Source: Mytilus trossulus (lineage: Eukaryota). From it: a stretch of 64,000 bases of DNA. Shown piece after piece: positions 1 through 64,000 of the stretch. Within the stretch, counting starts at the first letter, position 1. Each line of letters starts with the position of its first letter. The translations under genes were made by a program, and so were the position numbers. Below the pieces are notes generated by a model. It worked only from the letters and a program-made list of their open reading frames with translations, was not told the DNA's origin and did no database searches. The DNA is taken from assembly GCF_036588685.1 (NCBI RefSeq), contig NC_086378.1, forward strand, positions 66,340,001 through 66,404,000, in the 5' to 3' direction.

Positions 1-3000
1 TATATTTACTATGAAGCGTGAAAGAAGATCAAGTTTTACATATTTTGTTAAAATTCTCAAGGTATATAGAACCGAAAGATATTTGTACAGGGTTTGCAAG
101 GTACATATGAATGCCTACTCGTATCAAATATTTTTAGAAAAATCGAACTGTTAATGAAAAGTGTCCACCATGCACTTACATTGTACTATTATTAGAATTA
201 TAGTAGACTAGAATGATATTCAAATTGATGGAAAACATATATACATGTAACTGTTATTTTAATATAATATATAATAACAAATCAGTGTATACTTATATAC
301 TTCAATATAATAGTTATTACGGTGAAGTTGAATTTCCTGACATTTATTCATCATCCCCGCACAAACTTGTCTCAGAAAAAATATATCTCTATACATTAAC
401 CTCAGTTTCACTTAAAGAGATATGTGATTTTTTTTTTAGACAAGTGCTCTTGACCATCCAGTAGAATTTGTGGTCATCCGATTTAAAGCACGTCAGATCT
501 TTGATTAATAACTCGTTATTACTATTTACATTCCAGTGCACGTTTTTTCGTATTCTTTTGACACAGCGTTTCCACTCGGACTTGCGGTTTGCGTTGATCG
601 AATTTCTAACGAGTAACTAATGATAGTATCGGCGAATGACGAAAGATTTGGACAGTGTAAACTCTGTTTTCTACAAACAAATTTGCGTACATATGATTCA
701 TAGTAAAACGCCACCACTCAAGTTAATAAAACATATTCACCTTTCTCCTTGATGTTTTAAATAATTTAGATTCCAGTTAATAATGGATTATTGAAGGATC
801 AATATAATCACGTCAGAGAATTTGGTTAAGGCGTTATTAATTAATCAACAACGCTTTTTCATATTGTTATAAAATCTAGAAAAAGAACACCATTATATGT
901 CATATCGATTTTATAGCCATGCTATAATTGTATTTTCTATTAAAAATGTAGGTAGCAATTACACTAGGAGTGTAATTAATATGCTGTACTCTTTATCTAT
1001 AATTATTATATTCTTGATTGAGTCGCCAGAAGTAGACTCCGTAATCAAATGACCAAGACAATGAATAGTTGTCTTCAGTTTATTTACTGTGCTTTTTGTA
1101 ATCAACCTAACACAGAACAAAAATAACATAAAAGGAAGAAAGATACAACCCAGGAAATAAAGAAAAATAAATGAAATTGTGGTAAGATTTTGAAAGCTTT
1201 ATACTTTTACTACTTATAATTTTTTTCTTTCTATAGTTCAGTACCTAACGGTAAAAAAGAATTAACACTTATGACAAAAGGAATCGTTCTCTATTGTGAA
1301 TTTTACTACATTTAGACTGGTGTGTTTCTTTGGTCCCTTCTCATAGAGTGTATATATTTAGTAATCATAAATAACTTTCCTATATTTGCTCAAAGATACA
1401 AAGATTTGCTGTGGAATTCTTATAAAAATATCCTAATTTGACGGTAATTGTGTTTATTAAGCATGGCGCATGGTATGATAATTGAACTACCATCTATGTA
1501 AACAGTATTGATAATTTGACTAAGCTTATTTCTTCAAGGATAACCAGTTTTATTTGCTAATTGAAAATTAAGCGGAATAAAATAATTTAAGACTGCAGAG
1601 AAGATAATTCTGTTTAATTGGTTATTACTAACCGACTTAAATAAAAGAGTGAGCTATTATTACTGTAAATGTATAATGTCTCTAGTCTGGTCAAAGAGTC
1701 AGAGTGTCCTACTTAATTAAACGATAAATTGTTGAAATTAGATAACTTGTTTTCACGTGCAGAGAAATTTCTTTTATGTCCAATGCATGACCGGATATCA
1801 TCTTTCTTATTGGTCAATGGCATTGCGGGTCAGCACGAGTTCACGTGTAAGTGCATTGTGGTCACTTCCTTTTATCATCAGTATTTGATGTGTTAACTTG
1901 TGATTCTTATCAAACAATTTGTTCAAAATTCACACCCACATACCGCCCTTTATTTTATCTTTTGAAGTAGATATGTATATATGTTTATTTATGGGGCAGG
2001 TTTTTCTCCCCACCTTTGCTATTCTTTGTCATTTATTCAATTGACATGATATTAGTTGATGTAATTTCGTAGTAATTATGTATTATTATTTCATATTAAA
2101 TATGAATTTTTATGTCAAATGTTTTATTTGCAAAATGTATTTTTTGCATTTTATGATTTTGAATAAATGACCTTTTTTTTCGTCATTTTTATTGATTTTG
2201 TTTATAACAAATCTTAAAAATTGCTAAATATATATAATTTGATATTTGAGAACACGTTCGATCATACATTCTGTTGATAATAGTTTTGCATTGTACAGGT
2301 TAATACATTTCGCAGACTTTTAATTACGCATTTAAACTAATTCGATAGATGAGTTCTCTTATATTTGTACTTTATGTCTTTTATTTGAGTAACTTTCGTT
2401 TTGTGTTGCGTAACGAGTTTTTATAATCTCTGATGAGTTCTTTGTTTTAGACGAAAATCATTGTATATGTGATTAAGTTATTTACTGATACCCTATGCAG
2501 TTTCTTTAAATCATATTTATATTGAAAAAAAATACCGAACTCCAAGGGAAATTAATAAAAAGAAAGTCTTTTTCAAATGGAAACATACAAAGCTCAAACA
2601 AATTAAACAGGTGCAAAAGCAACTGTCTAAAAGATTTCCTGACTTACTATATACATTTCCTGATATAGATGTTAATGGTGGATTATAATACAGATCGTAA
2701 TACAGTATTGAACAGAACACGTTTCATACAGAATAATTGTTAATTGAGCTAGACATCTAATGAGCTAATATTTTGTACATATTCTGTTATTATCGGCAAA
2801 ATAATCATAATTGGCCTTGATTAAAATTAATCTTCCACAAACCATCAATCCACATTATACCTACAATAATAGGTAATACAAAAACATAAAACATATTATG
2901 CTGTCACATTTCTATGTCTGGTGCATATTATTGTTAGTATTTTAATATTGGTACGAAAAGAGTTTATCAACTGTACACAAGTTAGTGGTACAAATAAATC

Positions 3001-3867
3001 ATCAGTTTGCATTATCCCCTACTTTAGTGGTTTAGAAATTTCAGTGAATTTAAATCCATTTTTGTGATTTAGGTGTTCCCTTAGATTATGATCTTTAAAT
3101 GCCAATTTTATAAATTTTCCGTTTAGGGACATTTGTTTCTGTAATTTGCATACATACATGTAGATAAATTACTCTTCCTCTTAAAAAATAATTCAGCAGT
3201 GTGCAGTAAAACAGAGCACAAAATCATTAAAAAGCATCTTTGAAATTTATATGCGAAAACTACTCCAGCAATCCGACAAAAGGTTAACAGTTTTATGTTA
3301 CCTGATGTAGTCATCATTTCAGTTTTGACGTAAATATCAATTATATGGTCATTTTTTTAAATTCATTTCTTGTTTGAAAAAGTTTGAATTTTTCGAAAAG
3401 ATAAGGATTTATTTTATCACAGGCATAGATTACCTTAGCTGTATTTGTCACAACGTTTTAAAATGTTTGGTTAACAATGCTCTTTAAATTTGTACTTGTT
3501 TGGCTTCATAACTATTTTGATTATAAGATAAAAGTTTATTTCAATGGCATAACCATGCGTATTTCGATCACCGGATTTTCACGAGAGTTCACTGCATACG
3601 GAAAACATATCGACGAATTATTTACTGGAAACAAACAATTAGAAAAATTAAATACCTTCAAAATTAGGACAGATTATAGAATTTTCTTGAAAAAAAAGTT
3701 TATGTACCTATGTTTTATACAAAACTTTGATTTTTTCAAAAAACTAAGGATTGTCTTATCCCAGGAATAGATTACCTTATCCTTATTTGTCACAACGTTT
3801 TGGGATTTTTGGTTCACAAGGCTCTTCAACTTTGTACTTGTTTGGCTTCGTTACTATTTTGATCGGC

Positions 3868-3911
3868 GCGTCACCGATGAGTCTTATGTAGACGAAACGC
3901 GCGTATGGCGT
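3868..3911 (+). ncRNA. Type I hammerhead ribozyme motif (core U4->C) in a retrozyme-like repeat (~3300-3960)
   Basis: GCGTCA-CCGATGA-GTCT(TATGT)AGAC-GAA-ACGCGCGT-A-TGGCGT. Stem I is GCGTCA/TGGCGT, stem II is GTCT/AGAC, and the minimal stem III is palindromic. Confidence 0.8.
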
Positions 3912-4299
3912 ATCAAATAATAAACCTGATAACGGTTTCTTCTTTACCTTCAAAACTATCATCTTCAAATATTTGATCTGATTTACAAAGTATTTCAGTC
4001 TAAATTTCATATTTCAAATTAACTGTAAAGATGTTTCCATTAAGACCGACAGGTTCATTAAGTAACACACCTTATTTTGTGTACTCTTATTTGACTGTTT
4101 GTCTTTTCATTTCTCAGCAATGGCAATGTCAGTTTATTTTTGATATATGAGTTTTATTGTCTCCTTTGTATCTTTCGGCCCTCTTTTATCTGCATGCATA
4201 CAGTTATTCTTTTGTCAATACAATTAAAGTCTTTCAATCAATTAAAACATCAAGTTGGTGTTAAAAAATATGAAGCAAATGTTATAATAACTTACTTAA

Positions 4300-4892
4300 G
4301 GTGGTATGGGTGCCTTTCGCCATCTTGGATTGTAAAAAACAGAGAATCTAAGGTCCATATTTTCTATCAAATTAGCAAAATTTGATGCAAGAATGCAGAT
4401 ATGTCATGTGTTTTTACATTTAAAAGATGCAATTTATAAGAATATAACTTATAAATATAAATATATGTACAAGTGTAGATTATTTTTGGTTGTTTTTAAA
4501 TATTTTTAAATTGTCATTTTAAGGGGAGGTAACTCTAAAACAGTGCATTTTCTGTTGGATTGTTCATGGAATTTTCCTATTTTGTATTTTAGCCGGAAAA
4601 AACGTACGGTGACCCTATCTTTTCTTTTGATATTATCAAAGTATTGTTTGAAAGCTATATTTTTCTAATTTATTTTACAATTCTATCATTTCGTTTAGTT
4701 TCTATTCACAAAATGGTGTTTTTTTCCTGTATAATCCATACAAAATGTGTCCTTTTGTCACGACCCGTAGCTTGAAAAAATGCACGATGACCTATCATTT
4801 TTATAATATTTTTTAACATGTATCAATAGATACTACATTTTGGCAAAGTATGAACAGATTCTATCATTTTTATTTTAGACTCCCATACCACC
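4300..4892. mobile_element. MITE with TTAA TSD (Kolobok-like non-autonomous)
   Basis: TTAA|GGTGGTATGGG ... CCCATACCACC|TTAA. The paralogous site in unit B (22340-22343) has a single TTAA, i.e. an empty site. Confidence 0.9.
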
Positions 4893-5089
4893 TTAAAAGT
4901 GTTACAATCTTCACTTCTAAAATCACGGCTTCAGTCAGTGCCTTAATTTTCATATTTTTTTTAATTTTTAGTCTAAAATCACTGCTTCAGTGATTTTACA
5001 AAGTCAGTGCCTTAATTTTCATATTTGTTTTAAATTTTTGTATCTATTTTTAAATACAGAAATCACTTGAAAGGGTAATTCTGACATCA

Positions 5090-5578
5090 CTTGGATACAG
5101 GGCTTGCCTTTCCTATCATGATTTTCTTAATAGATGATAGCTGCTCACAAGGAAACTATTAAACAAAGAGTTTCAAATGGTGCCGTTGAACTCATCCCTT
5201 GCCATCATGAGTTGGTTGAGCATATTGACCGTTTCACAGATAATATCGGATATGTTACTTATGCCGTAACTACAATTATATACCCTTCCCCTTTTACGAA
5301 TGTGACCTACCGAATTAAACTATTTAGCGGAAGTGTAATAAAAAAAAGCAACACGACGGGTGCCACATGTGGAGTAGAATCTGCATACCCTTCCACAGCA
5401 TCTGATATCACCCCCAGTGTTTGATTGGGTTCGTATTGCTTAGTCTTTAGTTTGCTATGTTGTGTTTTTTTGTGTACTATTATTTGTCTGTTTTTTTTTA
5501 AATTTTAAGCCATGGCGTTGTCGGTTTATTTATAATCTATGAGTTTGATGTCCCTCTGATACCCTATGTCACTCTCTT
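5090..5578 (+). mobile_element. Family P1 fragment upstream of NIT-GC A (paralog ~22560-23052)
   Basis: Matches the reverse complement of 46578-47080. Confidence 0.65.
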
Positions 5579-5863
5579 GGATAAAAAAGTACTCCTGACT
5601 GTTTTACCAAAAAAGATGGAGAAATGTAAAACTTTTAAGTGTTATGACTATCTTTCATACGACAACTAGTACAGTTCGCGAAAGATGAGGAAAACTTCGA
5701 CAATTGGAATCGTTAGCATGGTTCACACATGTATCTATAATATAAATTTACTCAATGCTCCTTTCGATTGTGTTTTGCGGAAGGATTCAGTCATCTAGCA
5801 ACTTCATATTCTGTTCTTTATTTACAGAAAATACAGAAATCGAAGTCAGCACATATTTGAGAT

Positions 5864-8800
5864 ATGATAAAATATAATAAAAAAGTCAGCATAAGTCCGG
5901 AGTCAGTGATAGAAGTTAGACCTTGCGCTAAAAGTGACAGTAACGAGAATGAAGAGCAAAGTGAAAGCGATGCAGTGGAGGAAGCAAGAGCGTCTGAAAT
6001 CAGAAGTTTATGTAACCACTGGAAAATGTTTGTTGTGATCATCATTCCTATATCAGCAATAATAATGCTCTCTGGAATTTCATTAACTCGAGCATCTAGG
6101 ATCCAACAAAGTACATCATTAGCTATAGAGAATATAGACGACAATTTGAAAATGAGTGAACTGATACAGCATCTACAACGAGAACGAGGCATGTCTACAT
6201 CTTTCATTGGGACATCAAATGTATCATCCGCTATATTAAACAAGCTACATATAATGAGGCAAGAAACAAATACAAGTTTGAACAACATAAAATGGCCTTA
6301 CTTTGGTATTTTTGTAATGAATTCTTATTGGACGAAAGAAGATTTGCTAACATCATTAGCCGAGCATAGAAGGTATGTTGAGAATAGATCTATAAAGATC
6401 CTCTATAATTTAGACTATTATACTACAATTACTCATGCCTTGTTGAAGTATATAGTTCAATCTGTTACTCCATCGGATAGTGCAGCAGTACAACAGATGG
6501 TAGTGGCTAGTGAAGCTCTATTATCACTGACAGATGACATAGGCATCCAAAGAGCTATTGGGACGACATTTTTTACCTCTTGTGGATGGCAATCTACAGA
6601 AATAGAGACGTACTACATGACATTACATGGACGGTCATCAGCGTTTTTAGACACAGCAATACATCATCATAGGAACATTGAAACACAGTTAACACAAAAG
6701 ATTCAAAATTCTGCTTATTTGTCATATTTTGCCGATCAATATTATTCATTTGAATTGTTTAAGGATTATAAAAATATTTGTTCCAAGACGTCACAATATG
6801 AGAGAGAAACAAAAAGTATAAAATGGTTCAGTAATATGACAATATTCATTGATATATTTTTCGAAATTCGACAAGCTATCAACACAGATATACAATCTTT
6901 TTCAGAAGCTATACAGATAGTTGCTCAGTTTGAGTTTAATCTCTTTCTATCTACTTTGATAGCTGTTGTAACAATTAGCGCTATTTTGTTTACTTCGTAT
7001 GTGTACTTTGTTGCCAAAATGACAGGCAATTTATTAAAGTTAGCTGAGAAAGTTAAAAGGAAGACTGAAAAGCTGGCAAAAGAGAAGAACAAGACTGATT
7101 CTCTACTCTACCAGATGTTACCAAAACAAATTGTTAGAAATTTGAAAAAAGGGACGTCATCTATGGCGGAATTGTTCAATGAAGTGACAATATACTTTAG
7201 TGATATTGTAGGATTTACGCAACTAGGAGCTGAAAGTAACCCTATCGAAATTGTTAACTTGCTGAATGACTTATACAGGTATGTTTATTCTTTAGTTTTA
7301 TTAGATAACGTGCTCAAACAGTTTAGAAATCAAGGAAAACTAATTAATAAAATGATGATAGGTAAAATGTAAAAATAATGATTTTGCTATGAAGGAATAA
7401 AAAGTAAGACAAAATACCGAACTTAATGTATACATAGCTTTTAAAAAAATGGTCAATGATACAAACATTTCAGCAGAACATTATGATCATAGCTATTCAT
7501 TAACAAAAATAATCAAGCACAAATGTTAAGTATTTTTTAAGTATCAGAATGTTTCGAGTCGATGAAAAAAAAATCAGTTGCGCTGCGATTATTTGTCAAA
7601 TACTGTTTTACTTGTGGCCATTTTTATAAACGATTGATATACGAAATTTTTAACGACACAACTCTGTTGAAAACCGCCCAATAGAATCACACTGTTCACG
7701 TTATGATTGTATGATTATTGTTCGTATCACGCATTGTACATGGACGGACATTGTAAAGGTGCATTGTGGACATATCGCAATGTGAATATAAAGGTATGTA
7801 GGTCATTTGACTTTTGACATAAACGACAGAAGTAAGAAAAAATATGTAGAGGTTTATTATAACATCATGCGGTTAAGTTTGAAATAGATTACTGTGAGTC
7901 CAATAAATATTAGCAGATGTAGCATGAGTGCCAATGAGACAACACGCCATCCAAGTTATGATTAGTAAAAAATAAACCTATGAAGGTCAAAGTATTGTCT
8001 TCAACACAGAGCCTTAGCTCACACCGCACAGCAAGCTGTAAAGGACAAGGAAAATTAATAATGTACATGTATTCAAATTGGAAAACCAATAGCATGATCT
8101 ATTTAACAAACGAAAAATGAGGAACACTCATGAAACAAATCAACAAACGAAAACCACCGAACACCAGGTTTCTGACTTAGAACAGGTGCAAACAAATGTA
8201 GCAGGTTAAAAAGTTCCAAAATACACTGATCTTTGAATATCACACGCGAAGGGAAATCGTAAAAACTTACTATTCTGATTTTAGTCTACGACATCTGTGT
8301 TATGATAAACACTTATCGGAGACGGTCTTGCACGTATGAAAATAGTCAAAATACAAGATACTGATTTCATTGCACGACACGTGTTATAATCGTGGAAAGT
8401 TATAGATAAGAAAAAAATGTGAGCATCGCTGAAGGTTGATTGTGTTTTGCGATTTAAAAACGATAATTCTCACTTATTATGTAAGAGGGTGTGTAGGGGT
8501 CTTGCATTTCTCTTTTCATTTATTTCATATCTCCATTTTCCTCTACTCCGTCATTTTATTGCACCATTTTCCACTATTCCTTAATTAATAAACCATTTGC
8601 GACTTTGTTTATTATTCATTCTGGCAATTTTATGTTCTTCTTTCAGTTTACTTGACGAATGCATAGATAAATATGATGTTTATAAAGTGGAAACGATTGG
8701 TGATTCTTACATGGTGGCCAGTGGGGTACCGACACCAAATGGAAAGAATCATGCACCGGAAATAGCATTAATGGCCTTGCAAATTCGACAGGAGGTCAAA

Positions 8801-11800
8801 GGGTATACTATTTCACACATGCCGGGTAGAACGCTTCAGATTAGGATAGGACTTAATTCAGGTTGGTTCAAAAATATTACTTTATCAAATGTTTCATTGG
8901 GTTGCTGTTTCGTTGATCTTTATTCGACATCTGTTTGAATTTATTTTCATTGATTATTCATGTTGTATTGTGAGACGTATGTGAATGAAAAGAAAATTCA
9001 AAATACTAATATACTCTTCCGTTTTTCATAACATGTGTTTCATCTATTAAATAAATCAATCGGTTTTATTTTGTTTTAAATCACCACTGCGGTGTTGACA
9101 TAACAAAAAAATTATATGGTCATATTTATAAGTTTACTGTTTGCAAAAGTATGAATTATTCTAAAAACTAAGGCTTTTCTTATCCCATGACCTTAGCCGT
9201 ATTTGGCACATTTTTTGGAATTTTTGGTCATCAATATTCTTCATCTTTGTATGCCCTTCTTTACTTTTTTGATTGAGCGTCACTGATGAGTCTTATGTCG
9301 ACGAAATAATAGCAAGCTATTATGTTCTATTGTATTGTTTAATCGTTTGTTTTTCAGTACTGTATGTCCTTTCCTTTATTTGTATTGTAGTCCTGTCATG
9401 TATTTTGTAATTTTAGTGTTATATATAACATTGCCATAAAAACGGGAGATTTGGCTGCTCACAAAACCACTAAATATGTTTCTACCAATAGTTATTAGCG
9501 TATAAATATAATGGACATCAGTTTACAGATGAGCTAAGATGGTAAAACATAGGATCTAAATTGTTTTCTTCTTCGAAAAAGATGAAATTAAATTTTGACA
9601 AATGTTATCATTCTGTAGATTCATTTATTTTCGTGGGTATCAATTTTCGTGGATTGCTGAAAATTTGTATATTCGTGGATATTTGATTTCGTGGTTTTTT
9701 CAATCGTTGTATACAAAGCTTATTGAAAATATGATATTCGTTCAACATTTGAATTCGTGGTTTACCTGTATCCACGAAACCCACGAAAATTGGTATCAAT
9801 CGAATAATAATGAATCCACAGTATAAAGTTTGATTTAGCTGGATATGACATTTTACTCAGTGTTGGCTCGCGCAATGCATTCCTAAATGGAAACACTTAT
9901 CCTACCAATTTTGATTTTGTTTTTAGTTCATGCTGTTTTTCTAGTTTTATTTCTTATCTGAACTGAAACTCTTCGATATATAAGGTTTGAATTTTACAAC
10001 AAAAAGTATACTTTGATATAAAAAACATGTAAATGCGTTTACTAATTTATATTTTGTCAGAAAGCTATGTGTAAATTGCTATTTTAGTTATATTATCAAA
10101 CGTGAGTTGTCAGCATTAAAATTTTAAGATCATATTAACCTGATCGTTTATCAAAAGAATTTAACATAATTTTGAAAGTCTTAGTTAAAATGGTTTTTTA
10201 TCCTACCGCCTACTTTATAGTAATATTATGTTTGCTTAGTATTACTATGATAAACATTGGTATATTTCAGGACCATGCGTTGCTGGATGTGTTGGCACTA
10301 AAATGCCAAGATATTGTCTGTTTGGTGACACAGTCAATACAGCATCTAGAATGCAGTCTTTCGGCATCGGTAAGCCCACCTTTAATATGTATTGAAATTA
10401 CCTAGCGTCTTAAAAAATCTTACGTTCATTAAAAATGTTTTTGAAATTTTGTGTGATTATGAAAACAGATTGTAAATAAATGCAAGACTCGGCACAATGC
10501 CATGAAAAACAAACATAAGACAAAGGACCAGCGCTTTGATTTCTAATCTCAAAGTCATAGTTTTCAAATCAGAGCAACATATTTCTATCCAACCAAAAGT
10601 TAACAACAATCTCTCGCAATGCCTTGGATAAGTTTTGATTCGAATTGCGTTAAAGATAATGCAAAAACTAAGAGTTTTCTTGTCATACAACACACCGATA
10701 AGGATTAATTTAGGTTAATTCCTACCATAGAGAGGTCATCTGAAACCTGCACTGAAATGAATACTAAAAAAAACATATCTTGATGTGTGAACTTTGGGCT
10801 CTATTAACAATAGTATGGATTTCGTCTGTAAATTTAAGCCAATCATTCATTAAAGATTTTTCTAAATTACCATTCCAATAAATTTAAACAAAATCTGAGT
10901 ATGCGATGTTGCTTTAAAGCTGTTATCAACAACACACATAGCTGATTTAATAACGTATGTATAATTGTTACAAAATGTGATATGAATTTTATTTACAATG
11001 TTAGAATACTTTTTGAATAATTAGAAATTGCATCTCTTTAAAATAAAGTAAAATGAATGAATCGGAAATAAAACTAATTTCTACTTTGAAACAAAACCCC
11101 TTCAACCAGATGAAATAGCAATGAAATTTCTTAAAAAAAAGATTTTTAACAGAGATAGTGCAGTTATATTTCAGTTTTAATTCATATTGTTAAAGGGTGC
11201 AGATCATCAAATACCTGAATGAGTGCTGCATGGAAATGAAAAATCTGGTAAAAGGTAAAATCACAAAAAAATGAACTCCGAACTTCTACATTACAAAATT
11301 ATGTATTAACAAAACAAACAAACACAATAGGTAAAAATGTCAAAATAGGGGTATAACAGTGTTAGTATCTTAATAATTTAAAAAAATATATATTACACAA
11401 AAGTGCAAAAAATCACACAGACAAATCACACGCACATTGAAAGACACGAATACAAATAAATACCATAGCATAGCATAGTAACACAATGATTGGATATATA
11501 AGTACCAAGCCCCGTCAAATGAATATCACCAAAAATAGAGTAAAAAATAAAAGTAATATTAAAAAAGACAAATTAAAGAAAACTACTTAACGGTATAAAG
11601 ACGATAATTAATGTCAGAATCAAAAATCTGTACTTTAAGCCAATCGTGTGAAGTCAATACGGAATATTTACCAACAATGGCTTGGTGCCTTCCGATTAAC
11701 TTAGAAAAAGGACGTAACGTTCTATGACATAGTCATGTTTCCTCTTCTTTCTACTCATACACTGGTTACGTTTTACAATGCCTGATAAGCTGCTGCAAGC

Positions 11801-14465
11801 TCGTCAATATGAAATAAGTTTAAAGATGTATATCCCATATGCAGGTGAAGTTGGTATATTGCTTCTAAGGTTGGAAAATAATTTCAAAACTAAAATCGCG
11901 TGTTTGTAATAGGTTCTGGAATTGAGATGACCGTGTATGTCAAATACGAGGCATAAGACTTAAAATGACATGTTAGATGGAGCAGTTTATGTACCAACAG
12001 AACGTGCATACGATGTATTTATCTCCCAATTGATACAATATTTCGTATCATGATTTCCTTGATAGATTTGATACTTGCAAGGAAGCTTTATCCTAAGAGT
12101 TCCAACTGGTGAAGTTAAAATCATCCCTTCTAAAATTCAGTGGACGCCATCACGAGTTGGTTGACTGTTATTGAATATCCGTTTCACAGATAATATCGGA
12201 TATGTTCTTACAATCACGTTCCTTTTTACCGAATGTGACCTACCGAATCAGACTATTAACCAAGTTTTTTATAACATGAGCAACACGATGGGGGCCGAAT
12301 GTGGAACAGGATCTGATTACCCTTCCGGATAACCTAAGATCAACCCCGGTATTTGGTGGGGTTCGAGTGGCTTGGTCTTTAGTTATCTATTTTGTGACTT
12401 GTCTGTGTGTTTCTTCTTAATTAGCTATGGCGTTTTCAGTTTACTTTCAATCTATACATTTGACTGTCCCTCTGTTGTCGTTTGCTGTTGTTTCTTTAAT
12501 TTTCTAGTTCTTTGGATTATATTAATTAAACTCAATCAGAAAAGTTTGGATTGTAAATGTAAAGATCATCACCAATACATCTGAACGTGAAATCAATTTC
12601 CTGGCTTCTTTAATTTTCTAGTTTTTGTCGGGTGTTTAACCCTTTTAACCCTTTTGCAGCACCTGATATCCTCTTTCTCTCGTTGGGGGTCGTTATTATC
12701 AGTCTAAAAATCTGATGAAATGATTTAGAACTTGTTTGTAGTCGCTTTCAATTTCATACCATGACGTTATATATTTTTTCGTCGACTTACGGATTTTGAT
12801 TATTTATTTGGTACACAAACCATTTTAGGCGGCCATGGTCATTTTAACAAAATAGTCTTTGATGTTTACTAAGACCGCCATGGAAATCTTTGTAATGTAA
12901 TTATTTTAATTTTATTGTAGGTGGAAAGATACATATAAGTAGTGTTACGCAAGAAATCTTGAGCCATAATGGGAATTTTATAACAGAGTTCAGAGGTCTT
13001 ATTGATGTAAAGGTAATAATTTATGTTCCTTTCCCGGATTTTTTTTATTCATCTGATCGGGCGGAGCTTACGTTTATTCTGCAAAAGATCAGTATATTTG
13101 AAGATGTATACTAGTATATGTAATAAGTTCCATTACCTTTATAATTATAATACTGATTTCTAATAAGTGTCATCAAACAGATATAAAAAAGAGCTGAGGG
13201 TACACTATGGGATGCATAGAATAGTTTGAATTTATAACATTTGAATGGGATATAGCCAGTGGCTATAGCAGAGAATTTTAAAGTATAAGATATTGTAGTA
13301 TTCTGTTTAAAACCTTAAGATTGTGAGACTAATTGTAAACGTGATTTATAAAATTTTGCTTGAAAAAAAATACTATCAATAAAATTGAGTATGGGAATGG
13401 AGAATGTGTCAAAGAGACAACAACCCAAAAACTATTTTCCTTCCTTAAAAATTATTTTCACAACTTACTACCCCTTGCACTTCCATAAAAAGGCATTCGG
13501 GATATGAAAAAAATAAAATAAAGTATACCAAAACTATATATAGTAAGGACATATGCACATTTTGCAACTGGTGTTGTGTCGTTATAGCATTACTTTTATA
13601 TCCACAAACTCTAAATAGTTATCAAAGGTACCAGGATTATAATTTAGTACGTCAGACGCGCGTTTTATCTACATAAAACTAATCAGTGAGGCTAATATCA
13701 AAATATTTATTAAGCCAAACAAGTAAAAAATTGAAGAGTATTAGGATCCAAAATTCCAAAAATTGTGCCGAAAACGGCTAAGGTAATATATGCCTGGGAT
13801 GAGAAAATCCTTAGTTCTAAAATGTTATAATTTTAACATGATTTTCAACTCCGTTTTCAAAACCATCAACGTCCGTGTCTCTTTGTCTTTTTTTGCAAAT
13901 ACACATAAACAAACTGTTTGCACATTTCAACTTGATAAATTACCATTACTCTGGACACTTAATCGATAGGTTTATTCCAAAACACCTGCCTAGTCTGGTC
14001 TATGATGAGCGAGCCGGTTAAACTCCATTCAGTCAAGTTAAATAAAGTAAAAATACATGTTTGGCCTTAAAACTATATGACTTGTCCATACCCGTTAACT
14101 TACAATTTAGAAAAGAGCTCAAATGAACACTTTCAAATATCAAATTAAAGAAATATAGGTACATCAAACATGTTGTTTTTGTTATTTGTTACGATACTCT
14201 AGTTCAAAACTGAATCACTCGTCATCCTTTAGAAAAGAAGCACGACTGTTTTTGCTAGAATTCGGTCCCGAAAGACATTTATTGTTGAATGCGCATCTGG
14301 AGCAGATATGTTTGTATCGATGATTTAATTAGCTGTTGGTTACAGCTAGGGAGTAACACAAGACTAAAATGAAATTCCACACTAACAATCTGTGTATCTT
14401 TATAGGGAAAAGGACAAATGGCTACATATTGGTTGGAGAAATTCCAAGTTGGCAAACATGTGTAA
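5864..14465 (+). CDS. NIT-domain receptor guanylyl cyclase (NIT-GC), copy A; exons 5864-7278, 8647-8861, 10271-10369, 12921-13012, 14406-14465; 626 aa
   Basis: All introns are GT..AG with matching phases (1415+215+99+92+60=1881 nt). Domain order: TM1 ([20 protein letters not shown]), NIT-like motifs [12 protein letters not shown] and [11 protein letters not shown]2 ([24 protein letters not shown]), signalling helix [14 protein letters not shown], then a class III cyclase domain: [66 protein letters not shown]. The GC-specific Glu (ETIGD) and Cys (RYCLF) are present. Confidence 0.93.
9085..9306 (+). mobile_element. Retrozyme-like repeat fragment with 3'-truncated hammerhead (9277-9306), intron 2 of NIT-GC A
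   Basis: GCGTCA-CTGATGA-GTCTTATGTCGAC-GAAA, then unrelated sequence. The upstream body matches the ~3700-3870 repeat. Confidence 0.75.
9613..9821. mobile_element. Short MITE (Tc1/mariner-like) with internal TTCGTGG repeats
   Basis: CTGTAGATTCATT ... AATGAATCCACAG|TA inverted ends, with multiple TTCGTGG/CCACGAA motifs. Confidence 0.7.
11255..11945 (-). mobile_element. Second Penelope-like family (P2) 3' fragment (paralog ~28250-28990); shorter UTR-only copies at ~2528, 16585, 20570, 33680, 47900, 51680, 54360
   Basis: The minus strand gives [34 protein letters not shown]. The long UTR is shared among many copies (aactccgagg..cctaatcaaatggcaaaatc..aactgtcatattcctgacttgg). Confidence 0.6.
11980..12495 (+). 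mobile_element. Family P1 fragment in intron 3 (paralog ~29025-29450)
   Basis: [35 protein letters not shown] plus the UTR. Confidence 0.65.
13600..13820 (-). mobile_element. Retrozyme-like repeat with degenerate hammerhead (13649-13692), intron 4 of NIT-GC A
   Basis: The reverse complement reads GCCTCA-CTGATTA-GTTT(TATGT)AGAT-AAAACGCGCGTC-TGACGT, plus the repeat body. Confidence 0.75.
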
Positions 14466-17400
14466 GGCATTCCATACATCATTCACAGCATCAATATGTT
14501 CTCAAATATTAGAGTCGCACGTGAGAGACATTCTGATCAAGCCAAAGCTGTAAACAAAATCAGACAAGTGCCTAGTCATGTATAATGTTTGTTCACTATT
14601 TGTGTTTTATAATTATGTAATTTTGTTTTAGATAATTGCTTATTAAACATTTATATGCATATTTGAAGATCAATGATTTACAATGTACTATGTATTACTG
14701 CAAAATAATCAAAAATAATCAGCTGAACAAATTAAAACACTTTCATTTTATATTAATGCTACTCAAATTACATATTGCATATGGAGAAATGTTGTATTAA
14801 TGATATAGCCTGGCCTGGTCTGTCAAACCGAATTTTTACTAGATTGTGTTAAAACAAACTTTAATCAGTCAGGATTCTACTTCATCAAAATTATCTCCCC
14901 ATTACGCCAGTTCATTTTTACAACTGTAGAAATTGACGTCATTTTAGGGATGACACGCTGCCAATTTAAGCTCTTGAAAAATAAATTAAAATTAAAAGTT
15001 AATGTTCCTGTCTGCTTTCAGTCAACTTTAAACTATTGTTTGATCTGTTGTCAGGTAGAATTTTCGAAAATTCATCTAAAAACAACTAAATATTTCGAAG
15101 AAGGGCAGACTAAAAATGTTCAGTGATTGAATACTGTAGACCCTAATTTTCACACATAATTCTTTTTCGAAGATATGCATTTCAGCATCCAACTTAAAAG
15201 ACTGTCGTCAAGTACTTTAAATAAAAACTAGCTATTCGAACACACCTATCCTGTTTTTGTGATTAATTAGAAAGGTATTTCACTTGACCCATATATTTTA
15301 TCTTTTAGTACTGTGAATTTCTTATGATGTTATAAAGTCAATCTGTAGCCTTGATATATATAAATGATAGAATCTGAAGCGAGATGATGTATAAAATACT
15401 CTTGTGTTACAGTGTAAACCAATGTTTTTGATTTTTTTTAAGTCACATAATGGAAGGGCAGACTCGAATAATTACTATTTGATCGATATGTTCTGCGTCT
15501 GTGGTATTTTTTTTTTTAAATCGGAGGCTAGGCATTTTCTACATTCATCTTCATAGATATCTATGGTGTCGACTTGATATATTGTTCTGCTTAACTTTGT
15601 AATATATATATATTGTAAACTTATGCAAATAATGTTTTTAAAATAAAATGCTTCGTAATTGAGCAGAAAATTTCATTTTATTTCTTTTCATAAACTTTAA
15701 AAAAAATATTACTATAGTAAACATTACAGTAAGCGAAGCATTTATCGCCTTCTCTAACAAATATCTTCGTTTTTTTGTTCTATTTCAACTGGGGTTTCGC
15801 CTGTAATGCATAAAGCTATCTACCTACTTTGGGCTTTTTTTTTAAATCAATAATGTATATCAACTTTCAAACTGAAGTAAAATAAATTATAAGAAGCGGA
15901 ATGGCAGAAATTTAAAGGAACAGTCAGATCTATTGACTTCACCTCTCACATAAAATACAGTAAAATATAATTTGTGTTACCTATAGTAGTCATCATTCCC
16001 GTTTGAAGGGTTGTACAGTTGTCATTTATGGGCCTTTTACAGATTGCTGTTCGGTGTAAGCCAAGTCTCATTGTTGAAGAACGTACTTTGACTTATAATT
16101 GATTACTTCTGACTTGGATTGAGAGTTTTTCTCATCTGCACTTATACCACATCTTCTTATATCTATCATTACATGATTCTTAAATTAAATACAATGACGC
16201 GATGACTAACACAGATTGAATTATAGATATGCATAGAAGAGATATTAATATTTTATCGTGTTTATTACGTCTTTGTTGACACCTTATATCTATCTGAACA
16301 TCTAATTGTCATAGCATATTCTTTACAAAGTTAACACTATTTAAATGAGATAGTCACGAACAACGCAAATCGGTCAATAAAAAGGCTTGAGTGGGAAGAG
16401 TTAATATAGACGTCAAATAATGTATAGTTGTATTAAATGTTTGGTGTGATAATCCATATGATATTGTCAGCTTCAGAAAAAAAGATTGTATATTCGGGTA
16501 CACTTAATACACTTACATTTTCATAGCCTAATTTCGTTCCACTCTGCTTTTTTTAGTATCGGTTTCGACTTAGTAAAAAAAGGATCAAAATCACAAAAAT
16601 ACTGAAATCCGATGAAAAGTATAAAAGGGAAGTTCCTAATCAAATGGCAAAATCCAAAGGTCAAACACATCAAACGAATGGATAACAAATGTACTATTTT
16701 CAACTTGATACAGATATGTTCTTGTGTAGAAAATGGTGAAATAAATCTGATTTTAAAGCTTGATAAACCCCTCACTTGTATGCATATGACAGTCGAATGT
16801 CATTATATTGACAACCACGTGTAAACAAAACAAACAGACATAATAGCAAAAGGATTCAAAATAGGGATACAGCAGTCAACATGATGTTATATTCCTCATC
16901 ATTATAAAACAAACAAACGATGTTAAATACATGTATCAATATTCTGATCACAAGCGTTATAAAAAAGTTGATCAAAAAGTGCATGCAAGGCGAAACCTAT
17001 AGACCATAGCAAATAAGAACAGACTATTTGAAGTGTTTTGTCAATCTTGAGTATTATTCTAATGTTGTTGCATTCATTTGCATAATTTGACTACCTGCAT
17101 ACCAAGGTATTCACTTCAGGGACTATTGAAATGATTCACACATGCGTTGTTCACTGATCTCAGTTTAATCCAGGAAACTGATAAATACTGACAAAAAATG
17201 TAAATCATGCATCCAACGAAAAATTAAATTTACTTATCAATTGCATCAAATTTCATTGAAAGTCAAAATTTACTCTTTGCAAGTCTTCGTCATATACACA
17301 TTCTACAGGTGTGGCGTGTGAAATGATATACCTAGCACTGACAATATTCAACGGAAATACTTCTGCGAACGAAGAAATTACAAAATAAAGTTGACTTTAA

Positions 17401-17559
17401 TTGCCGTCGAAAAGCCTTCTTTTTGTCAACGAAAAACTGTATAACATAAAATTATCCTTTATTCCTACCATAACGGCAAGGATGAAAATGCAGTTAGCTA
17501 AAGATTGAAACAGAAGGATATAATGGTAGTGGTTTACTGGGTGGAATGTCTGAATGATG

Positions 17560-18612
17560 CTATGTAAACGTATAAGAATTACTAGTTAAAGATTAGTTAT
17601 ATATCCAGATGCTAGAAGTCGAATTAGCATAAAAACACAAGTTAGAAATTACACGCAGTTTTTTTGTGTTTCGGCAAATACATTATCCACTTGAATAAAA
17701 AATGTGAATACGTGAGAAGCGTAACAACAAAGTGATCTTGCACCTGAAAGAATACGAATATAACCACAACTTATGAAACGTTTAATACGCTTTACTAAAA
17801 TGGATTAAAAGTGTTAGAGATGAACACTTACTTTACGTATTGCAGGTCGAATTCAAACAAAAAGCAGAGGAATCTACCAAAAAACAAGACCACTAAGAAT
17901 ATGAATGCAGTAATGGTTGGCTTGATTGTTTAAAGAATCAACACATCACATTTAAGTAAATTCTAGAGAAGCTTCATCTGTTGATGGTTACAGTCAAGCT
18001 ATGAACGATTGGGTAACAATAATGAAAAGCATAATGGCAGCAATAACGCCGGACAACATCTTTACACTGTTTATTCCAAGACTTTGCTTTTTTCTAAATT
18101 GTTGCAAGAATAAACTTAATGAGTGTCAATGTGTAGATTGTCACGTGTGGAGCAGGATCTGCTTACCCTTCCTGAGTAGCTATGATCATCTCCAGTTTAT
18201 GTGGGGTTCGTGATGTATAGTCTTTAGTTTTCTATGTTGAATCTTGTGTACTATTGATTTTCTTGTGTCTTTTTCCTTTTTTTAGCCAAGGTGTTGTCAG
18301 TTTATTTTTTTATTTTTTTTTATTAATTGTTCCTCTGGTGTTTTTGTCCCTCTTTTGTATCGGTATTGAAAGGAGAGGCTAACAGTCTCCGGTTCTGTGA
18401 AAGTCCAAATGCTATTTTGTTTTTGTAATTCAGATAACCAAAGGTACTTTTAAAATTGTCAAATCGCTACTTACACAGTATAAGGCAACAAAACAAGCAT
18501 GGATGACATAAAAACCTTTATCAATTGGTTAAACAAGCTTGACAAGAATGTTTAACGGCAGCAACGGAAAGTAGCAATAATGATTGACCACTACCCTGCC
18601 ATCCGCACGTCA
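17560..18612 (+). mobile_element. Tigger/pogo (CENP-B-like) transposase fossil: N-terminal HTH plus part of DDE, interrupted at ~18140-18355
   Basis: Frame-broken translation: QQSDLAPERIRI, LLKWIKSVRDEHL, QKAEE..ECSNGWLDCLK, EASSVD..W..PDNIF, KERLTV, QYKATKQAWMT, FINWLNKLDK..RKVAIMIDH.PA. Confidence 0.8.
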
Positions 18613-21600
18613 AATATTTATAAATTTTCCGTTTAGTGACATTTGTTTCTGTAATTTGCATACATGATAAATTACTCTTCCTCTTATAAAATAATTCATC
18701 AGTGTGCAGTAAAAAAGAGCACAAAAGCATTAAAAAGCATCTTTGAAATTTATATGCGAAAACTACTCCAGCAATCCGACAAAAGTTAACAGTTTTATAT
18801 TAACTGATGTAGTCATCATTTCAGTGTTGACATAAATATTAATTATATGGTCATTTTTTTAAATACATTTCTTATTTGAAAAAGTTTGAATTTTTCGAAA
18901 AAATAAGGATTTTATCACAGGCATAGATTACCTTAGCTGTATTTGTCACAACGTTTTAAAATGTTTGGTTAACAATGCTCTTTAACTTTGTTATTGTTTG
19001 GATTCATAACTATTTTGATTTCACTTAAAGAGATATGTGATTTTTTTTTAGACAAGTGCTCTTGACCATCCACTAGAATTTGTGGTCATCCGATTTAAAG
19101 CACGTCAGATCTTTGATTAATAACTCGTTATTACTATTTACATTCCAGTGCACGTTTTTTCGTATTCTTTTGACACAGCGTTTCCACTCGGACTTGCGGT
19201 TTGCGTTGATCGAATTTCGAACGAGTAACTAATGATAGTATCGGCGAATGACAATAATTCAATATCAGTACATTTATAAAGATTTGGACAGTGTAAACTC
19301 TGTTTTCTACAAACAAATTTGCGTACATACGATTCATAGTAAAACGCCAACACTCAAGTTAATAAAACATATTCAACTTTCTCCTTGATTTTTAAAATGA
19401 TTTAGATTCCAGTTAATAATGGATTATTGAAGGAACAATATAATCACGTCAGAGAATTTGGTTAAGGCGTTATTAATTAATCAACAACGCTTTTTCATAT
19501 TGTTATAAAATCTAGAAAAAGAACACCATTATATGTCATATAGATTTTATAGACATGCTATAATTGTATTTTCTATTAAAATGTAGGTAGCAATTACACT
19601 AGGAGTGTAAATAATATGCTGTACTTTTTATCTATAATTATTATATTCTTGATTGAGTCGACAGAAGTAGACTTCGTAATCAAATGACCAATACAATGAA
19701 AAGTTGTCTTCAGTTTATTTACTGTGCTTTTTGTAAGCAACTTAACACAGAACAAAAATAACGTAGAAGGAAGAAAGATACAACCCAGGAACTAAAGAAA
19801 AATAAATGAAATTGTGGTAAGATTTTAAAAGCTTTATACTTTTACTACTTATATTTTTTTTCTTTCTATAGTTCAGTATCTAACGGTAAAAAAGAATTAA
19901 CACTTACGACAAAAGGAATCGTTCTCTATTGTGAATTTTACTACATTTAGACTGGTGTGTTCCTTTGGTCCCTTCTCATAGAGTGTATATATTTAGTAAT
20001 CATAAATAACTTCTCTATATTTGCTCAAAGATACAAAGATTTGCTGTGAAATTCTTATAAAAATATCCTAATTTGACGGTAATTGTGTTTATTAAGCATG
20101 GAGCATGGTATGACAATTGAACTACCATCTATGTAAACAGTATTGATAATTTGACTAAGCTTATTTCTTCAAGGATATCATTTTAACACGCAATTAAAAC
20201 TTTGAAAAAGGATTTTTATCTGCAGTTTTATTGATTTTGTTTATAACAAATCTTAAAAAATTGCTAAATATATATAATTTGATATTTGAGAACACGTTCG
20301 ATCATACATTCTGTTGATAATAGTTTTGCATTGTACAGGTTAATACATTTCGCAGACTTTTAATTACGCATTTAAACTTAATTCGATTGATGAGTTCTCC
20401 TTTATTTGTACTTTATGTCTTTTATTTGAGTAACTTTCGTTTTGTGTTGCGTAACGAGTTTTTAGAATCTCTGATGAGATCTTTCTTTTTAGACGAAAAT
20501 CATGGTATATGTGATTAAGTTATTTACTGATACCCTATGCAGTTTCTTTAAATCATATTCATATTGAAAAAAAATACCGAACTCCAAGGAAAATTAAGAA
20601 AAAGAAAGTCTTTTTCAAATGGAAACATACAAAGCTCAAACAAATTAAACAGGTGCAAAAACAACTGTCTAAAAGATTTCCTGACGTATTACATTTCCTG
20701 ATATTGATGTTAATGGTGGATTAAACCAGTCGGTTATAATACAGATCGTAATACAGTATTGAAAAGAACACGTTTCATACAGAATAATTGGTAAATGAGC
20801 TAGACATCTAATGAGCTAATATTTTGTATATATTCTGTTATTATCGGCAAAATAATCATAATTGGCCTTGATTAAAATTAATCTTCCACAACCCATCAAT
20901 CCACATTATACCTACAATAATAGGTAATACAAAAACATAAAACATAATATGCTGTCACATTTCTATGTCTGGTGCATATTATTGTTAGTATTTTAATATT
21001 GGTACGAAAAGAGTTTATCAACTGTACACAAGTTAGTGGTACAAATAAATCATCAGTTTGCATTATCCCCTACTTTAGTGGTTTAGAAATTTCAGTGAAT
21101 TTAAATCCATTTTTGTGATTTAGGTGTTCCCTTAGATTATGATCTTTAAATGCAAATTTTATAAATTTTCCGTTTAGTGACATTTGTTTCTGTAATTTAC
21201 ATACATAGATAAATTACTCTTCCTCTTATAAAATAATTCATCAGTGTGCAGTAAAAAAGAGCACAAAAGCATTTAAAAACATCTTTGAAATTCATATGCG
21301 AAAACTACTCCAGCAATCCGACAAAAGGGTAATAGTTTTATGTTACCTGATGTAGTCATCATTTCAGTGTTGACATAAATATTAATTATATGGTCATGTT
21401 TTTAAATACATTTCTTGTTTGAAAAAGTTTGAATTTTTCGAAAAGATAAGGATTTATTTTATCACAGGCATAGATTACCTTAGCTGTATTTGTCACAACG
21501 TTTTAAAATGTTTTGTTAACAATGCTCTTTAACTTTGTACTTGTTTGGCTTCATAACTATTTTGATTATAAGATAAAAGTTTATGTCAATGGCATAACCA

Positions 21601-21911
21601 TGCGTATTTCGATCACCGGATTTTCACGAGAGTTCAATGCATACGGAAAACATATCGACGAATTGTTTACTGGAAGCAAACAATTAGAAAAAGTAAATAC
21701 CTTCAAAATTAGGACAGATTATAGAATTTTCTTGAAAAAAAGTTTATGTACCTATGTTTTATACAAAACTTTGATTTTTTCAAAAAACTAAGGATTGTCT
21801 TATCCCAGGAATAGAATACCTTATCCTTATTTGTCACAACGTTTTGGGATTTTTGGTTCACAAGGCTCTTCAACTTTGTACTTGTTTGGCTTCGTAACTA
21901 TTTTGATCGGC

Positions 21912-21955
21912 GCGTCACTGATGAGTCTTAGGTAGATGAAACGCGCGTATGGCGT
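21912..21955 (+). ncRNA. Type I hammerhead ribozyme motif, intact CUGAUGA/GAAA core, in a retrozyme-like repeat (~21340-22000)
   Basis: GCGTCA-CTGATGA-GTCT(TAGGT)AGAT-GAA-ACGCGCGT-A-TGGCGT. Cleavage triplet GUA; the stem II closing pair is G-U. Confidence 0.82.
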
Positions 21956-23336
21956 ATCAAATAATAAACCTGATAACGGTTTCTTCTTTACCTTCAAAAC
22001 TATCATCTTCAAATATTTGCTCTGATTTACAAAGTATTTCAGTCTAAATTTCATATTTCAAATTAACTGTAAAGATGTTTCCTTTAAGACCGACAGGTTC
22101 ATTAAGTAACACACCTTATCTTGTGTACTTTTATTTGACTGTTTGTCTTTTCATTTCTCAGCCATGGCGTTGTCAGTTTATTTTAGATCTATGAGTTTTA
22201 TTGCCTCTTTTGTATCTTTCGGCCCTCTTTTATCTGCATGCATACAGTTATTCTTTTGTCAATACAATTAAAGTCTTTCAATCAATTAAAACATCAAGTT
22301 GGTGTTAAAAAATATGAAGCAAATATTATAATTACTTACTTAAAAGTGTTACAATCTTCACTTCTAAAATCAGTGCTTCAGTGAATTTACGAAGTCAGTG
22401 CCTTAATTTTCATATTTTTTAAATTTTTAGTCTACAATCACTGCTTTCACTGCTTCAGTGATTTTACAAAGTCAGTGCCTTAATTTTCATATTTTTTTAA
22501 AAATTTTTGTATCTATTTTTAAATACAGAAATCACTTGAAAGGGTAATCCTGACATCACTTGGATACAGAGCTTGCCTTTCCTGTCATGATTTTCTTAAT
22601 AGAAGATAGCTGCTCACAAGGAAACTATTAAACAAAGAGTTTCAAATGGTGACGTTGAACTCATCCCTTGCCATCATGAGTTGGTTGACCATAATGATAA
22701 TGACCATTTCACAGATAATATCGGATATGTTCCTTATGTCGTAACTACAATTATATACCCTTCCCCTTTTACGAATGTGACCTACCGAATTATACTATTT
22801 AGCGGAATTGTAATAACAAAAGCAACACGACGGGTGCCACATGGGGAATAGAATCTGCCTACCCTTCCACAGCATCTGATATCACCCCCAGTGTTTGGTT
22901 GGGTTCGTTTTGCTTAGTCTTTAGTTTGCTATGTTGTGTTTTTTTTGTACTATTATTTGTCTGGTTTTTTTAAAATTTTAAGCAATGGCGTTGTCAGTTT
23001 ATTTATAATCTATGAGTTTGATGTCCCTCTGGTACCCTATGTCACTCTCTTGGATAAAAAAGTACTCCTGACTGTTTTACCAAAAAAGATGGAGAAATGT
23101 AAAACTTTTAAGTGTTATGACTATCTTTCATACGACAACTAGTACAGTCCGCGAAAGATGAGGAAAACTTCGACAATTGGAATCGTTAGCATGGTTCACA
23201 CATGTATCTATAATATAAATTTACTCAAGGTTCCTCTCGATTGTGTTTTGCTGAAGGACTCACTCTTCTAGCAACTTCATATTCTGTTCTTTATTTACAG
23301 AAAATACAGAAATCGAAGTCAGCACATATTTGAGAT

Positions 23337-26300
23337 ATGATAAAATATCATAAAAAAGTCAGCATAAGTCCGGAGTCAGTGATAGAAGTTAGACCTTGCG
23401 CTAAAAGTGAAAGTAACGAGAATGACGAGCAAAATGAAATCGATGCAGTGGAGGAAGCAAGAGCGTCTGAAATCAGAAGTTTATGTAACCACTGGAAAAT
23501 GTTTGTTGTGATCATCATTCCTATATCAGCAATAATAATGCTCTCTGGAATTTCATTAACTCGAGCATCTAGGATCAAACAAAGTACATCATTAGCTATA
23601 GAGAATATAGACGACAATTTGAAAATGAGTGAACTGATACAGCATCTACAACGAGAACGAGGCATGTCTACATCTTTCATTGGAACATCAAATGTATCAT
23701 CCGCTATATTAAAGCAGCTACATATAATGAGACAAGAAACAAATACAAGTTTAAACAACATAAAATGGCCTTACTTTGGTATTTTTGTAATGAATTCTTA
23801 TTGGACGAAAGAAGATTTGCTAACATCATTAGCCGAGCATAGAAGGTATGTTGAGAATAGATCTATAAAGATCCTCTATAATTTAGACTATTATACTACA
23901 ATTACTCATGCCTTGTTGAAGTATATAGTTCAATCTGTTACTCCATCGGATAATGCAGCAGTACAACAGATGGTAGTGGCTAGTGAAGCTCTATTATCAC
24001 TGACAGATGACATAGGCATCCAAAGAGCTATTGGGACGACATTTGTTACCTCTTGTGGATGGCAATCTACAGAAATAGAGACGTACTACACGACATTACA
24101 TGGACGGTCATCAGCGTTTTTAGACACAGCAATACATCATCATAGGAACATTGAAACACAGTTAACACAAAAGATTCAAAATTCTGCTTATTTGTCATAT
24201 TTTGCCGATCAATATTATTCATTTGAATTGTTTAAGGATTATAAAAATATTTGTTCCAAGACGTCACAATATGAGAGAGAAACAAAAAGTATAAAATGGT
24301 TCAGTAATATGACAATATTCATTGATATATTTTTCGAAATTCGACAAGCTATCAACACAGATATACAATCTTTTTCAGAAGCTATACAAATAGTTGCTCA
24401 GTTTGAGTTTAATCTCTTTCTATCTACTTTGGTAGCTGTTGTAACAATTAGCGCTATTTTGTTTACTTCGTATGTGTACTTTGTTGCCAAAATGACAGGC
24501 AATTTATTAAAGTTAGCTGAGAAAGTTAAAAGGAAGACTGAAAAGCTGGCAAAAGAGAAGAACAAGACTGATTCTCTACTCTACCAGATGTTACCAAAAC
24601 AAATTGTTAGAAATTTGAAAAAAGGGACGTCATCTATGGCGGAATTGTTCAATGAAGTGACAATATACTTTAGTGATATTGTAGGATTTACGCAACTAGG
24701 AGCTGAAAGTAACCCTATCGAAATTGTTAACTTGCTGAATGACTTATACAGGTATGTTTATTCTTTAGTTTTATTAGATAACGTGCTCAAACAGTTTGGA
24801 AATCAAGGAAAACTAATTAATAAAATGATGATAGGTAAAATGTAAAAATAATGATTTTGCTATGAAGGAATAAAAAGTAAGACAAAATACCGAACTTAAT
24901 GTATACATAGCTTTTAAAAAAATGGTCAATGATACAAACAATTCAGCAGAACATTATGATCATAGCTATTCATTAACAAAAATAATCAAGCACAAATGTT
25001 AAGTATTTTTTTAAGTATCAGAATGTTTCGAGTCGATGAAAAAAAAATCAGTTGCGCTGCGATTATTTGTCAAATACTGTTTTACTTGTGGCCATTTTTA
25101 TAAACGATTGATATACGAAATTTTTAACGACACAACTCTGTTGAAAACCGCCCAATAGAATCACACTGTTCACGTTATGATTGTATGATTATTGTTCGTA
25201 TCACGCATTGTACATGGACGGACATTGTAAACGTGCATTGTGGACATATCGCAATGTGAATATAAAGGTATGTAGGTCATTTGACTTCTGACATAAACGA
25301 CAGAAGTAAGAAAAAATATGTAGAGGTTTATTATAACATCATGCGGTTAAGTTTGAAATAGATTACTGTGAGTCCAATAAATATTAGCAGATGTAGCATG
25401 AGTGCCAATGAGACAACACGCCATCCAAGTTATGATTAGTAAAAAATAAACCTATGAAGGTCAAAGTCTTCAACACAAAGCCTTACCTCACACCGCACAG
25501 CAAGCTGTAAAGGACAAGGAAAATGAATAATGTACATATATTCAAATTGGAAAACTAACAGCATGATCTATTTAACAAACGAGAAACGAGGAACACTCAT
25601 GAAACAAATCAACAAACGAAAACCACTGAACATCAGGTTTCTGACTTAGAACAGGTGCAAACAAATGTAGCAGGTTAAAAAGTTCCATAATACACTGATC
25701 TTTGAATATCACACGCGAAGGGAAATCGTAAAACTTACTATTCTGATTTTAGTCTACGACACTTATCGGATACGGTCTTGCACGTATGAAAATAGTCAAA
25801 ACGCAAGATACTGATTTCATTGCACGACACGTGTTATAATCGTGGAAAGTTATAGATAAGAAAAAAATGTGAGCATCGCTGAAGGTTGATTGTGTTTTGC
25901 GATTTAAAAACGATAATTCTCACTTATTATGTAAGAGGGTGTGTAGGCGTCTTGCATTTCTCTTTTCACTTATTTCATATCTCCATTTTCCTCTACTCCG
26001 TCATTTTATTGCACCATTTTCCACTATTCCGTAATTAATAAACCATTTGCGACTTTGTTTATTATTCATTCTGGCAATTTTATGTTCTTCTTTCAGTTTA
26101 CTTGACAAATGCATAGATAAATATGATGTTTATAAAGTGGAAACGATTGGTGATTCTTACATGGTGGCCAGTGGGGTACCGACACCAAATGGAAGGAATC
26201 ATGCACCGGAAATAGCATTAATGGCCTTGCAAATTCGACAGGAGGTCAAAGGGTATACTATTTCACACATGCCGGGTAGAACGCTTCAGATTAGGATAGG

Positions 26301-29300
26301 ACTTAATTCAGGTTGGTTCAAAATTATTACTTTATCAAATGTTTTATTGGGTTGCTGTTTCGTTGACCTTTATTCGACATCTGTTTGAATTCATTTTGTA
26401 TTTTGTAATTTTAGTGTTATATATAACATTGCCATAAAAACGGGAGATTTGGCTGCTCACAAAACCACTAAATATGTTTCTACCAATAGTTATTAGCGTA
26501 TAAATATAATGGACATCAGTTTACAGATGAGCTAAGATGGTAAAACATAGGATCTAAATTGTTTTCTTCTTCGAAAAAGATGAAATTAAATTTTGACAAA
26601 TGTTATCATTCTGTAGATTCATTTATTTTCGTGGGTATCAATTTTCGTGGATTGCTGAACATTTGTATATTCGTGGATATTTGATTTCGTGGTTTTTTCA
26701 ATCTTTGTATACAAAGCTTATTGAAAATATGATATTCGTTCAACATTTGAATTCGTGGTTTACCTGTATCCACGAAACCCACGAAAATTGGTATCAAACG
26801 AATAATAATGAATCCACAGTATAAAGTTTGATTTAGCTGGATATGACATATTACTCAGTGTTGGCTCGCGCAATGCATTCCTAGATGGAAACACTTATCC
26901 TACCAATTTCGATTTTTTTTTAGTTCATGCTGTTTTTCTAGTTTTATTTCTTATCTGAACTAAAACTCTTCGATATATAAGGTTTGAATTTTACAACAAA
27001 AAGTATACTTTGATACAAAAAACATGTAAATGCGTTTACTAATTTATATTTTGTCAGAAAGCTGTGTAAATTGCTATTTTAGTTATATTATCAAACGTGA
27101 GTTGTCAGCATTAAAATTTTAAGATCATATTAACCTGATCGTGTATCAAAACAATTTAACATAATTTTGAAAGTCTTAGTTAAAATGGTTTTTTATCCTA
27201 CCGCCTACTTTATAGTAATATTATGTTTGCTTAGTATTACTTATATGATAAACATTGGTATATTTCAGGACCATGCGTTGCTGGATGTGTTGGCACTAAA
27301 ATGCCAAGATATTGTCTGTTTGGTGACACAGTCAATACAGCATCTAGAATGCAGTCTTTCGGCATCGGTAAGCCCACCTTTAATATGTATTGAAATTACC
27401 TAGCGTCTTAAAAAATCTTACGTTCTTTAAAAATGTTTTTGAAATTTTGTGTGATTATGAAAACAGATTGTAAATAAATGCAAGACTCGGCACAATGCCA
27501 TGAAAAACAAACATAAGACAAAGGACCAGCGCTTTGATTTCTAATCTCAAAGTCATAGTTTTCAAATCAGAGCAACATATTTCTATCCAACCAAAAGTTA
27601 ACAACGATCTCTCGCAATGCCTTGGATAAGTTTTGATTCGAATTGCGTTAAAGATAATGCCAAAACTAAGAGTTTTCTTGTCATACAACACACCGATAAG
27701 GATTAATTTAGATTAATTCCTACCATAGAGAGGTCATCTGAAACCTGCACTGAAATGAATACTAAAAAAACATATCTTGATGTGTGAACTTTGGGCTCTA
27801 TTAACAATAGTATGGATTTCTTCTGTAAATTTAAGCCGATCATTCATTAATTTTTTTTCTAAATTACCATTCCAATAAATTTAAACAAAATCTGAGTATG
27901 CGATGTTGTTTTAAAGCTGTTATCAACAACACACATAGCTGATTTTAATAACGTATGTATAATTGTTACAAAATGTGATATAAATTTTATTTGCAATGTT
28001 AGAATACTTTTTGAATAATTAGAAATTTCATCCCTTTAAATAAAGTAAAATGAATGAATCGGAAATAAAACTAATTTCTACTTTGAAACAAAACCCCTTC
28101 AACCAGATGAAATAGCAATGAAATTTCTTTAAAAAAAGATTTTTAACAGAGATAGTGCAGTCATATTTCAGTTTTAATTCATATTGTTAAAGGGTGCAGA
28201 TCATCAAATACCTGAATGAGTGCTGCATGGAAATGAAAAATCTGGTAAAAGGTAAAATCACAAAAAAATGAACTCCGAGGAAAGTACAAAACGGAAAGTC
28301 CCTAATCATTTATCAAAATTAAAAGCTCAAACTCATCAAACGAATGGATAACAACTGTCATATTCCAGACTTAGTATAGGAAGGATTACCAACTTCTACA
28401 TTACAAAATTATGTATTAACAAAACAAACAGACACAATAGGTAAAAATGTTAAAATAGGGGTGTAACAGTGTGAGTATCTTAATAATAAAAAAAATATGT
28501 TACACAAAAGTGCAAAAAATCACTCACAACGAAAGACAGGAATACAAATAAATAACATAGCATAGTAGCACAATGATGGGATACAAAAGTACCCTGTCAC
28601 GTCAAATGAATATCACCAAAAAATAGAGTAAAAAAAAGTAATATTAAAAGGACAAATTACAGAAAACTACATGACGGTATAAAGACGATAATTAATGTCA
28701 GTTTCCAAAATCTGTACTTTTAGTCCATCATGTATTATTTGTGAAGTTAATACGGAATATTTACCAGCAATGGCTTGGTGCCTTCCGATTAACTTCGAAA
28801 AAGGACGGGACTTTCTTTGATATAGTCATGTTTCATCTTTTTTCTACTCAGTGTCTGCAGCTGCAAGCTCGTCAATACTAAATAAGTTATATAAGGTATA
28901 TTGCTACTAAGGTGTGAGAAATAATTTCAAAACTAAAGTCGTCTCGTTTGTAATAGATTCTGGAACTGAGATGACCGTGTATGTCAAAAACGAGACATAA
29001 GACTTAAAATGACATGTTAGATGGAGCAGTTTATGTACCATCAGAACGTGCATACGAATTATTTATCTCCCAATTGATACAATATTCCCTGGCCGGTATT
29101 TCGTATCATGATTTCCTTGATAGATTTGCTACTTGCAAGGAAGGTTTTAAACTAAGAGTTCCAACTGGTGAAGTTAAAATCATCCCTTCCAAAATTTAAC
29201 GGACGCCATCACGAGTTGGTTGATCGTTATGGAATGTCCGTTTTACAGATGATATCGGATATGTTCCAACAATCACGTTGCTTTTTACGAATGTGACCTA

Positions 29301-31488
29301 CCGAATCAGACTATTTACTAAGTTTGTTATAACATGAGCAACACGATGGGGCCACAGGAGGAACAGGATCTGATTACCCTTCCGGATAACCTAAGATCAA
29401 CCCCGGTATATCTATAAATTTGACTTTCCCTCTGGTGTCTTTCGCTGTTTTTTCCTTAATTTTCTAGTTCTTGGGATAGTATTTATTTAACTCAATCAGA
29501 AAACTTTGGATTGTTAATGGAAAGATCATCATCAATACATCTGAATGTGAAATTAATTAGCTGGCTTCTTTAATTTTCTTGTTTTTGTCATGGTGTTCGA
29601 ACTCTTTTTACCTTTTTGTAGCACCTGATATCCTCCTTCTCTCCGTGGGGATCTGATAAAATGTTTTAGAACATGTTTGTAGTCGATTTCAATTTCATAC
29701 CATGACGTTATATATTTTTTCGTCGACTTACGGATTTTGATTATATCTTTGGTATCTTCTGTCTCTGTTCTACACAAACCATTTTAGGCGGCCATGGTAA
29801 TTTTAACAAAATAGTCTTTACATGTTACTAAGACCGCCATTGACATCTTTGTAATGAAATTATTCAAATTTTATTGTAGGTGGAAAGATACATATAAGTA
29901 GTGTTACACAAGAAATCTTGAGCCATATTGGGAATTTTATAACAGAGTTCAGAGGTCTTATTGATGTGAAGGTAATAATTTATGCTACTTGTTATGTACT
30001 TGCAAGTAAATATTCCGTTTATATTTAAGAATTAAATGCTCTTTTTTGTAAATTTATTGGGGTGTAAAAGCGTTGACCGAACTACAGTTTGTATGAAGCG
30101 CGAAAGCGCTTCATACTAAAAATGTGCTCACGGTCAACGATTTTACAACCCTATAAATTACAAAAAAGCATTCAATACTTATAATTATTACAATTTATAT
30201 TTGAAGATATATATATGTGATAAGTTCGTTTACCTTAGTTTATAAATATATTTATACTGCTTTCTAATCGCCTATAAGTGTCATCAAACAGATATACAAA
30301 AGAGCTAAGGGTACAATATGGGTCGAATAGAATAGTTTAAATTTATAGCATTTGAAAGGGCTATAGCAGAGAATCTTAAAGTATAAGTTATTGTTGTTTT
30401 CTGTTTAAAACCTTAAGATTGTGAGATTTATTGTAAACGTGATTTATTAAATTATATTTGAAAAAAAAAAATATCAAAACTAATTTCCTTTCTTAGAAAT
30501 AGCTTTTATATCTTACTACCCCTTGCATTTCCTATTCCCATTTAAAGGCATTCGGGATATAAGGAAGAAAATAAAATAAACTAATACAATATATAGTAAG
30601 GACATATGCACATTTTGCAACCTGTGTCGTATCGTTATATTAGCATTACTTATATCTACAAATTCTTAATAGTAACAGGATTATAACTTAGTACGTCAAA
30701 CGCACGTTTCGTCTGCATAAACTCATCAGTGAGGCTCATTTCAAAATATTTTTCAAGCCACACAAGTAAAAAGTTGAAGAGTATTAGAATAAAAAATTTC
30801 AAAACGTCGTGCCGAATACGGCTAAGGTAATCTATGCCTGGGATAATTAAATCTTTAGTTCTAAAATATGATATTTTTTACATGATTTTGAACTCCGTTT
30901 TCAAAACCATCAACGGCCGTGTCTCTTTGTCTTTTTTACAAATACACATATAAATTTGTTTACCCATTTTAACAAGATAAATTTCCATTACTACGGACAC
31001 TTAATTGATGTGTTTTTTTCAAAATACCTGTCTAGCCTGGTCTATGGTGAGCGAGCAGGTTAAAACATACATATTTGGCTTTAAAATTATATGAATTGTC
31101 CGTACCCGTTAACTTACAATTTAGAAAAGAGCTCACATGAACGTCAATTCCTTTCAAATATCAAATTAAAGAAATAAAGGTTCATCAAACATGTTGTTTG
31201 TTATTTGTTACGATACTCTAGATCAAAACTGAATCACTCGTCATCCTTTAGAAAAGAAGCACGACTGTGTTGTTAGAATACGGTCCCGAAAGACATTTAT
31301 TGTTGAATGCGCATCTGGAGCAGATATGTTTGTATCGATGATTTAATTAGCATAATTGTTGGTTACAGCTAGAGAGAAACATTAGACTAAAATGAAATTC
31401 TACACTAACAATCTGTGTATCTTTATAGGGAAAAGGACAAATGGCTACATATTGGTTGGAGAAATTCCAAGTTGGCAAACATGTGTAA
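23337..31488 (+). CDS. NIT-domain receptor guanylyl cyclase (NIT-GC), copy B; exons 23337-24751, 26097-26311, 27269-27367, 29880-29971, 31429-31488; 626 aa
   Basis: Same exon lengths, splice sites and motifs as copy A, with an intact frame. About 15 amino-acid differences from copy A, counted by eye. Confidence 0.93.
26611..26819. mobile_element. Paralogous copy of the 9613-9821 MITE
   Basis: Near-identical sequence at the equivalent intron position. Confidence 0.7.
30026..30187. mobile_element. Family 2 element, hairpin half only (intron 4 of NIT-GC B; absent from copy A)
   Basis: Nested inverted repeat with a GTATGAAGCGC-GAAA-GCGCTTCATAC core. It ends at AATACTTATAATTA. Confidence 0.72.
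30693..30735 (-). ncRNA. Type I hammerhead motif with intact core in a retrozyme-like repeat (~30650-30865), intron 4 of NIT-GC B
   Basis: Reverse complement: GCCTCA-CTGATGA-GTTT(ATGC)AGAC-GAA-ACGTGCGT-T-TGACGT. The NUH triplet is GUU. Confidence 0.78.
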
Positions 31489-34400
31489 GGCATTCCATAC
31501 ATCATTCACAGCATCAATATGTTCTGAAATATTAGAGTCGCACGTGAGAGACATTCTGATCAAGCCAAAGCTGTAAACAAAATCAGACAGGTGCCTAGTC
31601 ATGTATAATGTTTGAATATTTGTGTTTGATATTTATGTAATTTTGTTGTAGATAATTGCGTATTGACATTCATATGCATATTTGAAGATGAATAATTTAC
31701 AATATACTATGTATTACTGCAAAATAATCGAGAATAAACAGCTGAACAAATTAAAACACGTTCATTTTATATAAATGCTACTCAAATAACATATTGCATA
31801 TAGAGAAATGTTGTATTAATGATATAGCCTGGCCTGGTCTGTCAAACCGAATTTTTACTAGATTGTGTTAAAAAAAACTTTAATCAGTCAGGATTCTACT
31901 TCATCAAAATTAGCTCCCTATTACGCCAGTTCATTTTTACAATTGTAGAAATGGAAGCCGTTGTAGGGATGACACGCTGACAATTAAGCTCTTGAAAAAC
32001 GATAAATGTATCCACATAGCACCATTACGATTCTTATATGTCAGTTGTATTTTTAAAGATAATGTATCTATTAGCTAATGAGCATCAGTTAATGTTCCTG
32101 TCTGCACTCAGTCAACTTTAAACTATTGTCTGATCTGTTGTCAGGTAGAATTTTCGAAAATTCATCTAAAAACTACTAAATATTTCGAAGAAGGGCAGAC
32201 TGAATATGTTCAGTGGTTGAAGACTATAGACCCTAATTATCACACACAATTCTTTTTTTCGAAGATATGCATTTTAGCATCCAACTTAAAAGACTGTCGT
32301 CAAGTACTTTAAACAAAAACTAGCTATTCGAACACACCTATCCTGTTTTGTGATTAATTAGAAAGGTATTCACTTGACCCATATATTTTATCTTTTAGTA
32401 CTGTGAAATTCTTATGTTATAAAGTCAACCTGTAGCCTTGATATATATAAATGATAGAATCTGAAGCGAGATGATGTATAAAATACTCTTGTGTTACAGT
32501 GTAACCCAATGTTTTTGATTTACATAGTGGAAGGGCAGACTCGAAAAATTACTGAACTAATTAATTGATATGTTCTGCGTCTGTGGTATTTTTTTTTGAA
32601 ATCGGAGGCTAGGCATTTTCTACATCCATCTTCATAGATATCTATGGTGTCGACTTGATTTATAATTATTCTGCTTAACTTTGTAATATATATATATATT
32701 GTAAACTTATGCAAATAGTGTTTTTAAAATAAAATACTTCGTAATTGAGCAGAAAATTTCATTTTATTTCTTTTCATAAACTTTTAAAAAAAATATTACT
32801 TTAGTAAACATTACAATAAGCGAAGCATTTATCGCCTTCTCTAACAAATATCTTCGTTTTTTTGTTCTATTTTAACTGGGGTTTCGCCTGTAATGCATAA
32901 AGCTATCTACCTACTTAGGCATTTTTTTTTAAATCGATATTAATCTATATCAACTTTCAAACTGAAGTAAAATAAATTATAAGAAGCGGAATGGCAGAAA
33001 TTTATAGGAACAGTCAGATCTATTGACTTCACCTCTCACATAAAATAAAGTAAAATATAATTTGTGTTACCTATAGTAGACATCATTCCTGTTTGAAGGG
33101 TTGTACAGTAGTCATTTATGGGCCCTTTACAGATTGCTGTTCGGTGTAAGCCAAGGCTCATTGTTGAAGAACGTACTTTTACTTATAATTGATTACTTCT
33201 TACTTGGATTGAGAGTTTTTCTCATCTGCACTTATACCACATCTTCCTATATCTATCATTACATGATACTTAAATTAAATACAATGACGCGATGACTAAC
33301 ACAGATTGAATCATAGATATACATAGAAGAGATATTAATATTTTCTCGTGTTTATTACTTCTTTGTTGACACCTAATATCTACCTGAACATCTAATTGTC
33401 ATAGCATATTCTTTACAAAGTTAACACTATTTAAATGAGATAGTCACGAACAACGCAAATCGGTCAATAAAAAGGCTTGAGTGGGAAGAGTTAATATAGA
33501 CGTTAAATTATGTATAGTTGTATTTTATGTTTGGTGCGATAATCCATATGATATTGTCAGCTTCAGAAAAAAATAATTGTATATTTGGGTACACTTAATA
33601 CAATTACATTTTCATAATCTATTTTCTATCCACTCTGCTTTTTTTTTGGTATCGGCTTCGACTAAAAGTAAAAAATGTAGCAAAATCATAAAAGTACTGA
33701 AATCCGAAGAAAATTATAAAAGGAAAGACCCTAATCAAATGGCAAAATCCCAAGGTCAAACACATCAAACGAATGGATAACAAATGTGTAGAAAATGATG
33801 TATTAAACCTGATTTTAAAGCTTGATAAACCCCTTACTTGTATGCATATGACAGTCGAATTTCATTATATTGACAACCACGTGTAAACAAAACAAACAGA
33901 CATAATAGCGAAAGGATGCAAAATAGGGATACAGCAGTCAACATTATGTTATGTTCCTCATCATTATAAAACAAACAAACGATGTCAAATACATGTATCA
34001 ATATTCTGATCACAAGCGTTATAAAAAACTTGATCAAAAAGTGCATGCAAGGCGAAACATGAAGACCATAGCAAATAAAAAAACAAACTATTTGAAGTGG
34101 TTTGTCAATTTTGAGTATTATTATAATGTTGTTGCATTCATTTGCATAATTTGACAACCTGCATACCAAGGTATCCACTTCAGGGACTATTGAAATGATT
34201 CACACAGGCGTTGTTCACCAATCGGAGTTTAATCAAGGAAACTGATAAATGCCGACAAATTACTCTTTGCAAGTCTTCGTCATATACACATTCTACAGGT
34301 GTGGCGTGTGAAATGATATACATATCAGTGACAATATTCAACGGAAATACTTCTGCGTACGAAGAAATTACAAAATAAAGTTGGCTTAAATTGCCGTCGA

Positions 34401-34539
34401 AAAGCCTTCTTTTTTCATAAAAAAACTGTAAAACATAAAATCTGATATTATCCCTACCATACTGACACGGATGAAAAATGAAGTTGGCTAAAGATTGAAA
34501 TATAATGATATAATGGTAGTGTTTTATTGGTGGAATTTC

Positions 34540-35600
34540 AATGAAAGATGATATTCAAACACATATGAAGTACCAGTTAAAGATTAGCTATATATCCAGA
34601 TGTAGAATTAACATAAGAAATTCCTCGCAGTTTTTGTGTTTAGGCAAATACATTATTTACTTGAATAAAAAATATGAATACATTAAAGAAGGGTACCAAC
34701 AAAGTAATCTTGCACCTGAAATGAAACGTATATAACCACAACTTACTAAATTTGTTTACAAGTGTTAAAAATGAACACTCACTTCACGTATCGCAGATCG
34801 AATACAAACAACAAAAGAGGAGGAATTTACGAAAATGCAAGACGAATAAGAATTTAAATGCAGCAATGGTTGGTTTGGTCGTTTTAAAGATCAACATAAC
34901 ATCACATTTAAGAAACTTCTAGAGAGGCAACACATGTTGATGTTTACAGTCAAGGTATGAAAGATTGGGTAACAAAAATGTAAAGCATAATGGCAGCATA
35001 ACACCGGACAACATCTTCAAGCTGACCATTCGGATACTTTGCTATTTTCTAAATTGTTGCAAAAATACACTTAACGAGTGTCAAAGTTTAGATTGTCACA
35101 GGAGGAGACGGATCTGCTTACCCTTCCTGAGTAGCTGATATCTCGCCCAGTTTTGAGCAAAGTATTTAGTTTTCTATGTTGTGTCGTGTGTACTATTGTT
35201 TTTCTGTTGTCTTTTTTTTTAGCCATTGTGTTGTCATTTTTTTGTAATGTTTAAAAGGTCAAACATAATGAAGAGTATTAAAACAGAGTTAATTGTTACT
35301 ATCCTAGATGCACTCCGATTTCTTCACCGAGCTTGGTCTCAGTCATAACCACCACATAAGCAACGGTTCTATACAGGCAAATGTAAGTGTTGACATTTTA
35401 TATTCAGTGTTTTAAGATGCCGATGTCGATGATATTCCACTTGTCCGTCTTGTATGAATAAATTTTATGGAATACGACAGCATCGACATTGATAATTCAT
35501 TCACTGAGCAACTGAGCGACGATATCTTCAACAAGATAACTTCGACAATGAAAAAGACAGAAGAACTTGTTTTGTTTCCCGAGTTTTTCCGTAATCTATA
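34540..35600 (+). mobile_element. Tigger/pogo fossil, second copy (N-terminal part joined to C-terminal part, DDE core missing)
   Basis: GYQQSNLAPEMKRI and CSNGWFGRFK, then VTILDALRFLHRAWSQ, typical of the Tigger C-terminal region. Confidence 0.75.
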
Positions 35601-36421
35601 GTGCATGACCTTTGTGAATATTTGTGTATTTGTTCTATTTGTGAATGTTTTGCATTGTGTCTGTTCTTGTGTGTTTAATTATTATAATGAAATAAATCAA
35701 ATGCTAGTGCTTATCTTTCCAAGATACCAAAACTTGTCTTTTGTCTTTCATCAATATCAACATGATCAATGTAATATTTCCTTACCTCATGATTTATGTG
35801 TTATTTAAAGAATAATCAACGCTGTATTTGCTCACATTTTATTTATAGCAAGAAAAAATATGGAGCTTGAAAACAAAACCATAAATTTGTCATATCGATA
35901 AATTAATTGCTATTACTAGTTTGGAGAAGTCTAATACTGATATTTCATATATTTCAAATGAATGACGTCCCACTCGACCTCGGATGAGTCGAATAAATTT
36001 ACCTGGTCCCTTCAACTTCAATTTACCAAGGTTAGACTGCATTATAAAAATCACAAAAATTATCGCAAGCTTTATTTTGGCTCACAGAAGTTTTCATTTG
36101 CATCTTTAAAGTAGATTAATTAGATTCGATTGTTGGTAAACTATAATGACTTTAATTTATGCCAAAGTTACTGTTCAGCAACATTTCCTTTAAAGAACAC
36201 AATTCTTTGATTATGTCATATCTAGCTAGAAAATAAACAAACATAGTATCACAACTCTCTCCTCAGTATGACACATAAAATTTGAATAAATGATATTTAA
36301 ATATTGCATTTAAATGAACAATTATCATTGTGACCAAATAACAGCCCTTTAATTTCTACAGCTATTGGTAGTAACCACTTTTCTTTAAATGTAATGTCTT
36401 TTTGTGTATGATTATTATATT

Positions 36422-37567
36422 TTATCCGACTTTAGGATAGAAACGACCATTAAATAAAATAAGACCTGATTTGATATCTCTTACATAAAACAAAAAGGGT
36501 CTATTTGCCAAAAATAGAGGAAAGCTACTTCTAAGTGTAATTCCAAAAGCTGTTCCTGCAGCTCCCTCTACACCTGCTTCGTTCATGTTGAAGACAACTT
36601 TATGGACAGCAATCTTGACGTATAAATTTGGTGTCTTCTCAACAATGAGATTAGAGAAGTTTGCTTTACCTGAGTTAAAAATATCTGTTACTGCAAGTTT
36701 AGGTAGTTCTTTCGTTAAATCAAAATCTGACTCTAATTTGAATTTTGGAATAAAGATATCCATACGTTTTCTAGTAAATCCAGTAGAAATATCCGATAGG
36801 AATTCCAATGATATCCTCGATTCAATATACTTAAGCTCAACTTCTTTATCTGGTAAAATGAAGACCATATCAAAGTTTCCTCCCTTGAATGGTAACGCTA
36901 TAGCAGTGAAGTCAACGCCTTTGTAATATGGAACATCTGATCTTATGCTCATCATTTCAACTTCAATCGTTTTGTTGTTTGGGAGTAAAAAGTTTTGCTT
37001 GCTTGTTAATTTTGGTGAAAATTGTCTCTCCCAAGTTGCTTTAAAATAAACTGCATTTATTATGAACAGAACAGTGTCATCGTCTATCATGTCCTCTTTG
37101 ATCAAATTCTTAATTTTTCCGTTTGTCTGTTTCGACACCCATCTATTCATCACAAATGCAGATGCCTTGGGTGTTGTAAAATCCTTCATACTGATATCAG
37201 CCCCAAAATATTGTTTTGCCTTCTGTCTGACATTTTGCAGAACTGTGAATCTGTTGTCTACAAATAATCTATTTGCACTAGCCAAACTCACATTAACTCC
37301 AGCTTGTTGAATTATATAGCTATTCAGTGACTTGTAATATTTCAACTTTTCTTCCTCTGAAAATATGTTATTTTTAAAAAGAGCCGATGATATTTGTTGT
37401 TGGGATCGTCCCCTTGCTCCAACCATTAACAATAGAACCGCCGCCGTGATACTATACGGTGATATACATAAACTCTCCTTCTTATCTAATTCTCCATACA
37501 ATGATGTCGAGAATTCAATTAAACTGTGTCCATAGTTAGCAGGAATTCCCGCCATCATAGCCATCAT
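36422..37567 (-). CDS. Serpin (leukocyte elastase inhibitor/serpin B-like, no signal peptide), P1 Arg
   Basis: 381-aa ORF with ISPYSI, NRWVSKQTNGKIKNL, INAVYFKATW, IPKFKLE, hinge EAGVEGAAGT, reactive loop AFGITLR|SS and FLANRPFLF. A splice acceptor (tttatttcag) lies 28 nt upstream of the ATG, indicating a 5'UTR intron. Confidence 0.95.
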   Translation of the reverse strand: MMAMMAGIPANYGHSLIEFSTSLYGELDKKESLCISPYSITAAVLLLMVGARGRSQQQISSALFKNNIFSEEEKLKYYKSLNSYIIQQAGVNVSLASANRLFVDNRFTVLQNVRQKAKQYFGADISMKDFTTPKASAFVMNRWVSKQTNGKIKNLIKEDMIDDDTVLFIINAVYFKATWERQFSPKLTSKQNFLLPNNKTIEVEMMSIRSDVPYYKGVDFTAIALPFKGGNFDMVFILPDKEVELKYIESRISLEFLSDISTGFTRKRMDIFIPKFKLESDFDLTKELPKLAVTDIFNSGKANFSNLIVEKTPNLYVKIAVHKVVFNMNEAGVEGAAGTAFGITLRSSFPLFLANRPFLFYVRDIKSGLILFNGRFYPKVG

Positions 37568-38364
37568 CTAGTTCAGTATAGTAGAAGACGCTAAACTGAA
37601 ATAAATCTGACTGCAACCGACACTTTATAAAGTATGCATTAACAAATGCAAATCTTATGTGATTATGAAATAGGTTTTAAAAAACTTATATTCGGTTTCT
37701 GCTCAAATAGACAATTAGACTAAACTTCTTAGCTTAACCAACAGTTGTTTTATTACTGTTGTGTATTTGCTTATATGCGGAAAAATATAATACTTAAGTG
37801 AACATAATTAGGGTATTTGCATATTACAAATGGAAGAATGTCCCGATTAATTTCGTAATAGTTTATAGATATAAAAATAATCACATGTTGCAATGAACAG
37901 ATTGTTGTATTGTTTTACTAAAGTAAAATATTTTTGAATTATAGATTAGATGCCTTACAGGATTTGATGCAATTTGATCATTTCCAAAAAAGTAAACAGA
38001 CCCATTCTGATTTCGGATAAGACGTTCTCTGATAAGTACATCATCATCCTGGTGCCTGATATGTTTATTTTCAGCGCTTGGTTTTATTTCTTCCAGGGTC
38101 TTTGTTTCAACAGACAGTCGACATTCTTATGGGCATTACTGCTTTCCTATTCTTGGATTTGTTCTATTGTGCTAAATTCGTCATAGTTCTATTGTGCTTA
38201 ATGCGTAATATACTGGAATGGTATGTGATTGTCATACAAGTGAGAGGGTAATCTAACTATACAATCATGTTAAACTACCCGTTTTCTAGACCTGGAAATG
38301 CCTGTTCGAAGTCAGTATTATGATTAGTTTGTTTTTGATTCTTTCATCATGTTAAACTTAAGGT

Positions 38365-39060
38365 ATTTTCAACTCATATGGCATTTTTGTAGCGAGCTCA
38401 CACCAAAAAAAAAGAAAAACTGAAAAACTGCAAGAACGAACGCGAAGATTCATCTACAATGACTATAATAACTCATATGAGCAACTACTTGAACAATCTA
38501 ATCAACCAACTCTTACAATCAGACACTTGATAACCATTGCATTATAAACTAAGTTCTTACACAATATATTAAATTTTAAAGATTACTCATATAAAATTTA
38601 GATATGAACTTACAGTTGATTTACCACAACCAGGAACTACAAGATATGGCAACAGGAGTTTTAGCCTTGAGGCAACAAAGTTGTGGAACTCCCTGTCAAA
38701 CATGCAGACATGTAGACATTAACTTTGATGACTCAGAGCTGGAATCTTTTGACCCTGTATTCTGTTTATTGTTTGCTTCTGTTTTATTTATTTGCTAAGA
38801 TAATGTCATTGTGCCTTTGCTTTTCCTTTCTTTTAGCTTGCTTGCATTAATTTATGCATGTTTGCTTAGCTATTAAATTATGCATGTTTTTTTTTGTTTG
38901 TGTATTCAAATGTACTGATAATGTGTTATTTGTTTTAAATATCAAGTCGGTTAAGAGCTCTAAAGAGCTCATGTTGACCTTGTTGATTTGTTCATATCAT
39001 GCCCGACTATAAATAAAATTTACTTACTTACTTACTTACTTACTTACTACTTACTTACTT
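38365..39060 (+). mobile_element. 3' end of a CR1/L2-group LINE with (TTAC)n tail
   Basis: WHFC, EKLQERTRRFIYNDYNNSYEQLL, LPQPGTTRYGNRSFSLEATKLWNSL; AATAAA followed by about 10 TTAC units (39019-39060). Confidence 0.8.
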
Positions 39061-39760
39061 TGACAAGAATGTTTAACGGCAGCAACGTAAAATATCAATA
39101 CTAGATGACCACTGCTCTGCCATCCGCACGTTAAGGCTTGAAAAATGTTGAGGTGGTTTCCTGTCGCATTTAAAAATCAGTCAGACACATCCCGTTGACC
39201 AAGGTATCATTTAGAAGTTCACTACCGCTAAAGAGTCATGATAAAACTTATTGCAAGAACCGGGAGTAAAACAGAGTTAATTGTTACTATCCGAGATGCA
39301 CTTCTTCACCGAGCTTGGTCTCAGTCACAACTACCACATAATCAACGGTTCTAGACATTCAAATGTCAGTGTTGTCGTTTTATCTTCAGTGTTTTAAGGT
39401 GATACCACGATGGTATTCCACTAGCCTGTCTTGTAGGAATTAATTTAACAGAATACGATAGCATCGACATTGATTATTCATTCACTGAGCCACTAACAAA
39501 CGCAGATATCATCAACAAGATAATTTAGACCATGACAGAAATAGAATACAGTCACGAAGATGATACGATAACGATAGAAAGCCCCGTTCCAAGCTTGTCT
39601 TCCATGAATGAGATAACTGTCATTTACCAGTCGGTGAAGTTTAGAACAACACAGAAGAATAGCTTCTTTAACTCTCGCCAATATAAACATGATAAACTAA
39701 CAGAAAACAGCTTGAAAGAAAGTTGATCGTAAAGCATACAACCAAGTGATTTTTTTGGGA
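39060..39760 (+). mobile_element. Tigger/pogo fossil, third piece (DDE C-half and acidic tail)
   Basis: RQQRKISILDDHCSA, LKNVEV, PVDQGII, HYR, LHRAWSQ and an acidic tail ending SDFF. 39060-39130 matches 18539-18612. Confidence 0.75.
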
Positions 39761-40718
39761 CTTGTTTCATTTTGCGAGTAACGTCATGTTTTGTAGTAAA
39801 AGACCTTTGTTAAAATTTGTGTATCGATTTTATTTTTGAATATTTGTATTGTATCTGTTCTTGAGTTATTAATTATTATGATGCAAAAAAAGTGTGGTTC
39901 AAATGTGTACTGCAAATTAATCCAAGAACATGTTTATAGCTAGTGCCTACATTTCAAAGATACCACTGAATGAGTTTCATGAAAATAAATGTGATTATAT
40001 ATTAAAATGTTTGTCTGAGTGCCAAGGAGCCAACTCTCCATCCAAGTCAAAATATATAAAAGTAAATTATAGGTCAAAGTGCGGTCTTCAATATTTACGT
40101 AATAATTTATTTGTTTAGCAAAGAATACACTACTTTAAACGTGTTCACACTTTTATTTATAGAAAGAAAAAAATATGGAGATAAGAGACACAATCACCAA
40201 TTGGCATAACGAAAGAAAAACCTAAATAATTTATATATCTAGTTTATTGAAATATCATACTGGTATTTCGTGCATTTCAAATGAATCTGTTTTTTTTTTT
40301 AAAGGTTCGACTGTATAATAAAATCATAAAATTGAACTCAAGCTTAATTTTGGCTCACAGAAGTGTTACCTTTATTTGTATCTATATGATAGATTAATGA
40401 AGTAGGTTTGCACATAAGTTAATATATATATAACATCTAATGTATGCAAACATTCCAGTTCGGAATACAACCTACATGGAACGCAAGGTTTTAATAACTT
40501 CATGTCTAGCAACAAATTTACAAAATCGTTTTCAGTTATTTAATATCAAGATTAATTCTTTGATATGACACAAATAATTCACATTAGTATTTTCATTATT
40601 TCATTTGAACAAACCATTATCATTGTGATAAAAAAACAGCCTAAGAATTGCTTTAACTGCTACTGGTAGTAATCATTATTCTTTGAGAGTATTGCATTTT
40701 GTGTATGATAATTATATT

Positions 40719-41861
40719 TTATCCGACTTTAGGATAGAAACGACCAATGAATAAAAGAAGACCTGATTTGATATCTCTTACGTAAAACAAAAACGGTCTA
40801 TTTGCCAAAAAACGTGGTGCACTACTTCGAAATGAAATCCCAAAAGCTGTTCCTGCAGCTCCCTCGACTCCTGCTTCGTTCACATTGAAGACAACTTTAT
40901 GTACAGCAACCTTGACGTATAAATTTGGTGTCTTCTCAACAATGAGATTGGAGAAGTTAGCTTTACTTGGTTGAAAAATATCTGTTACTGCAAGTTTTGG
41001 CAGTTCTTTCGTTAAATCAAAATCTGACTGTAACTTGAATTTTGGAATAAAGATATCCAAATATTTTGTATTAAATCCAGCAGAAATGTTAGATAGAAAT
41101 TCCAATGATATCTTCGATTCAATATGCTTAAGTTCCACTTTTGTATCTGGTAAAATGAAAACCATATCAAAGTTACCTCCCTTGAATGGTAACGCTATAG
41201 CAGTGAAGTCAACGCCTTTGTAATATGGTACATGTAAACTTATGCTCATCATGTCAACTTGAATCTTTTTGTTGTTTGGTAGCAGAAAGTCTCGCTTGCT
41301 GGTTTTCTTTGGTGAAAACTGTTTCTCCCACGTCGCTTTAAAATAAATTGCATTTATTATGAACATAACAGTGGCATCGTTTATCCAATCATCTTTGATC
41401 AAATTCTTTATTTTGCCGTTTGTCTGTTTCGACACCCACCTATTCATAACGAATACAGCTGCCTTGGGTCTTTTAAAATCCTTCAAGCTGATATCGGCCT
41501 CAAAATATCGTTTTGCCTTCTTTCTGACATTTTGCAGTACTGTGAATCTGTTGTTTACAAATAATCTATTTGCACTAGCCAAACTCACATTAACTCCAGC
41601 TTGTTGAGTTATATAGCTATTCAGTGACTTGTAATATTTCAACTTTTCCTCCTCTGAAAATATGCTATTTTTGAAAAGAGCCGATGATATTTGTTGCTGA
41701 GATCGTCCCCTTGCTCCAACCATTAATAGTAGAAACGCTGCCGTGATACTATACGGTGATATACATAAACTCTCTGTCTTATCTAATTCTCGATACAAGG
41801 ATGTTGAGAATTCAATTAAACTGTGTCCATAGTTATTAGGAATTCCAGCCATCATAGCCAT
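40719..41861 (-). CDS. Serpin paralog 2, P1 Arg
   Basis: Intact ORF with the first ATG at 41861 (the ORF track starts at a GTG). Same serpin motifs, reactive loop AFGISFR|SS. Acceptor AG at 41893-41894. Confidence 0.95.
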   Translation of the reverse strand: MAMMAGIPNNYGHSLIEFSTSLYRELDKTESLCISPYSITAAFLLLMVGARGRSQQQISSALFKNSIFSEEEKLKYYKSLNSYITQQAGVNVSLASANRLFVNNRFTVLQNVRKKAKRYFEADISLKDFKRPKAAVFVMNRWVSKQTNGKIKNLIKDDWINDATVMFIINAIYFKATWEKQFSPKKTSKRDFLLPNNKKIQVDMMSISLHVPYYKGVDFTAIALPFKGGNFDMVFILPDTKVELKHIESKISLEFLSNISAGFNTKYLDIFIPKFKLQSDFDLTKELPKLAVTDIFQPSKANFSNLIVEKTPNLYVKVAVHKVVFNVNEAGVEGAAGTAFGISFRSSAPRFLANRPFLFYVRDIKSGLLLFIGRFYPKVG

Positions 41862-42369
41862 CACCCAGTTCAGTTTAGTAGAAGATGCTTCACTGAAATA
41901 AACCGAACCGCAACCAACACTTCATAAAGTATTTGTGAACAAATACAAATCGTATGCGATTATACAGTAGGTTTTAATAACTAGTATTTGGTTTGTGCTT
42001 TAATAGACAATTAGACTAAACTTCTAAGCTTAACCAACAGTTATCTTATTATTGCTGTGTATTTGATACGAAGCAGAAAATGGCATGTGTTGCGGAAAAA
42101 ATATTACACTTAGGTAAACATAATTAGGGTATTTGCATTTAACAAATAGAAAAATATTCCGATTTATTTCCTGATCGTTTAGTGAAAAAGTAATAATCAG
42201 ACGTTGCAATTATGCAAATTTGTGTATTGTTTCTACTGATGTGTAATATTTTTGAATTATAGATGTTTTACAAAAGATTCTGTTATTTGAATTTTTCATG
42301 AAAGCGACTTAGTAAATGAAACAAAAGAAAGATTGTAGACCAATCAAGACTGATTCAAGTAAGACGTCT

Positions 42370-43220
42370 TGTGAAACATACATCGAACTAGAGCTAAAAG
42401 ATACAACAGACACAGTTAAGTTTGTCTCATATCTTGACTTTAATTCCGTCGTCCACATATCCAATATTCACTCTGTGGTTAAAGTTATTCTTTCACTTAA
42501 TAATTCAAAATGTGGTCATTATCCCATTGAACTAGAAATAAAGGATCCAACAGATACAGTAAAGTCGGTCTAATTTCTTGACTTAAATTTAGAAATCGAC
42601 AATGAGTGTCTGTTGAAAACAAATCTTTATGACAAAAACATATGGTTTATTCTTTCGAATTGTGACCATTCCATTTCTATGTAGCAACATTCTATCAGCG
42701 CCTTCATACGCTGAGTTTATGTCTCTCAATTGATACAATACTCCCGCGCTTGTATTTCCTATTATGATTTTTTCGATAGAGGGATGCTGCTCACAAGGAA
42801 GTAAGTAAACCAAGAGTTCCAATTGGCAAAGTTAGAATTATTCCTAAGTAAGTTTTACGAACGCTAAACGAGTTGGTTGACTGTTATGGAATATCCGTTT
42901 CACAGATGATATCAGATATGTTCCTCATGTCGAAACTATCATGCCGCTCCCATTTCGCGAACGTAACTTACCGAATTAGACCATAAATCGGGTGTGTATT
43001 TTTAGGTTCTACAATTGGAGCAGGATCTGCTTACGATTCGTGATCCAGCGAGAACACCCCCAGTTATTTGTTGGGTTCGTGTGGCTTAGTCTTTAAGTTT
43101 TCATTGTTGAGTCCTGTGTACTATTATGTGTCTGTCTTTTTTTATCTAGCCATGGGGTTGTTAATCTATTTTCGATCTATGAGTTTGAATGTCACTCTGG
43201 TATTTCTCGCCCCTATTTTT
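42370..43220 (+). mobile_element. Family P1 fragment, longest copy
   Basis: YPIELEIKDPTDTVKSV*FLDLNLEIDNECLLKTNLYDK..PFLCSNILSAPSY, plus the UTR. Confidence 0.7.
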
Positions 43221-43889
43221 TCATCATGGTGTCGAATTTTACAGCATATTTATATCCTCAAGGGGGTGTGCGGAGTTTATAGGGTGAATATAGTTATCAA
43301 TTTTTTTTTTAAAGATTATATGAAAACTAAATGCCTCCAATACCATTATGTTTGCATGTAATCAACCTTACATTATTTCTTTTAATAATTCCTGAGAAGT
43401 TGTTAACATAATAATCCGTTAAAAAAATTATCTTGTAGGCATAACTAGAATGTAATTTATATTAGTTATCGTTATTTTGTCCATTTTTCCTTTGATCTTT
43501 TTTTGTGATAATTTTTCATATAATGCTAATCTCTTGAGATGGACAAGTATCGCTAGAAAGTAAGAAGGCACGTGACGTAGAAGCCGTTGGTTATGAAATT
43601 GACTGGAAATTGACAACATCATCATAGGTAAAATAGCGATAAACAAATTATCATTGGTAATCTCAACTTGATTGCCTTTCTCGCTTTCGACGTCGCGACG
43701 TCCCGTCTCAAGCGAGAAAATCAATCTCGTTGAGATGATCAACGGTAATCTATAAATACATGTGTATAAATCCAGAAATATACACAACCTTTCATACGTC
43801 ATTGCCATCTTGTTTGGTCAAAATTAGCTAAATAAGTAGGAAAATTACAATGGCATCGATTATCCTTTTAAACAGTCTTAATTTTGATC

Positions 43890-44932
43890 CAAAGCACTTT
43901 TTATGAAAATCTTTTAATTGAAGATGAAAAACAATTATCAATGAATTGTCCTGTGTATGAAGATTTGCATTGTTATTTGTTTTATCAAGCATCTCTATTC
44001 AACGTTAATTTTATGCAATTGTCTCATGACTTTAGTTTATATTTTTATTCACAGATGAAAATATGTACTTTTATCCTGCAATTAGGTGTCCTACTATACA
44101 GATACAGCCCTACATATATCGCTGTGCTGTATCTGTATACTATACAGATATCGCGTTAAAGCTCCGCCCACTGTCGGACTGAGTATTGTTTGAACCTGTG
44201 TGACCTCAGAATGTGTAGTCCAGTTGCATTCCAATGACGATGACAATGTGTATGATTGTGTTACAAATCATCCATGTCAATATCAGCATGCATGTTTAGT
44301 GATGTCAAGTCTGAAGCGTAGGACAACTTGTACACTTCTTTTTCAAATTTGACAATGTTTTGTTATTTTTTTGTACTGTTGCAATTAGTTGTAATGTTAA
44401 AGTAGATAATTATTCACCTTGAGCGATGTATTATTCTAGTGTAATATTCCTGACGTGTATTAATGTATTATTCTTCTCAGCGTAATATGAGATTTCGATA
44501 TTACTACGCGGGCCTCTAAGGATTACAAATCGAAAATAAATGCTAAATATGATTATATGTTAATTTTTGTGTCTTTCAAAACACAAACAATATACAGAAT
44601 TAATTGCAGGATAAAGACAATAACTGTTTAGTGTCTTTAAATATCAGCTGTATTTGTACTCGGCTCGAAACATGTGTAGTAGCTCGCTAAAAGCTCGCAT
44701 ACACCTTGTTTCCTAGCCTCGTACAAACAGTTATTGTCTATTTATACCAAAATTTGCAAAGACATTTACCAAAAAGAAAATGTATGATATTTAGCTAATT
44801 GTACTGTAAATGATGTATATAACTTTTAGAAAGTCACTCATAATGCTTGATGTTTTATTAGCTATTTGGTATGTTTTATATAATGAAAGGGGTAATATTT
44901 AAATAAAATATTGTCTTGTGTTGTCTTGTCTT
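43890..44932 (+). mobile_element. LINE 3' end (C-terminal Cys-motif region and (TTGTC)n tail) split by the 44070-44745 insertion
   Basis: IEDEKQLSMNCPVYEDL resembles the LINE C-terminal motif. The frame ENMYFY|TKICKDIYQK is restored when the insert is removed. AATAAA plus TTGTC repeats at ~44901-44932. Confidence 0.6.
44070..44745. mobile_element. Non-coding element with internal complement of its joined termini and a long imperfect hairpin (family 1)
   Basis: Left end TTTATCCTGCAATTA (44070-84); internal TAATTGCAGGATAAAGACAATAACTGTTT (44601-29); right end AAACAGTTATTGTCT-A-TTTAT (44725-45). Confidence 0.7.
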
Positions 44933-45759
44933 ACCGCCTATTAAGCAATCACAACGCCCAGCCTGAAGCACACACGGAAATGTCATACTTGTATTTACAC
45001 AAGACCGATGATATAATGTGTTTACGTTTCAATTTTTAATGATCTTAATGTTTAGATCAACCCACAGAGCTTGCATTATTTTTATTTCGTTTACATTCCA
45101 TACTATTTATGTTTGAATGTTGACCGCTGCCATTTTTTTAATTCTTAATTAAATTCTTGTCTTCCTAGTCTTCCAATAACAAATAACTAGATTCAAACTT
45201 TAAAATGAAACAGTGATTATGAGTTTGCTTTGGTAGTTGTTTGTTTGGTTTGTGAATTTAAAGACCGTGCAGTGTTTTCCTTTGTAAACTAGAGACAAGC
45301 TGCGAAAATATTGCTGCACACATTATCAATTGACTAGATTTCACTAAGATTTTCCCTTACATTTACAGTTAAATAACAAATATAACGAATTCTAAGGTAA
45401 ATTGAAACATTTCAAGTCAATACAAAGTGACCGAATATAACGTTATCAATCAAAAGATAGATGGGAAAATAGCTGTCATATTCCTGAACTGGTACTGACA
45501 TTGTCTGACGTTAATGGTTGGTTGAACTTGGTTTTTAAACTTCCAACTTACATGCAAATTGTTTACATATCGTTTTTAGGCAACAAAAGGGAGTAGAGCA
45601 GTTAAAAAACACAGGACCTGGCTTTTTTACAAGCAATAATGGAAATAAAAGCCAACGTTCCAAGTCATAGAAAATCTAAAGGTCAACCAGTTTCAAATAA
45701 CATTATACATTTTTTTGAAATAAGACAGAAAAAAGGTCAGCAAAGACATAAGATTTACA

Positions 45760-45920
45760 ATTGTATACACCAGATACCCGTGTCATCCACATAATTCTCC
45801 TCAGTGCAATATATTTGTTATAGTCGAAAGGGCATACAAAGCTGAAGAGCATTTAAATAAAAAAATCCCAAATCTATAAGCGACTCAGGCAATTTATCGC
45901 TGGAATTAGCAAAACCTTAG
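45760..45920 (-). repeat. Highly decayed copy of the hammerhead-containing repeat
   Basis: acaccagatacccgtgtcatccacataattctcctcagtg ... aaagctgaagagcatt ... aaaaccttag aligns loosely to the 13640-13820 copy. Confidence 0.45.
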
Positions 45921-46577
45921 TGACAATATGGGGATCGGTCTGAATTATTAATTTTGGCTCATCTACATAAAAAGGACCAATCAAGTGAATATATCGTCTT
46001 TACTAACACCACTAAGACAAGCTGAGTATCTTTGCTGGTTGGTGCTGACTACCAACTCACAATAAGTGCTTTGAATAGCATACTTTGTCACAAGATGACG
46101 ACTATAATTTGGCATAAAGATTCATTACTAGAATTGAGAATAGAAATAGGGAGTGTGCAAACGTGACAATCCGATCAAAGAGCAGAAAGCAGCCAAAGGC
46201 AAGTAAATACAGGATTTTTTTTTTTAAATAACTCATAGGTTGTCGTTTGTTGATGTAATTCATAAGTGTTCTCGCTCTCGTTTGTTCTTTTATAGATTGT
46301 TGTTTTTCTCGTTTGAATGGTTTTACACAAGAAATGTGTGGCCAATTTGAGCCAATGCTCCATGTTGAAGACATCGATTCATCTTCCCGTTACATGTTTA
46401 CTATATACATATAACTTATCAATAACGCTTAAATAAAAACAATAAGAGATCCAAATAAAATACGAATTTAAAGAGAGGATATTTCAAAGATTTGTGCAAT
46501 ATAAGGCTTTTTAAGATAGATTTTTTTCTTATAAAAATACTTCAATTTTGAAGCTGAGATATATCTTCAATCACACT

Positions 46578-47215
46578 AAAAGAGGGACGAAAGATAACAA
46601 AGGGACTGTCAAAGTCATTAATCTAAAACAAACTGACAACGCCATGGCTAAAAATGAAAAAGACAAACAGACAAACAATAGTATACATGATACAACATAG
46701 ACAACTTAAGAATAAACAACACGTACCCCACCAAACAATTGGGGTGATCTCAGGTGCTCCGGAAGGGTAAACAGCTCCTGCTCCACATGTGGCACCCGTC
46801 GTGTTGCTTATGTAATAACAAATCCGGTAAACAGTCTAATTCGGAAGGTCACATTCATGAAAGGGAAGGGGATTATAGTTACGACATTTGTACGACGTAA
46901 GGAACATATCCGATATCATTAGTGAAACGGTTATTCCATTTCGGTCAATCAACTAGTGATGGCGTCCGCAAAATTTACGAAGGGATGTTTTCTACTTCAT
47001 CATTTGGAACTCTTGGTTTAATAGCTTCCGTGTGAGCAGCAACCCTCTATCAAGAAAATCATGATAGGAAATACAAGCACGGTAATATATGGTATCAATT
47101 TGGAGATATATACCCCGTATGAAGGTGCTGCTGGAATGTTGCTACTTAGAAATGGAAAGTTCACAATTGGAAAGATGAAATCATCTCTTTTGTTGTAAAG
47201 TTTTGTTTTCAACAT
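46578..47215 (-). mobile_element. Penelope-like retroelement 3' fragment (RT C-terminus + 3' UTR), family P1
   Basis: [60 protein letters not shown], followed by the shared GAGCAGGA.CTG.TTACCCTTCCGGAGCACCTGAGATCACCCC UTR. Confidence 0.7.
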
Positions 47216-48380
47216 AATTTATCCCATAAAGACTTGGGTCTCCTTAGAGATCTTTAGACGTAGTCAGATAAGTGCACGCAGCTGAGCAGTTTATATTGAA
47301 GGATTCATATAAAACGATTGAATAAAACATTGTATTGTAGTGTATTTAAAAAGCATACAGAAATGCCACTGAAATATAACGATGAAAAATTGCCCTTGCT
47401 ATTTTTGGTACCAGCATATAAAATCGAGTATAAATGATCAGTCTCGGTGAATGTTACAAGACACCAATTCTTCATATAATTTTGAAATAATTTCTAGTTG
47501 CCCTTCATTCATTCAAAAGATTTGATTTTGATTTAAAATTAGAATAAACCCACACATTGACAGTCTTCGTTAATAGTTGTAGCTTTTTCGTTATGTTTGA
47601 CAACTCTAGAGTCTTGAATAACAATTTAAATGTCGATAAAACACACAGGATAAGCTTTTGTATCAAACTGTTCAACCATTGTTTTGTTTTTGTATATTTT
47701 TTACCTTTAGGGTTTTGTCCATTTTTGTCAATATACGCTTGGTGTTACACGGTATTTATACATCTCGTGTGATAGTGCTATGACGCTATGAACTTTTTAG
47801 CATTCTTGTCTTTTGGTATTGCTTTGAACTCTGTCTATATAGTGTAATTATGCCATTTCATTTTTGTAAGTTGAAATAGTTATTTGTTTATAAAGGGATT
47901 AAGATTTCAACACAATGATGGCTGCTGGGCCCCTACTTCTACATGTGTACCTATTACGTGTGTTTATTTCGCTCATACAATGGTGTCAGTATAATAATTA
48001 AATGCGAATGTCTTACAAGTGAGAGATTAAGCTAGCCATAAAACCTGGTTTTATCCACCCTTTTCTACATAAGGAAATGCCTGTACAAAAGTCAGGATTT
48101 TTGACATTTTTCCATTTGTTTAGCCTTTTTAAGATTATCTTTGGAGTTTGGAATTTCCTCTAGAAAGCATATGTGTACTTGGGGGAAAGGTATATCTAGT
48201 AAGTGACCATTTGATTGAAATGATTTCTGATTAGTTAGATTGCGGTCCGCGCACAAACTCTTTTAATTTTAATTTCGGACTCCACCGTTACCACTGTTGT
48301 TGGTAATTGACTTATTCGTTATTGTAAAATTAGCATGAAATAAATGAGTTTTTACATCCTATAGCCGGCGTATTGTTGCT

Positions 48381-48753
48381 TAAGAATAGAATGCTTCATT
48401 TTGTAACTTCATTGGGGTGTAAAAGCATTGACCGAAGTACATTTTTTATAAAGCGCGGAAGCGCTACATTCTAAAAATGTGCGCACGGTCAACGCTTTTA
48501 CAAGCGTATGAAGTTACAGAAAGAAGCATTTAATACTATTAAGTACATTTAATAGCTAGGATCATGAAAACACGAATTTTATCAATGTATTTTATTTAAT
48601 TCACCTGTACTCTTTATTATGGGACCTCGTGTTATCATGAATGAAAAGTTTTATTGAGCAAATTAATGCAATTGCTTAAAGAATAAAATGTGATGTGCAG
48701 TTAGCCAATCAGAATAACGTATTATAGTGAAACATACATCTAATGTAATTATA
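48381..48753. mobile_element. Family 2 element, full-length copy with central AGCGC-GGAA-GCGCT hairpin
   Basis: Collinear with 59974-60309 from end to end. Confidence 0.75.
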
Positions 48754-49094
48754 AATAAATATGAAATGTTTGCGGTGGAAATACTTGGTATAATTTTTTG
48801 GTAAATTGTATAAGTCGGAAAGTTTTTATGAAATAATCCTCATTAGGAACACTCTAAGCCAAATATTTGAAAACCAAGGATGTAAATAATAAACAAAGGT
48901 TGCATTCTGTTAAACATTTTAGGTTTTACAAATGATATATTAAGACTTTTAAGCAATACCCAAAGGACATGCTCTACAACTTTAATATTGCTGAAGATAA
49001 ACGACCCAGACTTTCCTAAAAGATACATTTCTATCCTTCGACCTACTAACAATTATTTATAACACAAGCTTGTAAGGACTACCAGATATTTGTG

Positions 49095-49505
49095 AAAGAG
49101 GGACAAAAGATACCAAAGGGACAGTCAAACTCATAAATCTAAAACAAACTGACAACGCTATGGCTAAAAATGAAAAAAGACAAACAGAAAAACAGAAAAA
49201 CAACAGCACACATGACACAACATGGAAAACTAAAGAATAAACAACACGAACCCCACAAAAAAATAGGGGTGATCTCAGGTGTTCTGAAAGGGTAAGCAGA
49301 TCCTGCTCCACATGTGGCACCCGTCGTGTTTCTTATGTGATTACAAATCCGGTAAATAGTCTAACTCGGTAGGTCACATTCATGAAAGGGAAGGGGGTTG
49401 TAGTTACGACGTAAGGAACATATCCGATATCATTTGTGAAACGGTTATCCCATTTCGGTCAACCAACTCGTGATGGCGTCCGTAAAATTTACGAAGGAAT
49501 GATTT
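49095..49505 (-). mobile_element. Family P1 fragment, well preserved
   Basis: [27 protein letters not shown] plus UTR, nearly identical to 46578-46990. Confidence 0.7.
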
Positions 49506-50064
49506 GTAAAATACATTCGAACACATTAATTTTTCTAAATGATAGAATGCTAAAAAAATCACATAGATTGGTTCATAAATAGGGATGTATTTCAAGTCGG
49601 ATTTTTAAAACAAAATTCCACAAAGATACCAGATCTAAAATCGTCTACAATAGATTGTCCAAAGAACTGGTTAGATTGGAAGAACAAATAAAAGTCTGTT
49701 TTAACATAGATTCTAGCGATATTTATTTAGATTCTTCAAAACTTTTTCTGACTACGTAAATGCAACAAAAAAAATGTTGAACTTTATTGTTTAGCACACG
49801 ACTGGTTGACGTTCTCGCAATTTATCCTGTAACTTATATGTTAAATCGAGCAAGGCAATGGTAGAAAATCATTCACCACACTCTCATGTTGGCAAATTTG
49901 TATACATGTTACAGATAACTAAAAATACGTCCTTATTTTAAATGAATGTTAATGAGATGTCTAAATAGCTTTAATAGCAAATTTTAACAGTGAAGATGTG
50001 ATCTGCACATGAATTTGTTAATGAACAATTAATCAGAGAATTATTATTGTTTTGTTGATAGTAA

Positions 50065-51216
50065 TTATCCAGCGTTGACTTGTGGATGAAATCGACCAAT
50101 AAACAAGATGAGACCAGATTTGACATCTCTGACGTAAAACAAAAATGGTCTATTGGCTGTAAATTCTAAGCCTCCACCACTTTTAAAACCTACTCCAAAG
50201 ACTGTGCCAGCTGCTCCCTCCACTCCTGCTTCGTTCAAGTTGAAGACGGCTTTATGAACAGCAACCTTGACGAATAAATTGGGTGTCTTCTCAACAATAA
50301 GATTCGTGAAGTTAGCCTTCAACTCGTCAAATATTTCTGTAACTCCAAGTTTTGGTAATTCTACTTTTAGATCAAACTCAGACTGTAATTTAAACTTTGG
50401 GATGGTGATACTATTGAATCTGTTTTTAAATCCAGAGGAAATCGTTTTTAGGAATTTCGGTGTAATTTTAGTCTCAATATTCTGTAGTCCCACGTTTTCA
50501 TCTGGTAAAATGAATACCATATCGAAGTTTCCTCCAGTGAATGGTAACGCAATCGCGGTTAAGTCTTGTCCTTTAAAATATGGAACAGCTGTTCGTATGT
50601 TCATCATGTCAACTTCAATTGTTTTTTTGAAAGGGAGGTAAAACTTTCCTTTTCTTGTGTTTTTCGGTGAAAATTGTTTCTCCCATGTTGCTTTAAAATA
50701 TATTGCATTTACAATGAACATTACCATATCTGAATCTATCCATTCCTCCTTGATCAAATCCTTTATTTTGCCGTTTGTATGTTTTGACACCCATCTGTTC
50801 ATGATCATTGCAGATGCCTTGGGTGTTGTAAAATCTTTTAAGCTGATATCAGCTCCAAAGTATTGTTTTGCTTTTTCTCGGACATTCTGCAATACTGTGA
50901 ATTGGTTATTTACAAAAAGCCTATTTGCACTAGCCAAACTTACATTTACACCAGCTTGTTGAATTATGTAGCTGTTTAGGGACTTGTGATATCTCAACTT
51001 TTCCTCCTCTGAAAATACACTATTTTGAAAAAGAGCAGATGAAATTTGTTGTTTTGATCGTCCGCTTGCCCCAACCATCAACAGTAGAAACGCTGCTGTG
51101 ATACTATACGGTGACATACATAAACTCTCTTGCTTGTTTAATCCTTGATACAAAGATGTCGAAAATTCAATTAAACTTTGTTGATAGTCAATAGGAATAT
51201 CTACTAACGAAGCCAT
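50065..51216 (-). CDS. Serpin paralog 3 (more diverged), P1 Lys
   Basis: 383-aa ORF with serpin motifs, reactive loop VFGVGFK|SG and FTANRPFLF. Acceptor AG at 51246-51247. Confidence 0.95.
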   Translation of the reverse strand: MASLVDIPIDYQQSLIEFSTSLYQGLNKQESLCMSPYSITAAFLLLMVGASGRSKQQISSALFQNSVFSEEEKLRYHKSLNSYIIQQAGVNVSLASANRLFVNNQFTVLQNVREKAKQYFGADISLKDFTTPKASAMIMNRWVSKHTNGKIKDLIKEEWIDSDMVMFIVNAIYFKATWEKQFSPKNTRKGKFYLPFKKTIEVDMMNIRTAVPYFKGQDLTAIALPFTGGNFDMVFILPDENVGLQNIETKITPKFLKTISSGFKNRFNSITIPKFKLQSEFDLKVELPKLGVTEIFDELKANFTNLIVEKTPNLFVKVAVHKAVFNLNEAGVEGAAGTVFGVGFKSGGGLEFTANRPFLFYVRDVKSGLILFIGRFHPQVNAG

Positions 51217-52734
51217 TATTTCAGTCCTGTAGATGTAGTGTGATACTGAAATATCAGACTGCAGACAAAGTCCTATTACATGTGTACATTAAATGCAAAT
51301 TGTATGTAAATAGAACAAGCTTCCAACAAAATACAATATTTTTACTGAAATGCGCAATCTGGATTAACCTTTTTTATTCATAAATAGCTTATAAAAATAT
51401 GTTGTATATATGTTTTATAATACGCAGTAGTTGTCACGTTCGTTGTCGAGGACATTATGCGGTTTACCAGTTTTTACTTTGTTTGTCCGTTTAAATCGTG
51501 ACAAATATCCTGATTATTTTTCTTGTCATTTGTCAAATTTAAAATTTAGATACGCAAATGCAATTTTAGTGATTTCGTTATTATTTTTCTTTTACTTACA
51601 GAAGTCAAATATTTGATTATGCAATGGATTTAAGCATCTAGTTTTACTTCCGCATTTACATGTAGAAAAAGAGTTTAAAGATCTAAACTCTGAGGTTACT
51701 TCAAAACGGAAAGCCCCTTATCAAAACCTAAGCAAAACAAACAACATAAACGCACCAAACAAACGAATAACAACTGTCATATTTCTGACTTGGTACAAGC
51801 ATTTCTTGTGGCGGATTAAAACTTGATTTAAAGCTAGCTACACCTCTTACATTTGAATGACAGTTGCATCAAATTCAAATATATTGACATTATATTTCAG
51901 TATATGTGTTTTAATGCCATATAAACAAGTTCTAAGTTATATCTGGCAAATGATTACACAATGACATCTAAGATCGTATGGTAGCATATCACTGTTTGAC
52001 GTTCATCCATTGAACTCTAGTGGAAAGATGTCACATTAGCAATAGTACCGCGTCTCTTTTAATCGTATGCAGTTGTCTGAACTTTGTAATGTAAAATCCA
52101 TTCACAATTCAATCATTCCAACAACCATAAGGCACATGGCATAAAATGTTTAAAAAAGAACACATACATGTATATAAAAAAAGAATGTCAATTCGGATGG
52201 ACTACTTAATAACTTCAATTAATAACTAACTAAAAAAGAATTTCTGAAATTAAAACTGTATGTTAGTATTTTCATCTGTGGTACATGTGTTTATTTAAAT
52301 GTTTGTCTTATTAGGATCATCGCAGATCTTGACTTCAACCTTATAAATAATTTAAACAACCCGGTTATTTATTTGTAAGATGGCATGTTTAGGTTTCAAC
52401 ATGCTAAAGACGCGTATAAAAGGATGTATTTAAGATTAAGGCCTGAGGTATTGACTGAACATGAACGATTATTATAATAAATTTAGATATCTATTATTTG
52501 AGTGATATGAAAAGCGATGGTGATTGTGGTTAAAAATGATGTTTTAAAAACCAACGTCACCGATGATCAACTTCTCTTTTTTTTATAAACAGTAAAATGT
52601 ATTGAAAAAAAATCCCATTATGTCGTCCATATAGATATATCCCTAATGCGCCTAAAATTGATGAATACAAAAGTTGTACGTAAAACAAACAAAAAATATC
52701 TGAGTAGTATTATTGGACATGTTTCAATTCTTAA

Positions 52735-53394
52735 AGGGGCACTAGCTGTCAAAAAAAAATATAACAATTTAAAACATTTATCCAAACTACTAAAATTCTA
52801 CATAAAACAATAAACAAGGCACAGGCATGGAAATACGTATCTTCGTTTCTTGTAAATTTGAGTCTAGACGCCATCTAATTATTTATCGAGTTGACCTCTA
52901 TAGTTATTCGATGACCATATATTAAAGCGATGTAAACATAAATATAGATGAATAGATTAAGCAAACACGTGCTGTTGAATTATTCTAGGTCTATTTTATT
53001 TCATATTACAGGTAAAAAATAAATGTTTATCATCGTTTTCATCTGTATTAGAATGTTTATTTGTGGATCCAATCAGTCAATCAAATGATTTTCCTTTGTT
53101 TCATTTTCAATGTTGACATTCTTTACCTTTAAAAAACTTTTCACATACAATTCACGTGTTATCCATCTCAAGCTATGGGGTTAAATTAAAGTTCACATGA
53201 ATACGGATTCCATGAGGTCGAGTTATTCACTTGCAAGTGAATAATTCATAACCAATGTTCATTGCTTATTTTGAAAAAAAAAGAACCATATTGGCTCCTA
53301 AAAAGGAATTATTATTTTACTTTTTGTATTTCTTTACTTATTGAGCCAAAAAATAATATTTAAGGTTTTCCATACACTCGTAGCTAGTGCCCCT
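52735..53394. mobile_element. MITE with TTAA TSD (Kolobok-like non-autonomous), second family
   Basis: TTAA|AGGGGCACTAGCT ... AGCTAGTGCCCCT|TTAA: 13-bp perfect TIR with purine-purine 5' termini. Confidence 0.88.
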
Positions 53395-55418
53395 TTAACA
53401 AGTGACTGATCATAACTATTTGTGTTGACTTGGAAAGAAAAGGACCAAGGAATAAATGTGTAAAGGCTATGGAGTTAATAAAGGTATAGAAAGTATTAAA
53501 ATTTCAAAGAACTTATTGTGTGAAAAAAAGAGATTTTTTTACCACGAGGAGCCGCATCACGAAAAGATTTTCGGGTGTGCTAATTTATGGAATTTCGAAA
53601 TTCCGACAATTTAACCTCATATGTAAAAATGTCTCAGCTTCGAAAAGAACCACCATAGTTTACAATACGGCCTAAGCTACAGAAGAAAATGTAACCATTA
53701 CCGCCTTTGGAAAATCAATTTCGCATACCGACTTATTTACTGTACTTTTAACATTAATTCAAATAGGTCATGTTCAAAACGAATAAGTCATGAATATATA
53801 ATAAGATTGAATAAATGTAAATTTACACGGAAGTGCTTTATCAAAATATACATAAACAACAAAACTGTTCACTTTGCGGAAATAAGTCGAATAGGATTAC
53901 ATGCAGCCTCTTAAAAATGCACGTATTTATTAAAAAAAAAGTAATAAAAAAAACATTTTGATATTATGTTAGAGTAATGAATTTTTGCATGATTAAACTG
54001 ATCACGCAGTTTAAAAAACTTATATGCATAAGAAATCATAAAATTAATACTGTTAATATATATGCAATGTAAACCTTCCGATTCCGTTACATTTGTTGAG
54101 ATGTATGTACTTATTTACATCAGGAGCATCAAGCAGTTTATTGGTGTGTTGATTAACTCACAGACTAAATACAATTCTTGATAATTCGTGTACAGTTTCT
54201 GAGTCAGCAGTCCAGTTTACAACCCAATATGAGGTTAACCGTATAATTCTCAACCCAATATGTTTCCTTCTAAATCAATGTATCTTTTCGTGTAAATCAC
54301 GAATGTAATGATGCACATATCTCACTGATATTAGGGTAACTAATTCATGAAAGTAGTTTTGGTAACTGTCATATTTCTGACTAGAAACAGACTTTTGTTT
54401 ATTTGCGGATTATACATGGATGTATAGCTAGCTAAACCTCTCATTTGTATGACAGTCGCGAATAATTCCATTATATTGACAACAATGGGTGAAGAAAACA
54501 AATGGACATAATAGGTAAAAATGTCAAAAATAGGAGTACAGCAGTCAACATTTTGTTATAATCTTAATCGCTATAAGAGATACAAATATGTCAGCAAAGA
54601 AACACCAAAGGGCAATCGTACGGCCTTCAACAATGAGAAAACCCAAAGATTCTTTTAATAAGTAGTCGTTTTAATTTTACCATCGTTTACACATTTCATC
54701 AATCATATTTCTTTCTGTTCATATGAATCATTATCATGCAAACAAAGCACAAGAAAACTTTCATGTATTCATGCCTTAGAAAGAAAAGAAATATTAAAAC
54801 AGTGAAATACACTAAAAAGGTGAGGAACACAATCGGTTGCTTGCACGACCATTCAGAACTCATTCCTGTAGCATCAACATTTTGGTAAGCAATGTGCACA
54901 ACTATCTTTTGCAGTTTTTAAATTACTTACAGTCTTCGGGTAAGTTAAGAATTACTTTGAATAACCAATCCATTATTGCTTTATGACTACTTACTTGTTT
55001 CACTTATCGACTTATAATAATGGAGTAACAGGACTGGTGTCAAAATTCGAGCAGAATCTAATTACCCTCCGGATCTAATGAAACAACCGGTATTGTTCAT
55101 TCTATGCTGTGTTGTATTCTGTAGAGTGCTGCTTTTCTTTTTGTCGTTTATCCTTTTTTTTTGCCATGGTGTTGACAGTATCATTGCGGATTTATATATG
55201 TTTTGAATGACTTTTTCAATTACTGTTACCTCCTTTTGTTTTACAAAAAGCAATTAAGCTTTAAGACACTTGATACCAAGCAAAATGTACTACAACAATT
55301 AAAAAAAAAACATGCTACCAAAAGCAAACTTTCTTCTAGATTATATCTTTGTCTCTTAAAATTTCACCAACAGTAAATTGAAATTTTGAGAGTCCATATA
55401 AAAACTAGATGTGGTCTA

Positions 55419-55607
55419 CTGTAAACCAACTTATTTTTGCGAGCGGAAAAAAAACCGCATATAAATCGTCGCTAATATGTAAAACTTGGACCATTCTTTA
55501 TTGATCTTGATCAAGCAAGTCGGAAATTCGCGAAATGAAATAGCCGCGAAGTGGTTTACAAAGGGTAAAACGCGAAATTAAGTATCCGCGATAATGAGTT
55601 GGTTTAG
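55419..55607. mobile_element. Short MITE
   Basis: TA|CTGTAAACCAACT ... AGTTGGTTTA inverted ends, with internal CGCGAA repeats. Confidence 0.55.
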
Positions 55608-55833
55608 TTATTGCCAATGATACATCTGTGCATCAGAGACTGTATGGCGTAGAAGTAAGAACTATAGTTCACCTTGTGGCCTTCAACAATGAATTTCATT
55701 CATTGACATATATATTAACGTATAGTTGATATGAAAGAATTTATTTGAAAACCATTTTAATAATCTTTAATGTAACGCAAAAGTCTTCAAACTGTTTTGA
55801 CATCTTGACGTCTGTGTAGTGGGTAGTCTCATT

Positions 55834-58800
55834 TCACAGATAAGATGATTTCTCAAATGCTTCGTTGTCCTTTCCATTAACAGCATGTTTTTGTTTACTC
55901 GTTTCCATAGTATCACTCAAAACTCTCTCTTTGGTATCGGGAACACAGGCAACACAAACTGCAGACAACAGCATCAAACCACCACACAGGAAATACATTA
56001 CTCCAGTTGTACTTTGACTCTGGTGGAAAAAAAACTGCTTGTTTAAATTTCAACACATTGACTACTTCACAGAAAAATATTCTGGTCAGGATGTATAAAA
56101 ATATCGGTGTCCAACTTCCGGCGTTTGTTTTCCGTTCTATTTCTTTTTTGTTAGTGCTTTTTTCGACTTGGTTTGAATTGTGTTTGTTAGTGGTATTTGC
56201 TTCATTCGTTTCATATTGTTTTTGTTTTCATTTTTTATGCACATAATGTTTTTGTTTTTATTTTTTATGCAAATTTTGTTTTGTTTACTTTTTTTAGATT
56301 TTTTGTAAGCATTGTCTTACGTTATCATTTCGCCTTTGACTTGTATTTTCGGGAGAGGGTAAGTATTTGTAATATTTAAATTTTATAAGGTTATAGATCA
56401 GTTAAGAAATCACTGAGCAGGTGTTTTACTAGCATCCTGTCCTATGCATGAACAAATATAGAAACAACATGAAAATACTGCCCCAGAACCATTCGATCTT
56501 TCAATTACACTTTATAGTTGAATATGCTATCTTGCTATGAACATGGTAATTGAAATTAAACTTTGACTAGAAAAAGAGCTGTTCTTGTCGAGAGTTTTTG
56601 TGTTACAGTTGTTGAATATATTTTACAAAAAACATTCGTCATCAGTAGAATCGGTTGACATGCTTTTTTGATATTTGCAAAAAAAAACAAACCAAACAGG
56701 TTCTTCCTGTGTTTGTAGCAGACATCTGGGAATGTAACAATCTTGATATGTTTATACATACCACATAGACTATCTGGGGTGCAACCATTGCACCAATACG
56801 TGCAACTGTATTCTGTATACCATAACCTATGTTTCTGTCGATATATTAATAAAACTTGATGATAATTATCATTTGAACAATGCGGATCTGAAATAGTATT
56901 TTGAATAGCTATCAATTCATAACAAGTCTCAATCTGTAATAGGTTCATAAAAAATTATACCAAAATTGGAAAATAAATTCATGTAAATTTAAAACTTGGT
57001 TTTTGTGAACGCGAAAAGGAATAGTCCAAGATTCGTAGTGGCTTATTTGTAATTGCCAAAACAAATCCGTCAAATCGTTCAAAATATTTTGTAGTTTGTC
57101 TCATCTCATATCAACCATTAAATTAAATGTACCAATACATAAATTAATTGCATTAAGCAGATCCGATCGCATTGCTTGGCCACCGTTACCTTTTCTATCA
57201 CGATTATTTTTCTAGGTTAATTGAATGACAGCACCTGTCATTTATGCGAAGATTGTTATTTCAAGTCAACTGATTCTTTATTACATATCAACTGTAATGT
57301 AGGACGCTAGTCCAATGTTTAGAACATGTGACCTTAAAAATACGAAACAATTTCGTTAAGTTTATCAGGTAACGTGGAAACCGAGGTATGATATTAATAA
57401 TATGTAACGTAGGGATTGACTGGTCATGCACTTCAAGGTAATTGGTTGGTGTCCTTGATATAACAACTATTGCTCGAGGTGAATCCGAGGGCAATTGTTG
57501 GTGTCAAAGAAAATATCAAATTTTACTTGTATGCTTATACCAGGACTGCCGTTAAGTGCTTTATTTAGTAAATTCTGGAATGCAAATACTACCGTACGTG
57601 CAACCGTAAGGTTCATCATAACAAATGGCAAAATTTCAGGTGTTTGTTTATTTTTTACACCTTCTATAGGAAGAGAAAAAAATTCCAGTAAAATCCAAAA
57701 AAGATTTCATCTGTCTGAAATGCTAAATATATTTAACTTTTATATATCTAGTGGATGCTAGGCCTTAAAACTTTCAAAACGGCACAGGTAAGTCTGCACA
57801 CGGAGTATTTTTTTAGTTAAAATATGCGGCCATATTTGTTCATTTGTTATGATGAAAGTTAAGTTTACTTAGTTAAAAATGTACGTGTTACAAGTTTATA
57901 CACATTATTAAAATTGAGAATGGAAATGGGGAATGTGTCAAAGAGACAACAACCCGACCAAACCGGTTGAATATGATTATATATAGTAAGGAGCATATTT
58001 ATTAAGACATGCTTATAAAAAAAGAGATATGGTATTATTGCCAATGAGACAACTATCCACAAACGACCAAAATGACACAAACATAAACAACTATAGGCCT
58101 TTAACAATGAGCAAAGTCCATACCGCATAGTCAGCTATACAAGGACCCGATAAGACAATGTAAAACTATTCAAACAAGAAAACTAACGGCCTGATTTATG
58201 TAAAAAAAACTGAACGAAAAACAAATATGTAACACATAAACAAACGACAACCACTGAATTACAGGCTCCTGACTTGGGACAGGCACATACATTAATAATG
58301 TGGCGGGGTTAAACATGCTAGCGGGATCCCAACCCTCCCCCTAACCTGAGACAGTGGTATAACAGTACAACATAAGAACAAACGCCAACGCCCAGATTAT
58401 TTACCTGACAACTGTTGGATATGATTCTGTAGTGAGGAGCATGAGACATGCCCAGCCTGCTCCAACGCCTAGCTTGGACGCCAAAGCAAAACCATTTATT
58501 AAACCAAACTTATATTGTGTAGCTAGAAAAAAGTCTAAACTATAAACAAAGACATTATAAATACACGGATTAAACTTTTTACGACAGACGCGCGTTTTGT
58601 CTGCGAAAGACGGAGTAGTGACGATAGAATAATTAAAATACAGTTAAACTGTTAAACACTACAAATTAAGATCGAAATCTAAGTGTTCAGGACTCAAACA
58701 ATAATAAAATTTTATTCTAGTAAATGAATGAAAACAAAATGAAAAAATAAACTTTTGTTTATATGTTACGCACGTAATATATTTTAAATGCGGTGCTCAT

Positions 58801-61800
58801 TTATTTGTTAAGTAAATGTTTATAACATAATCAGTATATGAATTAAAAATAAAGAAGTGTTTCTCTTAAATACAGCAGTTTCTTCAAACTAATAATAGCT
58901 ACAGAAATATTCGAGTCAGAAAATAACGCATTCTTATATTCTTAGTAAATAGACAACAGTATTTTGCCAAACACTTCTGTGTGGGTTTCATTTTTTTTTT
59001 ATAATTAATTTTAACGACTGAATGGTTTTCGCTTACCAATAATTTGTACGACTCCTACGCTGGTACCAGTAGCAGCAACAAATAGAAAGAACATGAAAGT
59101 TGTCCACTTACGTCCAATACTAAAAGTAGATTAAATACAAGCAAAACAATTTATGTATATTTGGAATATAAATATCATTTGCAAATGTATGGTGTTAAAA
59201 ATTGATTTATTTTGCTCGAAGTCCATTGCAAGACTACAAATCAGATTAAAAGTAAACTACATATTCAATTTCACGTATATACAAATCTTTGTCTTAAAGA
59301 AGTTTCATTATGTAGTCAATTAAAGAGACGCGACAGACACCATGCAAGGTCACATTCGGGGGGAGGACGGTTTTGAATTAAGACATTTGGAACATATTCG
59401 CTATCATTTGTAAAAGCCGATATTCCATAACGATCAAGCAAATCGTAATGGTGTACGGGAAATAACTTATGAATTATAACAACTTTATCCCTTGGAACTT
59501 ATCAGTTTTATATAGCATCCATGTGAGCAGTAACTCTCTATCAAGGAAATCATGATAGGAAATATACAAGCCCTGGAATATCGTATCAACTGGTATATAT
59601 GTACTCCGTATGCAGGTGCTGCTGAAATGTTGCTTCATAGAAAGGGTGTGAATTATAGTTAGATTTGATGACAAATAGAAATTGTCTGTATACGTGAATG
59701 TTCTTGTTTCATGATGGTTCACTGAAGACCTGCAACGAAGGAGCAAAGGTTGACAAATCAATATTGTTACACTTCAGAAAGGCCCGATCGAGAATGAATT
59801 TAATTTCTCCTTCAAATACTCATATTTATAGGAAATGTCTTTTCAACGTATGCTCTCTTTAAATAGAGACCAGTCGTACCATACAAGGACACATTCCTAG
59901 CATATTGCCGGTAAAAGATTTAAAGACGGACAATAACAATTATGTTTATAAATATGTGTTTAAAATTTACATTTAAGTATTGAATGCTTCTTTTTGTAAA
60001 TTTATTGGGGCGTAAAAGCGTTGACCGAAGTACATTTTGTATGACGCACGGTCAACGCTTTTACAACCCTATAAAGTTTCAAAAAGAAGCATTCAATACT
60101 TATAATTACATTTTTTAGCTATGATCATGAAAACAGGAATTTTACAATTTTTGTAGTTTATTCACCTGTGCACTTTATTGTGGGACCACGTGTTATCATG
60201 AATGAAATTTTTTATTGAGTGATGCAATTGCTGACGGAATAACATGTGATGTGCAGTTAACCAATCAAAATAAAGTATTATAATGAAACATACATCTAAT
60301 GTAATTATACTTAAATCTAATTTCATCTAAACATTTTCAATTTATTGTCAGGTATTAAAGTAGTTAAAAATGAAGTTGAAACAATGTTCTATACAGGTTT
60401 TTGGCAAACATTTTTTCCCACATTATAACTCCTATAGTTTTCAAACTTACTAATTAGCAATCTTAAACTTACCAGTGATTAAAAAACCAAGCTAACAATA
60501 AGGACGGTACTTCTACGATACTTAGTAAAAACATATTCAGATACAAACTTCCGGACAGCTGCTGGACACCGAACGATATGGCATAATATGTATAACCGCA
60601 TGAAATCCTTAAAAAGATAAATAAATTTTAAAAATTTTCATACATTAATTGAAGCAATTTATATTTGATTTACAGTACTACTTAAGTTTTTTTTTTATTG
60701 TAACGATGTGTTTCATTTGTAACTTTACATTATTTCAAATTAACCAAAATATATTTGATTTTGCAGAACGTTTTTTTTTTTACAGCAATTGTGCCATTAA
60801 GCTGTCAATTGATATTGTCCATATACAATGTATCTATTTGTGATATTTAAATGTGTATGACGTAGAGAATATCTATCTGTCACAGTGATTTTCGTAGGTT
60901 TTTTTGTGTGTGAAACGTCACTAAAGAATACAGGTTCGCGGAAATCTCATAACGCATACTATTTTTGATCCAACTGCGAAAAAAATATTTCCAGACATCT
61001 TTTTATTAAGTGGAATATTTTTAGGGTGCTGTCTCGTTGTCATAAATGCCAATAAGTATTCCATTCATGGAAACAGAAAAGACGTCTATCTTATTTTAAC
61101 TGTGTTATTTGGGAAATGACGTTTTGTCTTATTATCTTTTTGACATTTCCTTATTCCTACCATCCCACAGCCAGTAACATACTCCTCTTTAGTAAATCTG
61201 GATTCTTCAATACATCAAAATAAGTGTAATTGGTATTGTCTTGAGGCAAAGATTTCACAAGCATCTTTAGTCTGGATGTGTCTGGAAATGGATTTCCGTT
61301 AAATTTGGCGATCTTTCTGATAACCTCTTCTGCTTTCTCGACTTGATCGTTAGCGACTAACCATCGGAAGCTCTCCGGTATCAACCTAAAACACATTTAA
61401 TATCTAAACTGTGAATAATGGTTTCCTATCCTTGCATGGTCGGATAATAAAGCAAACATCTTAATATGTCCATCTGTTGAATTAAACAGTTAGTATCAAA
61501 AATCAGACTAAATAAACAATATACATAAAATGTATATCCAAACTATAATTACATGACGTACACTTTAATGACGTTACGTCACGAGTTATCGTTCCTGCTG
61601 TTGTCGGACAAACAGTTGGTAAAACAAACGAAGATATTTTTTAGATTTCTGAATTATATAAATGAGGGTATACTAGGTTTGGCTTACAGAATAGAGAATA
61701 ATGAGCAAAAACAATAAAAAATAGGAAATATAGGATGCTATAAAATTAAGAATAGACAATAACAAGCAAGAAATATAAATTATAGAGAGCATTGTTCAAA

Positions 61801-63184
61801 ATATTTTAAATGATTATTTTTTGTTTGTTTGTTTAAAATAATACATTACCACCATGTGAATAGCAGAGGAAATGTCACAGCAGCTGTAGCTATGTGTAAA
61901 TAAAACCAATCATGGATAAGATACGAAACTCCTCCGTAACTGGCAGCAAATATTGACCATATTGGAATAGCCAAAAGCATAGGTCTATATTTCCCGGTAA
62001 CAAATTCTATCTTGTATGTTAGATGCACCGTTAAATATATACCACATCCAATTCCAATAAAAAATCGCATAACGGCAAACATTTGCCAATTAACTGAAAA
62101 AGCTGCGATGAGATTTGAAACTATTAAAACAAGCAATGACAAAAAGAATGTCGGTTTTCTGCCAAATCTATCACCAAACTGTCCTGCTGCCAAACTACCC
62201 ACAAGTAAACCTCCCATTTGAATCGTTGTTATAGTTTGAGTAATATAATCCAGATCACAAACAAGATAGAACTGAAACAGAACAACGAAAATAATGTTTT
62301 TAAACTTTAAATAGTTAACAATGGCTCATCTTCGCTAGCTAAGGATTATGCTCCACTCCCCTATGCCTCCTCTCTTGTCTGGCACATTTTGATTAAAAAT
62401 AAATGCTTTCCATTGTATGAACTTTTCTTTGTTTTTTTGTTTTGTTTTTTGTTTTTTTCAATAACAGGAAGTTATACAGATATAGGAAGATGTGATATGA
62501 GTGCTAATGAGACAACACTCCATCTAAGTAACAATTTATAAAAATAAGCCATAATAGGTCAAGGTAGGGCCTTCAACACGAAGCCTTGGCTCACAATGAA
62601 CAGCAATCTATAAAGGGCCCCACAAATTACTAGTGTAAAACCATTCATACTGGAATATACATGTTTTTGTTTACTCTGTTTAAATTTCAAATATATTTCA
62701 ATTGATTCAAACATTCTTGATTTGATGACTCATCTTATAGGATAAAAAGATAGTTTTTAATAAACAACATAAAGTTTTAAAACTAGCAAGATGGTCCATA
62801 ATACTGCTTACTCATTGTACTAAAAATGTATTATGATAACGAATTCTTTCCATTTATAATCTGTTTCAAAATACGTACCTCGCTTACAATAGTATTAAGA
62901 GATGGATCGAAAACTTTACGTAGACAGCTCAAATCGCTATGATTACTAGGTGGGCTACAGGTTTGCTCTTGTGTACCGTTTATATGCACAATGTTTGAAG
63001 TCTGGTTCCCCCATTCACATGACCAGTTTGGTATTGCTCCTCCAAAGGTCATCATAAGAATACTCCAGGCAGTAGATATTTCTCCAAGAGAAAGACTGCC
63101 CACCACTAAAAGCTGGAAAACTCCAAAGCCCCCACATTTCACTAATGTTTCTTCTAGAAAGGAACTTAGTTCTACGGCGGACAT
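55834..63184 (-). CDS. SLC22-family organic cation/anion transporter (MFS); exons 63184-62879, 62271-61850, 61385-61161, 60607-60473, 59119-59037, 58522-58405, 56834-56762, 56019-55834; 515 aa
   Basis: Eight GT..AG exons join in phase (1548 nt). Motifs: GGFGVFQ, TIVSEFYLVCD, GDRFGRK, IPESFRWL, GSLYLN, IGRK, ESYPTVVRNIGYG, ARIGAMVAP, PDTK. The protein ends in SSYL*. Confidence 0.93.
58018..58380. repeat. Interspersed SINE-like repeat (other copies ~7915-8210, 25385-25680, 62485-62650, 55610-55690, and reverse at ~16010-16165 and 33105-33260)
   Basis: Shared blocks TGCCAATGAGACAAC, GCCTTCAACA, ACAAACGACAACCACTGAA and CTGACTTGGGACAGG. Confidence 0.6.
58581..58624 (-). repeat. Decayed hammerhead remnant in SLC22 intron
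   Basis: Reverse complement TCGTCA-ctactcc-GTCT(TTCGC)AGAC-aaaACGCGCGTC-TGTCGT: stems retained, catalytic core destroyed. Confidence 0.6.
59340..59635 (-). mobile_element. Family P1 fragment in SLC22 intron
   Basis: SNISAAPAYGVHIYQLIRYSRACIFPIM/YHDFLDRELLLT. Confidence 0.65.
59974..60309. mobile_element. Non-coding element with internal complement of its joined termini (family 2)
   Basis: Left end TAAGTATTGAATGCTTCTTTTTG; internal CAAAAAGAAGCATTCAATACTTATAATTACATT (60080-60112); right end AATGTAATTATA. Confidence 0.78.
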
Positions 63185-64000
63185 AACTGTACTGCTTCTT
63201 ATCGAGATGAAAGCTGCAAAATTGGATAAAAATAGAAGTATTATGTATAAAATAAACTAATATTTTTAACAGTTTTGTATATATGAGTGTTCGTGTTATA
63301 CAATTATCTTAAAAAGTAATAAAATCTTTTATTATCTAAAGCTTTCACAACGTGTTCTATTTTGCTTTTTGAACATGTGACCAAACTTGAATGCTTAGAC
63401 TTGACTACAAACTACAATTTTCAAACTTTTTAAAGGGTTTGAGTGTCCTAATTCACATAAACTGTTTTTATTCGACAATATATCATGACATATGCAAAGT
63501 TTTATAATTAAAAAATGAAGAAACATGTGAAATATGTTTAATGTCTTCAAGAGTGTTTATACGCGGTAAGCAGCCATTTGATTTTATTAAAATATTTTAA
63601 ATTGGTTCATTTTTCAAATTCCAACTAAATTTAAAGGTACACGGAGTGTCAATTGTACTAGATGGATGTAGTACTCAGTCACATAACACTGCAACATGAG
63701 ATGTGGCCAGCTGTGATCACTTGTTTGGCAAAAAAATATGAGATTCTAAATGTTCGTATATAAATATCTGTGTGTGTACCCATCCCCCTTTCCCTCTTTT
63801 ATTATCAAAAGTTGATGCCGTCTGCCTCCTTGTTTAGAATATCCACATTATTAATCCATGCAAATTTTAAAATAAAATGAGGTTTTAAATATTCGTATGA
63901 ATAGTGATTTTTTACCCGTCCCTTTTTATCCTCTGCCATTTTTAAAAGTTGGTGCTTACTTGCTTATAATATCGACATCGTTAATCCATGAGATTATAAA

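What the first reader, a model, noticed from the sequence alone, without database searches (positions are those of the whole stretch)
5864..14465. Animal guanylyl cyclase built like a bacterial chemoreceptor: TM-NIT-TM-cyclase, no kinase-homology domain
Seen: two hydrophobic helices flank a ~285-aa loop carrying LQRERGMS and GIQRAIG. The loop has N-glycosylation sequons (NVS, NTS, NRS, NMT) and two Cys, and is followed directly by a signalling helix and a cyclase domain with both metal Asp, the catalytic N/R and the GC-specific E/C. Known: bacterial NIT domains (NasR, NIT chemoreceptors) use paired Q-x-E-R-G and G-x-E-R-A helices to bind nitrate/nitrite, and NIT-domain GCs are reported in some invertebrates (e.g. 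Platynereis, placozoans) as unconventional NO-linked cyclases. Inference: a homodimeric cell-surface sensor of external nitrate, nitrite or NO producing cGMP in a probable bivalve. The E->Q change in the second motif may alter ligand preference. Automated annotation would probably call it natriuretic-peptide-receptor-like.
Basis: partly seen in the sequence, partly recalled or inferred. Interest (0 to 1): 0.85.

Follow-up and report, generated by a model that had tools for sequence, protein, structure and literature searches.

The report
Mussel NIT-domain guanylyl cyclase gene pair
This is a real, intact mussel gene (with a near-identical tandem twin) for a membrane guanylyl cyclase whose outer sensor is a bacterial-type NIT domain. 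It belongs to an animal family described since 2006 and shown in a worm to respond to nitric oxide, so it is a correct reading but not a new kind of protein.

Summary
Window 5864-14465 (+) is a five-exon GT-AG gene. Its product is identical to Mytilus trossulus XP_063443302.1 (626 aa).

**Architecture.** The order is cytoplasmic tail, TM1, NIT domain (Pfam PF08376, E 9e-19, full-length profile), TM2, signalling helix, class III cyclase. There is no kinase-homology, ANF-receptor or H-NOX domain.
- The predicted NIT fold (pLDDT 92) matches only NasR 4AKK strongly (Z 24.5).
- Arg108 and Arg230 align with the Arg of NasR's two matching motifs (LQCER, GQERALG).
- All cyclase catalytic and guanine-specifying residues are present, so a homodimer could be active.

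**Prior description.** The architecture is already published:
- Anantharaman et al. 2006 (insects, sea urchins).
- Moroz et al. 2020 (placozoans and bilaterians, molluscs included).
- Jokura et al. (Platynereis NIT-GC1 makes cGMP after an NO donor and needs its NIT domain).

**Added here.**
- An intact tandem twin lies at 23337-31488, with 15 aa differences.
- The genome holds at least 15 NIT loci.
- The gene sits in a subclade shared with annelids, echinoderms and hemichordates, marked by a co-occurring Cys pair.
- The second-motif Gln is typical of that subclade, not special to this gene.

The parts
5864..7278 (+). Copy A exon 1 (aa 1-471 plus 2 nt): cytoplasmic tail, TM1, the whole NIT domain, TM2, signalling helix and the start of the cyclase domain (metal Asp447 at 7202-7204)
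   Evidence: The open frame and the donor AG|GTATGT are visible. The translation is 100% identical to P0001 aa 1-471.
8647..8861 (+). Copy A exon 2 (aa 472-544): cyclase core with Glu487 (8690-8692), Asp491 (8702-8704) and Arg538 (8843-8845)
   Evidence: Exact exon mapping to P0001 with AG/GT borders. Pfam Guanylate_cyc E 6.5e-18 on this frame.
10271..10369 (+). Copy A exon 3 (aa 544-577): Cys559 (10315-10317), Asn566 (10336-10338) and Arg570 (10348-10350)
12921..13012 (+). Copy A exon 4 (aa 577-607): cyclase domain
14406..14465 (+). Copy A exon 5 (aa 608-626 plus the TAA stop): end of the cyclase domain
6026..6088 (+). TM1 (aa ~55-75), a signal-anchor helix continuous with the first NIT helix
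   Evidence: Hydropathy peak of 2.6. AF2 predicts a single helix over aa 54-116 (NIT-region model) and 30-116 (full-length model).
6158..6895 (+). NIT domain (aa 99-344): two four-helix bundles
   Evidence: Pfam PF08376 E 9.2e-19, profile 1-239 of 239. AF2 pLDDT 92.3. NasR 4AKK by Foldseek E 2.2e-5, and by VIA Z 24.5. The own-genome scan hits the same coordinates.
6173..6196 (+). Motif 1, LQRERGMS (aa 104-111). Gln105, Glu107 and Arg108 are invariant in 34 full-length family members
   Evidence: It aligns with LQCER of NasR.
6542..6562 (+). Motif 2, GIQRAIG (aa 227-233). Arg230 aligns with the Arg of NasR's GQERALG. Position 229 is Gln here, where NasR has Glu
6581..6781 (+). Cys240 (6581-6583) and Cys306 (6779-6781): the only two Cys in the loop and a candidate disulfide
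   Evidence: In alignment A2, 40 of 79 rows have both Cys, 39 have neither and none has only one. This is largely one clade, so few independent events lie behind it.
6935..7015 (+). TM2 (aa ~358-384)
   Evidence: Hydropathy peak of 2.2. It is followed by a net +10 charge in aa 383-430. It lies inside one predicted helix spanning aa 311-418.
7016..7153 (+). Signalling helix / coiled-coil linker (aa ~385-430)
   Evidence: Pfam HNOBA positions 175-216 of 216 match aa 386-427. It aligns to the linker of NPR-A. The helix is continuous with TM2.
7169..14438 (+). Class III cyclase catalytic domain (aa 436-618), split over exons 1-5
   Evidence: Pfam PF00211 E 5.9e-64. The best solved relative is NPR-A at 265 bits.
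23337..31488 (+). Copy B, an intact tandem paralogue. Exons: 23337-24751, 26097-26311, 27269-27367, 29880-29971, 31429-31488. 626 aa with 15 aa and 21 nt differences from copy A
   Evidence: Exon 1 is 100% identical to P0121 = XP_063442631.1. It has the same Pfam domains.
406..35243 (.). Two units of a ~17.5-kb tandem segmental duplication (406-18306 and 19019-35243), each carrying one NIT-GC gene
   Evidence: Self-BLAST gives 80-98% identity in collinear blocks. Intron divergence is 1.5% (introns 1-2), 5.9% (intron 3) and 11.3% (intron 4).

Best explanation
The locus encodes a member of the animal NIT-domain guanylyl cyclase family (NIT-GC). It is a two-pass membrane receptor cyclase present here as two tandem, nearly identical genes in Mytilus trossulus.

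Shown:
- A short disordered N-terminal tail is followed by TM1, which runs straight into the first helix of a NasR-type NIT domain (two four-helix bundles).
- The last NIT helix runs without a break through TM2 into a signalling helix, which abuts a class III cyclase domain.
- The cyclase domain carries every metal-binding, transition-state and guanine-specifying residue.

Inferred:
- The cyclase needs cytosolic GTP, and the segment after TM2 is strongly basic. The N and C termini are therefore cytosolic, and the NIT domain faces outward (extracellular or lumenal).
- The protein works as a homodimer, since class III cyclases form their active sites at a dimer interface and nothing is missing from this chain.
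- A small nitrogen-oxide species binds between the two bundles at Arg108/Arg230. Candidates are nitrite or nitrate, or NO or a product formed from it.
- The resulting helix displacement passes along the NIT-TM2-S-helix rod, as in bacterial chemoreceptors and sensor kinases, and raises cGMP synthesis.

Family membership is about 0.97 likely. A nitrogen-oxide ligand is about 0.5-0.6 likely.
For: - Gene model and identity.
- Domains.
- NIT fold and Arg pair.
- Continuous helices (54-116 and 311-418).
- Two TM segments only, and a net +10 charge after TM2.
- Catalytic residues, and closest solved relative NPR-A (265 bits).
- Family-wide invariance of Gln105, Glu107 and Arg108.
- Placement inside the NIT-GC clade, with kinase-domain receptor GCs as outgroup (SH-aLRT 100).
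- Literature: Anantharaman et al. 2006 proposed NIT + S-helix + cyclase proteins as receptors for extracellular nitrogen oxides (PMC1592074). Moroz et al. 2020 described TM-NIT-TM-GC in placozoans and many bilaterians, including molluscs (PMC7400543). Platynereis NIT-GC1 makes cGMP after the NO donor SNAP, and only with its NIT domain (bioRxiv 10.1101/2023.08.02.551600).
Against:
- A bacterial NIT domain (PA4520) bound neither nitrate nor nitrite, and its authors suggest NIT is a superfamily with differing ligands (PMC6381276).
- The Platynereis assay cannot separate NO from nitrite or nitrate. I could not place NIT-GC1 on my tree.
- The Mytilus subclade sits on a long stem branch (1.0 changes per column).
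- The two copies differ at pN/pS 0.79 in exon 1, based on only 16 differences. This gives no proof of purifying selection since the duplication.
- His542 of the near-invariant RIGxHxG motif is Asn here.
Confidence: 0.7

Rival explanations
1. Same protein and same transmembrane mechanism, but the NIT domain of this Mytilus subclade binds something other than a nitrogen oxide. That could be another small anion or metabolite. The N-oxide label would then be merely inherited from the Pfam name.
For: - The NIT domain of PA4520 does not bind nitrate or nitrite, and NIT chemoreceptors of P. putida and P. fluorescens gave no or only minor nitrate taxis.
- The Mytilus group has a long stem branch.
- These NIT domains are only 15-23% identical to the other Mytilus NIT paralogues.
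- Gln replaces the Glu of the G-x-E-R motif.
Against: - Both Arg aligned to NasR's two motif Arg are kept, and Q-x-E-R is invariant.
- The one animal member tested responds to an NO donor through its NIT domain.
Confidence: 0.2
2. An internal NO-pathway receptor rather than an environmental sensor. The protein would sit in neuronal, ciliary or organelle membranes and read NO (or its oxidation products) made by the animal's own NOS, as in Platynereis photoreceptor cells. It would not read seawater nitrate.
For: - Platynereis NIT-GC1 and NIT-GC2 act in ciliary photoreceptor cells downstream of NOS interneurons.
- Placozoan tissue holds micromolar nitrite that depends on NOS.
Against: Nothing in the sequence separates this reading from external sensing, and tissue expression was not obtainable. 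It is a variant of the best explanation, not a contradiction of it.
Confidence: 0.35
3. One of the two copies is not a working gene. Copy B could be an assembly artefact (uncollapsed haplotype placed in tandem), or one copy could be silent and drifting.
For: - The copies are 98.9% identical in coding sequence, with pN/pS near 0.8 in exon 1.
- Mytilus genomes are very heterozygous (my own knowledge).
Against: - Both frames and all splice sites are intact.
- The units differ by a 452-bp length difference in intron 2 and by 6-11% in introns 3-4. That mosaic fits true paralogues with conversion of the 5' half better than alleles.
- There are no N gaps in the window.
- RefSeq annotates both copies.
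Confidence: 0.1

Closest known systems
Animal NIT-domain guanylyl cyclases (NIT-GC): noted by Anantharaman, Balaji & Aravind 2006; Moroz et al. 2020; Platynereis NIT-GC1 and NIT-GC2 (Jokura et al.)
   Same: - Same Pfam domains (NIT, HNOBA tail, cyclase). The TM-NIT-TM order matches Moroz's description.
- No kinase-homology domain.
- The cyclase is of the receptor-GC (NPR) type.
- It nests inside the family in a tree rooted on kinase-domain GCs.

   Different: - It belongs to a subclade (bivalves, annelids, echinoderm, hemichordates) with a co-occurring Cys240/Cys306 pair, usually with Gln before the second Arg.
- Arthropod and gastropod members have lost that Arg (Met, Ile or others). Other Mytilus paralogues keep G-x-E-R and lack the Cys pair.
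- Orthology to the tested Platynereis NIT-GC1 was not established.
NasR NIT domain (Klebsiella oxytoca nitrate/nitrite-responsive antiterminator, PDB 4AKK)
   Same: - Same double four-helix-bundle fold (Z 24.5, rmsd 3.3 A over 265 aa).
- It is the only PDB sequence hit of the Mytilus NIT profile (E 3.4e-4).
- Both Arg-bearing motifs align.

   Different: - Only 14% identity.
- NasR is soluble and cytoplasmic, and its output is an ANTAR RNA-binding domain.
- Here the domain is inserted between two TM helices and drives a cyclase.
- The second motif has Gln instead of Glu.
Receptor guanylyl cyclases of the natriuretic-peptide type (NPR-A/GC-A, GC-C)
   Same: The signalling helix plus cyclase domain align end to end (aa 391-617, 265 bits) and share the same catalytic residues.
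   Different: - No ANF-receptor ectodomain and no kinase-homology domain.
- Two TM helices instead of one.
- The N-terminus is predicted to be cytosolic.
Bacterial NIT-domain chemoreceptors and sensor kinases (e.g. PA4520; PscF)
   Same: Both have a periplasmic or exoplasmic NIT sensor held between two TM helices. The second TM helix continues into a cytoplasmic signalling helix.
   Different: - The output is a eukaryotic-type GC, not an MCP or kinase module.
- The ligand of PA4520 is unknown and is not nitrate or nitrite.
Soluble guanylyl cyclase beta-2 (the name RefSeq gives both copies)
   Same: The coiled-coil tail of HNOBA and the cyclase domain are shared.
   Different: - No H-NOX (HNOB) haem domain, and no PAS-like part of HNOBA.
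- It has two TM helices.
- The cyclase domain scores far higher against NPR-A (265 bits) than against sGC beta-1 (147 bits).
- The name is therefore misleading.

Membership tests
Animal NIT-GC family | NIT domain (PF08376) above Pfam's gathering score | tested here: met
   68-69 bits against a cut-off of 24.9; E 9e-19; the full profile is covered.
Animal NIT-GC family | NIT domain flanked by two transmembrane helices | tested here: met
   There are exactly two hydropathy peaks, at aa 55-75 and 358-384. AF2 predicts helices continuous with NIT alpha-1 and alpha-8. No dedicated topology predictor was available.
Animal NIT-GC family | C-terminal signalling helix plus class III cyclase with GC-type specificity residues, and no kinase-homology domain | tested here: met
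   HNOBA tail at 386-427 and PF00211 at E 6e-64. E487 and C559 are present. No kinase hit even at E up to 1.
Animal NIT-GC family | Groups with other NIT-GCs rather than with kinase-domain receptor GCs | tested here: met
   The NIT-GC clade is separated from the four outgroup GCs with SH-aLRT 100 (quick IQ-TREE, 45 rows).
Animal NIT-GC family | NIT-dependent cGMP production in response to NO, nitrite or nitrate | not testable with these tools
   Shown only for Platynereis NIT-GC1 with SNAP.
NIT domain (NasR type) | Two consecutive four-helix bundles | tested here: met
   The AF2 model has pLDDT 92.3. The 4AKK match is Z 24.5 over 265 aa, and the next hit is Z 10.9.
NIT domain (NasR type) | Conserved Arg in each bundle's interface helix (Q-x-E-R and G-x-E-R-A motifs) | tested here: met
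   R108 and R230 align with the Arg of NasR's LQCER and GQERALG. The Glu of the second motif is Gln here.
NIT domain (NasR type) | Binds nitrate or nitrite | not testable with these tools
   This is not universal even in bacteria: PA4520 is negative.
Natriuretic-peptide-type receptor GC | ANF-receptor ectodomain and kinase-homology domain | tested here: not met
   Neither domain was found by Pfam at E up to 1.
Soluble GC beta subunit | N-terminal H-NOX haem domain, and no membrane anchor | tested here: not met
   There is no HNOB hit, only the last 42 positions of HNOBA match, and there are two TM helices.

The most novel reading that the evidence does not exclude
The Cys-pair / G-I-Q-R subclade, to which these two mussel genes belong, could be a true external chemoreceptor for dissolved nitrate or nitrite on water-exposed epithelia. 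That would give a filter feeder a direct cGMP read-out of seawater nitrogen load, as distinct from the neuronal NO-feedback role shown in Platynereis. The recent tandem duplication would be part of a lineage-specific tuning of that sense.
Probability: 0.12. Interest if true: 0.7.

Novelty: new member of a known kind. Interest (0 to 1): 0.27.

Why it matters
NIT-GCs are the least understood class of animal guanylyl cyclases. They are absent from vertebrates. Only one member has been assayed, and its true ligand (NO, nitrite or nitrate) is unresolved.

A compact, well-defined mussel member is a convenient construct for ligand screening and for Arg-mutant tests:
- It is 626 aa long.
- The sensor, both TM helices and the signalling helix lie in a single exon.
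- Both conserved Arg are intact.
- The NIT model is confident.

The genome-wide count and the three-clade split suggest that family members may not all share one ligand. One clade keeps both Arg plus a Cys pair, one has the canonical G-x-E-R, and one has lost the second Arg.

Practically, RefSeq's name 'soluble subunit beta-2-like' is wrong for a two-pass membrane protein that lacks H-NOX.

None of this changes the picture already in the literature.

Tried and rejected
- **Single-sequence PDB search.** phmmer of the loop (aa 79-359) against PDB sequences found nothing at E up to 10. A profile of ten Mytilus NIT domains was needed to reach NasR.
- **Expression.** No RNA evidence, splice confirmation by reads or tissue pattern could be obtained, and read laying was therefore not used.
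- **Rfam.** The scan of the whole window at gathering thresholds gave 0 matches. It therefore gave no support to another note's hammerhead or retrozyme claim.
- **Kinase, ANF-receptor or H-NOX domains.** I considered that these were hidden below threshold. Pfam at E up to 1 shows none.
- **Bacterial contamination or a horizontally acquired intronless gene.** Rejected. The gene has four GT-AG introns and the same ~32% G+C as its surroundings, and it sits on a 91-Mb chromosome-scale contig.
- **Glycosylation sequons as evidence of an extracellular loop.** Not used as such. Four in 282 aa is close to the chance expectation, and one lies in a conserved structural motif.
- **Cys240/Cys306 as a proven disulfide.** Not claimed. 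Co-occurrence is perfect (40 both, 39 neither) but mostly reflects one clade.
- **Homodimer prediction.** Complex prediction was not run. Class III cyclases are obligate dimers, and a pass would not have separated homo- from heterodimers with paralogues.
- **Orthology to Platynereis NIT-GC1.** Not resolved. No accession is given in the paper, and I did not type sequences in.
- **Spliced model.** I never joined the exons and sent them to a tool. The identical database protein P0001 was used instead, after checking each exon against it by reference.

Full report
**1. What is there**

The open frame starting at 5864 runs for 502 codons and reads through a donor site at 7278/7279. A search with the exon-1 translation returned a 626-aa Mytilus trossulus protein (P0001, XP_063443302.1) at 100% identity.

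I mapped that protein back exon by exon. This gives five exons, all with AG/GT borders, and a stop ending at 14465:
- 5864-7278
- 8647-8861
- 10271-10369
- 12921-13012
- 14406-14465

The identical database entry served instead.

**2. Domains**

Pfam gives the following:
- NIT (PF08376) at aa 99-344, covering positions 1-239 of 239 in the profile, E about 1e-18.
- The last 42 positions of HNOBA at aa 386-427. This is the coiled-coil signalling helix.
- Guanylate_cyc at aa 436-618, E 6e-64.
- No kinase, ANF-receptor or H-NOX match even at E up to 1.

Hydropathy shows only two membrane-length segments, at aa 55-75 and 358-384.

**3. Fold**

An AlphaFold2 model of aa 53-379, built on 79 family sequences, has mean pLDDT 92.3.
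- Foldseek finds NasR (4AKK) as the only significant PDB match: two chains of one entry, E 2e-5 and 7e-5, probability 1.0.
- VIA-align gives Z 24.5 with rmsd 3.3 A over 265 residues. The next entry, TorS, scores Z 10.9.
- A profile of ten Mytilus NIT domains hits only NasR among PDB sequences (E 3.4e-4). It aligns LQRER with NasR's LQCER, and GIQRA with NasR's GQERA.

From memory, these two NasR arginines are R50 and R176 of Boudes et al. 2012; I did not check the numbering. Moroz et al. describe two conserved arginines at the bundle interface.

In the models TM1 is one helix with NIT helix 1. In the full-length model a single helix spans aa 311-418, taking in the last NIT helix, TM2 and the signalling helix.

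**4. Catalysis**

The signalling helix and cyclase domain align end to end with NPR-A (265 bits). This is a better score than any soluble GC or adenylyl cyclase gives.

All of the following are present:
- the metal ligands D447 and D491;
- the guanine-specifying E487 and C559;
- R538, N566 and R570.

Nothing is missing from the chain, so a homodimer can form two complete sites. This is inference from the established architecture of class III cyclases. One departure is Asn at position 542, where at least 90% of the family has His.

**5. Topology (inferred)**

The cyclase must reach cytosolic GTP, and the 48 residues after TM2 carry a net +10 charge. With two TM helices the NIT loop is therefore exoplasmic. 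Whether that means the cell surface, a cilium or an internal compartment cannot be told from sequence.

**6. Family context**

The homologue list spans bivalves, gastropods, a chiton, annelids, nemerteans, echinoderms, hemichordates, a tardigrade, a priapulid, crustaceans, insects, a pycnogonid and placozoans ('NIT domain GCY 2').

A tree rooted on kinase-domain receptor GCs separates the NIT-GCs with full support and shows three bilaterian groups:
- The window gene lies with two other Mytilus species' proteins, a third M. trossulus gene on the same chromosome (P0006), Solemya, two annelids, a sea urchin and three hemichordates.
- The other M. trossulus NIT paralogues lie with the oyster, Owenia and Lineus proteins.
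- Arthropod, gastropod and chiton proteins form the third group.

Motif conservation follows this split:
- Gln105, Glu107 and Arg108 are invariant in the 34 full-length proteins, and present in 78 of the 79 rows of A2 (the remaining row has a gap).
- The second Arg is kept in the first two groups. In the third it is replaced, mostly by Met.
- The first group is further marked by Cys240 plus Cys306. Of the 79 rows, 40 have both and 39 have neither.
- In the first group Gln is the commonest residue before the second Arg, so that Gln (E in NasR) is a subclade trait.

The genome itself has at least 15 NIT matches, on three chromosomes.

**7. The tandem twin**

Self-comparison shows that 406-18306 is repeated at 19019-35243.
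- The second unit carries an intact copy with identical exon lengths and splice sites. It has 21 nucleotide and 15 amino-acid differences.
- Its exon 1 is 100% identical to P0121 = XP_063442631.1, the second 626-aa M. trossulus member of P0001's cluster.
- Divergence is mosaic: 1.5% in introns 1-2, 1.4% at synonymous sites of exon 1, 5.9% in intron 3 and 11.3% in intron 4.
- pN/pS is 0.79 in exon 1, on 16 changes.

I read this as a true duplication whose 5' half was recently homogenised. An assembly artefact is not excluded without reads.

**8. What is already known**

- Anantharaman, Balaji and Aravind (2006) described a third class of animal GC in insects and sea urchins: an extracellular NIT domain, an S-helix and a cyclase. 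They proposed these as receptors for extracellular nitrogen oxides.
- Moroz et al. (2020) described NIT flanked by two TM helices plus a GC domain. They found it in placozoans and in many bilaterians, and named molluscs among the richest.
- The lobster genome paper repeats the finding.
- Jokura et al. showed that Platynereis NIT-GC1 raises cGMP after SNAP only if the NIT domain is present. They state that NO cannot be separated from nitrite or nitrate in that assay.
- On the cautionary side, the NIT domain of P. aeruginosa PA4520 binds neither nitrate nor nitrite.

**9. Verdict**

The ligand and location remain inference, and the kind of protein is already described.

- exact gene models for two copies;
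- the structural match to NasR, with numbers;
- the subclade signature;
- the paralogue count;
- the misleading RefSeq name.

A word search of the scan's own notes for this family returned nothing.

Noticed in passing
window 36422-37567 (-), 40719-41864 (-), 50065-51216 (-): Three intronless open frames of 381-383 aa, each a full-length serpin (PF00079, E about 1e-94). They form a small serpin cluster downstream of the NIT-GC pair.
   Followed up: partly
window 61846-62217 (-): A 123-aa open frame matches the N-terminal part of sugar/MFS transporters (PF00083 E 6e-13). It is probably one exon of a transporter gene that runs off the window.
   Followed up: no
window 5096-5578, 12041-12474, 22578-23031, 42705-43202, 46578-47134, 49097-49505: A dispersed repeat of ~450-500 bp, 66-77% identical between copies, on both strands. 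One copy lies just upstream of each NIT-GC gene and one lies in intron 3 of copy A.
   Followed up: no
window 8947-9399: A ~450-bp stretch in intron 2 of copy A has no counterpart in copy B (intron 2 is 1409 vs 957 bp). It is an insertion or deletion that arose after the duplication.
   Followed up: no
whole window: The Rfam scan at gathering thresholds found no RNA family on either strand. It therefore gives no support at that stringency to another first-stage note's hammerhead-ribozyme repeats near 21912-21955.
   Followed up: partly
G000:C12:5049900-5168346 and C12:15985071-16054898: Five further NIT matches in the same genome cover only the first ~150-160 profile positions within one open frame. 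In these paralogues the NIT domain is either split by an intron or truncated.
   Followed up: no
window 3107-3522, 18611-19020, 21153-21567: A ~410-bp element occurs three times at 93-95% identity. One copy sits at the junction between the two duplication units.
   Followed up: no

Follow-up and report, generated by a model that had tools for sequence, protein, structure and literature searches.

A non-coding, high-copy transposon of Mytilus trossulus with the end layout of Crypton-type recombinase elements and a proposed single-strand route of movement

The locus described here lies in a stretch of 64,000 nucleotides of Mytilus trossulus DNA (the window) and raises the question of what kind of element has both of its ends complemented by one contiguous internal stretch, and by which route such an element moves. 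We named the family at 59973-60308 FamB, and the first family, at 44070, FamA. We consider FamB to be a non-coding, high-copy transposon mobilised by a Crypton-type tyrosine recombinase (probability about 0.88), and it probably moves as a folded single DNA strand, with one strand exchange into the target. The mechanism is drawn from sharp ends, the lack of a duplication, the internal complement, a dyad target, one-sided products and coding elements of the same layout. The features of the window to which the text refers are:

59968..59972, plus strand: left half of the target dyad, in the host flank (A at -2, pyrimidine at -3)
59973..60308, minus strand: full non-autonomous FamB element, hairpin cap deleted (336 bp; ends from 51 copies and empty sites)
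59974..59996, plus strand: FamB left end, outer arm of the long hairpin, pairing with 60080-60102
59997..60079, plus strand: inner portion of the long hairpin, which in this copy lacks the GCGC-GRAA-GCGC cap
60080..60112, plus strand: internal stretch complementary to the joined ends, falling 2 nt short of the end-to-end junction
60113..60297, no strand: loop of about 185 bp without coding capacity; a CCAAT-type motif lies near 60266-60270, and neither the sequence nor the ORF list shows a protein
60298..60308, plus strand: FamB right end, short repeat pairing with the internal site, equal to the 5' repeat "a" in minus orientation
60309..60318, plus strand: right part of the target dyad, in the host flank (T at +8 is 60316)
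48380..48752, minus strand: second full FamB copy, with GGAA cap (373 bp)
30025..30188, minus strand: third FamB copy, hairpin kept, loop deleted, both true ends present
44071..44741, plus strand: FamA, same layout, matching a recombinase-coding element (L148) at both ends

The surrounding window contains a tandem duplication of about 17.5 kb (406-18306 versus 19019-35243, 74 to 98% identity along its length), which carries a NIT and guanylate-cyclase gene (503-aa frames at 5861-7369 and 23334-24842). Three serpin-like uninterrupted frames of 381-407 aa are located at 36425-37567, 40722-41921 and 50068-51288 (minus), the first of them confirmed by Pfam, and exons of an MFS/sugar-type transporter at 61849-63256 (minus). 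An abundant repeat of about 640 bp (46578-47214, with copies at 5096, 11994, 22565, 29038, 42611, 49095 and 59389) did not present the end-complement layout in the window scan. Elsewhere in the genome, dozens of Helitron-type ORFs of about 2,900-3,100 aa were found, some of them in tandem about 20-23 kb apart, which suggests recent activity.

In the 59974 copy the left 23 nt (59974-59996) and the right 12 nt (60298-60309) are perfectly complementary to the contiguous 60080-60112, with a TA overlap, as the first-pass annotation had described, and a scan of the window for this layout gave two matches (FamB at 59974 and FamA at 44070) and 0 in 10 shuffles. The caps that it had reported are also present in the sequence (GAAA at 30095-30112, a GGAA loop near 48457, the cap missing from the 59974 copy), and the in-silico folding that it had suggested bore out the hairpin, the DNA fold of FamB having a z of -10.4 with 0/100 shuffles equally stable. 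A search of Rfam produced one weak miRNA-hairpin match (30.7 versus a gathering score of 100 bits), which was taken as chance. The unit is TTAAG...AATTAT (59973-60308), starting with TT and ending with AT, and no target duplication is seen at the empty sites (L015 versus L125, L017 versus L138/L140); the same boundaries were obtained from one end-to-end junction and from copies nested in other copies. Two details of the original description belong to the single copy and not to the family. The TA said to border both ends includes the base at 60309, which is flank and is A in only 15/51 copies, while the perfect 23-bp match of the left end, true of the 59974 copy, is peculiar to it, as 46/49 copies have an A.A mismatch at position 5, inside the pairing. 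The joined ends of FamB are 2 nt longer than the internal copy, a 3-versus-1-nt rule that was also met in FamA tandem arrays and in a third family inserted in a 99% identical locus pair. With these two extra nucleotides and the conserved A.A mismatch, the folded FamB junction would therefore have a central bubble.

A FamB search of the genome (1.3 Gb, 14 large contigs) led to 3,049 first-look candidates; 40 of them were scored, and the 30 that were fetched have identical start and stop points, so that the ragged ends that could have spoken against a mobile unit are not observed. The exact 21-nt right-end pattern has 1,106 occurrences, for a copy number above 1,100. The 30026 copy had been regarded as truncated at the internal site. 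It retains the true right end TAATTAT, and its flank shows the target signature (T at +8, A at +9), so that it reads as an internal (loop) deletion rather than a truncated insertion, with the two TAATTA palindromes as the probable deletion endpoints. Its reported absence from the paralogous stretch holds near 13030-13100, but the paralog is too diverged to serve as an exact empty site. Counting the copies that end at the internal site, as had been proposed, gave the same picture: among 30 fetched loci picked by the hairpin half alone, only the query ends there (0/29 others), 28 of the 29 continuing into the loop and one being interrupted by other sequence. A counterpart of the 30026 deletion is found in L232 (G000:C7, near 49566680-49566900), where a FamB copy in a Helitron-type element has kept the loop and lost the hairpin, and a rearranged FamB cluster at L153:1030-1643 has a shortened hairpin and an inverted piece beside a full copy. 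Contigs from public runs gave no usable empty allele when compared with the window, repeats dominating the matches, and only loose ends at 60308/60309 and 59971 with no partner sequence when compared with the element; no RNA dataset on record is listed as carrying FamB.

For the target analysis, 54 of 59 FamB loci had both ends, and three with flanks identical to those of L158 were dropped, leaving 51. On the plus strand the left flanks have T at -5 in 38, T at -4 in 37, a pyrimidine at -3 in 49 and A at -2 in 44, and the right flanks T at +8 in 44 and a purine at +9 in 44 (p about 1e-14 for A at -2 and T at +8). FamB inserts in a dyad, TTYA-N8-TR, at one base inside the spacer. FamA flanks (n = 23) show T at -3 in 22, A at -2 in 20, T at +8 in 18 and A at +9 in 16, and the pooled coding elements described below (n = 21) T at -3 in 15, A at -2 in 18 and T at +8 in 12, with significance limited to the dyad's left half. 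Cre cuts loxP one base into its 8-bp spacer. Two inverted arms around a 6-8-bp spacer are the site geometry of tyrosine recombinases according to Kojima and Jurka (2011; PMC3212892, drawn on here in part), who also report direct repeats of 4-6 bp for fungal Cryptons; a direct repeat was not found at FamB.

Elements with the same layout encode recombinases. Matches to DUF3504 in the genome number at least 150 (341 candidates), and 140 loci of 8-10 kb were fetched, in which at least 14 families recognised by eye consist of a short 5' repeat a, the gene, a', 1 nt and a long terminal hairpin. In young families (copies up to 99% identical) a hairpin of 60-85 bp downstream of the gene forms the exact end, and 1 nt separates it from a stretch complementary to the 9-15 nt with which the element starts. 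A strict layout test scored 47 of 139 oriented loci in gene orientation and 17 in mirror orientation, both counts including chance matches and one family being truly mirrored, and a looser count of long hairpins placed 38 of 59 downstream of the gene and 18 upstream. The recurrence of the layout in many unrelated families, recombinase-coding ones included, agrees with the earlier suggestion that it reflects a mechanism rather than chance. ORFs of at least 80 aa in such elements match only DUF3504, QRICH1 and Phage_integrase (78 ORFs, 15 elements), no RT, RNase H or DDE domain being detected in these 15, and the ORFs of L117 and L277 have no domain match. Most of the aligned recombinase frames keep the catalytic R, H-x-x-R, G-H and Y motifs; in one family the second catalytic R is replaced by K, and the C-terminal motifs are missing from L104. 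The 637-aa ORF of L099-L101 is an example of a young and intact recombinase. When a single recombinase exon was used to scan metagenomes, a short contig matched at 99%, and six other matches were weak (36-37%).

Some DUF3504 families are without the layout or mirrored (L105-L107, L092/L094). A DUF3504 element of 3.66 kb forms a three-unit tandem array in L092/L093 (G000:C8:8980600-8992000) and L094, and its ends are off the rule in gene orientation, with a hairpin near the 5' end and a short palindrome near the 3' end. L105-L107, L254, L256 and L268 represent a recombinase family with a 509-aa ORF, a mirrored layout and a shorter hairpin, some copies of which are inverted pairs about 3 kb apart (e.g., G000:C8:57998895 and 58001980).

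By comparison of layouts, the minus strand of FamB corresponds to the gene direction of these relatives, with the short repeat at 5' and the long hairpin at 3', and the plus strand is predicted to be the one that folds and gets cut. Many hairpin loops of the coding elements read GC-GNA-GC or similar, mostly on the strand opposite the gene, which is the strand on which the cut is placed, and the GC-GRAA-GC loop of FamB is on that same strand. Loops of the GC-GNA-GC type have special stability in DNA. Judging from the loops of the related elements, the GNRA cap is more plausibly a mini-hairpin of DNA than an RNA tetraloop. The predicted folding energy of the cap is similar for the two strands, and the folding model does not separate them.

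FamA can be aligned with the coding element of L148 from the first base (30/38) and to the last base (126/165), and the a/a' pair shows a compensatory change between them. FamA also forms head-to-tail arrays, and one of at least four units with a 698 bp period is seen in L044/L046/L037 (G000:C10:67486555-67489146). The third non-autonomous family of the same kind is located at L097:7230-7795, within a young coding element, and has an exact empty site in L096, with G at +8. Whereas FamA thus shares terminal sequence with a coding element, FamB does so with none in the 140 loci. A coding partner with FamB ends was sought by BLAST and a family profile in these 140 DUF3504-type loci, of several hundred candidates, and was not found, the hunt yielding only plain FamB insertions and one decayed copy (L109). 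The autonomous partner that the first-pass annotation had envisaged is therefore missing from the loci examined, and the assignment of FamB rests on shared layout, register and target.

In the mechanism that we propose, FamB would be moved in trans by a CryptonA-type recombinase. The plus strand would become single-stranded, probably at a replication fork, and both ends would pair with the internal stretch. The recombinase would then circularise the single strand by joining its ends, the internal copy keeping the junction double-stranded, and the central bubble of this junction (2 extra nt plus the A.A mismatch) would resemble the unpaired central spacer of integron attC. The folded site would exchange one strand with the duplex target TTYA-N^N7-TR, and replication would resolve the four-way junction into one filled and one empty daughter, so that copy number would rise and no overlap homology would be needed. 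We infer the source of the single strand, and the single-stranded and circular intermediates are part of the proposal only. Taken together, an attC-like route would be the most economical reading.

The same Crypton-type recombinase could also act by the standard model, with a double-stranded circle and two strand exchanges, the internal complement merely repairing or joining the ends as in DIRS, or being an extra binding site. This is the published model for Cryptons (PMC3212892 and PMC13565253, both in part), the internal complementary region of DIRS is thought to act in end repair or joining (PMC7192593, in part), and the dyad target is compatible with both routes. Nevertheless, if two exchanges took place across a 6-bp overlap that does not match, two classes of product or coupling sequences derived from the flanks would be expected, with about half of the copies having the donor's first bases at the right end. 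Such right ends occur in 4 of the 1,106 exact ends, versus 3.5 expected from target composition, a test which by using exact patterns samples well-preserved copies, and strongly biased repair could mimic this one-sided count. The first bases of FamB are nearly invariant (49-51 of 51 copies), and the internal copy, being 2 nt shorter than the junction, would be a poor repair template. We therefore regard the standard model as unlikely, if still a serious competitor of the single-strand route.

The internal site had also been suggested to be recombinogenic on the basis of the supposed truncation. Truncation there does not recur among the 29 loci mentioned above, but the site does act as an insertion target, since in L291, L296 and L297 a FamB copy lies inside the internal site of an older copy at the same nucleotide, CATTCAA^TACTTA, the mirror of the junction cut. 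These insertions fall between the equivalents of 60096 and 60097, and additional inserted DNA has shifted the far junction in L297. For 1,100-10,000 copies, 0.001-0.08 such insertions would be expected on the basis of the target weight matrix, as compared to the three observed. L294, another nested-insertion match, was dropped as unrelated AT-rich DNA.

A non-autonomous Helitron2/Helentron (HINE-like), with asymmetric terminal inverted repeats, an unusually long 3' hairpin and an HUH Rep/helicase as its source of activity, is quite improbable. It would account for the lack of a target duplication, the head-to-tail arrays of FamA and the 5-bp stem TACAT/ATGTA visible at the 5' end of FamB, which is too short to weigh either way, and the genome contains many long Helitron-type ORFs. 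However, the layout flanks recombinase genes, and to our knowledge a dyad target is not expected of Helitron chemistry. In Helitron2 the partner of the 5' repeat is similarly placed just upstream of the 3' hairpin, but 20-30 bp from the end, as compared to about 130-160 bp in FamB (PMC3627910, in part). The 5' base of FamB is A, with a site A^A in Helitron orientation, versus the 5' T and insertion in TT of Helitron2, FamA being readable as T^T. As controls, six long Helitron loci of 115 matches were fetched, a small sample in which no ends common to FamB and a Rep/helicase-coding element were found. The pair H3/H4 did not align and was left out of the end reading, and the two pairs with alignable 3' ends have stems of 6 and 11 bp and nothing in common with FamB. 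The single FamB match in a Helitron is an insertion, the other Helitron copy being the empty site. A pair of adjacent foldback MITEs that target TA, or a DIRS retroelement in miniature, is less probable still and hardly tenable: the 59974 copy does have two consecutive inverted-repeat pairs with a common TA, DIRS outer ends are repeated side by side internally (PMC7192593, in part) and runs guessed to be RNA contain repeat pieces, but the MITE pair is largely refuted, as the halves travel together (28/29 hairpin-half copies continue into the loop) and a TA duplication is absent, and for DIRS neither RT nor RNase H nor DDE domains were found in the 15 same-layout coding elements, and long inverted terminal repeats are lacking. 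Membership of FamB in Helitron2 or DIRS was consequently rejected, on repeat distance and 5' base for the former and on RT/RNase H and long inverted LTRs for the latter.

Returning to the Crypton-type assignment, parts of the layout are known separately, and their combination for Cryptons is new within the literature searched, in which the layout was not found for Cryptons; the hairpin may already be described in Repbase, in Repbase Reports (e.g., CryptonV) or in the supplements of PMC3212892. Non-autonomous Helitron2/Helentron elements (PMC3627910, PMC5148889, both in part) are alike in the partner of the 5' repeat lying upstream of a 3' hairpin, in the lack of a target duplication and in tandem arrays. 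The differences are a hairpin of 60-85 bp (few bp in Helitron2) that reaches 3 nt from the end, the dyad target, and coding elements with a recombinase instead of a Rep/helicase, and the layout would help to classify abundant invertebrate repeats which resemble Helitron2 derivatives or MITEs but have recombinase-type ends. DIRS1-like elements (PMC7192593, in part) share both outer ends complemented side by side internally, a tyrosine recombinase and, as we would have it for FamB, a single-stranded intermediate. They possess RT, RNase H and long inverted LTRs, which FamB-type elements lack, and the FamB-type internal copy is 2 nt short, mismatched against the junction and opens directly into the terminal hairpin.

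CryptonA (Kojima and Jurka, 2011) is the closest in coding content, with recombinase-only coding elements matching DUF3504, which the recombinases of DIRS and Ngaro do not match, abundant non-autonomous derivatives and no long target duplication (PMC3212892, in part). Animal members are reported there without terminal repeats and the standing model is a double-stranded circle, whereas the elements studied here combine a long hairpin with a fixed asymmetric repeat, insert at a dyad and leave one-sided products. As the 2011 survey reports only that such repeats were not found, the FamB layout marks a variant and does not exclude kinship with Cryptons. According to a 2026 review (PMC13565253, in part), the Crypton mechanism has not been demonstrated experimentally and a duplex circle is assumed. 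With this layout both donor site and target are defined, the cut position is predicted and young coding elements are at hand, so that the mechanism can be tested directly.

In its working, FamB would be most like integron attC (PMC2727003, in part), where a single strand folds so as to leave a central spacer unpaired, undergoes one exchange and is resolved by replication, and with which the integration of CTX phage (PMC3442271) may be grouped as a folded-single-strand system. FamB differs in being eukaryotic and in having a site built from three separate segments and not from one palindrome, and the likeness is one of working, with no sequence kinship claimed. On balance we lean slightly towards the broader view that animal CryptonA transposons are the eukaryotic counterpart of integron cassettes, in which one tyrosine recombinase excises a single-stranded, self-folded circle and integrates it, through one strand exchange, at a loosely defined dyad. 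If true, this would explain the high copy numbers of animal CryptonA elements and their absence of visible terminal repeats, and would reveal a structure-programmed integrase already functional in animal cells.
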